A DNA stretch of 64,000 nucleotides, taken from assembly GCA_041390145.1 (NCBI GenBank), contig JAWKQM010000002.1, positions 96,235-160,234 on the forward strand, read 5' to 3'. Below, piece after piece: positions 1 to 64,000 of the stretch. Below the pieces are notes generated by a model. The model was given only the letters and a program-made list of their open reading frames with translations. It ran no database searches and had not been told where the DNA came from. Each line of letters begins with the position of its first letter. Positions within the stretch are counted from its first letter, which is position 1. This stretch comes from Gemmatimonadales bacterium. GTDB taxonomy: Bacteria; Gemmatimonadota; Gemmatimonadetes; Gemmatimonadales; GWC2-71-9. A program made the translations under genes and the position numbers.

Positions 1-173
1 GTGGCCACCTGCGCGCGCGAACGGACCGCGTAGCGTGGGGGCGCCTTGAAGGGGAGGCCGACAGTCTGTTCAACGACCGGGCTGAGGCTGTCGACCAGCC
101 GGCCGACCGCGTCGCCCGAACCGCCCGGCGCCTCTCCCCGGCAGGCGGTGAGGGCCGCCGTGCCGAGGAGCAC
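1..173 (-). CDS. Partial CDS (N-terminal part only; continues past window start), putative lipoprotein or secreted protein
   Basis: My manual translation of the minus strand from GTG at 173 runs to position 2 with no stop: VLLGTAALTACRGEAPGGSGDAVGRLVDSLSPVVEQTVGLPFKAPPRYAVRSRAQVA. LTAC resembles a lipobox. It begins 6 nt after the pilD stop. It is too short for the ORF track. Confidence 0.3.
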   Translation of the reverse strand, partial: MLLGTAALTACRGEAPGGSGDAVGRLVDSLSPVVEQTVGLPFKAPPRYAVRSRAQVA

Positions 174-178
174 CGAGA

Positions 179-949
179 CTACAACCCGATGTAGGCGGTA
201 TACCATGCGATGATGGCGGGGCCGGCGATCCAGGTGGCGACGGCGCCGAGAGAGAGGAACACGCCGAACGGAACGAGTTTCTTCCGGCCGAGCAGGCTCA
301 AGGGGAGGAAGATGAGGGTGCCAAGCAGTGCGCCGAGGAAGATGGTCAGCAGGACGCCCTGCCAGCCGACGAAGGCGCCGACCATGGCCATCATCTTCAC
401 GTCGCCACCTCCCATGGCCTCTTCCTTCAGGATCAGCTGGCCCGCGAAGCCGATCAGCCAGAGGAGGCCGAAGCCGGTGGCGGCACCGATCAAGGCGGGG
501 AGGAGCGTCGAGATACCGCCCACCAAGCCAAAGAGGAGCCCGATGACCAACCCACCCCAGGTGAACTCGTCGGGGATGATGTACTCGCGCGCATCTGTCA
601 GCGCGATGCCAAGGAGGATCGTGAAGAAGAGCGCGCCCCGGAGCCCTTCGATCTCGAGGGGGTAGGCCCACGCCATTGCCGCCCAGATGCCGGCGGTCAG
701 CAGTTCCACGCCGGGATACATCGGCGAAATCGGCAGTCCGCAGCCCCGGCACTTGCCGCGGAGCAGCAGCCAGGAAACGACCGGAATGTTGTCGTACCAG
801 GCGATGGGCTTCTCGCAGCGCGGGCACCGGGAGCGCGGCCGGATGACCGAAAGCTCCGCGGGCCAGCGGGTGATGCAGACGTTCAGGAAGCTCCCGACCA
901 TGAGGCCGAAGATCCCGGCGATGATCGTCACCAGCATTTCAAGCGTCAC
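179..949 (-). CDS. pilD: Prepilin (type IV leader) peptidase, A24 family
   Basis: 256-aa polytopic membrane ORF. The N-terminus GSFLNVCITRWP is followed by CPRCEKPIAWYDNIPVVSWLLLRGKCRGCG, the CxxC...CxxC pattern typical of PilD/GspO. Downstream GGGDVKMMAMVGAFVGW is the conserved Asp region. Confidence 0.85.
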   Translation of the reverse strand: MTLEMLVTIIAGIFGLMVGSFLNVCITRWPAELSVIRPRSRCPRCEKPIAWYDNIPVVSWLLLRGKCRGCGLPISPMYPGVELLTAGIWAAMAWAYPLEIEGLRGALFFTILLGIALTDAREYIIPDEFTWGGLVIGLLFGLVGGISTLLPALIGAATGFGLLWLIGFAGQLILKEEAMGGGDVKMMAMVGAFVGWQGVLLTIFLGALLGTLIFLPLSLLGRKKLVPFGVFLSLGAVATWIAGPAIIAWYTAYIGL

Positions 950-1712
950 GCCGCACCTCGTAGAGGAGGATTCCCGCCGCCACCGCCACGTTCAGGGACT
1001 CCACGCCCCCCGCGAGGGGGATGGCCAGCCGACGACTTGCTTCCCGCTCGACCTCCGGACGGATGCCGGCGCCCTCGTTGCCGAGGACCAGGGCCACGGG
1101 CGCCGTCAACCGCTGACCGCCCGGGCGTTCACCGCTGCTGTCCGTTACCCAGAGCGCCGCGCCGACACGCTTGGCCCAGGCGAAGCACTCGCCGTCGGTG
1201 GCGGAGACGGCCGGCAACCGGAAGAGCGCCCCCATCGCCCCGCGCACCACCTTCGGGTTGGTCAGCTCCGCGGTGCCTTTCAAGGCAATCATCCCGCTGG
1301 CGCCCAGCCCGAGGGCCGTCCGCGCGATGGCGCCGACATTCCCGGGATCCTGCACGCCGTCGAGGACCACCACCACGTCGCCCGCACCCGGCGTCAGGCG
1401 GTCGAGACTCCACGTCGGCGGCTCGAAGACGGCAATGACGCCCTGCGGGTGTTCCGTGTCAGCGAGCTCGGCGAGGGCGCGGTCGTCCATCTCCACCAGC
1501 GGCACCCCGGCGGCCGCCAGCGCGGTTTTGAGGGCCGCCCCCCGTGGAGTAGTTTCCAGCGCAGGTGACACCGCGGCGTGCCGGAGCACGACCCGCGCGC
1601 CGAGCGCCTCCTCGACCAGCCGGACCCCCTCCGCCAGTGCCAGTCCACGGCGCTCGCGGCCGCGGCGGAGGCGAAGATCACGAATCAAGGTCTCGACACC
1701 GGCCACGGCCAC
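939..1712 (-). CDS. SpoU/TrmH-family RNA 2'-O-methyltransferase
   Basis: The C-terminal motif [11 protein letters not shown]...[24 protein letters not shown] is the SpoU knot signature. The track ORF runs to 1913, but that part is antisense to thiD. I place the start at GTG 1712; GTG 1706 and TTG 1688 are also possible. It overlaps the pilD start by 11 nt. Confidence 0.75.
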
Positions 1713-1730
1713 ACTCCTGACGGGTAATTG

Positions 1731-2507
1731 ATGCAGATCGCGTTGACCATCGCCGGATCCGACTCGGGAGGCGGGGCCGGCATCCAGGCCGACCTCAAGA
1801 CCTTCCACCAGTTTGGCGTGTACGGCACCTCGGTCATTGTCGCGCTGACCGCGCAGAATACTCGCGGCGTGCGTTCTGTGCACGCCATCCCGGCGGACAT
1901 GGTCGGTCAGCAACTGGCCGCCCTCGCGGAAGACCTTCCTCCCGCCGCCCTCAAGACCGGCATGCTCGCGAGCCCCGCACTGGTCCGGCAGGTGGCGGAC
2001 GCGATTCGCGGCTACGGCTGGTCCCGGCTCGTCGTCGATCCGGTCATGGTGGCCACGTCGGGGGACCGACTGCTCGATGTCGAAGCCGAGGCGGTCGTTC
2101 GCGAATCGCTGGTGCCCCTCGCGACCGTGGTCACACCGAACCTGGAGGAAGCGGCCATCCTCGCTGAGATGCGCGTGGAGGACGTGCCCTCAATGGAGCG
2201 GGCCGGGCGTCGGATTCTCAGCTTTGGCGCCGAGGCGGTACTCGTCAAAGGCGGCCACCTGACGTCGACGACGCTGCTGGACCTGCTGGTGACCCCGGCC
2301 GGCACCCGACGCTTCGAGCATCCGCGCATCGAAACCACCTCCACCCATGGCACCGGCTGCACCCTCTCCGCCGCCATCACGGCCGGACTGGCGCTCGGAC
2401 GGCCGCTGGAGGCGGCGGTGTCCGACGGCATCGACTATGTCCAGCGTGCGCTGCTGGCCGCTCCGGGCCTCGGCGGCGGCCACGGACCGCTGAACCACCG
2501 CGTCTAG
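1731..2507 (+). CDS. thiD: Hydroxymethylpyrimidine/phosphomethylpyrimidine kinase
   Basis: The N-terminus [22 protein letters not shown] and the C-terminal [12 protein letters not shown] are ThiD hallmarks. The start is ATG 1731 or TTG 1728. Confidence 0.9.
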
Positions 2508-3316
2508 AGCCGCGCCACAATCCCCTCGATCAAGTCGCCCAGCCGCTGCCCAACCTGTGCCGCAGTCTCCATGACCTCCGCATGGCTGAGCTTGGCGTCC
2601 GACACGCCGGCGGCCGCGTTGGTGACAGTGGAGATTCCGAGGCAGCGCATGCCCCGGGCGTTCGCCACAATCACCTCCGGCACCGTGCTCATCCCGACGG
2701 CGTCGGCGCCGAGGGTCCGCAGCATCCGGATCTCGGCCGGCGTCTCGTAGCTCGGCCCTGACAGCGCGGCGTAGACCCCCTGCTCGAGCGGCGTTCCCTG
2801 TTCGCGCGCCACGTCGAGCGCAATTGCGCGGAGGGCCGGGTCGTAGGCGGCGGACATGTCGGGAAACCGCTGCTCTCCTGCCAGCACCGGTCCGGTCAAC
2901 GGATTCTGGCCGGTCAGGTTCAGATGATCAGTGATCAGCATGAGCGTCCCCGGCTGAAAGGTGGCCCTCACCCCCCCTGCCGCGTTCGTCACCATGAACG
3001 TCGTGACACCAAGCTCGGCCACGAGGCGCGCCGGCAGCGCCGCCACATCGGCGGCGTGGCCCTCATACAGATGAAACCGGCCACTCTGCGCAATGACCGA
3101 ACGACCGGCGAGCGTGCCCACCACCAGTTCACCCGAGTGGCCCTGCACCGTCGGCACGTGGAAGCCTGGAATTTCGACGTAGGGAATACGCACCGCATCG
3201 GTCAGCCGATCCGCCAAGCCACCGAGCCCGGACCCGAGCACGACCGCAACCTCCGGCGCGCGGTTTCCGAGCCGATCTCGGACCGCCGCGACCGTGGCGG
3301 CCAGCGCGGCGGCCAT
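2504..3316 (-). CDS. punA: Purine nucleoside phosphorylase (PunA/DeoD-II type)
   Basis: The real product is the C-terminal 270 aa of the 563-aa track ORF: [16 protein letters not shown]...[12 protein letters not shown]...[11 protein letters not shown]...MSTVPEV. ATG 3316 overlaps the nupC stop (ATGA). Confidence 0.85.
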
Positions 3317-4698
3317 CAGACCAGCATCCCGGCCAGCGCCGCCGACATGAACGCGGCCAGGTTGCCCGCGATCATGGCACGGAGCCCCAGCTTGGCAAGT
3401 TCCCCCCGGCGCTCCGGGGCCAGGCCGCCGATGCCGCCGATCTGTATGGCGATCGACGAGAAGTTGGCGAAGCCGAGCAGCGCGTAGGTGGTGATGACGG
3501 CGCTCCTCGGCGCAAGCACAATGCCGCTGCCGAGGTCGCTGGCAAACTGGGCGTAGGCGACGAACTCGTTCAGCGACGTCTTGATCCCGATCAGTCCGCC
3601 GACATAGGTGCTGTCGGCCCAAGGGACGCCCATGACCCAGGTGAGGGGCCGCAGCAGCTGCCCCAGCAGGTACTGGAGGCTGAGCGGCGTTCCGGTGAGG
3701 TGCAGGACGGACGACCCGAACCACTGCAGCCCGAAATTGAGCATCGCCACCAGCGCGACGAACGCCATGAGCATCGCGGCGACGTTGATGGCCAGCTGCA
3801 CGCCCTGGGCGGCGCCACCGGCCGCCGCATCGATCACGTTCGACTCGGTCCGCTCGATCTCCATCTTGAGCGTGCCCTTGGTGAGTGGCTCGCCAATCTC
3901 CGGGCGGATGATCTTGGAAAGGATGAGGCCGGCCGGGGCGTTCATGACACTCGCGGCGAGCAGGTGCGCCGCGATGTTCGGGAAGGTCCCCTGCAGCATC
4001 CCGACGTACGCGGCCAGCACGCCGCCAGCGACCGTCGCAAAGCCACCCACCATGACGGTGTTGAGCTCGGAGGTGGTGAACGTCTTCACGAACGGCTTGA
4101 TGAGCAGCGGGGCCTCGGTCTGTCCGAGGAAAATATTGCCGGCCGCGGAGAGCGTTTCCGCACCCGACGTGCCCAGCGTTTTCTGCATGACCCATGCAAT
4201 GCCCTTGACCACCACCTGCATGATGCCGAGGTAATAGAGCACGGACATCAGCGACGAAAAGAAGATGATCGTCGGCAGGACATTGAACGCGAAGAAGGCC
4301 CCGGTATTGGCCACGAAGCCTGCCGTGGCATCCAGGCTGCCGCCGGGTCCGGGCAGGCCGACCGGTACCGTCGACTGCACGAGGTTCCCAAAGACGAACC
4401 GGGCGCCCTGTTCCTGGAACCCAAGCAGCCCGGTAATGGCCCGGCCGGCGAAGTTGAACACCATCTTCCCGGTGCTCGTCTTGAGGACCAGGAACCCGAA
4501 CGATGCCTGCAGGGCCAGCCCGCTGGCCACCAGCCGCCAGTCGATCTTCTTCCGGTCGTAGGACAGCAGCACCGCCAGCCCGATCATCGTGGCGATCCCC
4601 ACCAGGCCCATCAACCGGCTGGCCAGCGGCGTGTCCAGCCCGGCTTGTGCGGCACCCAACCGCTCCGCCGCGCTCTGCACCAGCAGCAGCGCGCTCAC
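3316..4698 (-). CDS. nupC: Concentrative nucleoside transporter, NupC family
   Basis: 460-aa polytopic membrane ORF with CNT-like segments (GNIFLGQTEAPLLIKPF, TVAGGVLAAYV). GTG 4698 overlaps the add stop (GTGA). Confidence 0.8.
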   Translation of the reverse strand: MSALLLVQSAAERLGAAQAGLDTPLASRLMGLVGIATMIGLAVLLSYDRKKIDWRLVASGLALQASFGFLVLKTSTGKMVFNFAGRAITGLLGFQEQGARFVFGNLVQSTVPVGLPGPGGSLDATAGFVANTGAFFAFNVLPTIIFFSSLMSVLYYLGIMQVVVKGIAWVMQKTLGTSGAETLSAAGNIFLGQTEAPLLIKPFVKTFTTSELNTVMVGGFATVAGGVLAAYVGMLQGTFPNIAAHLLAASVMNAPAGLILSKIIRPEIGEPLTKGTLKMEIERTESNVIDAAAGGAAQGVQLAINVAAMLMAFVALVAMLNFGLQWFGSSVLHLTGTPLSLQYLLGQLLRPLTWVMGVPWADSTYVGGLIGIKTSLNEFVAYAQFASDLGSGIVLAPRSAVITTYALLGFANFSSIAIQIGGIGGLAPERRGELAKLGLRAMIAGNLAAFMSAALAGMLV

Positions 4699-5729
4699 CG
4701 GATTGCCTCGAGCTCGGCGCCGACTTCGGCGAGCAGTGCTTGCCGGTCCGGCCAGGGCAGAAAGGAGGAGGTGCAGGCGTTCAGGATCATCCGATCAATC
4801 TCCGCGCGGGAGAAGCCAAGCTCGGTGTGGGCCAGCCAGTATTCGCGTGACAACGACGTCCCACTCATCAGCCAGCTGTCGGTACAGAGCGTCACGTTGA
4901 GGCCGGCATCGAAATACCGCCGAACCGGGTGGTCCGCGATCCTCGGCACGGCGCGGGTCTGCAAGTTGCTGCTGAGGTTGGTCTCGATCAGGATGCGGCG
5001 GTCGCGCACATAGTCCTGCAACGCCGGATCCTCGGCGAGCCTGGTTCCGTGTCCCAGCCGATTGGCGTGGCAGACCCAGATCGCCTCGGCCACCGACTCG
5101 GCCCCGGCCGCCTCGCCGGCGTGCACCGTGATCCCAAGCCCCCCCACCAGCGCGGCGTCGAAGGCGGCGCGATGCACCCCGGGGAGACGGCCCGCCTCCC
5201 CACCAGCCAGATCAAACCCGATCACTCCGTGCGCGCGGTTGGCCACCGATCGGTCGGCGATACGCAGCGACGTCTCCGGATCGTAATGACGGAGCGAACA
5301 GTTGATGATGCCGACCCGCACCCCGAAATCTCGCGCTCCCCGCGAGAGCCCGCGCCACTCTGCCGCGATCACCTCGTCGAGCGAGAGTCCATTCCGCGTG
5401 CTGAGTTCGGGGCAGTAGCGGACCTCGAGAAGCCGGAGGTTGTCGGCCGCCGCATCCTCGACCATCTCGTACGCGACGCGCTCGAGCGCCTCGGGCGTCT
5501 GCAGCAGGGCAATGGTGACATCGAACCGCCGCAGGTAGTCCTCGAGGTCGCCCGCGTCGTCCACGAGCATGTAGCGGCGCAACTGGTCGGGATCCCGCGT
5601 CGGAAGCTCGACCCCCGCCGTCGCGGCGAGCTCGACCATCGTCGTGGGACGCAGCGAGCCGTCGAGGTGGACATGCAGCTCGGCCTTGGGCAGCCGGCGA
5701 ATGATCTCAGGTGTCAGCATCGGCTCCAC
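4695..5729 (-). CDS. add: Adenosine deaminase
   Basis: LPKAELHVHLDGSLRP metal-binding motif, HAGE and a C-terminal TDSW region. 344 aa. ATG 5720 is an alternative start. Confidence 0.9.
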   Translation of the reverse strand: MEPMLTPEIIRRLPKAELHVHLDGSLRPTTMVELAATAGVELPTRDPDQLRRYMLVDDAGDLEDYLRRFDVTIALLQTPEALERVAYEMVEDAAADNLRLLEVRYCPELSTRNGLSLDEVIAAEWRGLSRGARDFGVRVGIINCSLRHYDPETSLRIADRSVANRAHGVIGFDLAGGEAGRLPGVHRAAFDAALVGGLGITVHAGEAAGAESVAEAIWVCHANRLGHGTRLAEDPALQDYVRDRRILIETNLSSNLQTRAVPRIADHPVRRYFDAGLNVTLCTDSWLMSGTSLSREYWLAHTELGFSRAEIDRMILNACTSSFLPWPDRQALLAEVGAELEAIR

Positions 5730-5949
5730 CGGCGCGCCGGGCGCTCACCGCGACCCGGAGGATCGCGCCGCTGACGAGCACGGTCTCCGGCGACACCGGC
5801 AACCCACGGGCGTCGGTGATGGCCACGCCCGCCTTATCGGGTGGCGAGGCACGTGCGGGGTCATCCTGTGCAGCGGCCATGGCGGCGGTGCCCCCTCTGG
5901 GGAGCATGACGCGACGCCCGTTGACGAATACCGGAATGGTGTCGTTCAT
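5707..5949 (-). CDS. Small hypothetical protein, possible beta-grasp (ThiS/Fer2_4-like) fold
   Basis: 80-aa ORF with high GC3. Its ATG overlaps the 5'-nucleotidase stop (ATGA) and its 3' end overlaps the add start. The pattern IPVFVNGRRVMLPRGGTAAMA...GVAITDARGLPVSPETVLVSGAILRV resembles beta-grasp proteins. It has no Cys and no C-terminal GG. Confidence 0.45.
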   Translation of the reverse strand: MNDTIPVFVNGRRVMLPRGGTAAMAAAQDDPARASPPDKAGVAITDARGLPVSPETVLVSGAILRVAVSARRAGGADADT

Positions 5950-8900
5950 CGGGAGGGAATGAACCGGGCATCCTCAGGGGGCCGGACGGGCCGCGGCAGG
6001 CGGCGGAGGTAGAGCTCCATCACCTCGATGTCGCTCATGCCCGCGTTCACCTGTGGCGCTCCGCGCAGCATGGTGTACCCGCCCTGGCCGGCCGCCAGGA
6101 AGGAATTGACCGCGAGGGTGTAGTGGTCCTTGTCCTTTGGCTTCTTGCCGTTGGCCAGGCGCAGATCCCGCACCCGCTGGCCCGCTGGACGCGTCGAGTC
6201 ATAGGTGACGCGAATCCCGGACACGTGGGCGTCGGGGCCCGATGCCGTAATCGAGGCCTCCGCCATTTCGCGGAGTTGGCGGCCGGTGATCGTGACGGTC
6301 ACCGCCTGATTCTGGAACGGCATCACCGTGAACAGCTGCCCGAACGTGAGGGGGCCGGCGGCGACGTCGGCGCGGATGCCACCATTGTTGACGAGGGCGA
6401 CGTCCGCACGCAGGACATTGCGGAAGGCATCCGCCATCAGATTGCCAAGCGGATACTGCTTGCCGGTGCGCGGGAGTGGCAGGGCGATGTCGGTGATGAT
6501 CCGCTTCGAGAGGCTGTCGGTCAGCTGGACCGAGCGGGCGACCAGCGCCCCGATCGCCGAGTCCGGGGTGACCTGATCCACCCAGACCGTCTGGACATTC
6601 ACGTCGATCTTGCGCGCACCATCGACGGTACGAATGATGTCCACGACCCCGATGGCGGTCCCATTGTTCCGGGCCTGCACAATCGGCACACCGTTGCGCT
6701 CCGCGTCGATGAGCGTGTGGCTGTGCCCCGAGACGATGAGGTCGATGGTACCGGGCGGGAGCGATTGTGCCATGTCGAAGATCTCGCCGGCGCACGCCAG
6801 GGAGTCACACCGCCCACCGGAGTGCGCGAGCAGCACCAGGAAGTCCGGATTGGCGCTGCGCGCTTCCTCGACAACATCCTTGATGGAGGCGTACCCCGAG
6901 CCGAACGTCAGGCCGGCAATGTTCTGCGGGGCGACAATCTCCTTCGTCTCGCTGGTGATGAAGCCCACCACCGCCACCTGGTAGTTCCCGGCCCGGACCA
7001 TCCGCCACGGCGTAATCCAGTCGGGGCGCTTTCCGGTCAGGGAGTCGAAGATGTTGGCCGCAACCCAGGGATAGTCCGACTCCCGCATGCGGGCGCGGAG
7101 GGTGTCCGCCGACCAGTCGAAGTCATGATTCCCGACGGCCGCCGCCTGGATGCCCATCAGGTCGAACGCCTCGATGGTCGTCCTGCCATAGGTCATGTTG
7201 GAGGGCAGCGTGCCCTGCATCTCGTCCCCGCCGTCCAGCCGCAGCGTCGTGCAGTTGCATCGCGCCGCGAGCGAGTCCATCGTGGCGTCGACCGCGGCGG
7301 CGCCGCCAACCAGCCGGCCGTCGGACCAGCTGTAGACCCTCGGTTCGAGCGCGCCGTGGAAGTCGTTGATGGTCAGGATGCGCAGCTGCAGCGTGTCGCG
7401 CGCCGGAGGCCTGGTCAGCAACCGGGCTGAGGTCAGCGCCGCCGGCGGAGTGATTCGCCAGTTGTGCGCCCCAAACTCCACTGGATCGATCTGGCCCCGC
7501 CGCCGGAGGTCGGCCACCAGCAGCTCGCGGACACTCTCGGTCTGGTCGTAGACAAGCGGCGCCCCGCGAAGGGCCTCAAACCCGCCCCCGCCTTCCTGGC
7601 GGTAGCTGTTCAACGCCAAGGTGTAGGTCGCCGAGGGAACCACGTCTCGACCCTTGACCCGCAGACCCCGCACCCGGCTTCCCGCCGGCTGCGAGAGATC
7701 CAGCTCATAGTCCGCACCCGTGACGACATCGAAGTTATAGCCCGGAATCGTGGGGTCGGTGCCGACCTTGCCGGTGGAGTCCACCGTGTAGTATTGCGCG
7801 CTCTGTTCCAGGTATGCCGCCAGCTGTGCCCCGGTAATCCGGATGCCCCGCAGCGTGTTCTCGTAGGGGTAGACGCCGGCCACGTCGGCGAGACGGATCT
7901 CCCCGGCGGGCAGGCCGGCGCGGGGATCGAACACGGCGGTGGATGCCAGGTCGGTCCCGGCCTGGCGGCGCTGCACCTCATTGATCCAGGTGGTCAGCGG
8001 GACCGCCTCGACTCGTCCATCCCGGCCGGGCATCGCCGCGGTCCCGACGGCCAGCGGCGTGGAGGCCCAGATCCGCACTTCATCCTGCGCCTCCGCCACC
8101 CGCCGGAAGCGGCCGGGAGGCGGCTCGATGCCTGCCAGATCGATCTGCTCGCCGCGGATGCGCGACACGCGCCACTTGCCGTCCTCACGGACGAGATCCA
8201 CATGAGCGACGGCCAGCGTCTGCGCGTACGGCTTCGGCTGGATGAAGTGGACGCCGTTCAGAACGGAGTCGCGCATCTGGCGATGGGAGTGCCCCACGAC
8301 CACCAGGTCGGGGCGCACCGCCCCGCCGGCGAGCGATGCCGCCACGTTCTCGGGTCCGACGCCGAGGGAGTCATAGGAACTCGCGCCGTCCATCCCGCTG
8401 TGGACCAGGGTAATGACGAAGTCGGCCTCCTGCCGGAGCCTCCCCAGCTCTCCGGGGGCGGTTGAACCGATGCGTTCAACCCGGACCTGCCCGCGCACGT
8501 TGTTCCGGTCCCAGATCATCACGCCGGGAGTGGTGAACCCGGTGACCCCGACGCGGACACCCTGTCGGAGCAGCACTGTCTGCCGGCTGAACATCGGGTC
8601 GCCCGACGGCTCGGTCACGATGTTGGCGCTGACCACCCGGAAAGAGGCGCGCCGGAGCATTTCGCGCAGCGGCTCGACGCCGAAGTTGAAGTCGTGATTG
8701 CCCGGGGTCGTGACGTCGTACCCGAGCTGGTTCATCACATCGACGATCGGGTTCGGGTCCCGGGGAGCCACCGTGGCGAAGTAGGCCGCGAAGGGGTTTC
8801 CCTGCAGGAGGTCTCCCGCGTCGACCAGGATCACCTGATCCGGATACGCCGCACGGAGCGAATCGATCGGGCGGGCGGCCCGCACCAGTCCGCCACCCCA

Positions 8901-9029
8901 CGGCCGGTCGTTCACGTAGTCCCAGCCGGTCGCCCGGCCATGGACGTCCGTCGTGGCAACGATGACCAGGTGAGCGGAGTCCTGGACGGCGGGCGCGGCA
9001 GCGGTCAGCAGCAAGAGAGAAAGGAGCAT
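5946..9029 (-). CDS. Secreted tandem-duplicated 5'-nucleotidase / metallophosphoesterase (two UshA-like modules)
   Basis: It has a signal-like N-terminus, MLLSLLLLTAAAPAV. The first module contains VIVATTDVHG...DAGDLLQGN...GNHDFNFG. The second module contains LTINDFHG...DGGDEMQG...GNHDFDW. Each is followed by a 5'-nucleotidase C-terminal-like region. Confidence 0.85.
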   Translation of the reverse strand: MLLSLLLLTAAAPAVQDSAHLVIVATTDVHGRATGWDYVNDRPWGGGLVRAARPIDSLRAAYPDQVILVDAGDLLQGNPFAAYFATVAPRDPNPIVDVMNQLGYDVTTPGNHDFNFGVEPLREMLRRASFRVVSANIVTEPSGDPMFSRQTVLLRQGVRVGVTGFTTPGVMIWDRNNVRGQVRVERIGSTAPGELGRLRQEADFVITLVHSGMDGASSYDSLGVGPENVAASLAGGAVRPDLVVVGHSHRQMRDSVLNGVHFIQPKPYAQTLAVAHVDLVREDGKWRVSRIRGEQIDLAGIEPPPGRFRRVAEAQDEVRIWASTPLAVGTAAMPGRDGRVEAVPLTTWINEVQRRQAGTDLASTAVFDPRAGLPAGEIRLADVAGVYPYENTLRGIRITGAQLAAYLEQSAQYYTVDSTGKVGTDPTIPGYNFDVVTGADYELDLSQPAGSRVRGLRVKGRDVVPSATYTLALNSYRQEGGGGFEALRGAPLVYDQTESVRELLVADLRRRGQIDPVEFGAHNWRITPPAALTSARLLTRPPARDTLQLRILTINDFHGALEPRVYSWSDGRLVGGAAAVDATMDSLAARCNCTTLRLDGGDEMQGTLPSNMTYGRTTIEAFDLMGIQAAAVGNHDFDWSADTLRARMRESDYPWVAANIFDSLTGKRPDWITPWRMVRAGNYQVAVVGFITSETKEIVAPQNIAGLTFGSGYASIKDVVEEARSANPDFLVLLAHSGGRCDSLACAGEIFDMAQSLPPGTIDLIVSGHSHTLIDAERNGVPIVQARNNGTAIGVVDIIRTVDGARKIDVNVQTVWVDQVTPDSAIGALVARSVQLTDSLSKRIITDIALPLPRTGKQYPLGNLMADAFRNVLRADVALVNNGGIRADVAAGPLTFGQLFTVMPFQNQAVTVTITGRQLREMAEASITASGPDAHVSGIRVTYDSTRPAGQRVRDLRLANGKKPKDKDHYTLAVNSFLAAGQGGYTMLRGAPQVNAGMSDIEVMELYLRRLPRPVRPPEDARFIPSR

Positions 9030-9123
9030 TCCTCAAATATCCGTCCTTCCCCGCAGGTTTGGCAATGCGCCCGCCCGGGACCCTTGCGCTCCGCAGACGA
9101 TTCGGATATTCGTTTACGCGCAT

Positions 9124-9498
9124 ATGAACCCCCCGTCGCCCACCACGGAACTCCTCGTGGCGCTCGCCGAGCCGACCCGGCTCAGGATACTCAACTGCCT
9201 CGCGGCAGCCCCGCTCTTCGTGTCCGACCTGCAGACTATCCTGGCGGTGCCCCAGCCGACCGTGTCGCGGCACCTGAAGGTGCTGAAGGAAGCCAACCTG
9301 GTCCGCGATACGCCGATTGCGCAGTTCGTCCTGTACCGCCTCCGACGGGAGACTGGCGTCCGGGGCCGGCTGCTGACGGCTACGCTCGAGGCGCTCGGCC
9401 AGGAGGAGCAGATGCGGACCGAACGGCACCAGGCCTCCGATCGAAGCCGTGCCAACCCCCGTGTCCGGCTCGCCACGCCGGTGGAGTCCTCGTCATGA
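9124..9498 (+). CDS. ArsR/SmtB-family transcriptional regulator (no canonical metal-binding CxC)
   Basis: LAEPTRLRILNCL...VSDLQTILAVPQPTVSRHLKVLKEANLV is the ArsR winged-helix signature. The usual ELCVCDL position reads PLFVSDL. Its stop overlaps the phoB start (ATGA). Confidence 0.85.
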   Translation: MNPPSPTTELLVALAEPTRLRILNCLAAAPLFVSDLQTILAVPQPTVSRHLKVLKEANLVRDTPIAQFVLYRLRRETGVRGRLLTATLEALGQEEQMRTERHQASDRSRANPRVRLATPVESSS

Positions 9499-10202
9499 CA
9501 CATCGCATTCTCGTGGTCGATGACGAGCCGGACATCACGGCCCTGGTCGCGTACCACCTGGCGAAGGCGGGGTACCGGGTGTCGACCGCCGCCCGCGGGC
9601 CGGACGCGCTCAAGGCCGCCGCCGAAGAGCGCCCGGACGTCGTCATTCTCGACCTCATGCTGCCGGGAATGTCAGGGTATGACGTGCTGGCGGAGCTCCG
9701 CGCCCGCCCGGAGACCCGCGATATCGGCGTGATCCTGCTGACGGCGCGCAAGCAGGAGGCGGACCGGATCCGCGGGCTCACGCTCGGGGCAGACGATTAC
9801 CTCACGAAGCCCTTCTCCCCGGCCGAGCTGACCCTGCGGGTCGGCGCGGTCCTTCGCCGCCTCGCCGCGCCGTCCGTGGCGCAGGGCGACACCCTCACGG
9901 CCGGCGACATCGTCATCGACCGATCGGCGCTGCGGGCCACCCTCGGTGGCGAGGAACTGGACCTGACCGCCACGGAGTACAAGCTGCTGCTGACGCTGGT
10001 GGAGCGCCGGGGCCGGGTACAGACGCGACCCCACCTGCTCGAGACGGTCTGGGAGGCGCAGCCCGACATCCAGACGCGGACCGTCGACATGCACATCCAG
10101 CGGCTGCGCACAAAACTGGGGGATGCCGGCCGGCTCATCGAGACCGTTCGAGGCTTCGGCTATCGGTTCCGGGCAACCGACCGCAGTGGGCGGAAGTCGT
10201 GA
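9495..10202 (+). CDS. phoB: OmpR/PhoB-family response regulator
   Basis: The receiver is ILVVDDEPDI...VVILDLMLPGMSG...LLTARK...YLTKPF. The winged-helix output is LTATEYKLLLTL...VDMHIQRLRTKL...VRGFGYRF. The real start is ATG 9495 inside a longer spurious track ORF. The gene lies next to phoR and the pst genes. Confidence 0.85.
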   Translation: MTHRILVVDDEPDITALVAYHLAKAGYRVSTAARGPDALKAAAEERPDVVILDLMLPGMSGYDVLAELRARPETRDIGVILLTARKQEADRIRGLTLGADDYLTKPFSPAELTLRVGAVLRRLAAPSVAQGDTLTAGDIVIDRSALRATLGGEELDLTATEYKLLLTLVERRGRVQTRPHLLETVWEAQPDIQTRTVDMHIQRLRTKLGDAGRLIETVRGFGYRFRATDRSGRKS

Positions 10203-11941
10203 CCTTTACCGGGAGAGTCGTCGCGGGCACCCTGCTGGTCCTGGTGGTAAGCGTCGTCGTCCTGCTCTGGACCGCCGACTTCGCCCTGCGCCGGGACCTC
10301 GAGGGCGAAGTGGCCACAAACCTCCAGCGGGAGGCGCTGATCGTCCGGGAGGGGCTGCCCGTCGGGGCGGCCGAGGCGCAGGCCTGGATCTACAGGGTCG
10401 GGCGGGAGACCGGTTACCGCATCACGCTCATTGCGCCCGATGGTCGGGTTACCGGCGAAAGCGACTACGCCACCCTTCCCCTCCCCGCGATCGAGAACCA
10501 CGGCCACCGCCCCGAGGTGGTCGCCGCGCTTGCCGATTCACTTGGGGTCAGCAAGCGGAAGAGCGCAACCGTCGGGCGAGAGCTGATATATGTCGCGGTG
10601 CCCGGAGGCCCCGGGGTCGTCCGGGTGGCGGCCGATCTCGACCACGTGGACGGCATCGTGCATCGGGCACAGCTGGCCGTGGCCCTCGCCGCGCTGGTTG
10701 CGCTCCTGATCGGGACGCTCGTGGCGTGGATCACCGCCGGGTCTGTCACTCGGCCGCTCACCGCCATCACGGAAGCGGCGCGCACCATCGCGGCCGGGCA
10801 GGCTCCGCGCTTCCCTCACTCCGGGATCCGGGACATCGACACGCTCGTCCAGGCGCTCCGGCAGATGCACCACGATCTGGCGGACCGGTTCGAGAACCTG
10901 CGCCACGAGCAGGCGGAGTCGGCGGCAATCGTGACAGCCATGGTGGAGGGTGTCGTGGCCGCCGATGCCCGGGGGCAGATCGTCACGGCCAACCCCGCCG
11001 CGCGCGAGCTGCTGGGATACGGCCCGAAGACCGCGCTCCCGGACATCCAGCAGCTGTTCCGCGGGCGCTCGGCACGGGAGATCGTGCGACGTGTCAGCGA
11101 GGGGACCTCGGTCGAAGGTGAGGAAGTCGGGATCGACGGGCGCAAGATCGTGATCAGCGCGCGGCCGCTCCCCACAGGCGGCGCCATTCTCGTGCTCCAT
11201 GATCAGACCGAAATCAGGCGGCTGGAAGCGGTTCGCCGGGACTTCGTCGCGAATGTCTCCCATGAACTGAAGACCCCGCTGACCAGCATCTCCGGCTATG
11301 CCGAGACACTGCTGGCGGAGCGGCCCGATGCGCAGACGGAACGCCAGTTCCTCGAAACGATTTTGGCCAACGCCCACCGGATGCAGCGCCTGGTCGACGA
11401 CCTGCTCGACCTGGCGCGGATCGAATCGGGGCGCTGGCAGCCTGACCTCGCCGCGATCGATCTTGCCGACGTCGCCGCCGAGGTGGTCTCAGACTTTGCG
11501 GCGCGGGGTGACGACCTGGGTGTCACAATCCTGACCGACATCGCTCCAGGCGCTGGCACGCTGCTGGCCGACCCGGAAGGGGTGCGGCTCGTGCTTCGCA
11601 ACCTGATCGACAACGCGCTCCGTTACACGCCCGCCGGAGGTCAGATCACCCTCCGGAGCCGGGTCGAGGAAGATGGGATCTTGCTGCAGGTCGAGGACAC
11701 CGGCAGCGGCATCCCGCGGGAGCACCTCTCCCGGGTCTTCGAACGGTTCTATCGGGTTGACCCGTCCCGTTCCCGGGCCGAAGGCGGTACCGGGCTTGGG
11801 CTTGCGATCGTCCGACACACGGTCGAGGCCCACGGCGGCCGCGTGGGGATCGAAAGCGAACTGGGATCGGGGACACGGGTGGCTGCCTGGTTTCCAGGGG
11901 GCCTAACCGAGGGCAGAAGCGGGGCCGTTACAAAGCCGTGA
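10199..11941 (+). CDS. phoR: Sensor histidine kinase, PhoR-like
   Basis: N-terminal TM helix, a sensor domain, a second TM/HAMP segment, a PAS-like region, the H-box SHELKTPLTSISGYAETL and a HATPase region (DTGSGIP...GGTGLGLAIV). The GTG start overlaps the phoB stop. Confidence 0.85.
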   Translation: MTFTGRVVAGTLLVLVVSVVVLLWTADFALRRDLEGEVATNLQREALIVREGLPVGAAEAQAWIYRVGRETGYRITLIAPDGRVTGESDYATLPLPAIENHGHRPEVVAALADSLGVSKRKSATVGRELIYVAVPGGPGVVRVAADLDHVDGIVHRAQLAVALAALVALLIGTLVAWITAGSVTRPLTAITEAARTIAAGQAPRFPHSGIRDIDTLVQALRQMHHDLADRFENLRHEQAESAAIVTAMVEGVVAADARGQIVTANPAARELLGYGPKTALPDIQQLFRGRSAREIVRRVSEGTSVEGEEVGIDGRKIVISARPLPTGGAILVLHDQTEIRRLEAVRRDFVANVSHELKTPLTSISGYAETLLAERPDAQTERQFLETILANAHRMQRLVDDLLDLARIESGRWQPDLAAIDLADVAAEVVSDFAARGDDLGVTILTDIAPGAGTLLADPEGVRLVLRNLIDNALRYTPAGGQITLRSRVEEDGILLQVEDTGSGIPREHLSRVFERFYRVDPSRSRAEGGTGLGLAIVRHTVEAHGGRVGIESELGSGTRVAAWFPGGLTEGRSGAVTKP

Positions 11942-11965
11942 CCCGACGCACGCACGGGCGTGACG
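11927..11965. promoter_or_regulatory. Pho-box-like direct repeats with 11-bp phasing upstream of the porin-pstS unit
   Basis: GTTACA at 11927, GTGACC at 11938 and GTGACG at 11960. The offsets are 11 and 33 bp, and the 11949 unit is degenerate. The motif CCGTTACA(A/C)AGCCGTGACC recurs at 14328-14346. The site overlaps the phoR stop codon. Confidence 0.5.
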
Positions 11966-12083
11966 CGCCGTTGCGTTCGTTACGCCGCGATGTCCAGCCC
12001 CCCCCGGGCATCGCACGGGCGGGCACTGCGCTCCCCGTCGACAACCCATGGGAGCCGATGCGGCCCCGCACGAAAGGGTGTAC

Positions 12084-13190
12084 ATGCGTTCCTCGATGTG
12101 TCGTTCGGCCGTGAGCCTCGCCCTGCTGGCCCTGATGACCGCCGGTGTGGCCTCGGCGCAGACCAGCTACCCGAATGTGAAGATGGTCGGCCGCCTGCAG
12201 GTCGAGTACTATGACTTCAACAACGGCGACAACGCGATCTACGCCGCCATCCCGACCCGGGCCGCCGAGAGCAACTTTCTCATCAGGCGCGCTCGCATCA
12301 CGGCCAAGGGCAACCTCAGCCAGAACATTTCGTTCGTCATCCAGCCGAGCTACACGACGGGCCAGTCCGGCCTGATCCTGAAGGACGCCTACCTCGATGT
12401 GGCGTTCACCAAGCCGGAGGCCAAGAGCGCCGTCGTGCTTCGCGCCGGCCAGTTCAAGCGGTTCTTCGGCCGGTACGAGCTCACCTCGTCGAACAACCTC
12501 CCTTCCATCGAACGTGGCGCCTACCGCGGGCTGGTCCCGGTCTCCTCGAACGACCTCGCCATCGGGAACGGCTTCGCCGCGCACGACCTCGGCGCCGGCC
12601 TGATGTACACCGGGCTGGACAAGAAGCTGGCCATCATGGCCAGCGTCATGAATGGCGCGCTTTCTCCGAACAACCTGGACATCAACAACTCCAAGTCGTA
12701 CTACGCCCGCGCCACCTACGCCGTCACCCCGAAGTTGTCGATCGGCGGCTCCTTCGCCAGCCACGACTTCATCCAGACGGTGGACACCTTCCCGACCGAC
12801 AGCTCCGCCATGAACACCGGCTGGGGCGTCGACGCGCAGTGGGGCGCGCCCGGCGAGGAAGGGCTGTACGTGATGGGTGACTACATGACCGGCCAGAGCA
12901 TCCTCAACAGCGACAACGGCATCTCCGGCTTCCAGGCGGTCGCGGCATACAACATCCGCATGAAGTCGGCCGACAGCTTCCTCTATGCCATCGAGCCGGC
13001 GTTCCGGTACGACCAGGCGGAGCCGAACAACAAGGTTGTCGACGACCAGAGCACGCTCATCACGGCGGGCGTCAACCTCTACCTGACCAGCAAGGCGCAG
13101 TTCCGCCTGATGTACGAATCCCAGAGCTTCCAGGACTCCACGCTCAAGACGATCAGCGGCATTCGTACCGCGCTGACCATGAATTTCTAA
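12084..13190 (+). CDS. Outer-membrane porin, probably phosphate-selective (OprO/P-like) by context
   Basis: Signal peptide MRSSMCRSAVSLALLALMTAGVASAQ, alternating beta-strand character and a terminal ...RTALTMNF. It lies 12 nt upstream of pstS and downstream of Pho-box-like repeats. I prefer ATG 12084 over the track start at 12048. Confidence 0.65.
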   Translation: MRSSMCRSAVSLALLALMTAGVASAQTSYPNVKMVGRLQVEYYDFNNGDNAIYAAIPTRAAESNFLIRRARITAKGNLSQNISFVIQPSYTTGQSGLILKDAYLDVAFTKPEAKSAVVLRAGQFKRFFGRYELTSSNNLPSIERGAYRGLVPVSSNDLAIGNGFAAHDLGAGLMYTGLDKKLAIMASVMNGALSPNNLDINNSKSYYARATYAVTPKLSIGGSFASHDFIQTVDTFPTDSSAMNTGWGVDAQWGAPGEEGLYVMGDYMTGQSILNSDNGISGFQAVAAYNIRMKSADSFLYAIEPAFRYDQAEPNNKVVDDQSTLITAGVNLYLTSKAQFRLMYESQSFQDSTLKTISGIRTALTMNF

Positions 13191-13202
13191 GGGAGTGACA
13201 GC

Positions 13203-14246
13203 ATGACTTTTCGATCCTTCGCCCTCGCGCTCGGCGCGGCCGCCCTCGTGGCGGCCCCCGCCGGCGCGCAGAGCCTGACCGGAGCGGGCGCCACCTTCCC
13301 GAATCCGATCTACACGAAGTGGTTCGACGCCTACAACAAGGCGACTGGCGTCCAGATCAACTACCAGTCGATCGGGTCCGGCGGCGGCATTCGCCAGTTC
13401 ACCCAGGGAACCGTGGACTTCGGCGCCACCGACGGCCCGATGAGCCCCGCCCAGATGGAAGCCGTCCAGAACAACGTGCTGCACATCCCGACGGTCATCG
13501 GCGCGGTCGTCCTGACCTACAACCTCCCGTCGCTGGGCACCGCGCAGATTCAGCTCGACGGGGCCACCATCGCCGACATCTACCTCGGGCGCATCACCAA
13601 GTGGAACGACAAGCGCATTGCCAGCATGAACGCCGGCGTGGCGCTGCCCAACACCGACATCATCGTCGTCCACCGCTCCGACGGGTCGGGGACCAGCTAC
13701 ATCTTCACCGACTTCCTGACCAAGGTGTCCCGGGAGTGGAAGGACAAGGTCAACTACGCGACCTCCGTCAAGTGGCCGGTCGGTCTCGGCGGCAAGGGCA
13801 ACGAAGGGGTGACCCAGCAGGTCAAGCAGATCGAAGGGACCATCGGCTACGTTGAGCTGATCTATGCCCTGTCGAACAACCTGCCCTACGCGAAGGTCAA
13901 GAACAGCGCCGGCAACTTCGTGGTGCCGAGTCTCGCCTCCGCCACCGCCGCCGCCGCCAGCGCCAAGTTCGCCAAGGACACCGATTTCCGGGTGTCGATC
14001 ACCAACGCGCCCGGCGCCCAGACCTACCCGATCTCCTCGTTCACCTGGCTGCTCGTCCGGCCGGACTCGAAGGATGCGGGCAAGGCGAAGCTCCTCCGTG
14101 ACTTCCTCAACTGGATGATCACGCCCGACGCGCAGGCGATGGCTGGTGAGCTCAAGTATGCGCCGCTCCCCGCCGAGGTGGTCGCATTGATCAAGCCCCG
14201 GATTGCCGGGCTGAAGGCAAACGGCAAGCCAATTCCTGCCAACTAG
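13203..14246 (+). CDS. pstS: Phosphate ABC transporter substrate-binding protein
   Basis: Signal peptide followed by GAGATFPNPIYTKWF...YQSIGSGGG...DFGATD...RSDGSGT, the PstS signature. Confidence 0.92.
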   Translation: MTFRSFALALGAAALVAAPAGAQSLTGAGATFPNPIYTKWFDAYNKATGVQINYQSIGSGGGIRQFTQGTVDFGATDGPMSPAQMEAVQNNVLHIPTVIGAVVLTYNLPSLGTAQIQLDGATIADIYLGRITKWNDKRIASMNAGVALPNTDIIVVHRSDGSGTSYIFTDFLTKVSREWKDKVNYATSVKWPVGLGGKGNEGVTQQVKQIEGTIGYVELIYALSNNLPYAKVKNSAGNFVVPSLASATAAAASAKFAKDTDFRVSITNAPGAQTYPISSFTWLLVRPDSKDAGKAKLLRDFLNWMITPDAQAMAGELKYAPLPAEVVALIKPRIAGLKANGKPIPAN

Positions 14247-14267
14247 TTAGACGCGGAGTTGGGGTGC

Positions 14268-14297
14268 AACGGCCGGTCCCTGACGGGGCCGGCCGTT
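14268..14297 (+). terminator. Strong stem-loop (13-bp stem, TGAC loop) after pstS; probable intrinsic terminator or attenuator
   Basis: AACGGCCGGTCCC-TGAC-GGGGCCGGCCGTT, with one G-U pair, followed by CTCATTTCGG. It starts 22 nt after the pstS stop. Confidence 0.6.
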
Positions 14298-14318
14298 CTC
14301 ATTTCGGCAGTTCCTGTC

Positions 14319-14346
14319 GTGACATTTCCGTTACACAGCCGTGACC
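14319..14346. promoter_or_regulatory. Pho-box-like direct repeats (three units, exact 11-bp spacing) upstream of pstC
   Basis: GTGACA at 14319, GTTACA at 14330 and GTGACC at 14341. A weaker CCTACC unit follows at 14352. The units are the reverse complement of the E. coli TGTCA core. Confidence 0.5.
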
Positions 14347-14380
14347 GTCCGCCTACCGTCCCCCGGTAGGTTCCCGCGCT

Positions 14381-15340
14381 ATGGAAGTTTCGAATCCAGC
14401 CCCGGACCAGGCCCTCGGCGGCGCCCGCTTCGGCGACCGCTTCTTCAAGGCGCTGCTGACGGTGGCCGCCCTCGCAGTCCCCGTGCTCCTTGGGTTCCTG
14501 GTCTGGGAGCTCTGGGTCGGATCACGCGAAGCCATCCATGAGTTCGGCCTCGGATTCCTGACTTCCAGTGATTGGGATCCCGTCGAAGGCCGGTTTGGCG
14601 CCCTCCCCCTGATCTTCGGCACCGTCGTCAGCTCCGCGCTCGCCCTGCTGATCGCCGTCCCACTCTCGCTGGGCGTGGCGATCTTCCTGACCGAGTTTGC
14701 GCCGATGAAGATCCGTGGTCCTGTGGCCTTCCTCATTGAACTCCTGGCCGCCATCCCGAGCGTGGTCTATGGACTCTGGGGCATCTTCGTGATGATCCCC
14801 TTCCTGCGGACCACCATCTACCCATTCCTCAAGGACACCCTCGGCTTCCTCCCCTTCTTCCAGGGACCGATCTACGGACCCGGGATGCTCTCCGCCGCCA
14901 TCATCCTGGCCATCATGGTCATGCCGTACATCATGTCGGTGTCGCGGGAAGTCCTCCTCGCTGTCCCGAATACCCAGCGCGAAGCCGCCATGGCCCTTGG
15001 CGCCACCCGGTGGGAGGCGCTGACAGGCGCTGTGCTCCCCTACGCCCGGTCGGGCATCATCGGCGCCGTCATCCTCGGGCTTGGTCGTGCGCTCGGCGAG
15101 ACCATGGCGGTCACGATGGTCATCGGCAATCGCCACGAGATCGCCGCGTCGCTCTTTGCCCCCGGGTACACGATGGCTGCGGCCATCGCCAATGAGTTCG
15201 CCGAGGCGGTGGAGAACATCCACCTCTCGGCGCTGTCGTACGTGGCCCTGACGCTCTTCGTGGTGACGGTACTGATCAACGCGGCCGCCCGGCTGCTCAT
15301 CTGGCGCGTCGCCCAGGGCGGCGGAGGGAAGTCGGCATGA
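14381..15340 (+). CDS. pstC: Phosphate ABC transporter permease PstC
   Basis: 319-aa polytopic permease with an EAA-like loop (REAAMALGATRWE). It sits between pstS and pstA. Confidence 0.9.
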   Translation: MEVSNPAPDQALGGARFGDRFFKALLTVAALAVPVLLGFLVWELWVGSREAIHEFGLGFLTSSDWDPVEGRFGALPLIFGTVVSSALALLIAVPLSLGVAIFLTEFAPMKIRGPVAFLIELLAAIPSVVYGLWGIFVMIPFLRTTIYPFLKDTLGFLPFFQGPIYGPGMLSAAIILAIMVMPYIMSVSREVLLAVPNTQREAAMALGATRWEALTGAVLPYARSGIIGAVILGLGRALGETMAVTMVIGNRHEIAASLFAPGYTMAAAIANEFAEAVENIHLSALSYVALTLFVVTVLINAAARLLIWRVAQGGGGKSA

Positions 15341-16182
15341 ACCGCGCCGCCGCCCGCCGCCGTCGCAGCCATTTCATGGTTGGTCTCATGGGACTGGCCG
15401 TCGTGATTGCCGTGTTGCCGCTGCTGCTGATTCTCGGCACGCTCGCCGTCAAGGGAGCCAGCAGCCTGAACCTCGCCTTCTTCACCAAGCTGCCCGTGCC
15501 GGCCGGCGAGACCGGTGGCGGCGTGATGCACGCCATCGTCGGGACGCTGATGATCGTGGGGACCGCCTGCCTCATCGGGCTGCCGCTCGGCATCGGCGGG
15601 GGGATCTACTGCGCGGAGTACCCCGGTTCGAAGCTCGCCACGCTCACCCGGTTCGTATCGGACGTGCTGAACGGCACGCCGTCGATCGTGGTCGGTGTCT
15701 TCGCCTGGACCTGGATCGTGGCCTCGCAAAAGCACTTCTCCGCGCTGGCGGGCAGCGTGGCGCTCGCGATTCTCATGATCCCGATGGTCACCCGCACCAC
15801 GGAAGAGATGATCAAGCTGGTGCCGCACTCCCTCCGGGAGGCGGCGCTCGCGCTGGGCTACTCGCGCTGGCGGACGAGCCTGACCGTGGTGGTGCGCACC
15901 ACCCTCCCCGGCATCGTGACGGGGAGCCTGCTGGCCGTGGCGCGAGTGGCGGGGGAGACCGCCCCGCTGCTCTTCACGGCGCTGGGCAGCCAGTACCTGT
16001 CGTTCAATCTCAACCAGCCGATGGCGGCCCTGCCGCTGGTGGTGTTCACCTACGCCACCGGCCCCTACGAAGAGTGGCACCAGCTGGCGTGGGCCACGGC
16101 GCTGGTCCTCATCCTGGTGGTGCTGGTGCTCAGCATCGCCGCACGGTTGGCGACGCGGCGAAAGTTCACCCAGCATGGCTGA
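15337..16182 (+). CDS. pstA: Phosphate ABC transporter permease PstA
   Basis: 281-aa permease with the loop [19 protein letters not shown] overlap with pstC. Confidence 0.9.
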
Positions 16183-16942
16183 CCATCCGGCCCGTATCGC
16201 CACCGAGCGCCTGAGCGCCATGTACGGGAAGATCACGGCCGTCAAGGACGTCACCCTCGGCTTTGCTCCCAACCGGGTCCACGCCCTGATCGGCCCCAGC
16301 GGTTGCGGGAAGTCCACCTTCCTCCGCTCGTTGAACCGGATGCACGAGCTGACGCCCGGAGGCTGGATCACCGGACGCGTCCTGCTCGACGGCAAGGACG
16401 TCTACTCGGCCAAGGTCAACCCGATGCAGCTGCGGCGCCGGGTCGGGATGGTCTTCCAGAAACCGACTCCCTTCCCGACGATGTCCATCTTCGATAACGT
16501 GGCGGCTGGGCTGCGCGTGGGGGAGCGGCGCTCGCGGACGGAAGTGGCGGCCACGGTTGAACAGGCGCTGCGCGGCGCCGCGCTCTGGGACGAGGTCAAG
16601 GACCGGCTCAAGGCCAGCGCGCTCGCCCTGTCCGGCGGCCAGCAGCAGCGGCTCTGCGTGGCGCGCACCATTGCCCCGAAGCCGGAAGTGGTGCTCCTCG
16701 ACGAGCCGACGGCCTCGCTCGACCCGCAGGGCACCCAGCGCATTGAGGAGTTGCTCTTCACGCTGAAGAAGGAGTTCACGATCGTCATCGTGACCCACAA
16801 CATGCAGCAAGCCGCCCGGGTCTCGGACACGACCACCTTCTTCTACATGGGCGGCATGGTCGAGACCGGCGCGACGCGGCAGCTCTTCACCTCGCCCGCG
16901 CGCGAAGAAACGGAAGCCTACATCACCGGACGGTTCGGATGA
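16175..16942 (+). CDS. pstB: Phosphate ABC transporter ATP-binding protein, copy 1
   Basis: Walker [13 protein letters not shown], PstB-typical [14 protein letters not shown], signature [10 protein letters not shown], Walker [11 protein letters not shown] and C-terminal EAYITGRFG. Confidence 0.92.
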
Positions 16943-17793
16943 CCTCCACCCTCGTCGAACGGAAGGCCATGCCGCACGCATCCAGCCTCAGGCCGACGCT
17001 CGCCCCGCGGCGGGACGCGGCACGAACTCACGCGACCGGCGAGCCGGTCGTGGAAGCGCGGGACTTCCGCTTTTCCTACGGCGCCACAGAGGTGCTCAAG
17101 GGGATCTCGCTCAAGGTGCAGCGCCACGCGGTCACCGCCATCATCGGGCCCTCGGGCTGTGGCAAGTCCACGTTCCTCCGCGCCATCAACCGGATGCACG
17201 AACTGCTCCCCGACGTCTCCCACGCCGGTGAGCTGCTGCTCGACGGCCAGTCGATCTACGGGCCCGGGCGGGATCTCGTGGACCTTCGGCGACGGATCGG
17301 GATGGTGTTCCAGCGCCCCAACCCCTTCCCGAAGTCTATCTTCGACAACGTCGCCTACGGCCCGGTGGTGAACCGGCTGACCCTGAAGCGGGACCTCCCC
17401 GAGCTGGTGGAGCGCTGCCTCCGGCAGGCCGCCCTCTGGGACGAGGTGAAGGATCGCCTGCACGAACCCGGCACCGGGCTCTCGGGCGGCCAGCAGCAGC
17501 GCCTCTGCATCGCCCGCGCGCTGGCCAATGCCCCTGACGTCCTGTTGATGGACGAGCCCTGCTCGGCGCTGGACCCGATCGCGACCCAGAAGGTGGAGGA
17601 ACTCATCTTCGAGTTGAAGCAGCACTACACGATTGCGATCGTGACGCACAACATGCAGCAGGCCGCCCGCGTGTCCGACTTCACCGGCTTCTTCGACCGC
17701 GGTGAGTTGATCGAGTTCGGTGACACGGAGCAGCTGTTCACCGCCCCGGCGCACGACCGCACCGAGGCGTACATCACGGGGAGATTCGGATGA
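16939..17793 (+). CDS. pstB: Phosphate ABC transporter ATP-binding protein, copy 2
   Basis: Same motif set as copy 1 ([56 protein letters not shown]), but clearly diverged from it and with a longer N-terminus. ATGA overlap on both sides. Confidence 0.9.
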
Positions 17794-18497
17794 CCGAGGC
17801 CCATCGGCATTTTCACGACGACCTGAGCCAGGTCAAGATTCGCCTGCTGACCATGTCCGGGGAGGCTGAAGCCGCGCTCGGGCTGGCCGTGGACGCGCTG
17901 CTCGAGCGCGACACCGCCAAGGCGGAGGCCGTGGTGGCCAGCGACCGGGTTATCGACCAGATGGAGGTCGAGCTCGAGGAGATGTGCATCAACCTGCTGG
18001 CCCTGCAGCAGCCGATGGCGCGCGACCTCCGCATGCTGACCTCCGCGCTGAAGATCGCGAACGACCTCGAACGGGTCGGTGACCACGCGGTGAACATCGC
18101 GCAATCGGCGCTGCGCCTCGCGGACCAGCGGGCCATCGCGCCGGAACCGGAAATCGTCGAAATGGCCCGGCTCGCACGCGACATGCTCTCCGACGCGCTC
18201 GAGGCCTTCATCCGGGGCGACTCGCAAGCCGGGCGCGAGGTATGCCGCCGTGACGACAAGGTGGACGTGCTCCACCGGTCGGTGTTCCGGATCCTCCTCA
18301 CCCACATGATGGAGGACCCGCACACGATCGGCGCGGGAATGGAACTCTTCCTCGTCAGCCGCAACCTCGAGCGGGTGGCCGACCTCGCCACCAACATCGG
18401 CGAGGACGTGGTATTCCTGGTGGAGGGGAAGTCGATCAAGCATCACGCCGAAGACGTGGGTGACGCGGCCTGGCCCGCGGGGGCCCCGAAACGGTGA
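17790..18497 (+). CDS. phoU: Phosphate signalling complex protein PhoU
   Basis: Two PhoU repeats, each containing a [10 protein letters not shown] / [10 protein letters not shown]-type motif. 235 aa. It follows pstB. Confidence 0.9.
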
Positions 18498-20104
18498 CGC
18501 GGGCGCGCCGGGCCGCGCGCACGCGCCTGGCCGCGATCGACGTGGGGTCGAATTCCATCCGGCTCCTGGTCGCCGAGTACGACCCCGGCACGGGGCTGTC
18601 GCCGATCGATGAAATCAAGGCCCAGCCCCGGCTGGCCCAGGGGCTCGCCGCCACCGGACGGCTCGACCCGGAGGCCATCGAACGCGCGCTCGCGGCGCTC
18701 CGCCGCATGGCCGATGTGGCCCGGCGCCGCGGGGCCACCCGGATCGCGGCCGTGGCCACCGCCGCGGTGCGAGAAGCAAAGAACGGCGGCGAGTTTGTCC
18801 GCCGGGTGCGCGACGAAATCGGACTCCCCCTGCAGGTCATCACCACCGAGCACGAAGCCCAGCTCTCCTATCGGTCCGTCCGCCATCATTTCCGTCTCGA
18901 CAACACCAAGGCGCTCATCGCCGATATCGGCGGCGGGAGCCTGGAGCTCGTCGGCGCGGTGGACGGCCTCGTCGAGCTCAGCCGGTCATTGCCCTACGGC
19001 GCCGTCCGGCTGACGGAGCAGTTCATGCCGGGGAAGCGGGCGCAGCATCGCGAGGTCGGTGCCCTGCGCAAGCACCTGGCCAAGCGCCTCGCGCGCCAGC
19101 TCCCCAAGCGGGCCTGGACCGGGGCACGGATCATCGGCTCCGGCGGCACCTTCACCAACCTCGGTCGGATGGTGGTGGCCCGGCGCGGCGGCGACCCCAC
19201 GGAGCCGGTGCACGGCATCGAGATCACGGTCGCCGAGCTGGAGCACCTGCTGGAATGGCTCTCCACGCGCACCGCGGTGCAGCGCCGCAGCGTCCCGGGA
19301 CTCAACCCCGAGCGCGCGGACATCATCCTGGCGGGGCTCACCGTCATTGCCGCGCTGCTCGAACGCCTCGACGCCGGCAGCGTAACGGTCAGCGCCTACG
19401 GCCTGCGTGAGGGACTGTTGTGGGAGATGGTTGGGGCGTCCGCCGCCGATGCGCCCCCGGTCGACCCGATGCAGCTGGTGCGGGAGTTCGCCGACCGCTG
19501 CCGCACCGATCGCCAGCACGTCGAACAGGTTCGCCTGCTGGCGCTCTCGCTCTTCGACCAGATCGGCGAGGCCGTGGGGTGCGCGCCGGAGGAACGGCAC
19601 ATCCTCGAGGCCGCCAGCATCCTGCACGATGTCGGGCAGCTGGTGAGCTACAAGAGTCATCACCGACACAGCTACCAGCTGATCATGCATGCCGACCGCA
19701 TCGGCCTTGGCGCGCGCGAACGGTCACTCGTGGCGCTGGTCAGTCGATACCATCGCCGCCGCGGACCCAAGAAGTCCGACCCGCCCTTCGCCGCCCTGAC
19801 CCCTGACGACCAGGCGCTGGTCCGCCGCGTGGCCGGACTCCTCCGGGTCGCCGACGGTCTCGATCGCGGGCATACCGCGGTCGTCGATCAGGTGGTCGCA
19901 GAATTGACGCGGAAGAAACTCGTGTTGCGGATTGCCCCGAAGCGCGCCGGCGCCAACATGGCCCTCGAAGGATGGGCGGCGCGCCGCAAGGCCGATCTGC
20001 TGCAGAAGGTGCTGGGGCGCAAGATCACCATCACCGCGTCCCTGGCCCCGGCCCCCAAGGCCCGAAAGCGCGCTACTCCCCGTAAGGCACCCAGACGTTC
20101 TTGA
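18494..20104 (+). CDS. ppx: Exopolyphosphatase / guanosine pentaphosphate phosphohydrolase (Ppx/GppA) with C-terminal HD domain
   Basis: LAAIDVGSNSIRLLVAE and DIGGGSLEL are ASKHA-fold Ppx/GppA motifs. The C-terminal part has ILHDVG...HHRHSY, which is HD-like. The GTG start overlaps the phoU stop. Confidence 0.85.
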   Translation: MTRARRAARTRLAAIDVGSNSIRLLVAEYDPGTGLSPIDEIKAQPRLAQGLAATGRLDPEAIERALAALRRMADVARRRGATRIAAVATAAVREAKNGGEFVRRVRDEIGLPLQVITTEHEAQLSYRSVRHHFRLDNTKALIADIGGGSLELVGAVDGLVELSRSLPYGAVRLTEQFMPGKRAQHREVGALRKHLAKRLARQLPKRAWTGARIIGSGGTFTNLGRMVVARRGGDPTEPVHGIEITVAELEHLLEWLSTRTAVQRRSVPGLNPERADIILAGLTVIAALLERLDAGSVTVSAYGLREGLLWEMVGASAADAPPVDPMQLVREFADRCRTDRQHVEQVRLLALSLFDQIGEAVGCAPEERHILEAASILHDVGQLVSYKSHHRHSYQLIMHADRIGLGARERSLVALVSRYHRRRGPKKSDPPFAALTPDDQALVRRVAGLLRVADGLDRGHTAVVDQVVAELTRKKLVLRIAPKRAGANMALEGWAARRKADLLQKVLGRKITITASLAPAPKARKRATPRKAPRRS

Positions 20105-22472
20105 CCTGGGTGGCGTGACGGAGAAACCGCTCCCCCTCCCCGTCCACAGGCACCTCCCAGCGAACACCCCGGCCATGATCCACCCAGGTCTGTTTCAGGT
20201 TGCCCGCCGACAGTCGCTCCACCTCCGCGCTCCCCGCCGCTGACCCCCAGTACCACATCGCGTCCACGTCGTCGTGTGCCGCCAGCACCGCCGCCAGCTC
20301 CTCGCTGGGCCCGGTCACGATGTTGAGAGCGCCCCCGGGCAGGTCGGAGGTGTCCAGCACCTGGTAGAGATCAGTGGCAAGGAGCGGCCACCGGACAGAA
20401 GGCACCGCCACGACGGCGTTGCCCATGGCCAGTGGCGGAATCGTCGTGGAGATGAACCCCAGGAGGGGCCATTCCTCCGGGCAGACCACCGCCATGACTC
20501 CCAGCGGCTCCGGCATCGCGAGCGTCACGTTCCGGATTGGCGTATGGTGGACCCGCCCATCCCACTTGTCCGCCCAGGCGGCATAGCTGAAGAGTCGCGA
20601 CAGCGACATGTCCACCTCCTCCCGGCCCTGCTTCTTGCTCCGCCCGGTGAGGTCGACGATGCGGCTCACAAACTCGTCGCGGCGCGCGTCCAGGTTCTCG
20701 GCGATGTAGTACAGCACCTGGGCACGGAGATGCGCCGTGGCCCTGCCCCAGCCGCGCGCCGCATGGGCCGCCTCCACGGCGTTGCGGATGTCCTTCCGGT
20801 TGCCATGCCCCACCTCCCCCGCCACCGCACCCGACCGGTCATGCACGGGCAGGCTGTAGCCGGAATCGGGACGCACCTGCGCGCCGCCGATGTAGAGCTT
20901 GGGGGTACGGTCAATGGAAGGCTGGGCGGCGGGGCGGCGGGGCGACTTGGCCGTGGCGCCTGCGGAAGCCGAATAGGCGGTCGCCGCCCCCCTGCCCCCC
21001 TGCCCCGCGGCCCTGCCGTCCTTCACATACTCCCACAGCCCTTCTTTTCCCCCTTCGCGGCCGAATCCGCTCTCGCGATAACCGCCGAAGCCGGCGGCGG
21101 CGTCGAACACGTTGGTGCAGTTGACCCAGACCGAGCCGGCCTTGACCTTCGGGGCGATATCGAGCGCGAGGTTGATGCTCTCCGTCCACACGCTGGCGGC
21201 CAGGCCGTACCGGGTGTTGTTGGCGAGCTCCACCGCCTCCGTCGGGGTCCGGAAGCTCATCATCACCACGACGGGTCCGAATATTTCGACCTGGGCCACC
21301 GTCGCGGACGGCGCCACGTCGGTGAAGAGCGTGGGGGGATAGAAGTAACCCTCGGTCGGGCAGCTCCATGACGGCTGCCACATCCGGCCCCCCTCCTCCT
21401 CCCCCTTCGCCACCAGCTCGCGGATCTTCTCGAGCTGCACCGGCGCAATGATGGCACCGATGTCGATGGCCTTGTCGAGCGGGTCGCCGATGCGGAGGGT
21501 CTCCATGCGCGCCTTGAGCCGCGCCTCCAGCTTGGGCGCAATCCCCTCCTGCGCCAGGATGCGCGACCCCGCGCAGCACACCTGCCCCTGGTTGAACCAG
21601 ATCGCGTCCACAACGCCCTCGACCACACTGTCGAGGTCGGCGTCGTCGAACACGATGAAGGGGGACTTTCCGCCGAGCTCGAGCGAGAGCTTCTTGCCAC
21701 TCCCGGCGGTGGCGACCCGGATGAGGCGGCCGACGTCAGTCGAGCCGGTGAAGGCAATCTTGTCCACGCCGGGATGGGCCACCAGGGCGGCGCCGGTCCG
21801 GCCATCGCCGGTGATGATGTTGACGACCCCGGCGGGCAACCCCGCCTCCTCGCACAGCTCGGCGAACAGCAACGCCGTCAGCGAGGTGAATTCCGCCGGC
21901 TTGAGCACCACGGTGTTTCCCATGGCCAGCGCCGGCGCAATCTTCCACGCCAGCATCAGCATCGGGAAATTCCACGGAATGATCTGGCCGGCGACACCGA
22001 CCGGCTCCATGCCGGGGAGTTCCCGCTCCATCAACTGTGCCCAGCCGGCGTGGTGGTAGAAATGCCGCGCCACCAGCGGAATGTCGATGTCGCGCGACTC
22101 GCGGATCGGCTTTCCGTTGTCGAGCGACTCCACCACCGAGAGCAGCCGCGCGTTCCGCTGCACCGCACGGGCGAGGGCATAGAGGTGTCGGGCGCGCGCG
22201 TGCCCGCCAATCGCCCACCACCCCGGCTGGGCCTCGCGCGCCGCGGCGACGGCACGATCCACGTCGGCGTCCGAGGCCTGGGTTACCCGGGCGAGTGGCC
22301 GTCCGGTCCCCGGGTTGACCGTCTCGAAGAGCTCACCTGGCGCCGTCCACGCCCCTCCAAGAAACAGCCCGAAACGTCCGTCATGCCGCGCGAGCCACTC
22401 CTCGGCGGGCTTCGCGGATTCGGGCGCGGGCCCGTACGCCATCGAGGCGAAGATCTCGGGGATGGTTGCCAT
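20073..22472 (-). CDS. Fused aldehyde dehydrogenase: complete catalytic ALDH domain plus a C-terminal truncated ALDH-like domain
   Basis: I start it at ATG 22472 (MATIPEIF). Domain 1 has LELGGKSP and FNQGQVCCAGSR, the catalytic Glu and Cys. After a low-complexity linker, a second ALDH-like N-terminal/NAD-binding-type region follows (LYIGGAQV...EPLGVMAVVCPEEWPLL...GNAVVAVPS). I could not see the catalytic Cys motif in it. Confidence 0.75.
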   Translation of the reverse strand: MATIPEIFASMAYGPAPESAKPAEEWLARHDGRFGLFLGGAWTAPGELFETVNPGTGRPLARVTQASDADVDRAVAAAREAQPGWWAIGGHARARHLYALARAVQRNARLLSVVESLDNGKPIRESRDIDIPLVARHFYHHAGWAQLMERELPGMEPVGVAGQIIPWNFPMLMLAWKIAPALAMGNTVVLKPAEFTSLTALLFAELCEEAGLPAGVVNIITGDGRTGAALVAHPGVDKIAFTGSTDVGRLIRVATAGSGKKLSLELGGKSPFIVFDDADLDSVVEGVVDAIWFNQGQVCCAGSRILAQEGIAPKLEARLKARMETLRIGDPLDKAIDIGAIIAPVQLEKIRELVAKGEEEGGRMWQPSWSCPTEGYFYPPTLFTDVAPSATVAQVEIFGPVVVMMSFRTPTEAVELANNTRYGLAASVWTESINLALDIAPKVKAGSVWVNCTNVFDAAAGFGGYRESGFGREGGKEGLWEYVKDGRAAGQGGRGAATAYSASAGATAKSPRRPAAQPSIDRTPKLYIGGAQVRPDSGYSLPVHDRSGAVAGEVGHGNRKDIRNAVEAAHAARGWGRATAHLRAQVLYYIAENLDARRDEFVSRIVDLTGRSKKQGREEVDMSLSRLFSYAAWADKWDGRVHHTPIRNVTLAMPEPLGVMAVVCPEEWPLLGFISTTIPPLAMGNAVVAVPSVRWPLLATDLYQVLDTSDLPGGALNIVTGPSEELAAVLAAHDDVDAMWYWGSAAGSAEVERLSAGNLKQTWVDHGRGVRWEVPVDGEGERFLRHATQVKNVWVPYGE

Positions 22473-22504
22473 GGCGGAGTCCTTAGGTCGTCGGCCCGTG
22501 AATG

Positions 22505-23509
22505 CTACGCCAGCGGGTGGCGATGCGAGGCCGAGTAGCGGCCGGTGACGAAATATTCGAGTTGCCGTTCGATGTCGGTCAGCAGTCCGCTCGCCCCGAA
22601 CCGGAAGAGCTCCGGGCGGAGCCACAGATCGCCCAGTTCGTCCTTCATCATGGCGAGCCAGTCCAGCGAGTCCTTTGCGGTGCGGATCCCACCGGCGGGC
22701 TTGAATCCCACTCGGCTGTCCGTGCGCTCGAGGTAGTCCCGGATGGCGCGCGCCATCACCAGCCCGACAGGGAGTGTCGCGTTGACCGGCTCCTTGCCGG
22801 TGGAGGTCTTGATGAAGTCGGCGCCGGCCATCATCGCCACCACGCTGGCCCGCGCCACGTTGCGGAGCGTGCCGAGTTCACCCGTCCCGAGGATCACCTT
22901 GATGTGGGCATCGCCGCAGGCATCGCGAAAGGTCCGGACCTCGTCGTACAGCGCCTGCCAGTCTCCGCCGAGCACATGTCCCCGGGTGATGACCACGTCG
23001 ATTTCATCCGCCCCCGCCTCGACCGAGGCGCGAATCTCCGCCACCCGCTGGGGGAACGGGCTGAGTCCGGCAGGAAATCCGGTGGAGACGGCGGCCACCG
23101 GAATGCCGGTGCCGCGCAACGCTTCCACCGCCGCCGGCACGAGGCTGTGGTAAACGCAGACCGCCGCCACCCGAATGCCAAGTCCTTCGGCGCCCAGGGC
23201 GGCGAGGAGGTCCTCCCGGACCGGCGCACGGGCCTTGGCACAGAGGCGGCGCACCCGGGCCGGGGTGTCGTCGCCCTGCAGGGTGGTGAGGTCCATCAGG
23301 GTGATGGCGCGGAGGAGCCAGGCCGCCTGGTATTCCTTCTTGACCGTGCGCCGCTTGGGAATCGTGGCGGCCCGACGCTCGATGGCGCTCCGGTTGGCGC
23401 GGATGGCCTGGACCCAGGACAAATCGAGTGGCACCCCGGGATTGCGGGGATGTACCGAGACTGGAAGGTCCGCCGGCGGCGCGCCAGGGCGGCTTGGACT
23501 CGTGGGCAT
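22505..23509 (-). CDS. deoC: Deoxyribose-phosphate aldolase (long form)
   Basis: DLTTLQGDDT, VAAVCVY and FIKTSTGK (Schiff-base Lys region). 334 aa. It lies 32 nt upstream of the ALDH gene on the same strand. Confidence 0.85.
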   Translation of the reverse strand: MPTSPSRPGAPPADLPVSVHPRNPGVPLDLSWVQAIRANRSAIERRAATIPKRRTVKKEYQAAWLLRAITLMDLTTLQGDDTPARVRRLCAKARAPVREDLLAALGAEGLGIRVAAVCVYHSLVPAAVEALRGTGIPVAAVSTGFPAGLSPFPQRVAEIRASVEAGADEIDVVITRGHVLGGDWQALYDEVRTFRDACGDAHIKVILGTGELGTLRNVARASVVAMMAGADFIKTSTGKEPVNATLPVGLVMARAIRDYLERTDSRVGFKPAGGIRTAKDSLDWLAMMKDELGDLWLRPELFRFGASGLLTDIERQLEYFVTGRYSASHRHPLA

Positions 23510-23701
23510 TCAGCTCCCCGTCGATGGGCAGATGGCCTGCGCCGCAGGCCTGCATGGAACAGCCCTAATATATGGTATCCCGGCACCGCTGGCGGCGCAG
23601 CCGCACCGGCGGCATCTTCCAGAGTCCGTATTGCACAACTTTCAGCCAAGCGTACCTTCATGGGACTCCCCCTCTTCACTTGTCACAGGACGTGGACTTC
23701 G

Positions 23702-25945
23702 ATGCGCTACCGCACCCTGCCGCTCGTACTGCTCGCTACCACCCTCCTCACTGCCACGAGCGAGGCGCAGGACAAGAAGACCTTTGCCAATGTGACTGAA
23801 GCGCTGCAGGCGTCCGGGGCCATGGCCGGCCAATCGGGGCCACGCAGTGTCAACTGGATTGACGGCGGCAAGCGCTATTCCTACACCATTCGTGGGGCCG
23901 ACGGCGAGGAGATTCGCGCAACCGACCCCGCCACCGGCAGCGACACCCTGCTCTTCTCCGCCAAGGGGGTCACCTTCCCGGACACCGCGGCGCCGTTCCG
24001 CTACCGGTCGTTTCAGTTCGCACAGGATTCGAAGCACCTGGTGTTCCAGACCCGGTTCAAGCAGATCTACCGGCGCTCGGGAAGCTCCGACTACTTCGTC
24101 TATTCGCTGGCCGACAAGTCCATGCAGCTGGCGGCCAAGGGCGCCCAGACCGGCGAGCTCTCGCCGAACGGGGCGCTCTTCGGGTACGAACTCGGCGGCG
24201 ACCTGTACGTCCGGGATCTGGCCAGCAACGCCGACAAGCGCCTCACCACCGGGGCCACCGAGACGTTGCACAATGGCCGCTTTGACTGGGTCTACGAGGA
24301 AGAGTTCGGGATGGCCCAGGCGTGGAACTGGTCGCCGGACAGCCGGCATCTGGCCTACTGGCAGGTCGACGAGAGCGCCGAGCCGATCATCCAGCTGTCG
24401 AACTACGAGGGGGCGCATCCGGAATGGGACAAGCTGCGCATCCCGCAGCCAGGCGACTCCAATCCAAAGGTTCGCATCGGCGTGGTGAATGTCGCCACCG
24501 GAAAGCAGGTGTGGCTCGACACCAAGGCCACGGGTGACTTCTACATCCCCCGGATCTACTGGACCAGCGCCCCCGACACGCTGGCGGTGCTTGAGCTGAA
24601 CCGGAAGCAGAACACCCTCCGGCTCTTCTTCTTCAACGTGAACGATGCAGGCAGCCGGCTGGTGCGGACCTGGACGAGCGACACCTGGCTCGACGTGTAC
24701 GACTTCTACGCCGGCATCCAGGACATGATGACCTTCCCGGCCGGCAGTCGGGAGTTCTTCTGGATCTCCGACCAGGACGGCTGGCAGCACATCTACCGCT
24801 ACGACTACTCCGGGAAGCTGATCAACCAGATCACCAGCGGGCCCTACACGGTGACGAGGATCGAGGGCACCGACCCCGCCCGCAAGATGATCTACTACAG
24901 CTCCACGGAGGCCTCGCCGCTGCAGCGCCAGCTCTACGCCGTGCGATTTGACGGCAAGGGGAAAAAGCGGCTGACCAAGGCGCCTGGCACCCACGCCATC
25001 GACATGGCGCCCAACGCCGGGTACTACATCGATCGCTGGTCGTCCACCACGCAGCCGAGACAGGTCGAGCTGTGGGCCACCGGCGGCAAGTTGCTCAAGC
25101 AGCTGGAGGACAACGCGGCCGTCACGACATGGCTGTCGACCAACGCGTATTCCCCCGTGGAACTTTTCCAGTTCACCACTTCCGACGGCCAGGTGCTCGA
25201 CGGCTCGATGATCAAGCCGCCCGACTTCAACCCGGCCAAGAAGTATCCCGTCATTCTCGCCATCTACGGCAGCCCCGGATCGCAGCAGGTCTATGACCGC
25301 TTCGGATCGAACGGGGTGGACCAGTGGCGCGCCCAGCAAGGCTATATCATCGTGGGCCTCAACAACCGGGGCTCCAACAACTACGGCAGCGCCTTCATGA
25401 AGCAGGTCTACCGGCACCTCGGGAAGTACGAGGCGATGGATTTTGCGGAGACCGCCCGGTGGTTGTCCAGGCAGTCATATGTGGATGGAAGCCGGATCGC
25501 GATCGACGGCACCAGCTATGGCGGATACAGCGTGCTGTACACGATGGCCGCGTACCCGGAGGTATTTGCGTCCGGTATTGCCAACTCGGCGGTCACCGAC
25601 TGGCGCTTGTACGACACGATTTACACCGAACGGTACATGGACATCCTGCCCGACAACGCCGCGGGTTACGACAGTTCCGCGGTGAACCCCCGGGCCGGGC
25701 GCATCAAGGGCAAGCTGCTCGTCATCCATTCGATGATGGACGACAACGTGCATCCCGTGAATACGATGCAGTTCCTGACCGCCGCGACCGACGCCGGCGT
25801 GGATGCCGAGCTCCGGATCTACCCGCCGGGGCGCCACGGGGCGGCGTACAACTTCCCCAGCTTCAAGATGATCCAGGAAGTCACCGACCGGTTCCTCGCC
25901 CGGACCATCGGCGGCGGGACGACCATGGCCGGGAGCACCCCGTAG
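23702..25945 (+). CDS. Dipeptidyl-peptidase IV (S9B prolyl oligopeptidase family)
   Basis: The real start is ATG 23702 (MRYRTLPLVLLATTLLTATSEAQ signal) inside a 1147-aa track ORF. It has a DPP-IV N-terminal propeller region (FDWVYEEEF) and the catalytic Ser motif DGTSYGGYS. Confidence 0.85.
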   Translation: MRYRTLPLVLLATTLLTATSEAQDKKTFANVTEALQASGAMAGQSGPRSVNWIDGGKRYSYTIRGADGEEIRATDPATGSDTLLFSAKGVTFPDTAAPFRYRSFQFAQDSKHLVFQTRFKQIYRRSGSSDYFVYSLADKSMQLAAKGAQTGELSPNGALFGYELGGDLYVRDLASNADKRLTTGATETLHNGRFDWVYEEEFGMAQAWNWSPDSRHLAYWQVDESAEPIIQLSNYEGAHPEWDKLRIPQPGDSNPKVRIGVVNVATGKQVWLDTKATGDFYIPRIYWTSAPDTLAVLELNRKQNTLRLFFFNVNDAGSRLVRTWTSDTWLDVYDFYAGIQDMMTFPAGSREFFWISDQDGWQHIYRYDYSGKLINQITSGPYTVTRIEGTDPARKMIYYSSTEASPLQRQLYAVRFDGKGKKRLTKAPGTHAIDMAPNAGYYIDRWSSTTQPRQVELWATGGKLLKQLEDNAAVTTWLSTNAYSPVELFQFTTSDGQVLDGSMIKPPDFNPAKKYPVILAIYGSPGSQQVYDRFGSNGVDQWRAQQGYIIVGLNNRGSNNYGSAFMKQVYRHLGKYEAMDFAETARWLSRQSYVDGSRIAIDGTSYGGYSVLYTMAAYPEVFASGIANSAVTDWRLYDTIYTERYMDILPDNAAGYDSSAVNPRAGRIKGKLLVIHSMMDDNVHPVNTMQFLTAATDAGVDAELRIYPPGRHGAAYNFPSFKMIQEVTDRFLARTIGGGTTMAGSTP

Positions 25946-25966
25946 GTGCCTTCGAAAGGGGACCGC

Positions 25967-26857
25967 ATGACTGCGTACTCCGAGACGCCTCCAGGTGTGG
26001 CCTCGACGCGCAAGCCGACGGACGAGGAAGTCGACGTCTACGGCCTGACACACACGGGCAGTGTCCGGCAGCAGAACCAGGACCACTTCCTGATCGCCTC
26101 GCTCAAGCGGCAGGTCCAGATCCACCGGACCAGCCTGCCGGACGGGAGTCGCTGGCCCGCGGCAGAGCGCCTCGCGTTCCTGGCGATGGTGGCTGACGGG
26201 GTGGGCGGCAGCTCGCACGGGGAAGAGGCGAGCCGCCTGGCCGTGGAAGCCGTCACCGAATACGTGGCGCAGAGCATGCGAGCCTACTATACCGCGGACG
26301 CCGTCGCGGACGACCAGTTCGCGGCCGCCCTTCAGGAGGCGGCCATGCGTACCCACGAGCGCGTGGTCGAGCGCGCCAAGGCCGATCCCGGCGGCCGCAA
26401 CATGGCCACGACCCTCACGCTCTTTCTCGGCGTCTGGCCGTGGGCGTACCTCCTCCAGCTGGGAGACAGCCGGTGCTATCTCCTGCGGGACGGCGCGCTC
26501 ACCCAGATCACCCGCGACCAGACCATGGCCCAGGAACTGGTGGACCAGGGGGTGCTGACCCGCGCGGACGCGCCCCGGACCCGATGGGCGCACGTGCTCT
26601 CGAGCGCCATCGGCGGCCACCAGACCGCGCCGGTGGTCACGCGCGTGGAGAGCGTCTGGAACCAGGTCTTTCTGCTGTGCAGCGACGGGCTGACGAAGCA
26701 CGTCTCCGACGAGAAGATCGCGGAACGATTGAAGTCCATGACCTCCTCGCAGCAGGTGTGCGAACAGTTGCTCGCCGATGCGCTGGAAGACGGCGGGAGC
26801 GACAACATCTCGATCGTGGTCGGACGGGCGGTGCAGGCGCCCGAGGCGGTCGGGTGA
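25967..26857 (+). CDS. PP2C-family Ser/Thr protein phosphatase
   Basis: THTGSVRQQNQDHF, VADGVGG, LQLGDSRCY, LCSDGL and GGSDNISIVV are PP2C motifs. ATG 25967 is preceded by AAGGGGA. GTG 25946, directly abutting the DPP-IV stop, is an alternative start. Confidence 0.85.
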   Translation: MTAYSETPPGVASTRKPTDEEVDVYGLTHTGSVRQQNQDHFLIASLKRQVQIHRTSLPDGSRWPAAERLAFLAMVADGVGGSSHGEEASRLAVEAVTEYVAQSMRAYYTADAVADDQFAAALQEAAMRTHERVVERAKADPGGRNMATTLTLFLGVWPWAYLLQLGDSRCYLLRDGALTQITRDQTMAQELVDQGVLTRADAPRTRWAHVLSSAIGGHQTAPVVTRVESVWNQVFLLCSDGLTKHVSDEKIAERLKSMTSSQQVCEQLLADALEDGGSDNISIVVGRAVQAPEAVG

Positions 26858-26891
26858 CGGCTCGACCGCGCTGCGCCCCTGCCCTCCCCCG

Positions 26892-28049
26892 GTGACCCTC
26901 CCACGCATCCTGCTCGTCAACGATCACCCCGCCGGGGGTGGGATCGGCCGGTATACGCTGGAGCTCCGTCACGCGCTGCGCGCCCTCGCTCCGCCCCCGT
27001 TCCGGGTCGACCTCCTGCTCCAGAACGTGCCGGGCCGGGTGGACCCGGACGAATGGCACTCCCCCGAGGACACGCGCGACGGGTCGACCCTGACCGTTCA
27101 GCCCCGACCATGGTGGGCCAAGCGCCGGGGATTCGGTACCGTCTACCTGCTCAACTCGCACTGCTACTTTCCGCGGCGCGTCCCGAAAGGGTACGATCTT
27201 TACCATTTCTCGAGCCAGATGATGGGGGCCGGCGTGGGGCATGCCGCGCCGGCCGTGGTGACGGTGCATGACCTCATCGCCGTGCGACTCCGTGCCAATC
27301 ACCCTGGGCTTTCCACCCGATTGCGCCGCCGGCATTTTCGGCCGCTGCGACGGGCGCGAGAACTGATCTTCATTTCGGAGTCCTCTCGCCAGGACTTCCT
27401 CTCGGCCTACGACTACCCGGAGTCGCAGACCTGCGTGATCCATCACGGGGTGCGCCCAACCTTCGCCCCGCAGGATCGAGAAGCCAGTCGACGCGCGCTT
27501 GGCCTGGAGCCGGGCCGCCCGGTCCTGCTGCACGTCGGAAGCGAGGAGCGGCGCAAGAACGTGGAGACGCTGCTCGACGCGATCGCCCTGCTGGTGCGGC
27601 GACATCCCGACCTCCTGCTGCTCCGGGTTGGCGGTTCGAGTGCGCGAAGTCGCAAGCGGATTGCCCGGCACCATCTCGAGCGCCACGTCCGCTATCTCCC
27701 CAGCCTCCCCGAGGACCGGCTCGTCGGCGCGTACGCCGCGGCCGACCTCTTCGTCTTTCCGTCCTACTTCGAGGGGTTCGGTCTTCCCGTGCTTGAGGCG
27801 ATGAGCGTGGGCTGCCCCGTCATTGCAGCCCGGGCGACGTCAATCCCGGAAGTGACGGGCGACGCGGCCGTCCTGGTCGAGCCGATGGATGCGGTCGCGC
27901 TCGCCGATGCCATCGACGGCTTGCTCGGCGATCCGGCCCGACGCGCCTCCCTCACCCGGGCCGGTATTGCGCGCGCCGCCCCGTTCACCTGGGACCGCGC
28001 CGCACGGCAGACCGCGGCGGCGTACCGGCGGGCGCTGGACGCCCGCTGA
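26892..28049 (+). CDS. Glycosyltransferase, GT4 (GT-B fold) family
   Basis: C-terminal EGFGLPVLEAMSVGCPVIA (the E-x7-E motif region). I infer the GTG 26892 start because it follows the PP2C stop. The track ORF starts earlier, inside PP2C. Confidence 0.8.
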   Translation: MTLPRILLVNDHPAGGGIGRYTLELRHALRALAPPPFRVDLLLQNVPGRVDPDEWHSPEDTRDGSTLTVQPRPWWAKRRGFGTVYLLNSHCYFPRRVPKGYDLYHFSSQMMGAGVGHAAPAVVTVHDLIAVRLRANHPGLSTRLRRRHFRPLRRARELIFISESSRQDFLSAYDYPESQTCVIHHGVRPTFAPQDREASRRALGLEPGRPVLLHVGSEERRKNVETLLDAIALLVRRHPDLLLLRVGGSSARSRKRIARHHLERHVRYLPSLPEDRLVGAYAAADLFVFPSYFEGFGLPVLEAMSVGCPVIAARATSIPEVTGDAAVLVEPMDAVALADAIDGLLGDPARRASLTRAGIARAAPFTWDRAARQTAAAYRRALDAR

Positions 28050-28140
28050 CGGCCCCCGACTTCCTCGCTGCCCGAGGGTAACGTATCATTGGTGCTGTGG
28101 CGCCGACCGCACGAGCCTCCTTCACACGGAAACGAGTGAC

Positions 28141-28986
28141 ATGCCCAACATCGCCGAGTTTCATCCGCAGATCGTCCACTTCATCGTGGTCCTTGGCTTC
28201 GTCGGCGTTGGGCTCCGGATTCTCTCGCTGCTGGTGAAGGTCGAGTGGTTCAAGCCCGCCGCCACGCTGGCGCTGTTGGCCGCCGCCACGGCCGGCGTGC
28301 TGGCGGCCCGTTCCGGCTCCGAGGCGCACGGGCCCGCCGAACGGATCCCAGGCGCGCGTGCGGCCGTGCAGGAGCACGAGGAACTCGGGGAGCGGGCGCG
28401 GAATCTCTTCCTCGTCGTCGCCGGCTTTGAAATCCTCGCGCTCGCCGTGCGCAAGCGGGAAAAGGTGCGGCGGATCGCGCTGGTCGGCTCCGCCGTCGCG
28501 GGCGTCGTCGCCGCCTTCTTTCTTTTTGAGGCGGCAGAGCATGGGGGTCGAGTGGTGTACGGGTATGCTGGTGGCGTCGGCACCCGCTCCGGGGATCCCG
28601 CGGACGTCAAACACCTGCTCGTCGCCGGGCTGTACAACGGGGCGCGCGCCAAACGGGAGGCCGGCGACACGGCGAGTGCCGCCCGGCTGACCGAGGAACT
28701 CGCCCGGCAGATGCCGGAGGATTTCGGCGTGCAACTGCTTGCCGCACGGTCCCAGCTGGTTGACCTGCACGACCCAGCCGCGGCCATGGCGGTGCTGGAC
28801 CGCATGCAGGTTCCCGCGGACAATCCCCGCATGGCGCTGCAGGCGGGCATGCTCCGAAGCGACGTCTACGTGGCGATGGGCCAGCCGGACTCAGCGCGCG
28901 CCGTCCTGCAGCAGCTGACGGCCCAATACCCGGACAATCCCATGGTGAAGCGGGTGATCGGGGAGGCCAGCGCAAAGCTGCCCTAG
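28141..28986 (+). CDS. Membrane protein: DUF2231-like N-terminal TM domain plus C-terminal TPR-like region
   Basis: ATG 28141 opens MPNIAEFHPQIVHFIVVLGFVGVGL. There are four predicted TM helices with conserved His/Glu (SEAHG, EHEELGE, EAAEHGG). A helical repeat tail follows (ARLTEELARQ...GQPDSARAVLQQLTAQYPDNP). Confidence 0.6.
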   Translation: MPNIAEFHPQIVHFIVVLGFVGVGLRILSLLVKVEWFKPAATLALLAAATAGVLAARSGSEAHGPAERIPGARAAVQEHEELGERARNLFLVVAGFEILALAVRKREKVRRIALVGSAVAGVVAAFFLFEAAEHGGRVVYGYAGGVGTRSGDPADVKHLLVAGLYNGARAKREAGDTASAARLTEELARQMPEDFGVQLLAARSQLVDLHDPAAAMAVLDRMQVPADNPRMALQAGMLRSDVYVAMGQPDSARAVLQQLTAQYPDNPMVKRVIGEASAKLP

Positions 28987-29087
28987 CGACGGGCCATCGT
29001 CTCCCGCGCGGTGTATTATTCGCGGTGATGACCGGACCCGCCGTCGACCTGCCCGATCAGTTGCCTCATCCAGTGGAGAGCCTTGCG

Positions 29088-31667
29088 GTGCAACCTGCGA
29101 ACTCGATCCGCCGGACTTGTCGCTCGCTGGCACCGGTGTTGGTCCTGCTCGCGCTGTCGGCCACCACCGCCGCGGCCCAGGGAGCACCGGTCACGCGGGA
29201 CAGCATCACGGTGGCCCCAGGCCCGCAGTTCAGCACGACCTCCTGGATCCGGTGGCTCGGGACCCCGATGTTCGGCTCGCGCTATCGCGATCTCTGGCGC
29301 ACACCCATCACACTCCCCCTCCTCGATTTGGCGGCCACGGCCGGGGGACTGGCGGTGTCCGGCCGCGGCGCGGGCATGCAGGCGGGGTTCATCTACCTCA
29401 CGGGTGCAGATGGGTCCCACTGGGTCTTTTACCCGCTGGACCGCCCGGAACCGCACTCCTTTCCGGCGGGTGTCGTGCCCGAGGCGGTCGGTGACGGGCT
29501 CGTCACCGACCTGGTGAGCGGACGGAACCCCGCTGGTCCGCTCGTGGCGGCTGCGTTGGCCGAGGCGGCTGACGTGCCGAACCAGGACGCCTGGCTGGTG
29601 GCGGTGCCGGCCGGCTCGGGGCTGCAGCTCGTGGCGGCCGGGGACTCGGCACGCGCCGGCTACCTGATCCGCGGCGACCCGGTTGCGACCACCGACTCCA
29701 CCGGGCCGGTGACGGACGGCACCGTCATCACCGCCCGGGCCTTCCTGCACCGGGTCCTGACGCAGCCGCAGGAGCGGATCGACGCGCGCGCCGTGTTGGT
29801 GGCGGTCCTCTTCAACGCATACGTCGGCAACCTCAATCCACGCTTTCTCGAGTGGCGATGGCAGGCCGCGGTCGAGGATTCGGGCGTCCGCTGGCGGCCC
29901 CTCGGGCTCTTTCGGGCGACGGCCCTCTCCAAGTACAACGGCATCGTATCCAGCGCCTGGCGGCCGCTCGCCCCCGACCTGGTCAACTTCGGGAAGAAGT
30001 ACCCGCACGTCGTGACGGGGAACTCCGACCAGCAGAGCGCGTACCGGCTGATGGTGGGATCCCTCGCCCGATCCACCTGGGACTCGGTGGCAATGTCGTT
30101 GCAGGAGCGGCTGACCGACTCGGTCATTGATGCGGCGGTGGCCCGCATGCCCTCCGCGTACCAGGGCAAGGTCGGGACGGATATCGCGAGCGGGCTGCGG
30201 CATCGGCGGGATCACATGTCGACGCTGGTCGATCGCATGTATCGGCAGGTGCGCCAGGACGCCGAGATCTACGCGACGACCGCATCGGACCGCGTCGTCC
30301 TGCAGTGGGACGGAAGGGACTCGCTCGCCGTCCGCATCGGCACCAGGCGTCCGGCGCCATATCTGGCGCGTGAGACCAACCGGCTGACGCTCTTCCTGGG
30401 AACGGGAACGGACACGCTCGAGGTGGTGGGCGGGCCAGGGAAGGCGCCCGCCGTGCGGATCGCACCGCTGCCGGGGGAGTCCCTGTTCGTCACCGGGTCC
30501 GGCGATCAGCGAGCGCTGACCATCTTCGGCAAGTCGGCCGACATGATCACCGACCGGCCCGGCGACCTGCGAATCCAGTCCCGCACGCTGACCGATCCCC
30601 TCGCCCTCATCGACAGCACGGGGGAGGAGCGGTCCGATGTCCCGCGGACCTACCACCCCACGGGCTGGCTCGCGCTCACCTCCGGGGTCGGCCTGCTCAT
30701 CGGTGGTGGGGTGGTCCGGACCGACTGGTCGGGTGATGCCCGGCCGTACCGCAATCGCCTCACCCTCCGCGCCGCCTACGGTTCCGACTCGAAGCACGGC
30801 GTGGTGGAGCTCCTGGGCGATTTTCGCTTCGCGCGCTCCCCGCTCCAGCTGCAGGTCGAAGCGGTCGCGTCCGGCGTCGGGGCGGTCTATTTCTATGGGT
30901 ACGGCAACCAGACGCCCGGCGACAGTGCCAACGCGTATTACCGAGCGGGACGGAACCTCTACGGGCTGGCGCCGACACTGCTCCTTCCCCTGTCGGACCG
31001 GATCAAGGTCGGGGTGGGAATCGAGCTCAAATCGGTGAATACCCCACTGGACAGCAACCTCTACATCGGCATTGCGCAACCGTACGGCAGCCCGGACTTC
31101 GGGGAGGCGGGCTTCACGGGCGAGTTTGTCCTCGACACCCGGGACGTCCGGGGCGCCCCCCGCAAGGGCGTGCTCGCCAGCGTGACCGGCGGCTGGTATC
31201 CCTGGGTGAAGGACGGGAGCGGTGACTTCACAACCGTCTCCAGCTCGCTCGCGACCTATCTCACCCCCCGCTGGTGGCAGGCCATGACTGTGGCGACCCG
31301 GATCGGCGGCACCACGACGTCCGGCAGCGTTCCGTACTATCAGGCGGCGTTCGTGGGCGGCGGGCGCACGGTGCGGGGACTGCCACAGGGCCGGTACGAA
31401 GGCGACCACTCGCTCTACGGAAACCTGGACCTCCGCCTCCGGGTCACACAGATCCAGTTCGTACTGCCCTGGGACTTCGGGGTGCTGGGGCTGGCTGACG
31501 TCGGCCGGGTCTGGGTGACCGGTGAGCAGTCCAACGTCTGGCATCCGAGCTTCGGTGGAGGACTCTGGGCCGCCCTCCTGGACCGCTCCCTCGCGGCGAG
31601 CCTCACCGTGGCGGGCGGCGCCGGACAGGGGATCTTCATCAACGCGCTCGGCGGGTTCACCTTCTAG
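29088..31667 (+). CDS. Omp85-superfamily outer-membrane protein (bacterial surface antigen barrel) with a large uncharacterised N-terminal region
   Basis: The C-terminus reads YYQAAFVGGGRTVRGLPQGRY...GGLWAAL...FINALGGFTF, an Omp85 barrel signature with a terminal Phe. I prefer GTG 29088 because it is preceded by GGAGAG and gives the signal peptide RRTCRSLAPVLVLLALSATTAAAQG. The track start at 29025/29028 is also possible. Confidence 0.7.
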   Translation: MQPANSIRRTCRSLAPVLVLLALSATTAAAQGAPVTRDSITVAPGPQFSTTSWIRWLGTPMFGSRYRDLWRTPITLPLLDLAATAGGLAVSGRGAGMQAGFIYLTGADGSHWVFYPLDRPEPHSFPAGVVPEAVGDGLVTDLVSGRNPAGPLVAAALAEAADVPNQDAWLVAVPAGSGLQLVAAGDSARAGYLIRGDPVATTDSTGPVTDGTVITARAFLHRVLTQPQERIDARAVLVAVLFNAYVGNLNPRFLEWRWQAAVEDSGVRWRPLGLFRATALSKYNGIVSSAWRPLAPDLVNFGKKYPHVVTGNSDQQSAYRLMVGSLARSTWDSVAMSLQERLTDSVIDAAVARMPSAYQGKVGTDIASGLRHRRDHMSTLVDRMYRQVRQDAEIYATTASDRVVLQWDGRDSLAVRIGTRRPAPYLARETNRLTLFLGTGTDTLEVVGGPGKAPAVRIAPLPGESLFVTGSGDQRALTIFGKSADMITDRPGDLRIQSRTLTDPLALIDSTGEERSDVPRTYHPTGWLALTSGVGLLIGGGVVRTDWSGDARPYRNRLTLRAAYGSDSKHGVVELLGDFRFARSPLQLQVEAVASGVGAVYFYGYGNQTPGDSANAYYRAGRNLYGLAPTLLLPLSDRIKVGVGIELKSVNTPLDSNLYIGIAQPYGSPDFGEAGFTGEFVLDTRDVRGAPRKGVLASVTGGWYPWVKDGSGDFTTVSSSLATYLTPRWWQAMTVATRIGGTTTSGSVPYYQAAFVGGGRTVRGLPQGRYEGDHSLYGNLDLRLRVTQIQFVLPWDFGVLGLADVGRVWVTGEQSNVWHPSFGGGLWAALLDRSLAASLTVAGGAGQGIFINALGGFTF

Positions 31668-31697
31668 TCTCGCGTCTCTCGCGACGGACGACTGCTC

Positions 31698-33854
31698 ATG
31701 CTACCCATCCTCCTGATCCTGGCCCAGGCCGCGAGCCAACTGCCCGACACCACCGGCTACGCGACACCGGAGCTCCGTGCCCTCCTTGAGCGCGCCGCGG
31801 CCGTGAACGCCACGCCGCCCGCGGACTTCAGGGCACTTACCGCCCGGTACGAGTCCGAAGTGGCCCTGGTCAAGCTGCTCCCGGGTCGGATTCAGGGCGC
31901 CTCTACCATCGAGCAGACGGCCGGTATTTTCACGTGGGTGGCCGACAGTGGCTTTGGGCAGCATCAGCTGGGCTACCGCGTCGTGACCACCGGGGTGCCC
32001 CTCCCCGGATCGGCGGCGCTGACCAATGGGTGGATCATCCCGACCCTCACTGGAGAGAAGTGGAGCCTGTTCGGGTCCTCGAGCGGCGCCAAGACGGCCG
32101 TCGGAGCCGACTCCGGCGGTGACTACTCGGCGTGGTCGCCGCTCGGCGCGAGCCGCGACCAGTTCTACCGGTTTGAGGGCGGCGACACCGTCACTATCGC
32201 CTTTCCGACCGGCCCCGAGGCCCGGATGGTTCGGATCGCGGTCTGGCCACGCGAGGCCGGCACCACGCGTGAAAAAGTGTTCCGCGGAGACATCTACCTG
32301 GATCCTGAAACTGGTGTGCTTCGGCGGGTGCGGGGCCAGTTCCTCACCATCGGCGGCCCCCCAGAATCCGGACGCGCGAAGTTTCTCAACAAGCTTGCCC
32401 TGAACGGCGCCATCGCGGATCTCGTGACCACGGAAGTTCCGGGCGCGGGCTGGATTCCCACGTACCAGCGGATCGACCTCGAGGTCCTGATTCCGCTCAC
32501 GACGGAGAGCTGGAGCATTCTCCGCGTCATGACGCGCCTCGGGGACATGGAGGCCGTCGTGGCTGCGCCCGGCGCACCCCCGGGAACCCTGCCGGCGCTC
32601 CAGCCAGGCCGCTCCGTGACCACCAAGGACAGCCTCCACGACTTCCGCGGGTGGAAGCTGCCGCCCAACACGCCGATGAACTCGGTGGAAACCGCCGACC
32701 TCTTCAGCGTCGGGCCCCTCGCGTTTCGGCCGGATGGCCCGCCCGAGTATCTCTGGCGCGGCCCCACCACGCTTGAGGCACTTCGGTTCAACCGGGTGGA
32801 AGGGCTGTACGTCGGCGTCTCCGGCACCATGTACTTCCGGGACGCCGTGCCGGGACTCAAGGTGCGCGGAACCGCCGGGTATGCCATGTGGCCCGGGCTG
32901 CCCCGTGGCGGCATTTCGGCCACCCTCGGCCGACCGCGCTGGGCCACGAACGTGACCGCCATGCGAGACCTGGATCTCACCACGAAGTTTGCCGACCCGC
33001 TCGACTACAACCGCGGCGTGCGCGCCCTCTTCCAGCAGGACAACTACGACTACGTCGACCGGCGGACCATCGGGGTTGGTGGCGAGTGGTTCTTCAACCC
33101 CCTGAACCCCGGCGGGGTGACGGCCCGCGTCGACTGGATCGACGACCGCCGCACCGTGGCGGACCTCTCGACCGGCCCCCTCGGCCAGACCTACACGATC
33201 AACCCGAACGTGGTGGCCTATGAGTACCCCCGCGTCCAGGTCGGCGTGCACTGGCACCCGGAAATCAGTTCGCACTTCACGAAGACAGGCGTCGCGTTGC
33301 ACGCCACTTATGAGGCGGGCGGGGGCGACTTGCCCTATCAGCGGATCCAGGCCGGCTTCGTCGTCCGACTCAACTGGAAGATCGTCACCTTCACCATGGT
33401 CGCCGATGGCGGCACCACGATCTCCAACAATCCGCCCACGCAGCAGCTGTTCCTCATCGGCGGCTCCGGTTCGATGCCCGGGTACGATTACGACCAGTTT
33501 GGCGGCAATGTGGGCGCGCTGAGTCGCTGGATGCTGGCGGTCCCGCTGCCCTTCCTCCAGACGCCGCTCAAAATCGGGAACGCGACCATCCCGCCGATCG
33601 CGCCCAACCTGTCATACCGGTTCTATGCCGGATACACCGATACGACCAACGACGCGGCGCAGGCGGCGCTGAATGCGGTCGGGAGCCAGACCGTCAACGG
33701 CGTGAATCAGCCCTTTTCCGTGGTCTCCGATGGGGTCAAGACGACCCAGGAGATCCGATTGAGCCTCTTCGGCACCCTGCTTGGCTTCGGCGTGGCACGC
33801 CCGACGGACGGGGGCGCCTGGACGTTTACCTTCGCATTCGCACAGTCGTTCTAG
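31698..33854 (+). CDS. Uncharacterised outer-membrane barrel protein, paralogue A (Omp85-like C-terminal barrel)
   Basis: 718 aa ending FTFAFAQSF. It has the barrel motif LFLIGGSGSMPGYDYDQFGG. It is clearly homologous along its length to the 57757-59799 product (TPE..AL, YLD.ET, W.P..QRI, NRV.GL). Confidence 0.65.
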   Translation: MLPILLILAQAASQLPDTTGYATPELRALLERAAAVNATPPADFRALTARYESEVALVKLLPGRIQGASTIEQTAGIFTWVADSGFGQHQLGYRVVTTGVPLPGSAALTNGWIIPTLTGEKWSLFGSSSGAKTAVGADSGGDYSAWSPLGASRDQFYRFEGGDTVTIAFPTGPEARMVRIAVWPREAGTTREKVFRGDIYLDPETGVLRRVRGQFLTIGGPPESGRAKFLNKLALNGAIADLVTTEVPGAGWIPTYQRIDLEVLIPLTTESWSILRVMTRLGDMEAVVAAPGAPPGTLPALQPGRSVTTKDSLHDFRGWKLPPNTPMNSVETADLFSVGPLAFRPDGPPEYLWRGPTTLEALRFNRVEGLYVGVSGTMYFRDAVPGLKVRGTAGYAMWPGLPRGGISATLGRPRWATNVTAMRDLDLTTKFADPLDYNRGVRALFQQDNYDYVDRRTIGVGGEWFFNPLNPGGVTARVDWIDDRRTVADLSTGPLGQTYTINPNVVAYEYPRVQVGVHWHPEISSHFTKTGVALHATYEAGGGDLPYQRIQAGFVVRLNWKIVTFTMVADGGTTISNNPPTQQLFLIGGSGSMPGYDYDQFGGNVGALSRWMLAVPLPFLQTPLKIGNATIPPIAPNLSYRFYAGYTDTTNDAAQAALNAVGSQTVNGVNQPFSVVSDGVKTTQEIRLSLFGTLLGFGVARPTDGGAWTFTFAFAQSF

Positions 33855-33872
33855 CGATCCTGCCGCCCTCCC

Positions 33873-33900
33873 CGCCCGGCCCGGCTGTCCGGGTCGGGCG
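33873..33900 (+). terminator. Intrinsic terminator-like hairpin after the barrel gene
   Basis: CGCCCGGCCCGG-CTGT-CCGGGTCGGGCG. The stem is 12 bp with one G-U pair and is followed by the T-rich CGTTGTATAT. Confidence 0.6.
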
Positions 33901-34062
33901 CGTTGTATATCATTCCATATAAACAAGATACGTGTCTGTCATAATGGCAGAGAATCACGGTATGGGGGTTGCCTTGAGGGTGGGCAACTCTGCCCGCCCT
34001 GAGCCTGTGGCCTCCAGCCGCCGGTCGGCGTGCGTGATTTCCCGAGAAAGGAATCCGACAGC

Positions 34063-35973
<1,911 letters not shown>

Positions 35974-36074
35974 CGCGCGACTGAAACCTTTTCCTGCGCA
36001 TCCGGGTTATGATGGAATAGCCCGGCTGCGCCGGGAAGTGCATTCATACGCCAACAACTGAGAGAGTCCCCCTC

Positions 36075-37667
36075 ATGTCCGTTCGCACCCGCAATTGGCT
36101 CAAGTTTGGAAGTCTCGTCGGCCTCGCCTTCATGCTGGGCCTCCTCTTCGCCGGCGTCCTGGAGTTGCCGGGCGCCACTCAGGCCCAGTCCCAGTCGGGC
36201 TTGCTGGCCCAGCCCGCAAGCTTCCAGTCGGCCGTCCCGGCGGTCACACGCCAGCCGGTCCCCTCCAACGGGTCCGCCGCCAGCATGCTCGTCGCCCTGA
36301 GCGACGCGTTCGCCGACGTGGCCGAGGGGGTGAAGCCCAGCGTCGTCGTCGTTCGTTCCCAGAAGACCAGCGCCGCACCCCAGGCGCAGCTGCCACCCGA
36401 GATGCAGCGCTTCTTTCCGCATAACCGGCAGGGACCACGGGTCGAGCAGAGCGGCGGCACCGGCGTCGTGGTATCCACCGATGGCCTCGTCCTGACGAAC
36501 AATCACGTCGTCGAAGGGGCGGACAAGGTGACCGTCGAGCTGCCCGACCGCCGCGTGTTCAATGCAACGGTCGTGGGAACCGACCCGAACACCGACGTCG
36601 CGGTCGTGCGGATCAAGGCCACCGGCCTGAAGCCCGTGGTGCTTGGCAACAGTGACGACGCGCGGGTCGGCGAATGGGTCCTGGCCATCGGGAACCCGCT
36701 GGGCAACGCCCTGACGTTCACCGTGACCAGCGGCATCATCAGCGCCACCGGTCGCGGGCTGATTGGCCTGCCAAACCGCTCGCAGGGCAGCATCCAGGAC
36801 TTCATCCAGACCGATGCCGCCATCAACCCCGGCAACTCCGGCGGTCCGCTGATCAACGTCCGCGGCGAGGTGATTGGCATCAACTCCGCCATCGCCAGCG
36901 AGACCGGGCTCAACGCCGGCTACGGATTCGCGATTCCGATCAACCTGGCGCGGAACGTCATGGAACAGCTGGTCAGCACCGGCCACGTGGAGCGCGCCGC
37001 CCTGGGCATCACGATCCGAGACGCCGGGCCCAACGACGCCGCCTACGTCGGGCTGGCCGAAATTCGTGGCGTGAAGGTCGAGACGTTCTCGCCCAATTCG
37101 CCCGCCGAGACCGCCGGCCTCCGTCCAGGCGACATCATCATCAGCGTGGACGGGAAGCCGGTCAACTACACGGCCCAGCTGCAGACCGCCATCGGGTTCA
37201 TGCGCCCGGGGCAGGTCGTCCAGGTGGAAGTCGCCCGGAAGGGTGGCGCCCGCAAGACCTACGCGGTGAAGCTCACCGCCCTGAACGTCCCCGAGGTGGC
37301 CCAGGGCCCGTCGGCACAACCGGACGAAGAGGCCGCGCCGGAAGCGGGGGCCGTGATCGCCCCGCTCGGCATCACCGTCCAGAAGATTTCGGCGGACGAC
37401 GCGGCACAAATGGGGCTTCCGCGCGGAACTGGCGGCCTCGTGGTCCTGGATGTCACGCCGGACGGTCCCTCCTGGGGGGTCCTCAGCGCCACCCGCGCCG
37501 GCGGTCCGCCAGAAGTGATCCTGAGCGTCGAGGGGAAGCCGGTCTCGGATGAAGCGGAGCTCCGCGCCGCGCTTGCAAAGCCTGGCCCCGGCGGCATCGT
37601 GACGCTCGATGTCCTGCGTCCGACCAGCAATCAGCGCCGGATCGAACGGATCAAGCTGGCTGAATAG
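36075..37667 (+). CDS. htrA: Periplasmic serine endoprotease DegP/HtrA (Do family) with two PDZ-like regions
   Basis: N-terminal TM/signal segment, VLTNNHVV (His), DVAVVRI (Asp), GNSGGPLIN (Ser) and two PDZ-like segments. Confidence 0.9.
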   Translation: MSVRTRNWLKFGSLVGLAFMLGLLFAGVLELPGATQAQSQSGLLAQPASFQSAVPAVTRQPVPSNGSAASMLVALSDAFADVAEGVKPSVVVVRSQKTSAAPQAQLPPEMQRFFPHNRQGPRVEQSGGTGVVVSTDGLVLTNNHVVEGADKVTVELPDRRVFNATVVGTDPNTDVAVVRIKATGLKPVVLGNSDDARVGEWVLAIGNPLGNALTFTVTSGIISATGRGLIGLPNRSQGSIQDFIQTDAAINPGNSGGPLINVRGEVIGINSAIASETGLNAGYGFAIPINLARNVMEQLVSTGHVERAALGITIRDAGPNDAAYVGLAEIRGVKVETFSPNSPAETAGLRPGDIIISVDGKPVNYTAQLQTAIGFMRPGQVVQVEVARKGGARKTYAVKLTALNVPEVAQGPSAQPDEEAAPEAGAVIAPLGITVQKISADDAAQMGLPRGTGGLVVLDVTPDGPSWGVLSATRAGGPPEVILSVEGKPVSDEAELRAALAKPGPGGIVTLDVLRPTSNQRRIERIKLAE

Positions 37668-37689
37668 CGCCTCCACGGGCGTGGGACGG

Positions 37690-37729
37690 GGCGGTATTGG
37701 GGCACGGCGTGCCGTGCCCCAATACCGCC
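37690..37729 (+). terminator. Perfect 18-bp stem / 4-nt loop hairpin after htrA
   Basis: GGCGGTATTGGGGCACGG-CGTG-CCGTGCCCCAATACCGCC. No U-tract follows it. Confidence 0.5.
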
Positions 37730-37748
37730 TCGATGCTTACATTACGGG

Positions 37749-38243
37749 GTGAATTCCCGTACCCCCTTCCGCTGGGCCGTGCTGGCCCTCACTTTGGCCT
37801 GTTCCCCGGACGTCCAACCGGACGCCGGGAGTCCCTGGCTCACCGACAGCGATTTCGTGGTGGCCGGCTTGCCCGACGACGCCGACTCCGTTGAGATACT
37901 GGCGGTACTCGGCGAACCCGATTCCATCATTTCGCTTCCGGACCCCGACGAGCCGGACATTGAACTGCTGGCGTGGGTGTATCCGGACCTCGCCGTTGCG
38001 CTGGCCGATGATGGGCTCCGCTACGGCATCACCCTGACCAGCCCCAACGCGGTCACTGCCCGCGGGTTGCACCCTGGCGACCCTGAGACGCGGGTGCTCG
38101 AGCTCTACGGCCGCCCCAGGCGCGGGACGGCAGCCACGTGGGACTATGTCGCCACGGACGATCCCGACGGTCTGCATGTCATGCGTGTGGGGCTGGAAGA
38201 CGGGCGCGTCTCGTGGATCTTTCTCGGCTGGCTTCTGGAGTGA
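37749..38243 (+). CDS. Hypothetical lipoprotein
   Basis: GTG start. The signal has the lipobox AVLALTLACS. 164 aa, acidic, with no recognisable domain. Confidence 0.55.
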   Translation: MNSRTPFRWAVLALTLACSPDVQPDAGSPWLTDSDFVVAGLPDDADSVEILAVLGEPDSIISLPDPDEPDIELLAWVYPDLAVALADDGLRYGITLTSPNAVTARGLHPGDPETRVLELYGRPRRGTAATWDYVATDDPDGLHVMRVGLEDGRVSWIFLGWLLE

Positions 38244-38247
38244 CATC

Positions 38248-39156
38248 ATGACGGGTCGTTCCCGCCTCCTTCGAGTGGTCGAAACCGCCGAGCGTTTACC
38301 GCCGGCGCTCCAGCCTCCGTTCTGGGGGGCGCTGCTCGGCCTGGCGGTCACGGCAGGGCTGGTTCTTGCCAGCGTGCCACTGTGGCTCGTCCAGGGGCGC
38401 GCGGATATCCCGGCCGCGATCCTCGACATGGGGACGGCCGGACTCGTGGCCGGGGCAGCCGGTGGTGCCATCGCCCTCGTCCTGGCCGGACTGCGCAATG
38501 CGGGGCCGCTGGGCTACTACGCCCTCTGGATCATTGCGAACGCCGGCGCGGCACTGATTTACCTGGGCCTCCTCCGCCTCCTGGGCCGGGGAGAGGTGCT
38601 CGGGCTCAACCGAACATTTGCCCCGCTCATCGTTGCCGGGCTCGGCGCCCTGAACGGGCTGATCGTGGCCCGGGCGCTCGGGCGGAGCGGCCGGGAGTCG
38701 TACGGAGAATTCCGCACGTCCGCCAACCTGGTGGCCGGGGCGCTTCTCGCGGAGACGGCGGATCTCGAGCGGCGGGCACGAACCAATCCCGCGGCGGCCA
38801 ACGACCTCGACCGTGTGCGGCAGGCCGAGCCAAGTGAGGCCTACCTGCGGCTGCTGGAACGGGTCGGCCGGCGGCTGGAAGCCCTGCCCGCTGATGACGT
38901 CGATGCGCGCCACGCGCGAGAGCATGTGGCCGAACTCGTCACCCGCGTCCGAGAGGACGTCCAGCGGCTGGCGACAGACCCCGAGTTTGCCGCGGAGCTG
39001 AAGCATCGGCAGGAGGTCGCCGAGGAACTGTTCAAGAAGGAACTCGAGCGCGAGGCCAGGCGACTGCGGAAGTCGGGGGAGGACTCGCCGGAGGCGAAGG
39101 AGACGCTCGGAGCCATCGAGCGCGAGCTACGGGGAGGCTCCAGCGGGGACTCCTGA
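38248..39156 (+). CDS. Hypothetical membrane protein with charged coiled-coil-like C-terminal tail
   Basis: ATG 38248 lies 4 nt after the previous stop. About four hydrophobic helices are followed by a Glu/Arg-rich helical region (ELFKKELEREARRLRK). Confidence 0.5.
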   Translation: MTGRSRLLRVVETAERLPPALQPPFWGALLGLAVTAGLVLASVPLWLVQGRADIPAAILDMGTAGLVAGAAGGAIALVLAGLRNAGPLGYYALWIIANAGAALIYLGLLRLLGRGEVLGLNRTFAPLIVAGLGALNGLIVARALGRSGRESYGEFRTSANLVAGALLAETADLERRARTNPAAANDLDRVRQAEPSEAYLRLLERVGRRLEALPADDVDARHAREHVAELVTRVREDVQRLATDPEFAAELKHRQEVAEELFKKELEREARRLRKSGEDSPEAKETLGAIERELRGGSSGDS

Positions 39157-39176
39157 CCCGTCCTGATTCAAGATCG

Positions 39177-39257
39177 GCGACCGTGGCGGAATGGCAGACG
39201 CGCCTGGCTTAGGACCAGGTGGGGAAACCCGTGGGGGTTCGAGTCCCTCCGGTCGCA
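39177..39257 (+). tRNA. tRNA-Leu (anticodon TAG)
   Basis: The acceptor stem GCGACCG pairs with CGGTCGC, and the discriminator is A. The anticodon stem is CCTGG/CCAGG with loop CTTAGGA. There is a long variable arm (TGGGGAAACCCGT). The T-arm is GGGGG-TTCGAGT-CCCTC. CCA is not encoded. Confidence 0.9.
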
Positions 39258-39277
39258 CTCAACCCAAGGGAGGTCAC

Positions 39278-39505
39278 ATCACGACCCGCATCGTCGTCAA
39301 TCCCAACGGCCCCATCCGGATCGAGGGCGACTTCTCGATAGTGGACGTGGAAGGGACCGCGTTTGGCCTCGGGGGCCGGTCCACGATCACCCTGTGCCGG
39401 TGTGGTCACTCCGCCAACAAACCGTTCTGCGATGGGGCACATGCCCGTGAGGGGTTTCGGGAGCCAGCCGTCGCCCGGGACCTCCCTCCCCGCCCGGGGA
39501 GCTGA
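39278..39505 (+). CDS. CDGSH-type iron-sulfur domain protein
   Basis: LCRCGHSANKPFCDGAH matches the CDGSH 2Fe-2S motif. The preceding IVVNPNGPIRIEGDFSIVDVEG matches the usual N-terminal strands of small bacterial CDGSH proteins. The start is uncertain (see the finding at 39258-39343). ATC 39278 follows AAGGGAGG. Confidence 0.7.
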   Translation: MTTRIVVNPNGPIRIEGDFSIVDVEGTAFGLGGRSTITLCRCGHSANKPFCDGAHAREGFREPAVARDLPPRPGS

Positions 39506-39557
39506 CCCGCAAGCCTCGTTTGCCCGGGTCACGGCGGCCGGGTAGATTTCCCCCGCC

Positions 39558-40802
39558 ATGACAACTATCACGATCGAAACGACCAGCGGCGACGCCGCGT
39601 CAAAGTCCCTCCAGGTGACCGTGCCGGCCGAGCGCGTGCGCTTGGCCGAGGACCGGGCAGTCCAGCAGGTCTCCCGCAACGTGCGCCTCCCCGGCTTCCG
39701 GAAGGGTCACGCCCCCCCGGCCATCGTTCGGAAGCGCTACCACGACGCCATCCGGCAGACCGTGCTGGACGAGGTCATCCGCGAAAGCTGGGACCAGGCG
39801 CGGGAGTCCGAGTCGCTCAAGCCGGTGGCCGACCCCTCGGTCCGCAACCTCAAGTTTGACGAGGGCGGCGCCATCGAGTTCGAGCTGCACGTCGAGGTGC
39901 GGCCGGAGGTTACCGTCGCCACGGTTGGTGGGTTCACGCTGACCCGCGAAGTGTCCGAGGTCACCGACGAGCAGGTGGACGAGCAGCTCGGGCGGCTCCG
40001 CGAGCAGAAGGCCACCTGGCTTCCGGTGGAGGGGCAGAAGCCCAGCCCCGGCCAGATGGTCCAGGTCGACGTCACCGCGCTCGACGACGATGCGTCACCC
40101 GAGCCGCAGCCGCATTCGATCGTGCTCGGCGAAGGGCAGGCCTTGCCGGCCCTCGAAGAGCGAATCATGGAACTCCAGCCCGGCGAGGTGGCGGAGACGG
40201 AAGTCCGGCTCCCCGACGACCATCCGGACGAGAGCCGCCGCGGGAAGGTGCGCAAGCTCCGGGTCGCACTCCACGAGGTGAAGCGGCAGGACCTGCCCCC
40301 GCTCGACGACGCCTTTGCGCGTGAGGTCGGGGACTTCGAGGACCTCGCCGCCCTGCGTGCGGCGGTGCGCTCCGATCTCGGGCAGGACGCCGTGCGCGAG
40401 GCCGACGCCCGGGTTCGGGATCAGCTGATCCAGAAGCTGGTCGAGGCGAACAACATCGAGGCGCCCCCGTCGCTCGTGCATCGCGTCATTCACGGCTACT
40501 TGCACGCCTACGGCGTGCCGCACGAGAAGGAGCCGGAGTTCGCGGCGCAGTTCCAGCCGGTGGCTGAGGCCCAGGTCCGGCGCGACCTCGTCCTGGCCGC
40601 CGTTGCCGAAGCCGAGAGCCTCTACGCGACCGAAGCCGACGTCGACGCCCGGATCGCGGCAATGGCCGAGGCCCGCAACGTGCCAGCGGGTCAGGTCTAC
40701 GCGTCACTACAGAAGGCCAAGCGACTGCCGGAACTCGAGCGCGCCATCACCGAAGACAAGGTCTTCGGCTACCTGCTGCAGCAATCCACCGTGGAAGGGT
40801 GA
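39558..40802 (+). CDS. tig: Trigger factor
   Basis: N-terminal ribosome-binding region with [11 protein letters not shown]. 414 aa. It lies immediately upstream of clpP-clpX. Confidence 0.9.
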
Positions 40803-41416
40803 GTCCAGTGTCAGTTTATCCCCCGTACATCATCGAGCGGTCCAGCCGCGGCGAGCGGACCTACGACATCTTCAGCCGCCTGCTGATGGACCGTATCGTG
40901 TTCCTTGGCGCCGGCATCAACGACGACGTCGCCAACATCATCATCGCCCAGCTGCTCTTTCTCGAGGCGGACAATCCGGAGAAGGACATCTACCTCTACC
41001 TGAACAGCCCGGGCGGAGTGGTCTCCAGCGGCATGGCCATCTACGACACGATGCAGCATCTCCGGGCGCCGGTGAACACGATCTGCATGGGCATGGCGGC
41101 CTCCATGGGGTCCTTCCTCCTCTCGGCGGGTGCCAAGGGAAAGCGGAGTGCCCTGCCCCACAGCCGCATCATGATTCATCAGCCGTCCGGCGGCGCCCAG
41201 GGCACCGCCTCGGACATCGAAATCCAGGCTAGAGAGATCCTCTACCTGCGCTCTAAGATGAATCAGCTCTACAGCTTACACACCGGCCAGCCGATCGAGA
41301 CGATCGAGCGCGACATGGACCGGGACCGGTTCATGAGCGCGGAAGAGGCCAAGGAATACGGCCTGATTGACACGGTCTTTGAGCCCCACAAGGATTGGCT
41401 CGCCCCCCAGGCCTAG
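40799..41416 (+). CDS. clpP: ATP-dependent Clp protease proteolytic subunit
   Basis: [19 protein letters not shown], the catalytic [12 protein letters not shown] (Ser) and [10 protein letters not shown] (His). GTGA overlap with tig. Confidence 0.95.
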
Positions 41417-41485
41417 CCTTGACGCCCCCCGGGACCCGGCCCACCTTTGGGGTGGGGTCCCCCCTTTACCATCGGCGGCCAGCGC

Positions 41486-42733
<1,248 letters not shown>

Positions 42734-42777
42734 GAGTCGCGACGGCCTCCCGAGCAAGCGGCTCCCCCGCCCCCCTG

Positions 42778-43371
42778 TTGTCGAGCCTTCCCATCGAGTT
42801 CGTCGGATCCTTTCCCGATCCGGGCGTCCGGCTGGAGCCACCACTTCCCGAGGTGGCGTTCGTCGGGCGGTCGAACGTGGGGAAGTCGAGCCTGCTGAAC
42901 GCGCTGGTGGGCAAGAAGGGGCTCGCGCGCGTGAGCGGCACCCCGGGCAAGACCAGGCTGGTGAACGTCTTCCGGCTGCCCGGCCTCTACCTGGTGGACT
43001 TGCCGGGCTACGGGTTCGCTCGGGCCAGCAAGACGGCGCGTGCCGGATTCCGCGAGTTGCTCAACGGCTACGTCGCGCAGCGCGACACGCTCGCCGGCGT
43101 GGTCTGGATGCTCGATATCCGACGCGACCTTTCCGAGGACGACCAGGAGGTGCGCGGCCTGCTCGCGGCCTCCGGCCACCCGGTGCTGGCGGTGCTGACC
43201 AAGATCGACAAGCTGGGGCGGGCGGCCGCCCGCGACCGGACGCTGGCCCTCGCCAGGGAACTCCAGCTCGCCGTGGACGAATTGCAGCCGACCAGTACCG
43301 TGACAGGGGAAGGGATCGCCGACCTGAGCGAGTCCATCCTGTCCGTCGCCGACCAAGGACACGACGCATGA
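42778..43371 (+). CDS. engB: Ribosome biogenesis GTP-binding protein YihA/EngB
   Basis: G1 [15 protein letters not shown]3 DLPGYG and G4 TKIDK. I infer the start at TTG 42778 or CTG 42775. The track ATG at 42667 lies inside clpX. Confidence 0.8.
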
Positions 43372-44018
43372 GATACTTCAGCCGGCTTGTCGCGGTGCTC
43401 GCGCTCTGCGCCTGCGCGCACTCAAACAAGGCGCATTCCCAGGAGACGCCGGATCCGATGGGGACGATGCCCCCGATGGGCCTCGGCTCGCTGACCCAGG
43501 AACAGATGTCGGTTTCGATCGCGAACAGCCAGCTGACCATCCGCTTTCAGCCGCTCAATGAACGCCTGCTCCGCTTGCTGGCTCCGGACGCCTATCGGGC
43601 GCTCTCGGGCATGATCGCGAGCCGTGGAAGCGCCATCGATTCGATCAGCCAGTACAGCGGGACCTCCCAGCCGGGCTTGATGCTGGTGACCGTCTACGGC
43701 AACGTCCCCGACGTCCGGTTCGACGCCAGCTCAGTCGGTGTGTCGGTCAACTCGGTGCGGATCGACCCCATCGGGATCATCCCGCTCAATGCGAATTTCA
43801 GCCGGCAGCAGCTCCCGCGGCAGGCGGTCGGCCAGGGGCTCTACGTATTTTCGGAGGAGCTTCCGGTCTACTCACCGATAGTGTTCAGCTACGGTTCGGT
43901 GGCGGTGGAGGGATGGGCACAGAAGATTCCGACTTTGGACCGGGAACTTGCCCGAGTCTCCGCCCGGGCACGGTCGCAGCAGACACAGCCGGTGCCGGAC
44001 TCCGCCGCAACGCCCTAG
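43368..44018 (+). CDS. Hypothetical lipoprotein
   Basis: Signal with lipobox VAVLALCAC. 216 aa. ATGA overlap with engB. No recognisable domain. Confidence 0.55.
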
Positions 44019-44030
44019 CGGCCGGTCCGG

Positions 44031-45059
44031 TCAGCGGATCGGCGTAGCCGTTGCAGAGTCGAGTGCAGGACGCAGGCCCTCGTTGTACCGAAAACGGATC
44101 GCGCCGTCCCGGCGGTCCAGAATCAACACCCCGACGTCGTTGTGCCCCTCCGCCCATGCGTACGCGCTGTCTGGCCCGAGCACGAAGAGCGCGGTCGAGA
44201 GCACATCGGCGCGCAGTGGGTCGGCCGCCACGACGGTCAGGCTGCCCCACCCGGGCACCGGGGTTCCGGTCCGCGGGTCGAGGATATGGCCAATGGTTTG
44301 CCCTGCTGCGCGGACGTACCGGCCCGACTGGCTGGATGTCGACGCCGATCCGCCGGCAAGCCAGAGGGTGAAGACCTCCTCCTTGTTGTCCTCCGGGCTC
44401 GGAATCGCCAGCCGCCACGGCCCACCCGTTCGCGTCGGACCAAGCACAACCACCTGCTGGCCGAACGTGACCTGCGCGGAGTGGACCCCATGTGCGCGCA
44501 AGCTGTCGCGGACCGCGCGCAGGCTGTACCCCTTCACAAACCCCCAAGGCATGAACCCCGCCGCCGCCGCGAGGCGCTGGGCGACACACCGATCGAGGTC
44601 GAGTTGCATGCCGCCGTTGCCGGCGGCCCGCCGGGCCGCCTCGAGTTCCACGACGGAGGGGACGCGCCCGTCGCCATCGAGGTCCCAGGCGTCCACGAGC
44701 GAGCCGATCACCAAGTCAAACACCCCAGGCACTTCGGCCGCACTCCGGTCGACCTCCCGCAGCACCTGGCACAGCGACGGGTCGATCTCCGCTGTGGCCC
44801 CGACCGCCGTGGCATTCAGCTCGCTCACCCGGCTGTCGGTGCGGTTCGGGGAGAGGAGGGCGTCCGAGGCCCCGACGGCGCTGAGGACCGCCTGGGACGC
44901 CTCGACCGCGGCCATCCGGCTGGGGGCCTCCAGCGACATCTGCAGGGTGGCCTCCATCGCCGTCGCTTTGCGATCGATCCAGACCGGTCCCCCGCCCGCT
45001 CCCTTTCCATCACAGGCGAGGAGGAGGAGACCAGCCAGGACGGGAAGAAGTCGATCCAT
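44031..45059 (-). CDS. apbE: FAD:protein FMN transferase (ApbE family), lipoprotein
   Basis: ATG 45059 gives MDRLLPVLAGLLLLACDG (lipobox). It has the ApbE motifs FDLVIGSLVDAWD, GFVKGYS, STSSQSGRY and GHILDPRTG. Confidence 0.85.
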   Translation of the reverse strand: MDRLLPVLAGLLLLACDGKGAGGGPVWIDRKATAMEATLQMSLEAPSRMAAVEASQAVLSAVGASDALLSPNRTDSRVSELNATAVGATAEIDPSLCQVLREVDRSAAEVPGVFDLVIGSLVDAWDLDGDGRVPSVVELEAARRAAGNGGMQLDLDRCVAQRLAAAAGFMPWGFVKGYSLRAVRDSLRAHGVHSAQVTFGQQVVVLGPTRTGGPWRLAIPSPEDNKEEVFTLWLAGGSASTSSQSGRYVRAAGQTIGHILDPRTGTPVPGWGSLTVVAADPLRADVLSTALFVLGPDSAYAWAEGHNDVGVLILDRRDGAIRFRYNEGLRPALDSATATPIR

Positions 45060-45181
45060 GCGCCGCACCTGCTGGGAGGTGGAGGGCAACGGGTGGGCGC
45101 GGGGCCCGCGCGATTGACCCCGGAACCGTGGCGCCGAGGTCTCCACCCCGGTAAACTCCGGACAACTATGGAGAGCTGCTA

Positions 45182-46033
45182 ATGGCATATCTACCCCTGC
45201 GATCCGTGAGTCTGCCTGAGCGGGCCGAGGCGGCGTACGAGGCGTGGTTGGACGAACTCGAGTCCCAACTGGACGCCCCCGGGGCCGACTGGTCGCGCGT
45301 CGTGCGCCAGACGCTGCTCCACCTCTTTCATCCCGACCTGCCGGACTGGGAGACCGCCGTGGCGGACCCGCGCCGTTCCCCCGCGTCGCTGGCGGCCCTG
45401 CTCGCGCTGGACCCGACGAATATTACCCTCGAACCGGAATATTACGGCGACGTCGACCCCGTGCGCTTCGCCCGCGTCAAGCCGCTCCTCTGGCTTTGGT
45501 ACAGCTTCGATCGGGCCCCGCTCGCCGGTCAGAACGTGGCGCTCGGCATCGCGCTCCGCCGACGCCTGGCGCCGAGGATCTTCGCCCGGTGCGGACGCAA
45601 CTTCAAGTGTTTTCAGCACGTCGAGTTCTCCTACGGCTACAACATGGAGGTCGGTGACGACGTCGTGATTCACCGGCATGTCCTGCTGGATGACCGGGGC
45701 GGCCTGACCCTGGGCGACCGGGTCAGCGTGTCGGATTACGCCAACATCTACAGCCACACCCACAGTATCGTGGATCAGCGCGAAGTGACGAACGCGCGAA
45801 CGATTCTCGAGGACGACACCAGGATCACCTATCACGCCACGGTCCTCGCCGGCGTGCGCGTGGGCCAAAACGGAATGGTGGGCGCCGGCGCCGTCGCCAC
45901 CAAGCACGTCCGGCCATACCACGTGAACGTCGGCATCCCGGCCAAGTCGGTGCGGGTCAAGCCGAACGCGCCGCCCGAGACGATCCACACCGACCTGCCT
46001 ACGCGCCACGCTGGCGAGCCGGGGCCATCCTGA
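45182..46033 (+). CDS. Hexapeptide-repeat (left-handed beta-helix) acyltransferase with N-terminal helical extension
   Basis: The C-terminal half shows LbH repeats (VGDDVVIHRHVLL, GDRVSVSDYANIYSHTH, VLAGVRVGQNGMVGAGAVA). Confidence 0.7.
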   Translation: MAYLPLRSVSLPERAEAAYEAWLDELESQLDAPGADWSRVVRQTLLHLFHPDLPDWETAVADPRRSPASLAALLALDPTNITLEPEYYGDVDPVRFARVKPLLWLWYSFDRAPLAGQNVALGIALRRRLAPRIFARCGRNFKCFQHVEFSYGYNMEVGDDVVIHRHVLLDDRGGLTLGDRVSVSDYANIYSHTHSIVDQREVTNARTILEDDTRITYHATVLAGVRVGQNGMVGAGAVATKHVRPYHVNVGIPAKSVRVKPNAPPETIHTDLPTRHAGEPGPS

Positions 46034-46092
46034 CCGCGCTCATCATCGTCACGCTCCTCGCCTGCGCGGCGGCGCTGGTCTGGTCGTGGCGT

Positions 46093-48093
46093 GTGCGGCG
46101 CCGACACGAGGTCGAGTCCGCGGCCCTCGCGGCGCAGCTCGCCGAGGTGCAGGCCGAGCGCGACGATTTTGCGCGCCGCCTTGACCGGCGCATCAACGAG
46201 ATCTTCTCCCTCCAGGAACTCAGTTACGTGCTCTCCGAATCGCTCCAGACCGAGCGGATCGTGGAGCAGGTGGCCCGGTTTACCTCCCGATTCCTCGAAG
46301 CGGAGGGAACGGTCGTCGCACTCGCGTCGGAGGAGCATCCCGAACTCCGTATCGCGTCGGCCGAAGGATCGCTCGCCTCCCTCCTGGGTCGCTCGATCCC
46401 GTCCGGGGAGGGGGGCCTCCTCACCCAGGCCATCGGTCGTGAGCGGATTGAGCTCGCCGAGGGCCCACCGCCGGGCGTGGAACTGGTGGCGGGCGTGCTC
46501 GTGGCGCGGACCGCCGTCGCCCCATTGCGCGCCCATGGCATGACCCTCGGAGCCATGGCCGTCGCGGCACGCCGCGACCGGCCGTTCTCCACCCAGGACC
46601 TCTGGCTGATATCCACCGTCGCGATGCAGGCGGCGGTGGTGCTGACCAACAGCCGGTTCTTCGGGCTGCTGCGACAGGGCAAGGAAGAGTGGGAAACGAC
46701 GTTCGACGCCCTCTCCGAAGGCATCGCGCTGGTCGACGGGGCCGGCCGCATCACCCGGGCCAACCGGGCGCTCGCGCTGCTGGCCGGCGTCCCGCTCGCC
46801 TCCCTGGTCGGGCGGCCCTTCGTCTCCTCCCTTTTTTCGGAGTCAGCGCCCGCGGAGGAGTTGCTCGCGGGCGCGCGCCTCGGCAAGTCGCGGATCCCGA
46901 CCCTGCTGCCCTCGACCAAGCTGCACCGCACCCTGCGGCTGGCCGGCGCGCCGCTTCCGGCGCACGAGGGGACCGCGTCGATCGTGGTCATGGTGGAGGA
47001 TGTCACGGACCAGCGCGCCCTCGAAGCGCAGCTGATCCAGAACGAGAAGATGGCGGCCGTCGGGCAGCTGGTGTCCGGCGTCGCGCACGAACTGAACAAT
47101 CCGCTGACGTCGATTGCGGGGCTCTCCGAGCTCCTCCTCGAGCAGGAACGCCTGCCCGGCGCTGTCCGGGAGCACCTGAACGTGATTCACGAACAGGCAG
47201 ATCGCGCCGGACGAATCGTGGCCAACCTGCTGACCTTTGCGCGCAAGGGCACGCCGGAGCAGGCGGTCGTCGACCTGGAGGACGTGGCGCAGCGAACCAC
47301 GCTGCTGATCCAGGCGGAGCTTCGGTTGCGCGGCATCACGCTCGAGCGCACCACCGGCGCGCCCGCCATTGTCCGCGGTGACCGGTACGAAATCCAACAG
47401 GTGTTGCTGAACCTGCTGACCAACGCCGTCCACGCGCTCTCCGACCTCCCGCCCGATGCGGACCGGCGGATCCTCGTGGCCACCGGCCAGGAGGACGACC
47501 GGGCCTTTGTCCGGGTCACGGACACCGGCCCCGGCATCCCTGCCGCGCTGGTCGGACGCATCTTCACGCCGTTCTTTACCACGAAGGAACCGGGCCGGGG
47601 CACCGGGCTTGGACTCTCCATCAGCTACGGTATCGTGGAGTCACACGGCGGGCGGCTGTCGTACGCACCAGGAGAGGAGGGGGGATCGACCTTCGCGATC
47701 GAGCTGCCAGCCTACGGCAGCGGCCCTGTGAAGCAGCTCGTGCCGTGCCGGGTGCTGGTGGCCGATGCGGATCGGTCGGTCCACCGGGTGGTCACCGCCC
47801 TCCTGACGCAGAACGGGGTACAGATCCACACGGCGCGAACGGGAGCAGAAGCCGTGGTCATGTCCAACGAACTGGCCTACGACATCGTGCTCGTCGACCC
47901 GACGTTGTCGGGGGCCTCGGAGCCGCTCGTCCCGTTGCTGCTGGCCCAGCGGCCCGAGCTTCTCTCGCGCCTGGTCCTCCTCGGCGACGACGGCCGCACC
48001 CTCCACGCCGACCTGCCAGAGATCCCCCACCTCGCCAAACCGCTGGTCCCGCGCGACGCACGGGCGGTGCTGCAGCGCCTGCTGGGCTCGTAG
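46093..48093 (+). CDS. Hybrid sensor histidine kinase (GAF-like, PAS-like, HisKA, HATPase, C-terminal receiver-like domain)
   Basis: H-box VAHELNNPLTSIAGLSELL, HATPase DTGPGIP...GTGLGLSISYGIV, and a receiver-like tail VLVADAD...IVLVDP...LAKPL. The true start probably lies upstream at 46027-46030 (see the finding at 46027-46095). Confidence 0.85.
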   Translation: MRRRHEVESAALAAQLAEVQAERDDFARRLDRRINEIFSLQELSYVLSESLQTERIVEQVARFTSRFLEAEGTVVALASEEHPELRIASAEGSLASLLGRSIPSGEGGLLTQAIGRERIELAEGPPPGVELVAGVLVARTAVAPLRAHGMTLGAMAVAARRDRPFSTQDLWLISTVAMQAAVVLTNSRFFGLLRQGKEEWETTFDALSEGIALVDGAGRITRANRALALLAGVPLASLVGRPFVSSLFSESAPAEELLAGARLGKSRIPTLLPSTKLHRTLRLAGAPLPAHEGTASIVVMVEDVTDQRALEAQLIQNEKMAAVGQLVSGVAHELNNPLTSIAGLSELLLEQERLPGAVREHLNVIHEQADRAGRIVANLLTFARKGTPEQAVVDLEDVAQRTTLLIQAELRLRGITLERTTGAPAIVRGDRYEIQQVLLNLLTNAVHALSDLPPDADRRILVATGQEDDRAFVRVTDTGPGIPAALVGRIFTPFFTTKEPGRGTGLGLSISYGIVESHGGRLSYAPGEEGGSTFAIELPAYGSGPVKQLVPCRVLVADADRSVHRVVTALLTQNGVQIHTARTGAEAVVMSNELAYDIVLVDPTLSGASEPLVPLLLAQRPELLSRLVLLGDDGRTLHADLPEIPHLAKPLVPRDARAVLQRLLGS

Positions 48094-48239
48094 TCCAACC
48101 ACCCCCCGCTGCAGTGTGACACAACTGTTGCCGGTCCGTGAAAGAGGGCCGACACGAGTCGTTGAGTATTCGGGCTGCATCCACGGCGGACGGGCCAGAC
48201 GGCCGGCCCGCCCCACACGCTCCCGAATCCCGGCCTGCA

Positions 48240-51011
48240 ATGTCGATACGTTCCCGTGTGTCCCGCCTGCTTCCCCTCGTGACCATCCTCATCCTCGTCC
48301 CGACGGTCGGGACCGCCCAGGAGACCGGCAGAGTGGTCGGCAGGATCCTCGACCAGGCGTTGGGCACGCCGATCGCCGGGGCCACCGTGGAGGTGGACAG
48401 CGCCCCCGTCCCGATCCGGACGACGTCGGCGATCGACGGGCACTATTCCCTCCGCAATGTGCCGGCCGGCCCCGTTACCATACGCGTCCGCCAGATCGGC
48501 TACGGCCCCAAGAACGTCAAGGGGCTGATCGTGCCAGCCGGCGCCACGGTGGAACAAGACATCTCCCTGAACGCCCAGGTGTTCACGCTCGATGAGCTGA
48601 CGGTGACGGCCACCGCTGAGAAGAGCACCGTAGCGGGCGCCCTTGATGCGCAACGCATGGCGCCGAATGTCACCAATTCGATCAGTGCGCAGCAAATCGA
48701 ACAGAGCCCTGACGCCGATGCAGGCGCCGCGATCAAGCGGGTCAGTGGCGCGTCGGTCCTGGACGGGAAGTACGTCTTTGTGCGGGGACTTGGCGAACGC
48801 TACACCACGACTTCGCTCAATGGCGCTCGGGTCCCGAGCCCCGAGCCGGATCGCAAGGTCGTCCCCATGGACATCTTCCCGACCAACCTGCTCTCGGGCA
48901 TCCAGACCTCCAAGACGTTCACCCCGGACCAGCCAGGCGACTTCAGCGGCGCGTCAGTCAACATCACCACCCGGGAATTTTCGGCCAACCACATCTTCAC
49001 GATGACCGTCGGTTCGGGATGGAACTCGGCAGCCACCGGCGTTGAGCTGGCCAGGGCGCCAACCGCGGGAGGCGAATGGATTGCCAATGGCGCGCCTCCC
49101 CGTGCCATTCCACAGAACGTGGCCGACGCCAACAACCTGAACGGGTTGACGCAAACCGAGGTAAACGGCCTCATTGGCTCGTTCCGCAATGTCTGGTCCC
49201 CCACCTACGAATCCGGCCTCCCCAACGCCACCTTCAACGCGTCCCTCGGCGGCGAAGACCCGGTGTTCGGGCAGCCGCTTGGCTATGTCGGCTCATTCAC
49301 GTACACCTATACGCAGGATATCCGGGACGGCGAAATCAAGAGCCTCGCCAAGAACGGGCCCGACAAGGACACGGCGGAGCCGCTCAACACCTTCACCGGA
49401 TCCACCAGTTTCGGGTCGGTGCTTTGGGGCGGCATGCTGAATCTCTACACCCGGCTGGGCAGTTCGGGGCGCATCACCTTCAACAACACCTACACGCGGA
49501 GCGCGGACAACGAAGCCAGCCTGCTGGGGGGCTTCAATGAGGAGTTCGCTGACACATTTCAGTTCTCCAACCTGACGTACATCCAGCGGTCCGTCCGATC
49601 CGACCAGCTCGCCGGGCAGCACCTGGTGGGCAACAACACGACGCTCGACTGGCAGATAACCAACGCGGCGGTCAGCCGTGACGCGCCCGACCGCTCCAGC
49701 ATCGGCTACCTGGCACACCCCAAGGGGAACGGGGTGTTCGAGCCGTACCAGTGGTTCGGACAGCCGCGCTTTGCCACCCGGACCTGGGACAACACGACGG
49801 AATCGGCGTGGGACCTGGGGCTGGACCTGGCGCGCAACTTCGGGAAGGGCGCCTCCACCGTCGTCGTGAAGATCGGCGGCGCCTATCGCACCGCCAATCG
49901 GGACGCGAACAGCCGGGCCTACGACATCAACAACATCAATCTGGCCGACAGCGCGCTGGCGCTGACACCCGAGCAGATCTTCACCCAGCAGAACATCGCC
50001 GACAGCAGCTTCCTCCTGGTGGCCAACGCCAATGGCGGCCGTTACACCGCTGACGACAAGATCCTGGCCGGCTATGCCATGGCCACGGTGCCGATCGGGG
50101 ACCGGTGGACCCTGCTCGGCGGTGTTCGGGTGGAAGACTGGAAGCTTCAGGTCGATACCCGCACGGCCGCGGGCAACGTGGTCCCGTCCAACCCTCAGGC
50201 GACGGACGTGCTCCCCTCGCTGGCCATCACCTACCGGCTCCCCCCTGACCAGGTGATCCGTCTGTCGGCCACGCAGACCCTGGCCCGCCCCGAGTACCGG
50301 GAACTGAGCCCCGTGCCGTACTTCGAGCAGGTCGGCTTCGCCACGACCTTTGGCAACCCATTGCTGACGCGAAGCTTGATCCAGAATTACGACCTGCGCT
50401 GGGAGTGGTACCCCTCTGGCGGCGAGGTCGTGAGTGTCGGCCTCTTCGCCAAGAACTTCACGGCGCCGATCGAGAAGGTGATCATCCAGGCCTCCGGCGC
50501 CAACTCCCTCAGCTTCGTCAATGCCGAGAGCGCGCAGAACTATGGCATCGAGCTCGAGGTCAGGAAGAACCTTGGGTTCGTCGGCGATGCCCTCGAGGGA
50601 ATCTCTGCGTTCGCCAACGCCACGTTCATGAAGAGTCAGATCGTCACCGGCAACGACAGCATCGCTTCCCTCACCAATCCCGACCGCCCGATGATCGGTC
50701 AGTCGCCTTATGTGGTCAACGCGGGGCTCACCTATCTGAGCCCCGGCGGGCGCACCACCGCCTCCCTGCTCTACAACATCGCGGGTGAGCGGATCCTCGA
50801 GGTCGGGAGCGGCGGCCTGCCGGACGCCTACGAACAGCCGCGAAGCATCCTCGACGCGTCGGTTGAAGTCGGCCTCTCCCGTGATGTCAGCGTGAAGGTC
50901 GACGCCCGCAACCTGTTGAACAGCGAATATCTCATGACGCAAGGGGGCGTGACCCGGCTTCGTTACACCACTGGCCGGATCTGGGTCGTGGCGTTCAAAT
51001 GGCGGCCCTGA
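48240..51011 (+). CDS. TonB-dependent receptor with N-terminal carboxypeptidase-regulatory-like domain (Oar-like)
   Basis: ATG 48240 gives the signal LLPLVTILILVPTVGTAQ. It has a CarbopepD_reg-like segment (GRVVGRILD...GATVEV...DGHYSLRNVPAGPVTIRV), a plug region (VSGASVLDGKYVFVRGLGERY) and a long barrel. Confidence 0.85.
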   Translation: MSIRSRVSRLLPLVTILILVPTVGTAQETGRVVGRILDQALGTPIAGATVEVDSAPVPIRTTSAIDGHYSLRNVPAGPVTIRVRQIGYGPKNVKGLIVPAGATVEQDISLNAQVFTLDELTVTATAEKSTVAGALDAQRMAPNVTNSISAQQIEQSPDADAGAAIKRVSGASVLDGKYVFVRGLGERYTTTSLNGARVPSPEPDRKVVPMDIFPTNLLSGIQTSKTFTPDQPGDFSGASVNITTREFSANHIFTMTVGSGWNSAATGVELARAPTAGGEWIANGAPPRAIPQNVADANNLNGLTQTEVNGLIGSFRNVWSPTYESGLPNATFNASLGGEDPVFGQPLGYVGSFTYTYTQDIRDGEIKSLAKNGPDKDTAEPLNTFTGSTSFGSVLWGGMLNLYTRLGSSGRITFNNTYTRSADNEASLLGGFNEEFADTFQFSNLTYIQRSVRSDQLAGQHLVGNNTTLDWQITNAAVSRDAPDRSSIGYLAHPKGNGVFEPYQWFGQPRFATRTWDNTTESAWDLGLDLARNFGKGASTVVVKIGGAYRTANRDANSRAYDINNINLADSALALTPEQIFTQQNIADSSFLLVANANGGRYTADDKILAGYAMATVPIGDRWTLLGGVRVEDWKLQVDTRTAAGNVVPSNPQATDVLPSLAITYRLPPDQVIRLSATQTLARPEYRELSPVPYFEQVGFATTFGNPLLTRSLIQNYDLRWEWYPSGGEVVSVGLFAKNFTAPIEKVIIQASGANSLSFVNAESAQNYGIELEVRKNLGFVGDALEGISAFANATFMKSQIVTGNDSIASLTNPDRPMIGQSPYVVNAGLTYLSPGGRTTASLLYNIAGERILEVGSGGLPDAYEQPRSILDASVEVGLSRDVSVKVDARNLLNSEYLMTQGGVTRLRYTTGRIWVVAFKWRP

Positions 51012-51131
51012 GTTCGAATTGACCTGATCGTGACGCGGTCGTCGCTTCGCCGCGACCATCCGCTGTTTTCCTTGAGGCGCGCGGGACGGCCCGCGGAAGT
51101 CTCCCCGACACGCAACGAACGAGAGGAACCG

Positions 51132-52838
51132 ATGATGGATCGACTGAAGGCGCTCTGGGTGGTACCCGCGATCGCACTGGCGCTCGCCGCCTGCTCGGAC
51201 AGCAACAACGACAACGGCGGGACCGGCCCGACGCCCGTGGCGGCCCCGACCAACCTGGCGGTGACCCAACTCTCGCTGACCTCCCTGCAGGTCAGCTGGA
51301 CGGCAGCTTCCGGGGCCACCTCCTACCTGCTGCAACGCGCGTCTGCCTCGAACCCGGGTGTCTTCACCCAGATCGGCGGAGGCGTCCTGGCCGCCACCAG
51401 CTTCAGCGATACCGGGCTCACCCCGACGGTCGCCTACAGCTATCGCGTCGCGTCCGTCACGGCCTCCGACACCAGCGGTTTCACCTCCGCGGTCACCGCG
51501 GCCACGGGTGTGTCGGCGGCCACGATCTCCGGGAACATCACCACCAACCGCACGCTCTACGCCGACACGCTGTATACGCTCAGCGGGTACGTGAAGGTGC
51601 AGAGCGGGGCCACGCTCACCATCGAGCCCGGCACCAAGATCGTAGGCGACACCGGCGTGCTCGGAAGTTCACTCTGGATCCTCCGCGGCGCCAAGATCGA
51701 CGCGCAGGGGACCGTGACGCAGCCGATCGTCTTCACCTCCGCCCGCGCCCCCGGCAACCGGAAGCCCGGCGACTGGGGCGGCCTCATCATCATCGGCAAC
51801 GGCATCATCAACCGGACCGGCTCCCCGATCCTGACCGAAGGTGGTTCCGCTGGCGTAGCCGAGGACTACTCGGGCGGCACGGACAACAACGACAACAGCG
51901 GCATCCTCAAGTACGTTCGCATCGAGTTCGCCGGGTACGACATCTCCAACGGCGCCGGCCAGGAGCTGAACACCCTGTCCAGCTACGCCGTCGGACGCGG
52001 CACCACCTACGAGTACCTCCAGTCGATGTCCGGCCTGGATGACTCCTTTGAGTTTTGGGGCGGCGCGGTGGACGGCCGATACCTCGTGTCATACGAGTCC
52101 GGCGACGACCACTTCGACTGGACCGAGGGGTACCAGGGCCGCATGCAGTTCATGCTCGCCCTCCAGACCCAGCGCCTCAACCCCGCCCCCGGCGCCGGCA
52201 CCTTCTCCGGTGACCCGCGCGGCTTCGAGGGCGACGGCTGCGACCCGGGTGTAAGCGGCTGCACCGTCACCGCGACCGGCACCAGCACCCCGTACTCCAA
52301 CCCGGTGTTCGCCAACTTCACCATGGTTGGCCCCGGCCAGCTCGCCGGCATCCCGAACGACGGCAACGGCGGCGTCTGGCGCCGAGGGACCGGCGGCTAC
52401 GTGGCAAACGGCGTCCTCTCCCGCTGGAAGGGCTATGGCATCAGCATCCGCGATGCCTGGACCGACACGCTGTTTACGCAGCTCGACTCACTCTCGTTCT
52501 ACTCGATCATCATGGCCCAGAACGGCCCTGGCGGGAACTTCGACACCACCGGCACGGCCTACGCCGCGCCGAGCAACTGGCCCATTGCCCAGTACAACAG
52601 CCTGAAGCTGTATTCCAGCTCCGTGTCGGTGGATACCCTCCTCGGCATCAGCACCAACCCGGCTGGACTCAACTGGGCGCCGAAGGCCGGTTCGCCGGCC
52701 GCATCCGGGGCGACGGCTGTCCCGGCCGCGAAGGTGAGCGGGTACTTTGGCGGCACCTGGCAGAACACCAGCTATCTCGGTGCCTGCGACGTTGTCTGCA
52801 CCTGGTACCAGGGCTGGACCGTCTACCAGATCAATTGA
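51132..52838 (+). CDS. Surface lipoprotein with Fn3-like domain and beta-helix-like C-terminal region; TonB-receptor partner by position
   Basis: ATG 51132 is preceded by GAGAGG. Lipobox ALALAACS. The Fn3-like segment is APTNLAVTQLSLTSLQVSWTAASGATSYLLQRA...YSYRVASV. It is followed by GATLTIEPGTKIVGD...GDWGGLIIIGNG...YVRIEFAG. Confidence 0.6.
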   Translation: MMDRLKALWVVPAIALALAACSDSNNDNGGTGPTPVAAPTNLAVTQLSLTSLQVSWTAASGATSYLLQRASASNPGVFTQIGGGVLAATSFSDTGLTPTVAYSYRVASVTASDTSGFTSAVTAATGVSAATISGNITTNRTLYADTLYTLSGYVKVQSGATLTIEPGTKIVGDTGVLGSSLWILRGAKIDAQGTVTQPIVFTSARAPGNRKPGDWGGLIIIGNGIINRTGSPILTEGGSAGVAEDYSGGTDNNDNSGILKYVRIEFAGYDISNGAGQELNTLSSYAVGRGTTYEYLQSMSGLDDSFEFWGGAVDGRYLVSYESGDDHFDWTEGYQGRMQFMLALQTQRLNPAPGAGTFSGDPRGFEGDGCDPGVSGCTVTATGTSTPYSNPVFANFTMVGPGQLAGIPNDGNGGVWRRGTGGYVANGVLSRWKGYGISIRDAWTDTLFTQLDSLSFYSIIMAQNGPGGNFDTTGTAYAAPSNWPIAQYNSLKLYSSSVSVDTLLGISTNPAGLNWAPKAGSPAASGATAVPAAKVSGYFGGTWQNTSYLGACDVVCTWYQGWTVYQIN

Positions 52839-52911
52839 CCACGTTTTCTGTGACACCGTGGGGTCGGCTCGCCATCGTGGCGGGTCGGCCCCCGGTCTTT
52901 GGAGAGACCTG

Positions 52912-53508
52912 ATGCGATTGTACTTCGTGGTGGCCGCCCTGGCCCTCGGTGCCGCCTGCGGACCGGAAGGTGGGCACTCCCCGCCGGCAAGTTCCAACGC
53001 GGCCACGGTCGTCGATTCCGCGATCCCAAGGGACGAGGCCCTGCGGAGGTTCCGGGTCGGCCTGGACACCGTCACGACGCTGACGGGAGGCGCTTCGAGC
53101 CGGGACGCGCTGGTGCGCGAATACGTGGAAGCGCTGGCGGCTGCAGACACCGCGGCGATCATCCGCCTGACCATGACGCGGGCGGAATTCGCCTGGCTCT
53201 ACTATCCCGAAAGTGCGCAGGGGCTCCCGCCCTATGACCTCAGCCCGTCGCTGATGTGGTTCATGATGGACGAGCAGTCGCGCAAGGGACTGACACGCGC
53301 GCTTGCGGAGCTCGGTGGGCAACCGTACCCCTACGCTGGGTATGTCTGCGAGGGAGCGGAGGTGGTGGAGGGACCGAATACCCTCTGGGGGCCGTGCCTG
53401 ATCCGGCGGGTGGTGGCACCCGGGGATACCGTCAACGAGCGGCTCTTTGGGCAGATCCTCGGTCGAGACGGCATGTACAAGATCACGACCCATGCCAACA
53501 AGTTCTGA
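52912..53508 (+). CDS. Hypothetical lipoprotein
   Basis: ATG 52912 is preceded by GGAGAG. Lipobox ALALGAAC. 198 aa. Confidence 0.55.
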   Translation: MRLYFVVAALALGAACGPEGGHSPPASSNAATVVDSAIPRDEALRRFRVGLDTVTTLTGGASSRDALVREYVEALAAADTAAIIRLTMTRAEFAWLYYPESAQGLPPYDLSPSLMWFMMDEQSRKGLTRALAELGGQPYPYAGYVCEGAEVVEGPNTLWGPCLIRRVVAPGDTVNERLFGQILGRDGMYKITTHANKF

Positions 53509-53514
53509 CGGCGG

Positions 53515-54948
53515 TCAGTACCCCGCCGCCGACGCCGGAAACCACGGAGTCACTACGACCGAACCCCTCGTCCGGGCAACGGCCTCCGCCTCGGTGGCCG
53601 TCGCCCAGTAGTTGCTGCCGGCCGTCAGCGACGGCGCCACGATGAAGTACCGCTGAGCGCGGAGGAAAACGTTGCCCGTGACCTGCGCGTCCCGCCCGAC
53701 GGAGTCGGCCACGAAGGCCTCATCCACCGCATCGAAGGTGTTCCCGCGCACTCGGGCGTGCGCTGTCCGCTCCAGGACCAGGCCACGCGTCACCTCGGCG
53801 ATGGTGTTCCCGTCGATCACATAGTCGCGGCTCGAGGGACCCGCCGAGTCCCGCGTGAACAACAGGATTCCCGTCTTGCCACCCATGATCAGGTTTGTCA
53901 GCAGCCGATTGGTCCCGCCGTGCTCGATGGCGATCCCGACCGAGCGCGACCCCAGGATAATGTTCCCCTGCACGGTCGTGCCGGTGGAATAGCCGAGCCA
54001 GAAACCGTAGTCCGAGCTGTCGGCACGGTTCTCGAGAAAGACGTTGCCATGGCTGAACGTGGACTCGAACGCGTTGTGGTAGGCGGACGATCCATCGTTC
54101 CGAAGCACCATGTTGCCGTTCGAAGGTCGGACGTACCCCGGCTGTCCGCTGAGGAAGAAACCGTCGCCCGACCAGGTGATGTCGTTGTCCGCCACCAGGT
54201 TGGAGTCGCTCTGTTCCCGGAGCAGGATGCCCGCGGAATCACACCCCCGCCGATAGGCCGGCGACTCGCAGCGCACGTTGTGATGCGCCTTGTTGCGCAC
54301 CACCACGTTTTGCGACGAGGCCCAGAGGTGCACGCCCCACCCGCTGTTCTCCGAGACGTCGTTGTCGGCCACGTAGCTGGCGCGCGCGTCGATCAACCCG
54401 ATGCCGTTCTGGGCATGGCGGGCGGAGTTCCCGACGATCGTCGCGCCGTTGGTGTTCTTCAGGAGAATGCCGCCACCATACGCCTCCGCAGAGTCCGCTC
54501 GGAAGATGTCGAGCCAATCGCGTTCGTCGTACCGGTCCGGCGTGGACCGGAGCGACTGGGCGCGGGACCCCGAGACGTCGACCCGGGCGATGCGATGGCC
54601 GCGTCCCCCTTCGATCCGGATGCCGTGCCGAAATCCCCGAATCGTCCCGCCATAGATCTCGACGTTGTCGAGCCCGCGGCTGACCACGCCGGCCCCGAGA
54701 AACGCCGCCTGCACGCTGTCGCCGCTCTCCAGGGTGACGCCGGTGAGATTCAGCCGGGTGCCGGAGCCGGCGATGATCAGCACGCCGAGCTCCCCGTGGT
54801 CCGCGATGCGGTAGCGGCCAGGACAGACCGTCACGTCTCCCTGCACCTGCGTACCGGCGCGCGCCAGGCGCAGGCAGGGCTCGCGTGTTGGGGGCTGGAT
54901 CAGGAGGACGAGCGCGGACGCACAGAGCAGGACGGGGCGGTTCAGCAT
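53515..54948 (-). CDS. Secreted right-handed parallel beta-helix repeat protein (NosD/pectate-lyase-fold-like)
   Basis: Signal-like N-terminus MLNRPVLLCASALVLLI. It has repetitive approx. 22-aa units with N..V..N / G+.+ patterns (NGATIVGNSARHAQNGIGL, SYVADNDVSENSGWGVHL, NVVVRNKAHHN, NLVADNDITWSGDGFFL, GNVFLENRADSSDYGFWL). Confidence 0.7.
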   Translation of the reverse strand: MLNRPVLLCASALVLLIQPPTREPCLRLARAGTQVQGDVTVCPGRYRIADHGELGVLIIAGSGTRLNLTGVTLESGDSVQAAFLGAGVVSRGLDNVEIYGGTIRGFRHGIRIEGGRGHRIARVDVSGSRAQSLRSTPDRYDERDWLDIFRADSAEAYGGGILLKNTNGATIVGNSARHAQNGIGLIDARASYVADNDVSENSGWGVHLWASSQNVVVRNKAHHNVRCESPAYRRGCDSAGILLREQSDSNLVADNDITWSGDGFFLSGQPGYVRPSNGNMVLRNDGSSAYHNAFESTFSHGNVFLENRADSSDYGFWLGYSTGTTVQGNIILGSRSVGIAIEHGGTNRLLTNLIMGGKTGILLFTRDSAGPSSRDYVIDGNTIAEVTRGLVLERTAHARVRGNTFDAVDEAFVADSVGRDAQVTGNVFLRAQRYFIVAPSLTAGSNYWATATEAEAVARTRGSVVVTPWFPASAAGY

Positions 54949-55409
54949 AGGCGGAGTAGATCCTCCAGGGGGCCGGCGCCACCATGCGCGAACAGGACAA
55001 GGATGTCATCGAGGGCACGGCGAGAGCGCGGCCACGAGAGACGGCTGCGGGCGAGGTCGACCGAGAGCCATTCCGCGGCGTCGTGCTCGTCGGAGATCGA
55101 GACCTCGGCGTCGGCGGGCACGAAGGCCACGAACGAGGGGATGAGGGCCACCGCATCGGTGCGGTGCAGGTAGAAGGATTCGACCCGGCTCAGGTTGTAC
55201 ATCGCGGACGGTGTGAGCCCGGTCTCTTCCTTCAGCTCGCGGCGCGCACCTTCCACCGGGGGCTCCCCATCCTCGAGATGGCCGTGGACGACTTCCCAGG
55301 CTCCCGGTGAGCGCCCGCGCTCGCTGCGCCGGAGCACCAGAAACTCGAAGCCCGCCCCGACAGGGCGGGCCACGTAGAGATCGATCATCGACACGCACAC
55401 GTCGGTCAT
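54942..55409 (-). CDS. Nudix hydrolase
   Basis: Nudix box GHLEDGEPPVEGARRELKEETGL. 155 aa. It overlaps the beta-helix gene start by 7 nt. Confidence 0.85.
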   Translation of the reverse strand: MTDVCVSMIDLYVARPVGAGFEFLVLRRSERGRSPGAWEVVHGHLEDGEPPVEGARRELKEETGLTPSAMYNLSRVESFYLHRTDAVALIPSFVAFVPADAEVSISDEHDAAEWLSVDLARSRLSWPRSRRALDDILVLFAHGGAGPLEDLLRLC

Positions 55410-55433
55410 CGTGGGGAACTTTCCGGCGTCAGG

Positions 55434-57686
55434 CTACCCGGCCCGCCGCCGACTGAGGACGGCGTCGAGCCTGGCCGAGAGCGCCCGCGCCCGGAAGGGC
55501 TTGGTGAGAAAATCATCTGCGCCCAGCTCGAACACGCGGACTTCGTTGTCCTCGTCGCCCTTCGCGGTCAGGACGATGACAGGAATGTCCTGCGTCGTGG
55601 GGCGGGAGCGGAGCTTGGCCAGCACTCCATACCCGTCGAGTCCGGGAAGATTGAGGTCGAGGACGATGATGTCGGGCGCCACCCGGTCGACCTGGTCGAG
55701 CGCCTGGACCCCGTCGCGCGCCTCGTGGACGAGGTACCCGTCCCGCTCCAGCAGGTCTTTCATCACCCGGCGCAACTGGTCCTCGTCATCGACCAGGAGC
55801 ACCGAGACGCCGCGGGACTGGTCGCCCACCGGCTCCTCCGCCGCCGGGGGAGCGTCCTCCAGCAGTTCAAATGCGGTGGTCAGGTCCACCGCGGGGGCGG
55901 CGGGGGCTTCCTGGCCCTGCGGAACTGCGGGGAAGACGCCAGTCGGGTAGAGCGAGGGAATGCCGAGCGCCGCCTGGCGGGCCCCGGCCGCGCCGTAGCG
56001 CCCCTCCATCGGGATATCGGTGACCCGCAAGAGCTCGTCGACCGAGCTGTCCCCCTCCAGCACGTGTCGAAGCCCGCTCTCGAAGAGCGACAGCATGCCA
56101 TTTTGACGCCCCGCCGTCGCAATCATGTCGACGGTAGCGCCCTGGCCGATGAGCCGTTCGATGTCGGGACTCATCGTGAGGATCTCAACGATGGAGAACC
56201 GGCCGCGATAGCCGGTCATGGCGCAGTCCGGGCACCCCTTCGGCTGGTACAGCGTCTTGGCGCCGGTGAAGTACTGCATCACCCGCTCGGGCACCGGTTC
56301 CTTCTGCACCACGCGACAGGAGAGGCAGAGGCGGCGCATCAGCCGCTGGGCGATCACGCCACGCAGCGCCGCGCCGATCTTGTAGGCCTGCATGCCCATG
56401 TCGACGAGGCGGGTGACGGAGTTGGGCGCGTCATTCGTGTGCAGCGTGGACAGCACCAAGTGGCCGGTGAGCGACGCCTGCACCGCGATCTGGGCCGTTT
56501 CGCCGTCCCGGATTTCGCCGACCAGCACCACGTCGGGGTCCTGCCGCAGGATCGAGCGCAGGGCGGTGGAGAAGGTGAGCCCCGCCTTCTCGTTGATCTG
56601 CACCTGCACGATATGCTTGCCCAGCCGGAATTCGACGGGATCCTCGATCGTGACGATGTTGACCCCTTCGCTCTGGATCATCCGCAGGGCGGAGTAGAGC
56701 GTGGTGGTCTTGCCCGACCCGGTCGGGCCGGTCACGAGAATGATGCCTTCCTTGTATCCCAGGAGGCGCTCGATCTGCTTCCGTTCCTCGAGGAAGAGCC
56801 CCAGCGTCTCCAGCGACAAGACCGTGGACTTCTGGTTGAGGATTCGGATCACGACCTTCTCGCCATACGTGGCGGGAAGGGTCGAGACGCGGAGATCCAC
56901 CTTGTCGTTGTTGATGGCGATGCGGGCCCGGCCGTCCTGCGGCCGGAGTCGGTCGGCGATGTCGAGGCCGGACATGATCTTGATGCGGGAAATCAGCGGC
57001 ACCCCGGCGGCGCGCGGCACCGTCATGACCTGCCGGAGCACACCGTCGATCCGGTACCGGACCGTGACACCACCCTCGACCGGCTCGACGTGGATGTCGC
57101 TGGCCCGGCTGGTGACGCCATCGGCAAGCATCATGTCGACCAGGCGGATAATCGGCTTCTGGCTCGCCTCGTCGGCGGAAGCACCGATATCCTCCTCGGC
57201 GTCCTCGATCTGCTGCACTTCGGCACCCGTCTCCAGCCCGCCCAGCAGCTTGGAAACGAGGTTCTCGCCCCGGTACAACTCCTCGAGCCGGTCCTTGATG
57301 CGCCCCGGCGAGGAGAGCAGCAGCCGGACTTCCCGCCCCGTCGCGAAGGCGAGCATCTTTTCGGCATCGATGTCGAAGGGATTGGCCGTGGCCGCGTCGA
57401 GGGACGAGTCGGTGATTCGCAGGGGAAGCACGTGGTGCTTCCGCGCGACGCTCTCCGGCACCACGTCGCGGACTTTCATGTCCATCGTCGTCAAGTCGGC
57501 CAGCGGGAACCGGAACCGCGCGGAAATCGCGGCGAGGATCTCGTCGTCGGTCATGATCCGGCGCTGGACGAGCTGCTCCCAGAGCGACGTGGGCGTCGCC
57601 TCGGCGGCCTCGCGGATGGCCGCCATGGCCTCCTCGGGCACCGTGATTTCCAGCGTGGGAACCAGCCACTCGTCCAGAAACGCCAT
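55434..57686 (-). CDS. Type II/IV secretion-family ATPase (PilB/GspE-like) fused to a C-terminal response-regulator receiver domain
   Basis: It has a GspE-N-like domain, Walker A GPTGSGKTTTLY, Walker B DPDVVLVGEIRD, His box GHLVLSTLHTN and the tetracysteine CLSCR...CPDC. A Pro/Ala-rich linker of about 70 aa follows. The receiver reads LLVDDEDQ...IIVLDLNLPGLDG...VIVLTAKG...FLTKPF, with all canonical residues present. Confidence 0.85.
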   Translation of the reverse strand: MAFLDEWLVPTLEITVPEEAMAAIREAAEATPTSLWEQLVQRRIMTDDEILAAISARFRFPLADLTTMDMKVRDVVPESVARKHHVLPLRITDSSLDAATANPFDIDAEKMLAFATGREVRLLLSSPGRIKDRLEELYRGENLVSKLLGGLETGAEVQQIEDAEEDIGASADEASQKPIIRLVDMMLADGVTSRASDIHVEPVEGGVTVRYRIDGVLRQVMTVPRAAGVPLISRIKIMSGLDIADRLRPQDGRARIAINNDKVDLRVSTLPATYGEKVVIRILNQKSTVLSLETLGLFLEERKQIERLLGYKEGIILVTGPTGSGKTTTLYSALRMIQSEGVNIVTIEDPVEFRLGKHIVQVQINEKAGLTFSTALRSILRQDPDVVLVGEIRDGETAQIAVQASLTGHLVLSTLHTNDAPNSVTRLVDMGMQAYKIGAALRGVIAQRLMRRLCLSCRVVQKEPVPERVMQYFTGAKTLYQPKGCPDCAMTGYRGRFSIVEILTMSPDIERLIGQGATVDMIATAGRQNGMLSLFESGLRHVLEGDSSVDELLRVTDIPMEGRYGAAGARQAALGIPSLYPTGVFPAVPQGQEAPAAPAVDLTTAFELLEDAPPAAEEPVGDQSRGVSVLLVDDEDQLRRVMKDLLERDGYLVHEARDGVQALDQVDRVAPDIIVLDLNLPGLDGYGVLAKLRSRPTTQDIPVIVLTAKGDEDNEVRVFELGADDFLTKPFRARALSARLDAVLSRRRAG

Positions 57687-57756
57687 TCAGCGGATTACCT
57701 CAACGAATTGGAACCCGAAATAAAGGCCGCCCGGGGGGCATTGGGTAGTGCCGCGG

Positions 57757-59799
57757 CTACAGGATGTTCCACCACTCCCGGGTAATGTCCAGCGTCACCT
57801 CGAACAATCCGTCCCGGAGCCCATACCCGCCCTCGAGACGCACGAGCCCCATGAACCACTCCGTAGCCAGCCCGGCGGTGCTGCGGAGGCCGTCGCTCGC
57901 CGCCCAGGGCGTGCCAGCGACCGCCCGTTCGCTCCATCCGGCCCCGATGAAGGGGGCGAGGATGAAGGTCCGGCCGGTGCTCGCAAACGATCCGAGCGGA
58001 ATGGCGGGGGCCGGCACATGGAACCGCCACTCGGCGTGCGCCAGCGCCAGGCTCCTCCCCCCGAAGGCCCGGAAGGGGTACCCGACCAGGCTGCCGCGCC
58101 CGCCCATGACGAAGCTCCGATACGCCGGCATGCCGTCGCCCCCAACCCCGCCGTACCCGAGCACACGGAGGACGCCCGTTCCCAGGGGCGCCTGCCAGCG
58201 GACCGCCGCCGCCGCCCGAAGGTACCCGGTCGGCCCTGTTCCCCCCTCGAACGACAACTCGCCGCTGAGGTCGTGAGGGGCCTCCATCCCCGCGGCTGCC
58301 CGGGTCAGGCGCAGGGTCGCCTGGGAGTAGCGGCCCGCTCCGAGCGGCGGGTTGGGGCGATAGGTCCCACGGGCGGGAGTCGCCGCCACCCCCATGTCGT
58401 GGCTCTCCTCCGCCCCGACCGACAGCGCCAGCGTGGTTCGATCGGCCACCGGCCGCAGGAGGCCGAGGCGGAGCCAGTCCACCAGGGCATAGTCGCCGTA
58501 GTCCTGCCCCGCCTCCTGGGAGGTGAGGGAGTTGACCACAGGGGCCGTGATCAGGAAGTCGCTCACGTCCTGCACGCGGCGCCCCGCGCCCAGGCTCAGC
58601 GTGTTCGTGCCCAGGCCGAGATCCACAACCAGCCGACCGAAGAGCCTGCCATCGCTGGTGCCATAGGCGGCATAGGGACGGAGGGCCACCCGGCGCTCCG
58701 CCGCCTGGAGCGTCAACCCAAATCCGAGGGTCAGTCCCTGCACCCGGTTGACATGGGCCAGTTCGCTGATCGAATTGGACGCGATTCGCGTCCCATGCAA
58801 TCCGCTGAGCGACCGGTCGCCCGCAAGGTCCTCCACCTGGCGCCGCAGCGCCAGCATGTCCTGGCGCGTCACCGGTTCGGCCACCCCGGCCAGCGCGTCA
58901 TCCAGCGACTCGCTCCACTCGGTCGCGTCCGGCTTGGGCTCCCGGAGCCCGCCGATCGCCGGTGCGGCGTAGAGGGCGCGCGGGAATTCCGCGTTCAGCT
59001 CGTAGTTGCCCACCTCCCACCGGCCCTGGATGATCCCGCGGGCGGGAAAATCGAGCCAGGTGGTGCGGCGCCGAATCTCGATCCTCTGGCGCTCGGGCAG
59101 CCAGTAGCGACCCTCGTAGAGGGCGTTCTCGAGGACGATGCTGATGTCCTCGAGCTGCGGATCGAGGTAGGAGACGGGCGTGAAGCTAAAACGGAACTGC
59201 ACCACCTCCGCCGTCTCGACGTCGAGGTACAGGGTCCCGATCACCAGCGGCTGGGTGAACGACTTGGGGCGCACGGCGACCTCGTACACCTGGACCGTGC
59301 GAGTGTTCGCGGAAAGTGCCAGCGAGTCCTGCAGGGCAAAGTCGTATGCCGCCAGCCCCTGGGGTGAGAGCGGATGATAGACGTCCCGGACCTCGTCCCC
59401 TTCGCCGATGCGAATCCGGTTACCGTAGTTGTTGGTGACGACGCCCAGATGATCCCGATGGTAGTTGATGTCGGTGGGAAGCCAGGTGCCGTCGCGCCAG
59501 CCGAGAATCGTCTGCTTGCTGATCCCCGGTACTCGCCAATACACTTCCAGCTTGAGTTCGTCCGCCTTGACGAGCCTGGGAGGCTCGGTGAGGCCGGAAC
59601 CGACCTGGGCCAGGAAGAGGACGAAGCCGTGCGCCTCGGACCGGTACGACTGCAGGGTGGTGTCAGCCTCGACCTGCTGCCGGCGCGCCACGCCGCGACC
59701 GACGAGGGCCAGGACCTCCGGCGTATTCCACTGCTGCGCCGCGAGTGGCGGAGCGAAGCTGAGCACGACGACGGAGAGAACCCAGAGGCGGAGGCGCAT
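57757..59799 (-). CDS. Uncharacterised outer-membrane barrel protein, paralogue B (Omp85-like C-terminal barrel)
   Basis: ATG 59799 gives the signal peptide MRLRLWVLSVVVLSFAPPLAAQQ. It has the barrel motif YRSFVMGGRGSLVGYPFRAFGG. It is collinear with the 31698-33854 product. The track ORF extends to 61956, but that part is antisense to two plus-strand genes. Confidence 0.65.
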   Translation of the reverse strand: MRLRLWVLSVVVLSFAPPLAAQQWNTPEVLALVGRGVARRQQVEADTTLQSYRSEAHGFVLFLAQVGSGLTEPPRLVKADELKLEVYWRVPGISKQTILGWRDGTWLPTDINYHRDHLGVVTNNYGNRIRIGEGDEVRDVYHPLSPQGLAAYDFALQDSLALSANTRTVQVYEVAVRPKSFTQPLVIGTLYLDVETAEVVQFRFSFTPVSYLDPQLEDISIVLENALYEGRYWLPERQRIEIRRRTTWLDFPARGIIQGRWEVGNYELNAEFPRALYAAPAIGGLREPKPDATEWSESLDDALAGVAEPVTRQDMLALRRQVEDLAGDRSLSGLHGTRIASNSISELAHVNRVQGLTLGFGLTLQAAERRVALRPYAAYGTSDGRLFGRLVVDLGLGTNTLSLGAGRRVQDVSDFLITAPVVNSLTSQEAGQDYGDYALVDWLRLGLLRPVADRTTLALSVGAEESHDMGVAATPARGTYRPNPPLGAGRYSQATLRLTRAAAGMEAPHDLSGELSFEGGTGPTGYLRAAAAVRWQAPLGTGVLRVLGYGGVGGDGMPAYRSFVMGGRGSLVGYPFRAFGGRSLALAHAEWRFHVPAPAIPLGSFASTGRTFILAPFIGAGWSERAVAGTPWAASDGLRSTAGLATEWFMGLVRLEGGYGLRDGLFEVTLDITREWWNIL

Positions 59800-59802
59800 C
59801 GA

Positions 59803-60423
59803 TTGAGAATATCCCGGGAACCGAGGGCTGGAGCAAGCGACGCCGTTGCGATCGCCCTGACACTCGCCCTGGCTTGTTCCATCGGCGGCTGCGGAGGCTC
59901 GACACCCGGGCTGGAGGGACCGGCACCGGGCCCGGTGCCGCGGGTCTATCCCGCCTCGCAGGTGTTTGCCGTCGAGGTCTGGGGGGCGCAGGCGCCGGAC
60001 ACGGTGGTCACATTCGCCGCCTCGAGCGGCCGGTCCATCGTCCTGCGACACGGCCCGCCCGATAACACCGTCTTCGCTGAAATGGACATACCTGAGGGTG
60101 CCTTCAGTCCGCGGGGCAGCGGCGACTCGGTTGCCGTTTCGATCCACCCGACGCCGGGCATCTACGGCCTCACGGTGGAGAGCGAGGCCGCCCTGACCTC
60201 GCCCATCGTGCTCACGTTCAAGTACCCCGTCCACTTCGCGGCCCCGTCGGACAGCCGCGCCCGCTATCCCACCGACGTGCTCTTCGAACAGGCGCTCGCC
60301 ATCGCCCTGGTGGAGGATGACGGCGCCCAGTTCCGGACGCTGCGGTCCACCCGCCCCGCCAGCGACAACCTGAGTGCGACGATCTCCATTCTTGGCCGCT
60401 ACCAGTTGGTCGCTCCGCGTTGA
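59803..60423 (+). CDS. Hypothetical lipoprotein
   Basis: TTG 59803 is the only canonical in-frame start that keeps the signal peptide (M)RISREPRAGASDAVAIALTLALACS, which contains the lipobox. 206 aa. It lies 30 nt upstream of the cyclase gene. Confidence 0.5.
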   Translation: MRISREPRAGASDAVAIALTLALACSIGGCGGSTPGLEGPAPGPVPRVYPASQVFAVEVWGAQAPDTVVTFAASSGRSIVLRHGPPDNTVFAEMDIPEGAFSPRGSGDSVAVSIHPTPGIYGLTVESEAALTSPIVLTFKYPVHFAAPSDSRARYPTDVLFEQALAIALVEDDGAQFRTLRSTRPASDNLSATISILGRYQLVAPR

Positions 60424-60453
60424 GGCGCCTGAGGCGCTAGATTTCGCCCCATC

Positions 60454-62070
60454 ATGCCACTCTTCTCCCTCATCAGCTTCGGCGGAGACCAGCGATTCGA
60501 GCTGCCGGCCGGCCGCACCTTGCTGGTCGGGCGGGCCGTCGAGTGCGACGTCCCGGTCTTCGATCCCACCGTGTCTCGCCACCACGCCGAACTCACCGCC
60601 GATGAGCTGGGTGAAGGGGTGCGCGTCCGCGACCTCGGCAGCTCCAACGGCACCTCGATCAACGGGGTGCGCGTCGCCGAAGGGTGGCTGGCTCCGAACG
60701 ACACCGTCGCCTTCGGGAAGATCTCCTATTATCTCCGGGCCCTCGAAGTCACGGCGGAACACCGGGTGCCCATGCCCGCGCCCCCCACCGGCCCCAAGGG
60801 TGGCAGCATCGTCCGGCAGCTGGTGGTCAACGTGGACACCCCGGCACGGGTCGATGCCGCCGCCGCGGACGGACTGCTTCGGGTCGGGTCGGGAGGGCCG
60901 GAGCGCCAGGCGGAGAAGCTCGCTCACCTGCTCGCCCTCTCGAACCGCCTCTCCGGCGAACTCGACCTCGACCGACTGCTGAACACGGTCGCCGAAACCA
61001 CCTTCCAGGTGCTCAACGTGGACCGGGTCGCCATCCTGCTGCGGGACGCCAAGAGCGGAGACCTCGTGCCCGCGGCGTCGCGCAGCCGGCTCGGCGGGGC
61101 GGAAGGCCTGCGCGTGCCGCAGTCGATCGCGCGGAAGGCGGTGGAGGAGCGGGTGGCACTGCAGACCGACAATGCCGCCGCGGACGAGCGCTTCACGGGA
61201 AAGTCGGTGGTGCAGCAGAGCGTACGCGGGGCAATGTGCGCCCCGCTGCTGGCCGAGGGAGACCAGGTGCTTGGCCTGCTCTACGTCGACAATCTCGCGA
61301 CGCCCGGGAGCTTCACCGAGGAGGACCTGCAGTTCCTGGTGGCCTTCGGTGGCATCGCGGCGGGTGGGATCCGCGCAGCCCGATCCGCCGACGCCGTACA
61401 ACGGGAGGCGGCCACGCGCGCCAATTTTGAGCGGTACTTCGCGCCGTCCGTCGCGGCGGACATTGCCGGACGACAGGGCGCCATCGAGCTCGGCGGGACC
61501 CGCCAGCCGCTCACCATCCTCTTCAGCGACATTCGCGGATTCACGGCGCTCGCCGAATCGATGCCGCCCGACGCGATCGCGGAACTCCTGAGCGCATACT
61601 TCACTGAAATGGTGGACGTGATCTTCGAGCACGGCGGCACGCTCGACAAGTTCATCGGTGATGCGATCATGGCCCAGTGGGGAGCACCGATCAGCCACCC
61701 GGACGACGCCGAGCGGGCGCTCCAGGCCGCATTGGGCATGGAGCGCGCGGTGGGCGACATCAACGCGCGGTGGGCCGCCCAGGGCCGACCGACCATCAGC
61801 ATCGGCATCGGCATCAATTATGGTGAGGTCTTCGCGGGCAACATCGGCAGCCACCGCCGCCTCGAATACACCGTCATCGGTGACGCGGTGAATGTCGCTT
61901 CGCGGCTCTGCTCGGCCGCCGCCCCCGGCGAGATCCTCATGACCGAGGCGTTTCACCGTCAGCTGGGCAAGAAGAAGCCCGCCGTGGAGCGGGCCGAAGG
62001 GATCGACATCAAGGGGCGGACCGGGAAGGTCACGGTGTACCGGATGAACGGACTGGGGAGCAAGGACTGA
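60454..62070 (+). CDS. FHA - GAF - class III adenylate cyclase
   Basis: The N-terminal FHA domain reads LLVGRAVECDVPVFDPTVSRHHAEL...DLGSSNGTSINGVRV. The central part is GAF-like. The cyclase core has LTILFSDIRGFTALAE, GGTLDKFIGDAIMAQWGAP and EYTVIGDAVNVASRL. Confidence 0.85.
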   Translation: MPLFSLISFGGDQRFELPAGRTLLVGRAVECDVPVFDPTVSRHHAELTADELGEGVRVRDLGSSNGTSINGVRVAEGWLAPNDTVAFGKISYYLRALEVTAEHRVPMPAPPTGPKGGSIVRQLVVNVDTPARVDAAAADGLLRVGSGGPERQAEKLAHLLALSNRLSGELDLDRLLNTVAETTFQVLNVDRVAILLRDAKSGDLVPAASRSRLGGAEGLRVPQSIARKAVEERVALQTDNAAADERFTGKSVVQQSVRGAMCAPLLAEGDQVLGLLYVDNLATPGSFTEEDLQFLVAFGGIAAGGIRAARSADAVQREAATRANFERYFAPSVAADIAGRQGAIELGGTRQPLTILFSDIRGFTALAESMPPDAIAELLSAYFTEMVDVIFEHGGTLDKFIGDAIMAQWGAPISHPDDAERALQAALGMERAVGDINARWAAQGRPTISIGIGINYGEVFAGNIGSHRRLEYTVIGDAVNVASRLCSAAAPGEILMTEAFHRQLGKKKPAVERAEGIDIKGRTGKVTVYRMNGLGSKD

Positions 62071-62085
62071 GGGCTCCCAGCGAGG

Positions 62086-62664
62086 TCAGCTCCCCGGCTT
62101 GCCCGGAAACGCGTAGGGCACCCCGGCTTCCGCCAGCAGATCGAGCACCAGCCTGATCGGCAGCCCCATCACCCCGAAGAAATCGCCGTCGATCCCTTCC
62201 ACCAGCGCCGCCCCGTACCCCTGAATGCCATAGGCCCCCGCCTTGTCCATCGGTTCACCGGTGCGGACATAGGCCCGGAGCATGCCCTCGCGCGCCGGTC
62301 GGAAGGTGACCGCCGTGACGTCCACCGCCTCGAAGACGGTCTCGGCAGCGCGCAGCGCCACCGCCGTAATGACATGGTGAGTCCGGCCCTGCAGGCGCAG
62401 CAGCATCCGCACCGCGTCATCCTCATCGAGCGGCTTTTCCAGCAGTTCATCATCGAGCACCACGATCGTGTCCGCGGCCAGGACCAGGTCCCCGGGCACG
62501 GCCGTCGCCTTGTCGTGGGCCAGGCGGAGGGCATAATCGCGTGGGCCCTCACCCGACTTGCGGACCTCGGGCACCTGGGAGGGGCGGACGTCGACCGGGA
62601 TACCGAGCATCTCGAGCAGCTGGCGGCGGCGCGGCGACGCCGAGGCAAGGATGAGGGACGTCAT
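62086..62664 (-). CDS. maf: Maf-family nucleoside triphosphate pyrophosphatase
   Basis: ATG 62664 gives [22 protein letters not shown], followed by [15 protein letters not shown] and [14 protein letters not shown] overlap with the dtd stop. Confidence 0.85.
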
Positions 62665-63104
62665 GCGGAGCGCTCGAGGATGAGGGTGACGGGACCGTCG
62701 TTCAGGAGTTCCACCTGCATGTCGGCGCCAAACTCTCCGGCCTCCACATGGAGGCCGGCGGCGCGCAGCCCGGCCAGGAACTTTTCGTAGAGCGGGATGG
62801 CGATCTCGGGACGCGCCGCGCCGATGAAGGACGGACGCCGTCCCCGCTCCGTGTCCCCGTACAGCGTGAACTGGCTCACGACGAGGACGCCCCCGTCCAC
62901 GTCGGACAGCGCGCGATTCATCTTCCCCTCGTTGTCGGTGAAGAGTCGCAGGCCAGCCACCTTGGCGGCCATCCAGTCGCACTGCTCTGGGGTGTCGGTG
63001 GCGTGAAAGCCGGCCAGCAGGAGGAAGCCACGGCCAATGGCGCCGGTCACCCGACCGCCGACCGTCACGCTGGCGCGGGAGACGCGCTGGAGGACGACAC
63101 GCAT
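62661..63104 (-). CDS. dtd: D-aminoacyl-tRNA deacylase
   Basis: ATG 63104 gives [13 protein letters not shown], followed by [19 protein letters not shown] and [10 protein letters not shown]. 147 aa. Confidence 0.9.
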
Positions 63105-63145
63105 GACGGAGTTTAACACCGGCGGCAGGGCCGGTGCAGCGGTCG

Positions 63146-64000
63146 CTATTCGACGGTGACCGACTTCGCGAGGTTGCGGGGCTGGTCCACGTTGCACCCG
63201 CGGCGCACGGCCACGTAATACGACAGCAGCTGGAGCGGGACGATCGTCAGGATCGGGGTCAGGAGGTCAAGCGTCTGCGGGATGGTGAAGGTCGCATCCG
63301 CCAGGCGCTCAATTTCGGGGTCGTTCTCCGAACAGATGGCGAGCACCTTGCCACCGCGCGCCTTCACCTCTTCGATGTTGGACACAATCTTGGAGTGCAC
63401 CGCATCCATTGGGGCAATGAACACGACCGGCATGTTCTCGTCGATCAGCGCGATCGGCCCGTGCTTCATTTCCGCGGCGGGATACCCCTCCGCATGGATG
63501 TAGGAGATTTCCTTCAGCTTGAGGGCGCCCTCGAGCGCGACGGGGAAATTGACCCCGCGGCCGAGATACAGGGCGTGGTTGCCCGAGAAGAACCGCTCGG
63601 CGAGGAGCTTCACCTCGGCTTCCTTGGCCAGGATCTGCTCGATCTGGGCCGGGAGCGCCTTCAGCGCCTGGATGAACTGCCGGCCCTGCAGGATGCTCAG
63701 GTTCCGGAGGCGGCCGAGGCGGAGGGTCAGCAGCGCCAACGCCGCCACCTGGCTGGTGAAGGCCTTGGTGGACGCCACGCCCACCTCGGGGCCGGCATGC
63801 AGGTAGGTGCCGCCGTCGACCTCGCGGGCGATGGTGCTGCCCACAACGTTGACCAGGCCGATCGTCCGCGCCCCGCGGCGCCGCGCCTCGCGAATCGCCG
63901 CCAGGGTGTCAGCCGTTTCCCCGGACTGACTGATCCCGATCACCAGCGTCTTTTCGTTGACGACCGGGTTCCGGTACCGGAATTCGGAGGCGTACTCGAC
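63146..64000 (-). CDS. glmS: Glutamine--fructose-6-phosphate aminotransferase, C-terminal (SIS) part; gene continues past window end
   Basis: It ends ...[16 protein letters not shown] and contains [13 protein letters not shown]. My manual translation of 63944-64000 continues in frame as [20 protein letters not shown], so the N-terminus lies outside the window. Confidence 0.92.

Follow-up and report, generated by a model that had tools for sequence, protein, structure and literature searches.

Four genes encoded one after another on the same strand of a Gemmatimonadales genome combine an outer-membrane barrel protein, a PilB/GspE-family ATPase fused to a receiver domain, a Nudix hydrolase and an exported beta-helix protein. 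They raise the question of whether a signalling-controlled device for export or surface assembly is encoded here, as the original prediction proposed. We analyzed the whole 64-kb stretch of DNA that contains them (the window) and compared their neighbourhood among 69 Gemmatimonadota loci. The four genes are real; rather than a dedicated four-part secretion machine, they are what one lineage has left of a gene block conserved in Gemmatimonadota.

Gene Content of the Locus

All four ORFs were recovered on the minus strand exactly as predicted: the barrel protein (57757–59799, 680 aa), the ATPase (55434–57686, 750 aa), the Nudix hydrolase (54942–55409, 155 aa) and the beta-helix protein (53515–54948, 477 aa). 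The intergenic spacing also agreed (70 nt, 24 nt and then a 7-nt overlap), and the domains claimed for each gene were found in a Pfam search. In all four genes GC1 was ~0.64–0.74, GC2 0.42–0.51 and GC3 0.83–0.89, as is typical of coding sequence in a genome with 68% GC.

Receiver-Fused PilB/GspE-Family ATPase

The hexameric-type ATPase consists of an MshEN/GSPII N-terminal domain (residues 60–141; Pfam MshEN, 6e-16), a T2SSE core (173–554; 5e-132), a Pro/Ala-rich linker (557–625) and a fused C-terminal receiver (REC, 629–740; Response_reg, 1e-31). Walker A (320), the Asp box (348), Walker B (386), the His box (407) and CxxC motifs (454 and 485) were all identified. The catalytic motifs and zinc-binding cysteines are strictly conserved, as would be expected for an active motor, and D634, D677, T707 and K729 of the receiver are invariant across 16 orthologues.

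The nearest solved structures were type IVa PilB of Geobacter (5TSG/5ZFR) and Myxococcus (3JC8), with E ~1e-114 over residues 8–556. The MshEN/GSPII N-domain, Walker A/B, Asp/His boxes and tetracysteine zinc site are shared with PilB; however, our ATPase adds the linker of ~70 residues and the complete receiver, and neither pilC nor pilD nor pilin genes adjoin it in any of the 69 Gemmatimonadota loci. Its core domain and zinc-binding motif also match GspE/EpsE of type II secretion systems (1P9R, 4PHT), and it scored nearly equally with the two NCBIfam equivalogs, below both cutoffs (540 vs. 675.65 for PilB, TIGR02538; 534.5 bits vs. 630.25 for GspE). In contrast to the similarity with PilB, that with solved GspE structures begins only at residue 164, and no gsp genes are located nearby. 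The Pfam MshEN domain is common to the ATPase and the c-di-GMP-binding ATPases of the MshE/PilB2 type, but a motif search did not find in it the 24-residue c-di-GMP motif RLGxx(L/V/I)(L/V/I)xxG(L/V/I)(L/V/I)xxxxLxxxLxxQ; the stretch at the corresponding position reads SLWEQLVQRRIMTDDEILAAISAR.

In our ATPase, the PilB-type motor is likely controlled by a phosphorylatable receiver, the same logic as in PilG/PilH, the PATAN response regulators of Synechocystis and DrdR of Xanthomonas. These act in trans, and receiver proteins acting in this way are known to bind PilB (bioRxiv 10.1101/2021.06.11.447907; PMC13507683), whereas our ATPase has its receiver covalently joined to the motor. It has no Che-like system nearby, and a GAF-PAS hybrid kinase is the candidate for its input. 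By analogy, the protein resembles a Rosetta-stone form of the receiver–PilB interaction, in which the fused receiver would be the cis counterpart of those regulators and phosphorylation of D677 would switch either the ATPase cycle or docking to the platform.

Pilus Components and Homologues Beyond the Locus

The lack of PilC/GspF, pilin, secretin and PilMNOP genes, noted in the original prediction, holds for the whole window. Pfam was run on most of its ~50 called genes, and the others could be recognised as housekeeping genes (the remaining members of the pst cluster, DnaK, Tig, ClpP, ClpX, EngB, Maf, GlmS). A six-frame scan of the window yielded no prepilin motif, and none of the Gemmatimonadota loci had a pilin or a secretin within 10 kb. 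In the window, as in all 69 loci, the ATPase is a local orphan.

Besides the ATPase, the sole gene of the window related to pili or type II secretion encodes the prepilin peptidase PilD (179–949, minus strand, 256 aa from GTG 949; Pfam A24_N_bact and Peptidase_A24). Its orthologues are also of 256 aa and lie in relatives in the context trmH-pilD-DUF8575-ffh without pil genes. The presence of this gene shows that type IV prepilins are processed in this genome, and in a published survey Gemmatimonadota of almost every environment had type IV pilus genes (PMC10581226). PilC, pilins and PilMNOPQ could not be located for this or any Gemmatimonadales genome; therefore, we only infer the partner machine.

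That the ATPase cannot belong to a conventional type II secretion or type IV pilus system, as had been concluded from its surroundings, does not follow: PilD is equally orphan, and a receiver-fused homologue with 41% identity (L087) heads a complete cluster encoding PilD, PilC (T2SSF), three pilins, a PilM-like protein, PilO, a weak T2SSC-like match, a secretin and a PilT-like ATPase. The receiver-fused PilB-like architecture is widespread: among the best 150 cluster representatives (clusters at 50% identity), at least 41 have it. A pilin-like gene is located directly upstream of the homologues in L086 and L088, the former also having a hybrid kinase downstream; the nearest non-Gemmatimonadota relatives from the genome scan (L074, L075, L077) are orphan and possess a C-terminal double zinc ribbon. 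Neither Nudix nor beta-helix nor DUF5686 genes were found beside receiver-fused homologues of other phyla.

Outer-Membrane Barrel Protein and the Conserved Block

The barrel protein, which carries a signal peptide, belongs to the DUF5686 family, scoring over the Pfam gathering cutoff (2e-13, 50.2 bits vs. 39.2), while its Omp85 match (6e-4, 19.8 bits) is under the cutoff of 24. An N-terminal CarboxypepD_reg domain is common in DUF5686 members of Bacteroidota; Pfam gave no match to it on our protein. In AF2 predictions the protein models as a LolA-superfamily-like beta domain (~50–270) followed by a 16-strand Omp85-type barrel (~340–680). The full-length model (pLDDT 71.5) had its best Foldseek matches with BamA/TamA (E ~1e-9, TMt 0.5–0.64), with which the fold of the C-terminal barrel is shared; unlike them, the protein lacks POTRA domains and has the predicted LolA-like domain instead. 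Residues 22–300 (pTM 0.73) matched DUF1329, LolA3 and LolA at E 5e-7 to 1e-4, with TM of only 0.3–0.44.

Comparative genomics bore out the conservation of the neighbourhood: the block is kept across Gemmatimonadota loci. Constant at its core are the barrel gene and, next on the same strand, the gene of the receiver-fused PilB-type ATPase. This core is preceded by a divergent string, lipoprotein–(pabB)–FHA-GAF-cyclase, and is usually followed by a convergent hybrid kinase gene. Co-occurrence of the predicted partners stood for the barrel protein, whose gene immediately precedes that of the ATPase in 52 of 56 loci (median gap ~75 nt; in L008, a close relative, the upstream sequence is too short to score its presence), and failed for the other two: the Nudix gene is absent from 13 loci and the beta-helix gene was found in only 21 of the 65 assessable ones.

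The barrel protein and the ATPase might by themselves form a new trans-envelope system, the PilB-like motor driving the LolA-like/Omp85 device via an inner-membrane adaptor; with no classical pilins involved, such a device would take the place of a secretin or bypass it, or would transport lipoproteins or lipids. Their same-strand adjacency across the phylum, the lack of pilins and secretins around them and the unusual combination of LolA-like and Omp85 domains are in line with this. However, the adjacency carries little weight because the whole ~25-kb block glmS-dtd-maf ... engB-clpX-clpP-tig is as conserved as the pair; it does not discriminate, since unrelated neighbours are kept equally well (maf-cyclase in 43/43 and u200-engB in 30/30 loci). 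Moreover, the ATPase is kept without the barrel protein in four loci (L003, L050, L055, L063), the two genes never overlap and have a weak terminator-like hairpin between them, receiver-fused homologues elsewhere use classical pilus parts with no DUF5686 neighbour, and no inner-membrane partner is known. We consider a system of this kind unlikely; a functional pairing is possible, as the adjacency could be functional rather than only syntenic.

Nudix and Beta-Helix Genes

The Nudix protein (Pfam NUDIX, 4e-17) has an intact Nudix box GX5EX7REUXEEXGU at residues 43–65 and meets no NCBIfam equivalog, the best being NudB (40 bits vs. a cutoff of 103). The beta-helix protein has a signal peptide and is a predicted right-handed parallel beta-helix of the NosD-like/CASH type (Beta_helix, 8e-37; NosD, 2e-31), with no sequence match in PDB. 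NosD proper was rejected, the NCBIfam NosD family giving 78 bits vs. a cutoff of 300.

Downstream of the ATPase, 24 of the 65 assessable loci have the string hisCBH-nudix-hisA(-beta-helix), and in 26 the Nudix gene follows directly, also with or without the beta-helix gene; nothing follows in 13. The string is partial in two loci: L001 (hisH-nudix-beta-helix), a 75%-identical relative that still has hisH before the Nudix gene, and L069 (hisB-nudix). Where the string is complete, hisC, hisB and hisH lie between the ATPase and Nudix genes, and hisA between the Nudix and beta-helix genes, with overlapping stop and start codons (hisB-hisH, −4 nt; hisH-nudix, −13/−4 nt; nudix-hisA, −7 nt; hisA-beta-helix, −4 nt); the ATPase-hisC gap has a median of 22 nt. 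The Nudix gene is located there between hisH and hisA like a bona fide member of the histidine operon, whereas the window has lost the his genes and retains it alone. To our knowledge, no Nudix enzyme is canonical in the histidine pathway, because HisE is MazG-like. The beta-helix gene is limited to a single crown clade of the ATPase tree, in which the his-containing state dominates, and is a clade-restricted terminal gene of the string. From this tree we infer that the ATPase, Nudix and beta-helix genes were joined by his-gene loss in the lineage of the window.

These arrangements bear directly on the proposed device, in which the Nudix enzyme would act on a nucleotide signal and the beta-helix protein would be cargo or a surface part. 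In its favour, the window has all four genes closely spaced on one strand, with a cyclase and a kinase nearby; the same tight order recurs in four other loci and, with hisH inserted, in L001. In addition, the ATPase of L067, a locus from one MAG, has lost its receiver, and its reading frame continues into the Nudix gene; this fusion ORF and the retention of the Nudix gene by the ATPase in the 26 his-less loci hint at some ATPase–Nudix link. Against the device, the run ATPase-Nudix-beta-helix is uninterrupted in only those four other loci, the beta-helix gene is missing from about two-thirds of the loci, and a DUF5686 paralogue in the window (31698–33854) has no ATPase partner; the neighbours of homologues in other phyla do not fit it either. 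The his genes are interleaved with translational coupling in 24 loci, and therefore the Nudix and beta-helix genes belong to the his string. A four-gene module is not supported, and we regard the device as very improbable. The Nudix enzyme may act as a pyrophosphohydrolase on small molecules, in connection with the his operon or with housekeeping metabolism, and the beta-helix protein may be an unrelated exported protein.

Signalling Neighbours and Probable Role of the ATPase

A divergent lipoprotein gene and an FHA-GAF-cyclase gene were found upstream, as predicted. The former (lipo160; 59803–60423, plus strand) has a lipobox, LALAC, in its translation and matches no Pfam family; it is open from 59806, with TTG 59803, 3 nt from the barrel ATG, as the probable start. 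It adjoins the barrel gene in 37 of 40 loci and in most relatives is the first gene of the lipoprotein-(pabB)-cyclase string. The class III nucleotidyl cyclase (60454–62070, plus strand, 538 aa; Pfam FHA, GAF, Guanylate_cyc) has the motifs FSDIRGFT, KFIGD and GDAVNVASR with intact catalytic residues, and Lys at 399 suggests an adenylate cyclase. The proximity of signalling genes to the ATPase held up, with the cyclase upstream in 43/45 loci and an orthologue of the convergent hybrid kinase downstream in 30 of the 43 loci whose flank extends for 8 kb or more.

The ATPase might be mainly regulatory, a phosphorylation-dependent nucleotide switch for envelope or exopolysaccharide functions and no motor. 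Its place in a housekeeping block, co-packed with metabolic genes, and the signalling genes nearby agree with this, as do the polysaccharide export genes adjoining L087; Myxococcus PilB was proposed to act in EPS regulation as a signalling intermediary (PMC5544727). The strict conservation of the motor motifs and zinc-binding cysteines and the absence of the c-di-GMP-binding motif of signalling MshEN domains argue against it, and L087 places the family inside a full machine. A mainly regulatory role is improbable. The best explanation overall, and probably the correct one, is that the region is a segment of a chromosomal block, inherited vertically across Gemmatimonadota, that includes a phosphorylation-gated type IV filament ATPase with partners encoded elsewhere. 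The protein would be the assembly motor of a pilus or T2SS-like filament, working with PilC, pilins and other parts from other regions of the genome. Counting against this reading are the scores under both NCBIfam cutoffs, the partner genes that could not be located, the orphan relatives L074, L075 and L077, the unexplained close packing with his genes, and the hints of ATPase–Nudix and barrel–ATPase links.

By position, the best candidate for the kinase feeding the receiver of this motor is the hybrid histidine kinase (46093–48093, plus strand; Pfam GAF-PAS-HisKA-HATPase_c-REC). The orthologous gene directly follows that of the ATPase in the simplest arrangements, e.g., L028 and L040–L043; in the window, the string and this kinase are kept apart by an inserted cassette that encodes a TonB receptor and two lipoproteins.

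Genes of the locus

The window had a G+C content of 68% and four minus-strand open reading frames were examined in it: a barrel protein, i.e., an outer-membrane protein of DUF5686 type (57757–59799, 680 aa; Pfam DUF5686 above the cutoff, Omp85 sub-threshold), a PilB/GspE-type ATPase with a C-terminal receiver, ATPase-REC (55434–57686, 750 aa; MshEN, T2SSE and Response_reg), a Nudix hydrolase (54942–55409, 155 aa; NUDIX), and a beta-helix protein (53515–54948, 477 aa; Beta_helix/NosD). The original prediction had placed these four reading frames exactly; the codon-position GC of all four matched the pattern of real genes, and the domains assigned to them were confirmed by Pfam. The divergent lipoprotein and the FHA-GAF-cyclase that it had reported upstream were also real: the former carried the lipobox LALAC in its translation, and the latter, a class III cyclase (60454–62070, plus strand), was recognized by Pfam and by its motifs. 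The lipoprotein gene probably starts at TTG 59803, separated by just 3 nt from the ATG of the barrel gene at 59799 (window 59797–59805); therefore, each promoter must sit within the neighboring coding sequence. Scans of the region 52700–60600 gave no promoters and three terminator-like sites against 2.7 expected; a weak hairpin lies between the barrel and ATPase genes. Rfam models matched nothing in the region 45000–64000.

Synteny across Gemmatimonadota

The comparison set, obtained from look-ups and a genome scan, comprised 69 distinct Gemmatimonadota loci and outgroups. Genes of the loci were called by codon-position GC and clustered, HMMs were built for 17 neighbor families, and six-frame translations were scanned.

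On the same strand, the ATPase gene was followed by the Nudix gene alone in 22 loci, by the string hisC-hisB-hisH-nudix-hisA-beta-helix in 16, by the same string without the beta-helix gene in 8, by Nudix-beta-helix in 4 and in the window, by hisH-nudix-beta-helix in one (L001, with an ATPase 75% identical), by hisB-nudix in one (L069), and by none of these genes in 13. In the his-containing loci the spacing was operon-like (hisB-hisH −4, hisH-nudix −13/−4, nudix-hisA −7, and hisA-beta-helix −4 nt), and the median distance between the ATPase gene and hisC was 22 nt. In a neighbor-joining tree of the ATPases, all loci with the beta-helix gene fell within one crown clade, where the his-containing state predominates; the order ATPase-Nudix-beta-helix in the window is thus best read as a derived state in which his genes have been lost, L001 representing an intermediate.

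The proposal that the barrel, ATPase-REC, Nudix and beta-helix genes form one export or surface-assembly module was therefore unsupported: his genes were interleaved in 24 loci, and the beta-helix gene was confined to a single clade. Conserved adjacency, which the original prediction had suggested as a test, was borne out in part. A DUF5686-type barrel gene immediately preceded the ATPase gene in the same orientation in 52 of the 56 assessable loci, and the Nudix gene stayed beside the ATPase gene in 26 loci without his genes, but it was missing in 13 and the beta-helix gene did not extend beyond its clade. The barrel and ATPase genes never overlapped, and the median gap between them was about 75 nt. 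The FHA-GAF-cyclase gene was found upstream of the ATPase string in 43/45 loci. Unrelated housekeeping pairs were equally conserved (maf-cyclase, 43/43; engB with u200, a neighbor family of the same chromosomal block, 30/30); thus, conserved adjacency is weak evidence for shared function here. The apparent ATPase-Nudix-beta-helix unit was most likely produced by the loss of a histidine operon, and co-directional adjacency in a single genome should not be equated with a module.

Receiver-fused ATPase

The ATPase matched Pfam T2SSE (PF00437) with an E-value of 5e-132. A motif search located Walker A (GPTGSGKTT) at residue 320, the Asp box (EDPVE) at 348, Walker B (VVLVGEIRD) at 386, and the His box (TGHLVLSTLH) at 407, all invariant across 16 orthologues. 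The tetracysteine zinc-binding motif of the PilB/GspE subgroup was present as well (CLSC at 454 and CPDC at 485), and C454, C457, C485, and C488 were likewise invariant across 16 orthologues. The closest solved structures were Geobacter and Myxococcus PilB, covering residues 8–556. The protein scored below the NCBIfam equivalog cutoffs for both PilB (TIGR02538, 540.2 vs. 675.65 bits) and GspE (TIGR02533, 534.5 vs. 630.25 bits). The receiver (PF00072, E 1e-31) contained D633/D634, D677, T707, and K729-P730; D634, D677, T707, K729, and P730 were invariant in the 16-sequence alignment. More than 120 clusters of homologues were listed, with identities of 66–98%; every organism-named cluster among them belonged to Gemmatimonadales or Gemmatimonadetes, and the MshEN-T2SSE-REC architecture was common to those listed, except for one N-terminally truncated entry of 597 aa. 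Across the Gemmatimonadota loci, the receiver was found on the ATPase in 65 of 69, the exceptions being three loci cut by a contig end and L067, a Gemmatimonadaceae MAG. The ATPase is an uncharacterized receiver-fused variant within the PilB/GspE family.

Control by c-di-GMP through the MshEN domain was rejected because the binding motif is missing: the 24-residue pattern RLGxxLVxxGLIxxxxLxxxLxxQ had no regex match in the ATPase, and neither the Arg, the two Gly nor the Gln of the motif occur in the corresponding segment.

The best positional candidate for the kinase of the receiver is a hybrid histidine kinase (46093–48093, plus strand; GAF-PAS-HisKA-HATPase_c-REC). Its orthologue was found downstream of the ATPase string, in convergent orientation, in 30 of 43 loci; in several of them it came immediately behind the ATPase gene.

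An exhaustive profile-free search revealed that the receiver-fused architecture is common: among the 150 best-matching representatives of clusters formed at 50% identity, at least 41 gave one continuous alignment from the N-terminus through the receiver. The neighborhoods of four such homologues (L086–L089) were inspected. The L087 homologue heads a complete cluster encoding PilD, T2SSF, three N_methyl pilins, a PilM-like protein, PilO, a secretin, and a PilT-like ATPase, with a weak T2SSC-like match in addition. In L086 (a Zixibacteria MAG) and L088 (a metagenome contig), a conserved gene pair for a zinc-ribbon protein (about 198 aa) and a type IV pilin-like protein (about 330 aa) was located directly upstream of the ATPase gene (L086:7786–9386 and L088:8382–9961); the pilin-like protein of L086 combines N_methyl with a 3-keto-disaccharide-hydrolase-like domain, and the genes that follow the ATPase gene there include one for a hybrid kinase and one for a single receiver. 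The fourth locus, L089, was an orphan. These contexts, including the complete L087 cluster, identify the family as bona fide type IV filament ATPases. The closest relatives outside Gemmatimonadota in the genome scan (L074:9890–11902, L075:9197–11095, and L077:3836–6136, from Acidobacteriota, a deltaproteobacterium, and Frankiaceae) end in a double zinc ribbon (Pfam DZR), to which the Frankiaceae MAG adds a receiver. They were locally orphan, with non-pilus neighbors (DnaJ-domain, DUF362, MgtE-N/CBS, DUF1003, and Mrp genes).

Partners of the ATPase

We failed to find conventional type IV pilus or type II secretion parts (PilC/GspF, prepilins, PilMNOP or GspCLM, and secretin) by Pfam among most called genes of the 64-kb window, nor were they identified within 10 kb of the ATPase gene in the 69 Gemmatimonadota loci. 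A prepilin-motif scan, which did detect pseudopilin genes beside distant outgroup ATPases, found nothing in the window, nor in any of the Gemmatimonadota loci. The earlier observation that no platform, pilin, secretin or alignment-complex gene accompanies the ATPase thus holds for the window.

A prepilin peptidase, PilD, was encoded 55 kb from the ATPase (179–949, minus strand; Pfam), its true start being GTG 949 (256 aa) and not ATG 937. The gene stands alone between genes for a SpoU/TrmH methyltransferase and a DUF8575 protein. Its homologues in two relatives (L084 and L085) occupy the context trmH-pilD-DUF8575-ffh-rpsP near rimM-trmD, and no pil genes were found near them on these two long Gemmatimonadales contigs; thus, pilus-related genes are scattered in these genomes. 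PilD is equally orphan in Gemmatimonadota. The partners of the ATPase there are probably just not adjacent to it, and the ATPase is most likely the motor of a type IV filament machine whose genes lie elsewhere in the genome. According to a published survey (PMC10581226), Gemmatimonadota of nearly all environments have type IV pilus genes; the supplements of PMC10581226 and PMC6668835 contained no tables that list such genes genome by genome for the phylum. The survey, the presence of PilD and the complete cluster of homologue L087 give indirect support for PilC and prepilins elsewhere in the genome.

If this reading is true, ATPase-REC would be a naturally occurring case of a type IV filament motor with a two-component receiver fused in cis, conserved across the whole of a poorly studied phylum and recurring in others, and would be a convenient model for the phosphorylation gating of PilB-type ATPases. 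To our knowledge, such gating has so far been studied solely via trans-acting regulators, and our literature search found nothing specific on receiver-fused PilB.

Barrel protein

The full-length AF2 model of the barrel protein (pLDDT 71.5, moderate confidence) had a C-terminal 16-strand barrel, matched by Foldseek to the BamA and TamA barrels of the Omp85 superfamily (E 1e-9, probability 1.0). No POTRA domain was matched by Pfam; the N-terminal domain was modeled as LolA-like instead. A separate model of residues 22–300 (pTM 0.73) matched LolA-superfamily folds, namely DUF1329, P. gingivalis LolA3, LolA, and RseB/MucB, with high Foldseek probability and low TM-scores (0.3–0.44). The score against DUF5686 (PF18939) was 50.2 bits (cutoff 39.2), the matched profile positions being only 102–224 of 669, and PF18939 was present in all 120 barrel homologues listed. 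The modeled combination of a LolA-like fold and an Omp85 barrel without POTRA suggests a role in envelope biogenesis or lipoprotein handling, and DUF5686 proteins of this kind may constitute an uncharacterized family handling outer-membrane lipoproteins or lipids. We found no literature specific to DUF5686.

As to the label "paralogue" given to this protein, it has only distant similarity to the product of 31698–33854 (pairwise E 4e-5; 82 bits with the family HMM) and none to that of 29136–31667. The distant paralogue has no ATPase neighbor and adjoins the latter gene, which is itself Omp85-like.

Alternatively, the receiver-gated PilB-like ATPase and the LolA-like/Omp85 protein could constitute an undescribed Gemmatimonadota trans-envelope system that uses neither classical pilins nor a secretin and would serve, for example, phosphorylation-controlled export or the handling of outer-membrane lipoproteins or lipids. 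The Nudix protein would perhaps be an accessory, as its gene was kept beside the ATPase gene when the his genes were lost, and one MAG has the two fused. We regard this system as improbable. A functional barrel-ATPase system in the wider sense, with the Nudix protein included or not, also has a low probability; what speaks for it is the number of his-less loci retaining Nudix, the L067 fusion, and the near-universal barrel-ATPase pair. Nothing ties the barrel protein mechanistically to a cytoplasmic ATPase, and the filament motor with distant partners is preferred.

Nudix hydrolase

The Nudix protein (62.9 bits against Pfam NUDIX) had an intact Nudix box GX5EX7REUXEEXGU, GHLEDGEPPVEGARRELKEETGL, at residues 43–65. 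None of the NCBIfam subfamily equivalogs (NudB, MutT, RppH, NudI, etc.) was reached: the best was NudB (40 vs. 103 bits), and the others scored far under their cutoffs. MutT/MTH1, Ap4A hydrolases, and NudI were its PDB neighbors.

In many Gemmatimonadales (24 loci, e.g., L003:12296–17288, L010, L012–L014, L016, and L019), the gene lay within the string hisC-hisB-hisH-nudix-hisA, and its stop and start codons overlapped those of its neighbors. This recurrent, translationally coupled place between hisH and hisA suggests that the gene is co-expressed with histidine biosynthesis. We know of no Nudix enzyme among the canonical enzymes of that pathway, and the literature search returned nothing specific on Nudix genes in his operons. 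The embedded protein might be a non-orthologous enzyme that acts like HisE or at the phosphatase step; its service as a substitute for HisE (PR-ATP pyrophosphohydrolase) or NudB is speculation, chemically plausible and in keeping with the his or pabB neighborhood. Both this Nudix gene and the DUF5686 family, with its modeled LolA-like domain and Omp85 barrel, may be worth separate study.

In L067 (9953–12088) the receiver was deleted, and the ATPase frame ran stop-free into the Nudix sequence as a 711-aa fusion ORF, with no receiver remnant in the other frames. Since it comes from a single long-read MAG, it may be either a genuine Rosetta-stone fusion or an artefact of assembly.

Beta-helix protein and other genes of the window

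The beta-helix protein is a generic exported CASH/NosD-like protein. NosD takes part in the maturation of nitrous-oxide reductase; its assignment was rejected here (TIGR04247, 78.4 bits vs. cutoff 300), and the Pfam-annotated genes of the window included no nos genes. A PDB sequence search gave no match.

Between the beta-helix and hybrid kinase genes there is a plus-strand cassette (48258–53508) encoding a TonB-dependent receptor (CarboxypepD_reg, Plug, and barrel), an fn3-bearing lipoprotein, and a 196-aa lipoprotein. Orthologues of the fn3-bearing lipoprotein in L001 and L003 have Pfam Beta_helix_4; no homology was detected between the beta-helix protein and this neighboring lipoprotein. 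Parts of the cassette were present at the same position in about nine other loci and the TonB receptor itself in about five; it has the look of an indel cassette that serves nutrient uptake.

A compact phosphate-regulon cluster was located at 9124–20104 (plus strand). By Pfam, it encodes an ArsR-type regulator, PhoB-like and PhoR-like two-component proteins, a phosphate-selective porin (O/P family), an ABC ATPase, and a Ppx/GppA phosphatase; the pstS/C/A-like and phoU-like genes between them were assigned by eye. In the relative L085, the ArsR and PhoB-like genes were fused in one ORF.

Follow-up and report, generated by a model that had tools for sequence, protein, structure and literature searches.

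A PilB-class ATPase paralogue with a C-terminal receiver domain in Gemmatimonadales, a putative phosphorylation-gated motor

In P0002 of a Gemmatimonadales bacterium, an ATPase of the PilB/GspE class is fused covalently to a response-regulator receiver that has all of its phospho-acceptor residues, as a first-pass annotation of the window (the 64,000-nucleotide stretch of DNA analysed here) had claimed and as both domain matches and motifs now support. By its sequence, P0002 is a PilB-class enzyme with catalytic residues intact, and it is a conserved orphan paralogue, distinct from the housekeeping pilus motor. Our best reading, which we regard as about evenly balanced for and against, is that P0002 is a putative phosphorylation-gated alternative motor, its part in the pilus machine being one that we infer from the evidence below.

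Results

Domain layout of the receiver-tailed ATPase

The features of the locus are summarized in Table 1. The P0002 gene starts with an ATG at 57686 and stops at 55434-55436 (C2:151668-153920 in the frame of the contig), with a GAGG-type Shine-Dalgarno sequence 12 nt 5' of the start codon. The ORF lies on the minus strand, the one correction needed to the first-pass annotation. The GspE-N-type domain, ATPase core, linker and receiver that had been placed in this one ORF by the first-pass annotation were all present, and the Pfam domain scan that it had called for returned MshEN/T2SSE_N at residues 60-141, T2SSE at 173-554 and Response_reg (PF00072) at 629-740, the last with 1e-31 and 109.8 bits compared to a cut-off of 30.2. 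Each of the motifs that it had quoted was located as well, including those of the ATPase, the CxxC pair and the receiver motifs VDDED (632-636), IIVLDLNLPG (673-682), VLTAKG (705-710) and LTKPF (727-731). The linker described as Pro/Ala-rich corresponds to an Ala/Pro/Gly-rich stretch at about residues 557-625. At the N-terminus, AlphaFold2 predicted helices at residues 6-12, 18-30, 35-41 and 47-58 with high pLDDT.

Table 1. Features of the receiver-tailed ATPase locus (positions are those of the window; residues are those of P0002)
Feature	Position	Strand	Basis
Receiver-tailed PilB-type ATPase paralogue P0002 (750 aa)	55434..57686	-	ORF/translation, Pfam, full-length orthologues
Four-helix MshEN_N-like subdomain, residues 1-59	57510..57686	-	AlphaFold2; c-di-GMP motif degenerate
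N1 (T2SSE_N) domain, residues 60-141	57264..57509	-	Pfam PF05157 MshEN/T2SSE_N, 6.3e-16
N2 and C-terminal ATPase core, residues 173-554	56025..57170	-	Pfam T2SSE, 4.6e-132, 440.6 bits
Disordered Pro/Ala-rich tether, residues 557-625 (~65 residues)	55812..56018	-	AlphaFold2 pLDDT <50
Receiver (OmpR/PhoB-like), residues 626-748	55443..55811	-	Pfam, named relatives, AlphaFold2, conservation
Codon of the predicted phospho-acceptor Asp677	55656..55658	-	Position derived from motif mapping
NUDIX hydrolase gene (155 aa), 24 nt after the ATPase stop	54942..55409	-	Pfam NUDIX, 4e-17
GAF-PAS-HisKA-HATPase_c-(divergent REC) hybrid histidine kinase	46093..48093	+	Pfam domains

The ATPase core is of the PilB class

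The T2SSE match (PF00437) scored 440.6 bits compared to a cut-off of 24.9 and covered profile positions 2-370 of 370. It contains Walker A, GPTGSGKTTTLY, at residues 320-331 (including GPTGSGKT at 320-327), the Asp box/Walker B, DPDVVLVGEIRD, at 383-394, the His box GHLVLSTLHTN at 408-418 and a Cys4 zinc site composed of CLSC (454-457) and CPDC (485-488), with C454, C457, C485 and C488 as its cysteines. Across 106 orthologues the catalytic and Cys residues were invariant, with the exception of H409, which was retained in 105 of the 106 (one H409P).

Sequence matches in the PDB extended over residues 8-556 for PilB (385 bits) and only from residue 164 onward for GspE, while the AlphaFold2 model of P0002 (pLDDT 89) aligned with PilB 5TSH_C at a TM score of 0.94 and an rmsd of 1.8 A (Foldseek). 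The invariant Cys4 zinc module and the N-terminal MshEN/N1 domains are PilB-type features as well. In NCBIfam, P0002 reached neither the PilB equivalog TIGR02538 (540.2 bits compared to a cut-off of 675.65) nor the GspE equivalog TIGR02533 (534.5 bits compared to 630.25). The genome has no gsp operon, its sole T2SSF and sole secretin being those of the pil loci.

The same MshEN_N/N1 domains, N2 plus core and Cys4 site are found in PilB of G. metallireducens/G. sulfurreducens (5TSG, 5TSH, 5ZFR) and M. xanthus (3JC8) and in Thermus PilF, and the likeness extends to the Walker, Asp and His boxes. In contrast to these proteins, P0002 ends in a tether plus receiver at its C-terminus, its gene does not lie with pilT, pilC or pilM, and it lacks the c-di-GMP motif that canonical Gemmatimonadales PilB keeps.

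P0002 has lost the c-di-GMP motif

We tested for the 24-residue MshEN motif RLGxx(L/V/I)(L/V/I)xxG(L/V/I)(L/V/I)xxxxLxxxLxxQ (Wang et al. 2016). Canonical PilB scored 10-11 of 11, and in 17 of 20 genera it had a complete motif II (11/11 positions). P0002 has SLWEQLVQRRIM where the genome's canonical PilB has RLGYVLVKLGFV. The motif was absent from P0002, for which the best window matched 7 of 11 positions and none of the three core R/G/G residues, a level equal to that of shuffled sequence; the earlier claim that the N-domain is devoid of the MshEN motif was thus borne out. The core residues were likewise 0/3 in 100 of 106 receiver-tailed orthologues, with motif scores at the shuffled level. 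Judged from these scores, the c-di-GMP motif is kept by canonical PilB and lost by the receiver-tailed paralogue.

The receiver is the most constrained domain and is joined by a disordered tether

The key residues of the receiver are D633, D634, D677 (the predicted acceptor), T707 and K729. AlphaFold2 predicted a (beta-alpha)5 fold, with five strand-helix units at high pLDDT. The closest named relatives were the receivers of PhoB, RpaB, YycF and OmpR, the resemblance to PhoB amounting to 113.9 bits over residues 628-748. P0002 ends 2 residues past helix alpha5 and has no winged-helix DNA-binding output domain. Residues D634, D677, T707 and K729 were invariant in the 106 orthologues, and position 633 was D in 97 and E in 9. 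The five residues were also kept in 84 distant representatives, with D677 being D in 80 of 85 aligned sequences (the 84 representatives plus P0002). Among orthologues the receiver displayed the highest identity of any domain (mean 0.89, compared to 0.78 for the ATPase), and its alpha4-beta5-alpha5 face was invariant. As measured by conservation, the strongest constraint of all P0002 domains falls on the receiver.

The tether had a mean identity of 0.40 among orthologues and a pLDDT below 50 at residues 565-570 and 577-624. It contains a short conserved motif, F606-x-L608-L609, in which F606 was found in 96, L608 in all and L609 in 93 of 106 orthologues. In distant family members the linker measures 11-156 residues. 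A tether this long, disordered and variable argues against rigid allosteric coupling, and this property, together with the ability of sister genera to dispense with the receiver (see below), favors an alternative in which the receiver is not a switch for ATPase activity and instead acts as a phosphate sink or as a localisation/docking module, for example in polar targeting. Polar targeting has been proposed for PilG, FrzS or RomR-type receivers. We nevertheless consider this alternative unlikely for P0002: the receiver exceeds all other domains in conservation and has an invariant face, which fits a specific, conserved interaction, albeit one that docking models would allow as well, and in the case of a pure phosphate sink, covalent attachment to the ATPase across several phyla would be needless.

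Receiver-tailed ATPases form a clade that spans several phyla

Full-length orthologues were found in 43 genera of the family of this bacterium (f1), in which they are near-universal, as well as in family f3 and part of f2. An uninterrupted frame matching residues 1-748 was present in well over 100 independently assembled genomes, and the same fused frame was found in thousands of metagenomic proteins, which rules out the possibility that the fusion arose by an error of assembly or annotation. With the frame kept open on this scale, and with catalytic and receiver residues invariant save for D/E at 633 and the one H409P, an artefact or a decaying pseudogene is scarcely conceivable.

The architecture, which the first-pass annotation had regarded as unusual, proved not to be rare among known sequences: when the 150 best representatives at 50% identity were examined, 110 had a C-terminal receiver. 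Receiver-tailed PilB-like ATPases comprise more than 100 clusters at 50% identity in at least 5 phyla. Single-ORF fusions occur in Actinomycetota and in MAGs labelled Deltaproteobacteria, and the fusion was also found in proteins labelled Zixibacteria and Elusimicrobia; the scan of genome contigs used a pattern for the His-box region only, so this list of phyla is a sample drawn from the matches listed rather than a full count. Five of 12 apparent full-coverage matches in that scan were two adjacent genes rather than a fusion. A profile search with 85 diverse fused proteins returned no new phyla, the matches being mostly from Gemmatimonadales.

In a tree of the ATPase core only, one clade held 113 of 115 receiver-tailed proteins and 4 of 80 untailed genome PilB/GspE proteins, for a sampling that was biased in that tailed sequences were chosen by similarity to P0002. 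The two bipartitions with this clade membership had support of 0.83 and 0.96, and representatives with an N-terminal REC fell outside the C-terminal-REC clade. Receiver-tailed PilB-like ATPases thus appear to be a largely monophyletic, multi-phylum clade. Intermediate forms also exist, in which a separate receiver gene directly follows the ATPase gene. In a Buchananbacteria pilus operon (locus L034), a separate receiver gene lies between pilB and pilT-pilC, and at locus L035 a fused homologue is followed after 15 nt by a gene for a HisKA-HATPase-REC-Hpt hybrid kinase. Both arrangements tie ATPases of this kind to phosphorelay components at other loci, in favour of phosphorylation control.

P0002 is encoded apart from the pilus machine

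P0002 is 39% identical to the genome's own PilB, which belongs to a canonical pilB-pilT-pilC operon at C2:290293-294367, about 140 kb from the P0002 gene. A pilMNOPQ locus is situated at C2:260004-264754, and a census of T2SSE, T2SSF and secretin genes in the genome found one PilC/T2SSF, one secretin and one pilMNOPQ locus. Since the canonical operon is separate and there is only one PilC and one secretin, P0002 is not the housekeeping motor. Almost every genome of the family likewise had a canonical PilB. No pilus gene adjoins the receiver-tailed gene, either here or in five other single-ORF homologue loci examined. Neither this orphan status beside a canonical operon nor the tie to NUDIX described below was part of the first-pass annotation. 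Since the genome has a single PilC, we assume that P0002 engages the pilus platform. A T2SSF platform protein was found in 9 of 9 genomes with a fused or adjacent ATPase-receiver arrangement; since 13 of 14 control genomes were also positive, its presence discriminates little.

In genome G043, pilB, pilT and the secretin are gone and pilC is partly lost, a loss for which the secretin search is firmer than the PilM search, the latter having used the first 50 PilM residues only. This genome retains the P0002 orthologue as a well-conserved sequence (63% identity), although the reading frame shifts near codon 54 and L412P places a proline in a core strand. These observations could mean that the gene decayed together with the pilus, or that an assembly error affects a pilus-independent gene. 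Because its gene copy is frameshifted, we rejected this genome as a decisive natural test of a pilus-less state.

A NUDIX hydrolase gene accompanies the ATPase

The NUDIX gene downstream of P0002 has an intact Nudix box, GHLEDGEPPVEGARRELKEETGL, and such a gene follows the ATPase in most orthologous loci. In three sister genera the ATPase orthologue lacks the receiver and instead continues in frame into a NUDIX domain, as at L139:5260-7491. This ATPase-NUDIX architecture was present in at least 120 database proteins (from the top of 438 matches). Since sister genera carry NUDIX fused to the same ATPase, a functional link between the two is suggested; and since these genera lack the receiver, the receiver is not essential for the ATPase.

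These findings bear on a second explanation, to which we attach a limited probability, that the receiver-tailed ATPase has ceased to serve the pilus machine and forms with NUDIX a phospho-controlled unit acting on another substrate or in a nucleotide-signalling circuit, i.e. that a two-component pathway has recruited a PilB-class ring motor as its enzymatic output. The tight NUDIX linkage and the NUDIX fusions of sister genera fit this explanation, as do the orphan position of the gene far from pilus genes, here and at five other phylum-level loci, the FHA-GAF-adenylate cyclase gene that is a conserved divergent neighbour of the ATPase locus, the persistence of the sequence in G043 without its pilus genes, and NCBIfam scores under both the PilB and the GspE equivalog cut-offs. 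In contrast, P0002 is PilB-type in N1, in the Cys4 site and throughout the core, its nearest relatives of solved structure drive pilus extension, and no alternative substrate or machine is visible. The frameshift and the core-strand proline of the G043 copy also fit decay after pilus loss, and the platform protein found in all nine genomes checked, together with nearly all controls, does little to separate the two explanations. Somewhat more specifically, and more tentatively, the receiver-tailed clade may be a PilB-class motor that does not build filaments and that, with its dedicated NUDIX, constitutes a phospho-controlled nucleotide-processing or signalling unit.

Other neighbours of the ATPase gene

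In several f1 and f3 genomes, but not in f2, the gene for the hybrid histidine kinase listed in Table 1 adjoins the ATPase operon in convergent orientation. The kinase is a weak candidate phosphodonor, put forward by proximity alone; we rejected it as the established cognate kinase, since its adjacency is that of backbone synteny and is absent in f2, and keep it as a candidate only. No cognate kinase lies inside the ATPase operon in the Gemmatimonadales loci, and further kinase/Hpt candidates elsewhere in the genome include a CheA-like protein on C6 and a small Hpt protein at C7:73110-73373. A scan for promoters and terminators at the locus found nothing above chance, and NCBIfam offered no specific family for the NUDIX, barrel or lipoprotein neighbours.

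The genes for an Omp85-like barrel, the ATPase, NUDIX and a beta-helix protein are all on the same strand with short gaps, and three families share the order Omp85-like, ATPase, NUDIX. We also weighed a new envelope-spanning secretion module, in which the ATPase would drive the beta-helix protein out through the barrel, and judge it very improbable. The synteny reaches housekeeping genes (glmS-like SIS, maf), so that much of it is backbone; barrel orthologues occur in families and genera without the ATPase, and in one genome (G040) the barrel gene is directly followed by the NUDIX gene, with no ATPase between them. The beta-helix gene is confined to a few close genera, no inner-membrane platform protein or pseudopilins are encoded nearby in a genome with only one T2SSF, and the fused homologues of other phyla lack such neighbours. 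A weak terminator-like hairpin separates the barrel and ATPase genes, such hairpins being at chance frequency here.

Discussion

Known inputs into pilus motors are c-di-GMP, acting directly or via PilZ/FimX, and free receivers, for which contact with the motor has proved difficult to demonstrate. MshE and related MshEN ATPases (Vibrio cholerae MshE, PMC5013675) share the N-terminal fold of P0002 and likewise bear an input domain covalently on a PilB/GspE-class motor; the input in MshE is c-di-GMP binding at the N-terminus, whereas that in P0002 is a C-terminal phospho-receiver. A 2016 census of MshEN architectures lists REC-MshEN-T2SSE, GAF-MshEN-T2SSE and MshEN-T2SSE-cNMPbind (PMC5013675, Supplementary Table 4), for which that paper gives no reference, and MshEN-T2SSE-REC is absent from it. 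REC-MshEN-T2SSE (Geobacter metallireducens Gmet_3473) is of the same ATPase class as P0002 but has its receiver at the N-terminus rather than the C-terminus.

Receivers that act on the motor in trans are represented by PixG, which binds PilB1 in Synechocystis when phosphorylated (PMC11181946), by DrdR, a binding partner of PilB and PilT in Xanthomonas campestris that stimulates ATP hydrolysis by both (PMC13507683), and by PilG/PilH, which control PilB in Pseudomonas (PMC11656802). In each of these cases the receiver binds, stimulates or localises the motor as a separate protein, while in P0002 it is present in cis. NtrC/bEBP ATPases such as FleR (PMC10696123), in which receiver phosphorylation governs assembly or activity of the ring ATPase, offer an analogy only: they belong to an unrelated superfamily (AAA+ sigma-54 activators) and carry the receiver at the N-terminus on a short linker. 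Receiver-fused PilB goes unmentioned in a 2024 review of how PilB is regulated, and consistent with the initial view that the arrangement was uncharacterised, we found no functional description of receiver-tailed PilB-like ATPases in the literature.

For the phosphorylation-gated alternative motor, we infer direct phosphorelay control of P0002 along the following lines. A histidine kinase or phosphorelay would phosphorylate D677, and the phosphorylated receiver would probably act via its invariant alpha4-beta5-alpha5 face. It might pair with the receiver of the neighbouring subunit, or dock on or off the ATPase ring, and could in this way switch either the activity of the hexamer or engagement of the ring with the single PilM/PilC platform. 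The outcome would be a phosphorylation-gated extension motor alongside the c-di-GMP-type PilB, and the downstream NUDIX hydrolase may work with the receiver-tailed ATPase.

Gemmatimonadales are an abundant soil group, the organisms discussed here are uncultured environmental bacteria, and nothing in these findings concerns pathogenicity. In this group a c-di-GMP-type PilB is paired with a phospho-type paralogue where the machine is single, which suggests that either of two motors could serve one pilus. That sister genera have NUDIX where P0002 has its receiver hints at a connection between PilB-like ATPases and nucleotide hydrolases, of which we met no mention in the literature, although no search was dedicated to it. 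With its receiver built in, a motor of this kind would be the simplest system for in vitro tests of phospho-control in a PilB-class ATPase.

Identity and integrity of the receiver-tailed ATPase

The first-pass annotation had described a single reading frame joining a PilB/GspE-type ATPase to a response-regulator receiver, and every ATPase and receiver motif that it quoted is present in the translated protein. A ribosome-binding site of the GAGG type lies 12 nt upstream of the gene start. In the AlphaFold2 model, computed from an alignment of 85 sequences (pTM 0.75, mean pLDDT 89.1), four N-terminal helices and an N1 domain precede the ATPase core, which a disordered stretch (residues 565-570 and 577-624) separates from a (beta-alpha)5 receiver of textbook form. 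Superposition of the ATPase core on Geobacter PilB (5TSH_C) gave an rmsd of 1.8 A and a TM of 0.94. The nearest named relatives of the receiver are OmpR/PhoB-type receivers; in contrast to those regulators, however, the protein stops directly after receiver helix alpha5.

Features of the receiver-tailed ATPase and of related loci (window positions unless a residue range or locus is given)
Feature	Position	Strand	Detail
Receiver-tailed ATPase ORF	ATG at 57686, stop at 55434-55436	minus	translation, 750 aa
MshEN/T2SSE_N	residues 60-141		Pfam
T2SSE	residues 173-554		Pfam, 440.6 bits
Response_reg	residues 629-740		Pfam, 109.8 bits
Walker A	residues 320-331
Asp box/Walker B	residues 383-394
His box	residues 408-418
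Cys4	residues 454, 457, 485, 488
Receiver key residues	D633/D634, D677, T707, K729		acidic pair, predicted acceptor, Thr, Lys
F606-x-L-L motif	55860-55871 (residues 606-609)		linker
Hybrid kinase gene	46093-48093	+	GAF-PAS-HisKA-HATPase
MshEN-T2SSE-NUDIX fusion	L139:5260-7491	-	sister genus, about 743 aa
MshEN-T2SSE-NUDIX fusion	L143:5646-7955	+	sister genus, about 743 aa
MshEN-T2SSE-NUDIX fusion	L142:5904-8066	-	sister genus, about 743 aa
ATPase-hybrid kinase pair	L035:2833-7928		unclassified MAG
Pilus operon	L034, about 1186-9181		Candidatus Buchananbacteria
pilC remnant, 5'-truncated	L115, 7784-8599		genome G043
Receiver-tailed ATPase	L117, about 8790-11075		genome G043

A fusion artefact had been raised as a concern. 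Among 300 genomes of the phylum, residues 1-748 were matched uninterrupted in nearly all members of the window's own family (43 genera), as well as in a second family and part of a third. Likewise, all 120 of the best database matches to the linker and receiver carry the three Pfam domains, the named ones being labelled Gemmatimonadales. Thus, the fusion is not an artefact.

Each of 105 orthologues was compared with the window protein. Mean identity was highest in the receiver (0.89), followed by the ATPase (0.78), N1 (0.67) and the N-terminal helices (0.57), and lowest in the linker (0.40). All 106 sequences keep the Walker lysine, the four Cys, D634, D677, T707 and K729, and also the catalytic Glu, Asp and His residues except H409, which is substituted in one; position 633 is E rather than D in nine. 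The F-x-L-L motif, one helical turn in the predicted model, is nearly invariant across 106 orthologues while the rest of the disordered linker is unconserved, and may be a docking peptide.

Distribution of the architecture

That the architecture is unusual, as first supposed, did not hold. When 1.84 billion representatives (50% identity) were searched exhaustively, 110 of the best 150 proved to bear a C-terminal receiver (102 NTD-ATPase-REC and 8 ATPase-REC) and 5 an N-terminal one, while 14 carry two complete T2SSE cores in tandem on one polypeptide. The tandem-core proteins (P0129, P0132, P0133, P0135 and others, about 1000 aa; also P0283-P0285) include one that a source names PilB. Family variants (P0136, P0153, P0155, P0172, P0203, P0231) show three consecutive receivers after the ATPase, a TPR tail, or a double zinc ribbon within the linker plus a 400-750 aa tail without Pfam match. 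The five receiver key residues are retained in 84 distant members, and named receiver-tailed examples come from Zixibacteria and Elusimicrobia. Among the matches listed in a genome scan, MAGs labelled Deltaproteobacteria, Mycobacteriales, Actinomycetota and Frankiaceae and one unclassified bacterium carry the fusion as a single ORF; in Buchananbacteria, Desulfobacterales, Desulfatiglandales and Helicobacteraceae the receiver has its own gene, immediately 3' of the ATPase gene.

The accompanying statement that such a protein had not been seen characterised agrees with the literature that we found. A 2016 MshEN census (PMC5013675) lists REC-MshEN-T2SSE, GAF-MshEN-T2SSE and MshEN-T2SSE-cNMPbind and lacks the C-terminal receiver type, a 2024 review of PilB regulation makes no mention of receiver fusions, and the receivers that we found reported to act on PilB are trans-acting.

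In a tree of ATPase cores only, with sampling biased toward relatives of the query, one clade holds 113 of 115 tailed proteins versus 4 of 80 untailed PilB/GspE proteins from genomes; two bipartitions with that membership have support of 0.83 and 0.96, and the canonical PilB of the window's genome falls outside. Some Gemmatimonadales possess a second receiver-tailed copy, 48-50% identical and in unrelated contexts (G189:C19, G125:C4, G162:C4, G025:C6, G159:C18; L028-L030), which is sister to the syntenic clade.

A paralogue of the canonical pilus motor

The window's genome (98% complete) encodes a canonical pilB (570 aa)-pilT-pilC operon on the same contig, about 140 kb from the receiver-tailed gene, together with a pilMNOPQ locus, a single T2SSF protein and a single secretin. 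The two ATPases are 39% identical, and the receiver-tailed protein reaches neither the PilB (540 bits, cut-off 676) nor the GspE (534 bits, cut-off 630) NCBIfam equivalog. Solved PilB proteins align across the whole ATPase (residues 8-556), solved GspE from residue 164 only. Nearly every one of the 131 family genomes searched has a canonical PilB (at least 70% identity). The receiver-tailed ATPase is a paralogue distinct from the housekeeping motor. The window's genome also holds further orphan T2SSE-family ATPases (G000:C15:33430-33918 and G000:C4:62821-63675; a 423-aa open frame and a PilT-like 358-aa one), and has no second platform protein.

MshEN motif II is complete at 11 of 11 defined positions in the canonical PilB of this genome (e.g. 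RLGYVLVKLGLVQELEITKVLARQ) and likewise in that of 17 of 20 sampled genera. In contrast, the orthologues with a receiver tail match 4-7 of these 11 positions, as shuffled sequence does, and 100 of 106 wholly lack the R, G, G core, bearing out the earlier view that the N-domain is without this motif. On sequence grounds, the same genomes thus combine a PilB of the c-di-GMP type with a paralogue of the phospho type.

Genomic context and the NUDIX link

The order FHA-GAF-adenylate cyclase (divergent), Omp85-like barrel, ATPase and NUDIX is kept across three families. Since the glmS-like and maf genes at this locus are kept likewise, much of the gene order is backbone. We did not count the barrel as an ATPase partner, because its orthologues occur in lineages without the ATPase and the NUDIX gene directly follows the barrel gene in one genome (G040).

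The case of the NUDIX gene differs: the ATPase orthologues that occupy the same position in three sister genera have no receiver and are joined in frame to a NUDIX domain (compared with window 54942-57686). Searching with the NUDIX-fusion tail returned 438 proteins, the best 120 of which are all MshEN plus T2SSE plus NUDIX. The NUDIX-fused forms nest within a clade of Gemmatimonadales, and each successive outgroup of that clade is receiver-tailed; the tree therefore indicates that receiver loss and NUDIX fusion were both secondary. The Nudix box is intact in the window's NUDIX protein.

Candidate kinases and pilus gene loss

The ATPase operon contains no kinase gene. Several genomes from two families have the hybrid kinase gene as a convergent neighbour of that operon, and a CheA-like protein and a small Hpt protein are encoded elsewhere in the window's genome. 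In an unclassified MAG, a HisKA-HATPase-REC-Hpt hybrid kinase gene lies 15 nt 3' of the gene for a distant fused homologue, on the same strand. The Buchananbacteria pilus operon reads pilM ... pilB, a gene for a single-domain receiver, pilT and pilC, and represents the architecture in unfused form.

The main rival reading, a role of the receiver-tailed ATPase independent of the pilus, we judge possible but rather doubtful. The same-family genome G043 (99% complete, 30 contigs) lacks canonical pilB and secretin; its sole PilT-like match has an in-frame stop and its PilC retains residues 132-401 only. Its receiver-tailed ATPase is 63% identical over residues 52-747, with the first 53 or so codons in another frame (frameshift near codon 54) and a core-strand Leu replaced by Pro (L412P), a state that fits either recent co-decay or assembly error.

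Taken together, the identity and conservation of the receiver-tailed ATPase are firm. The mechanism that we consider most likely, at about even chances, is that phosphorylation of D677 would switch either how active a second, PilB-class motor is or whether it engages the single pilus platform, with the NUDIX protein as partner.
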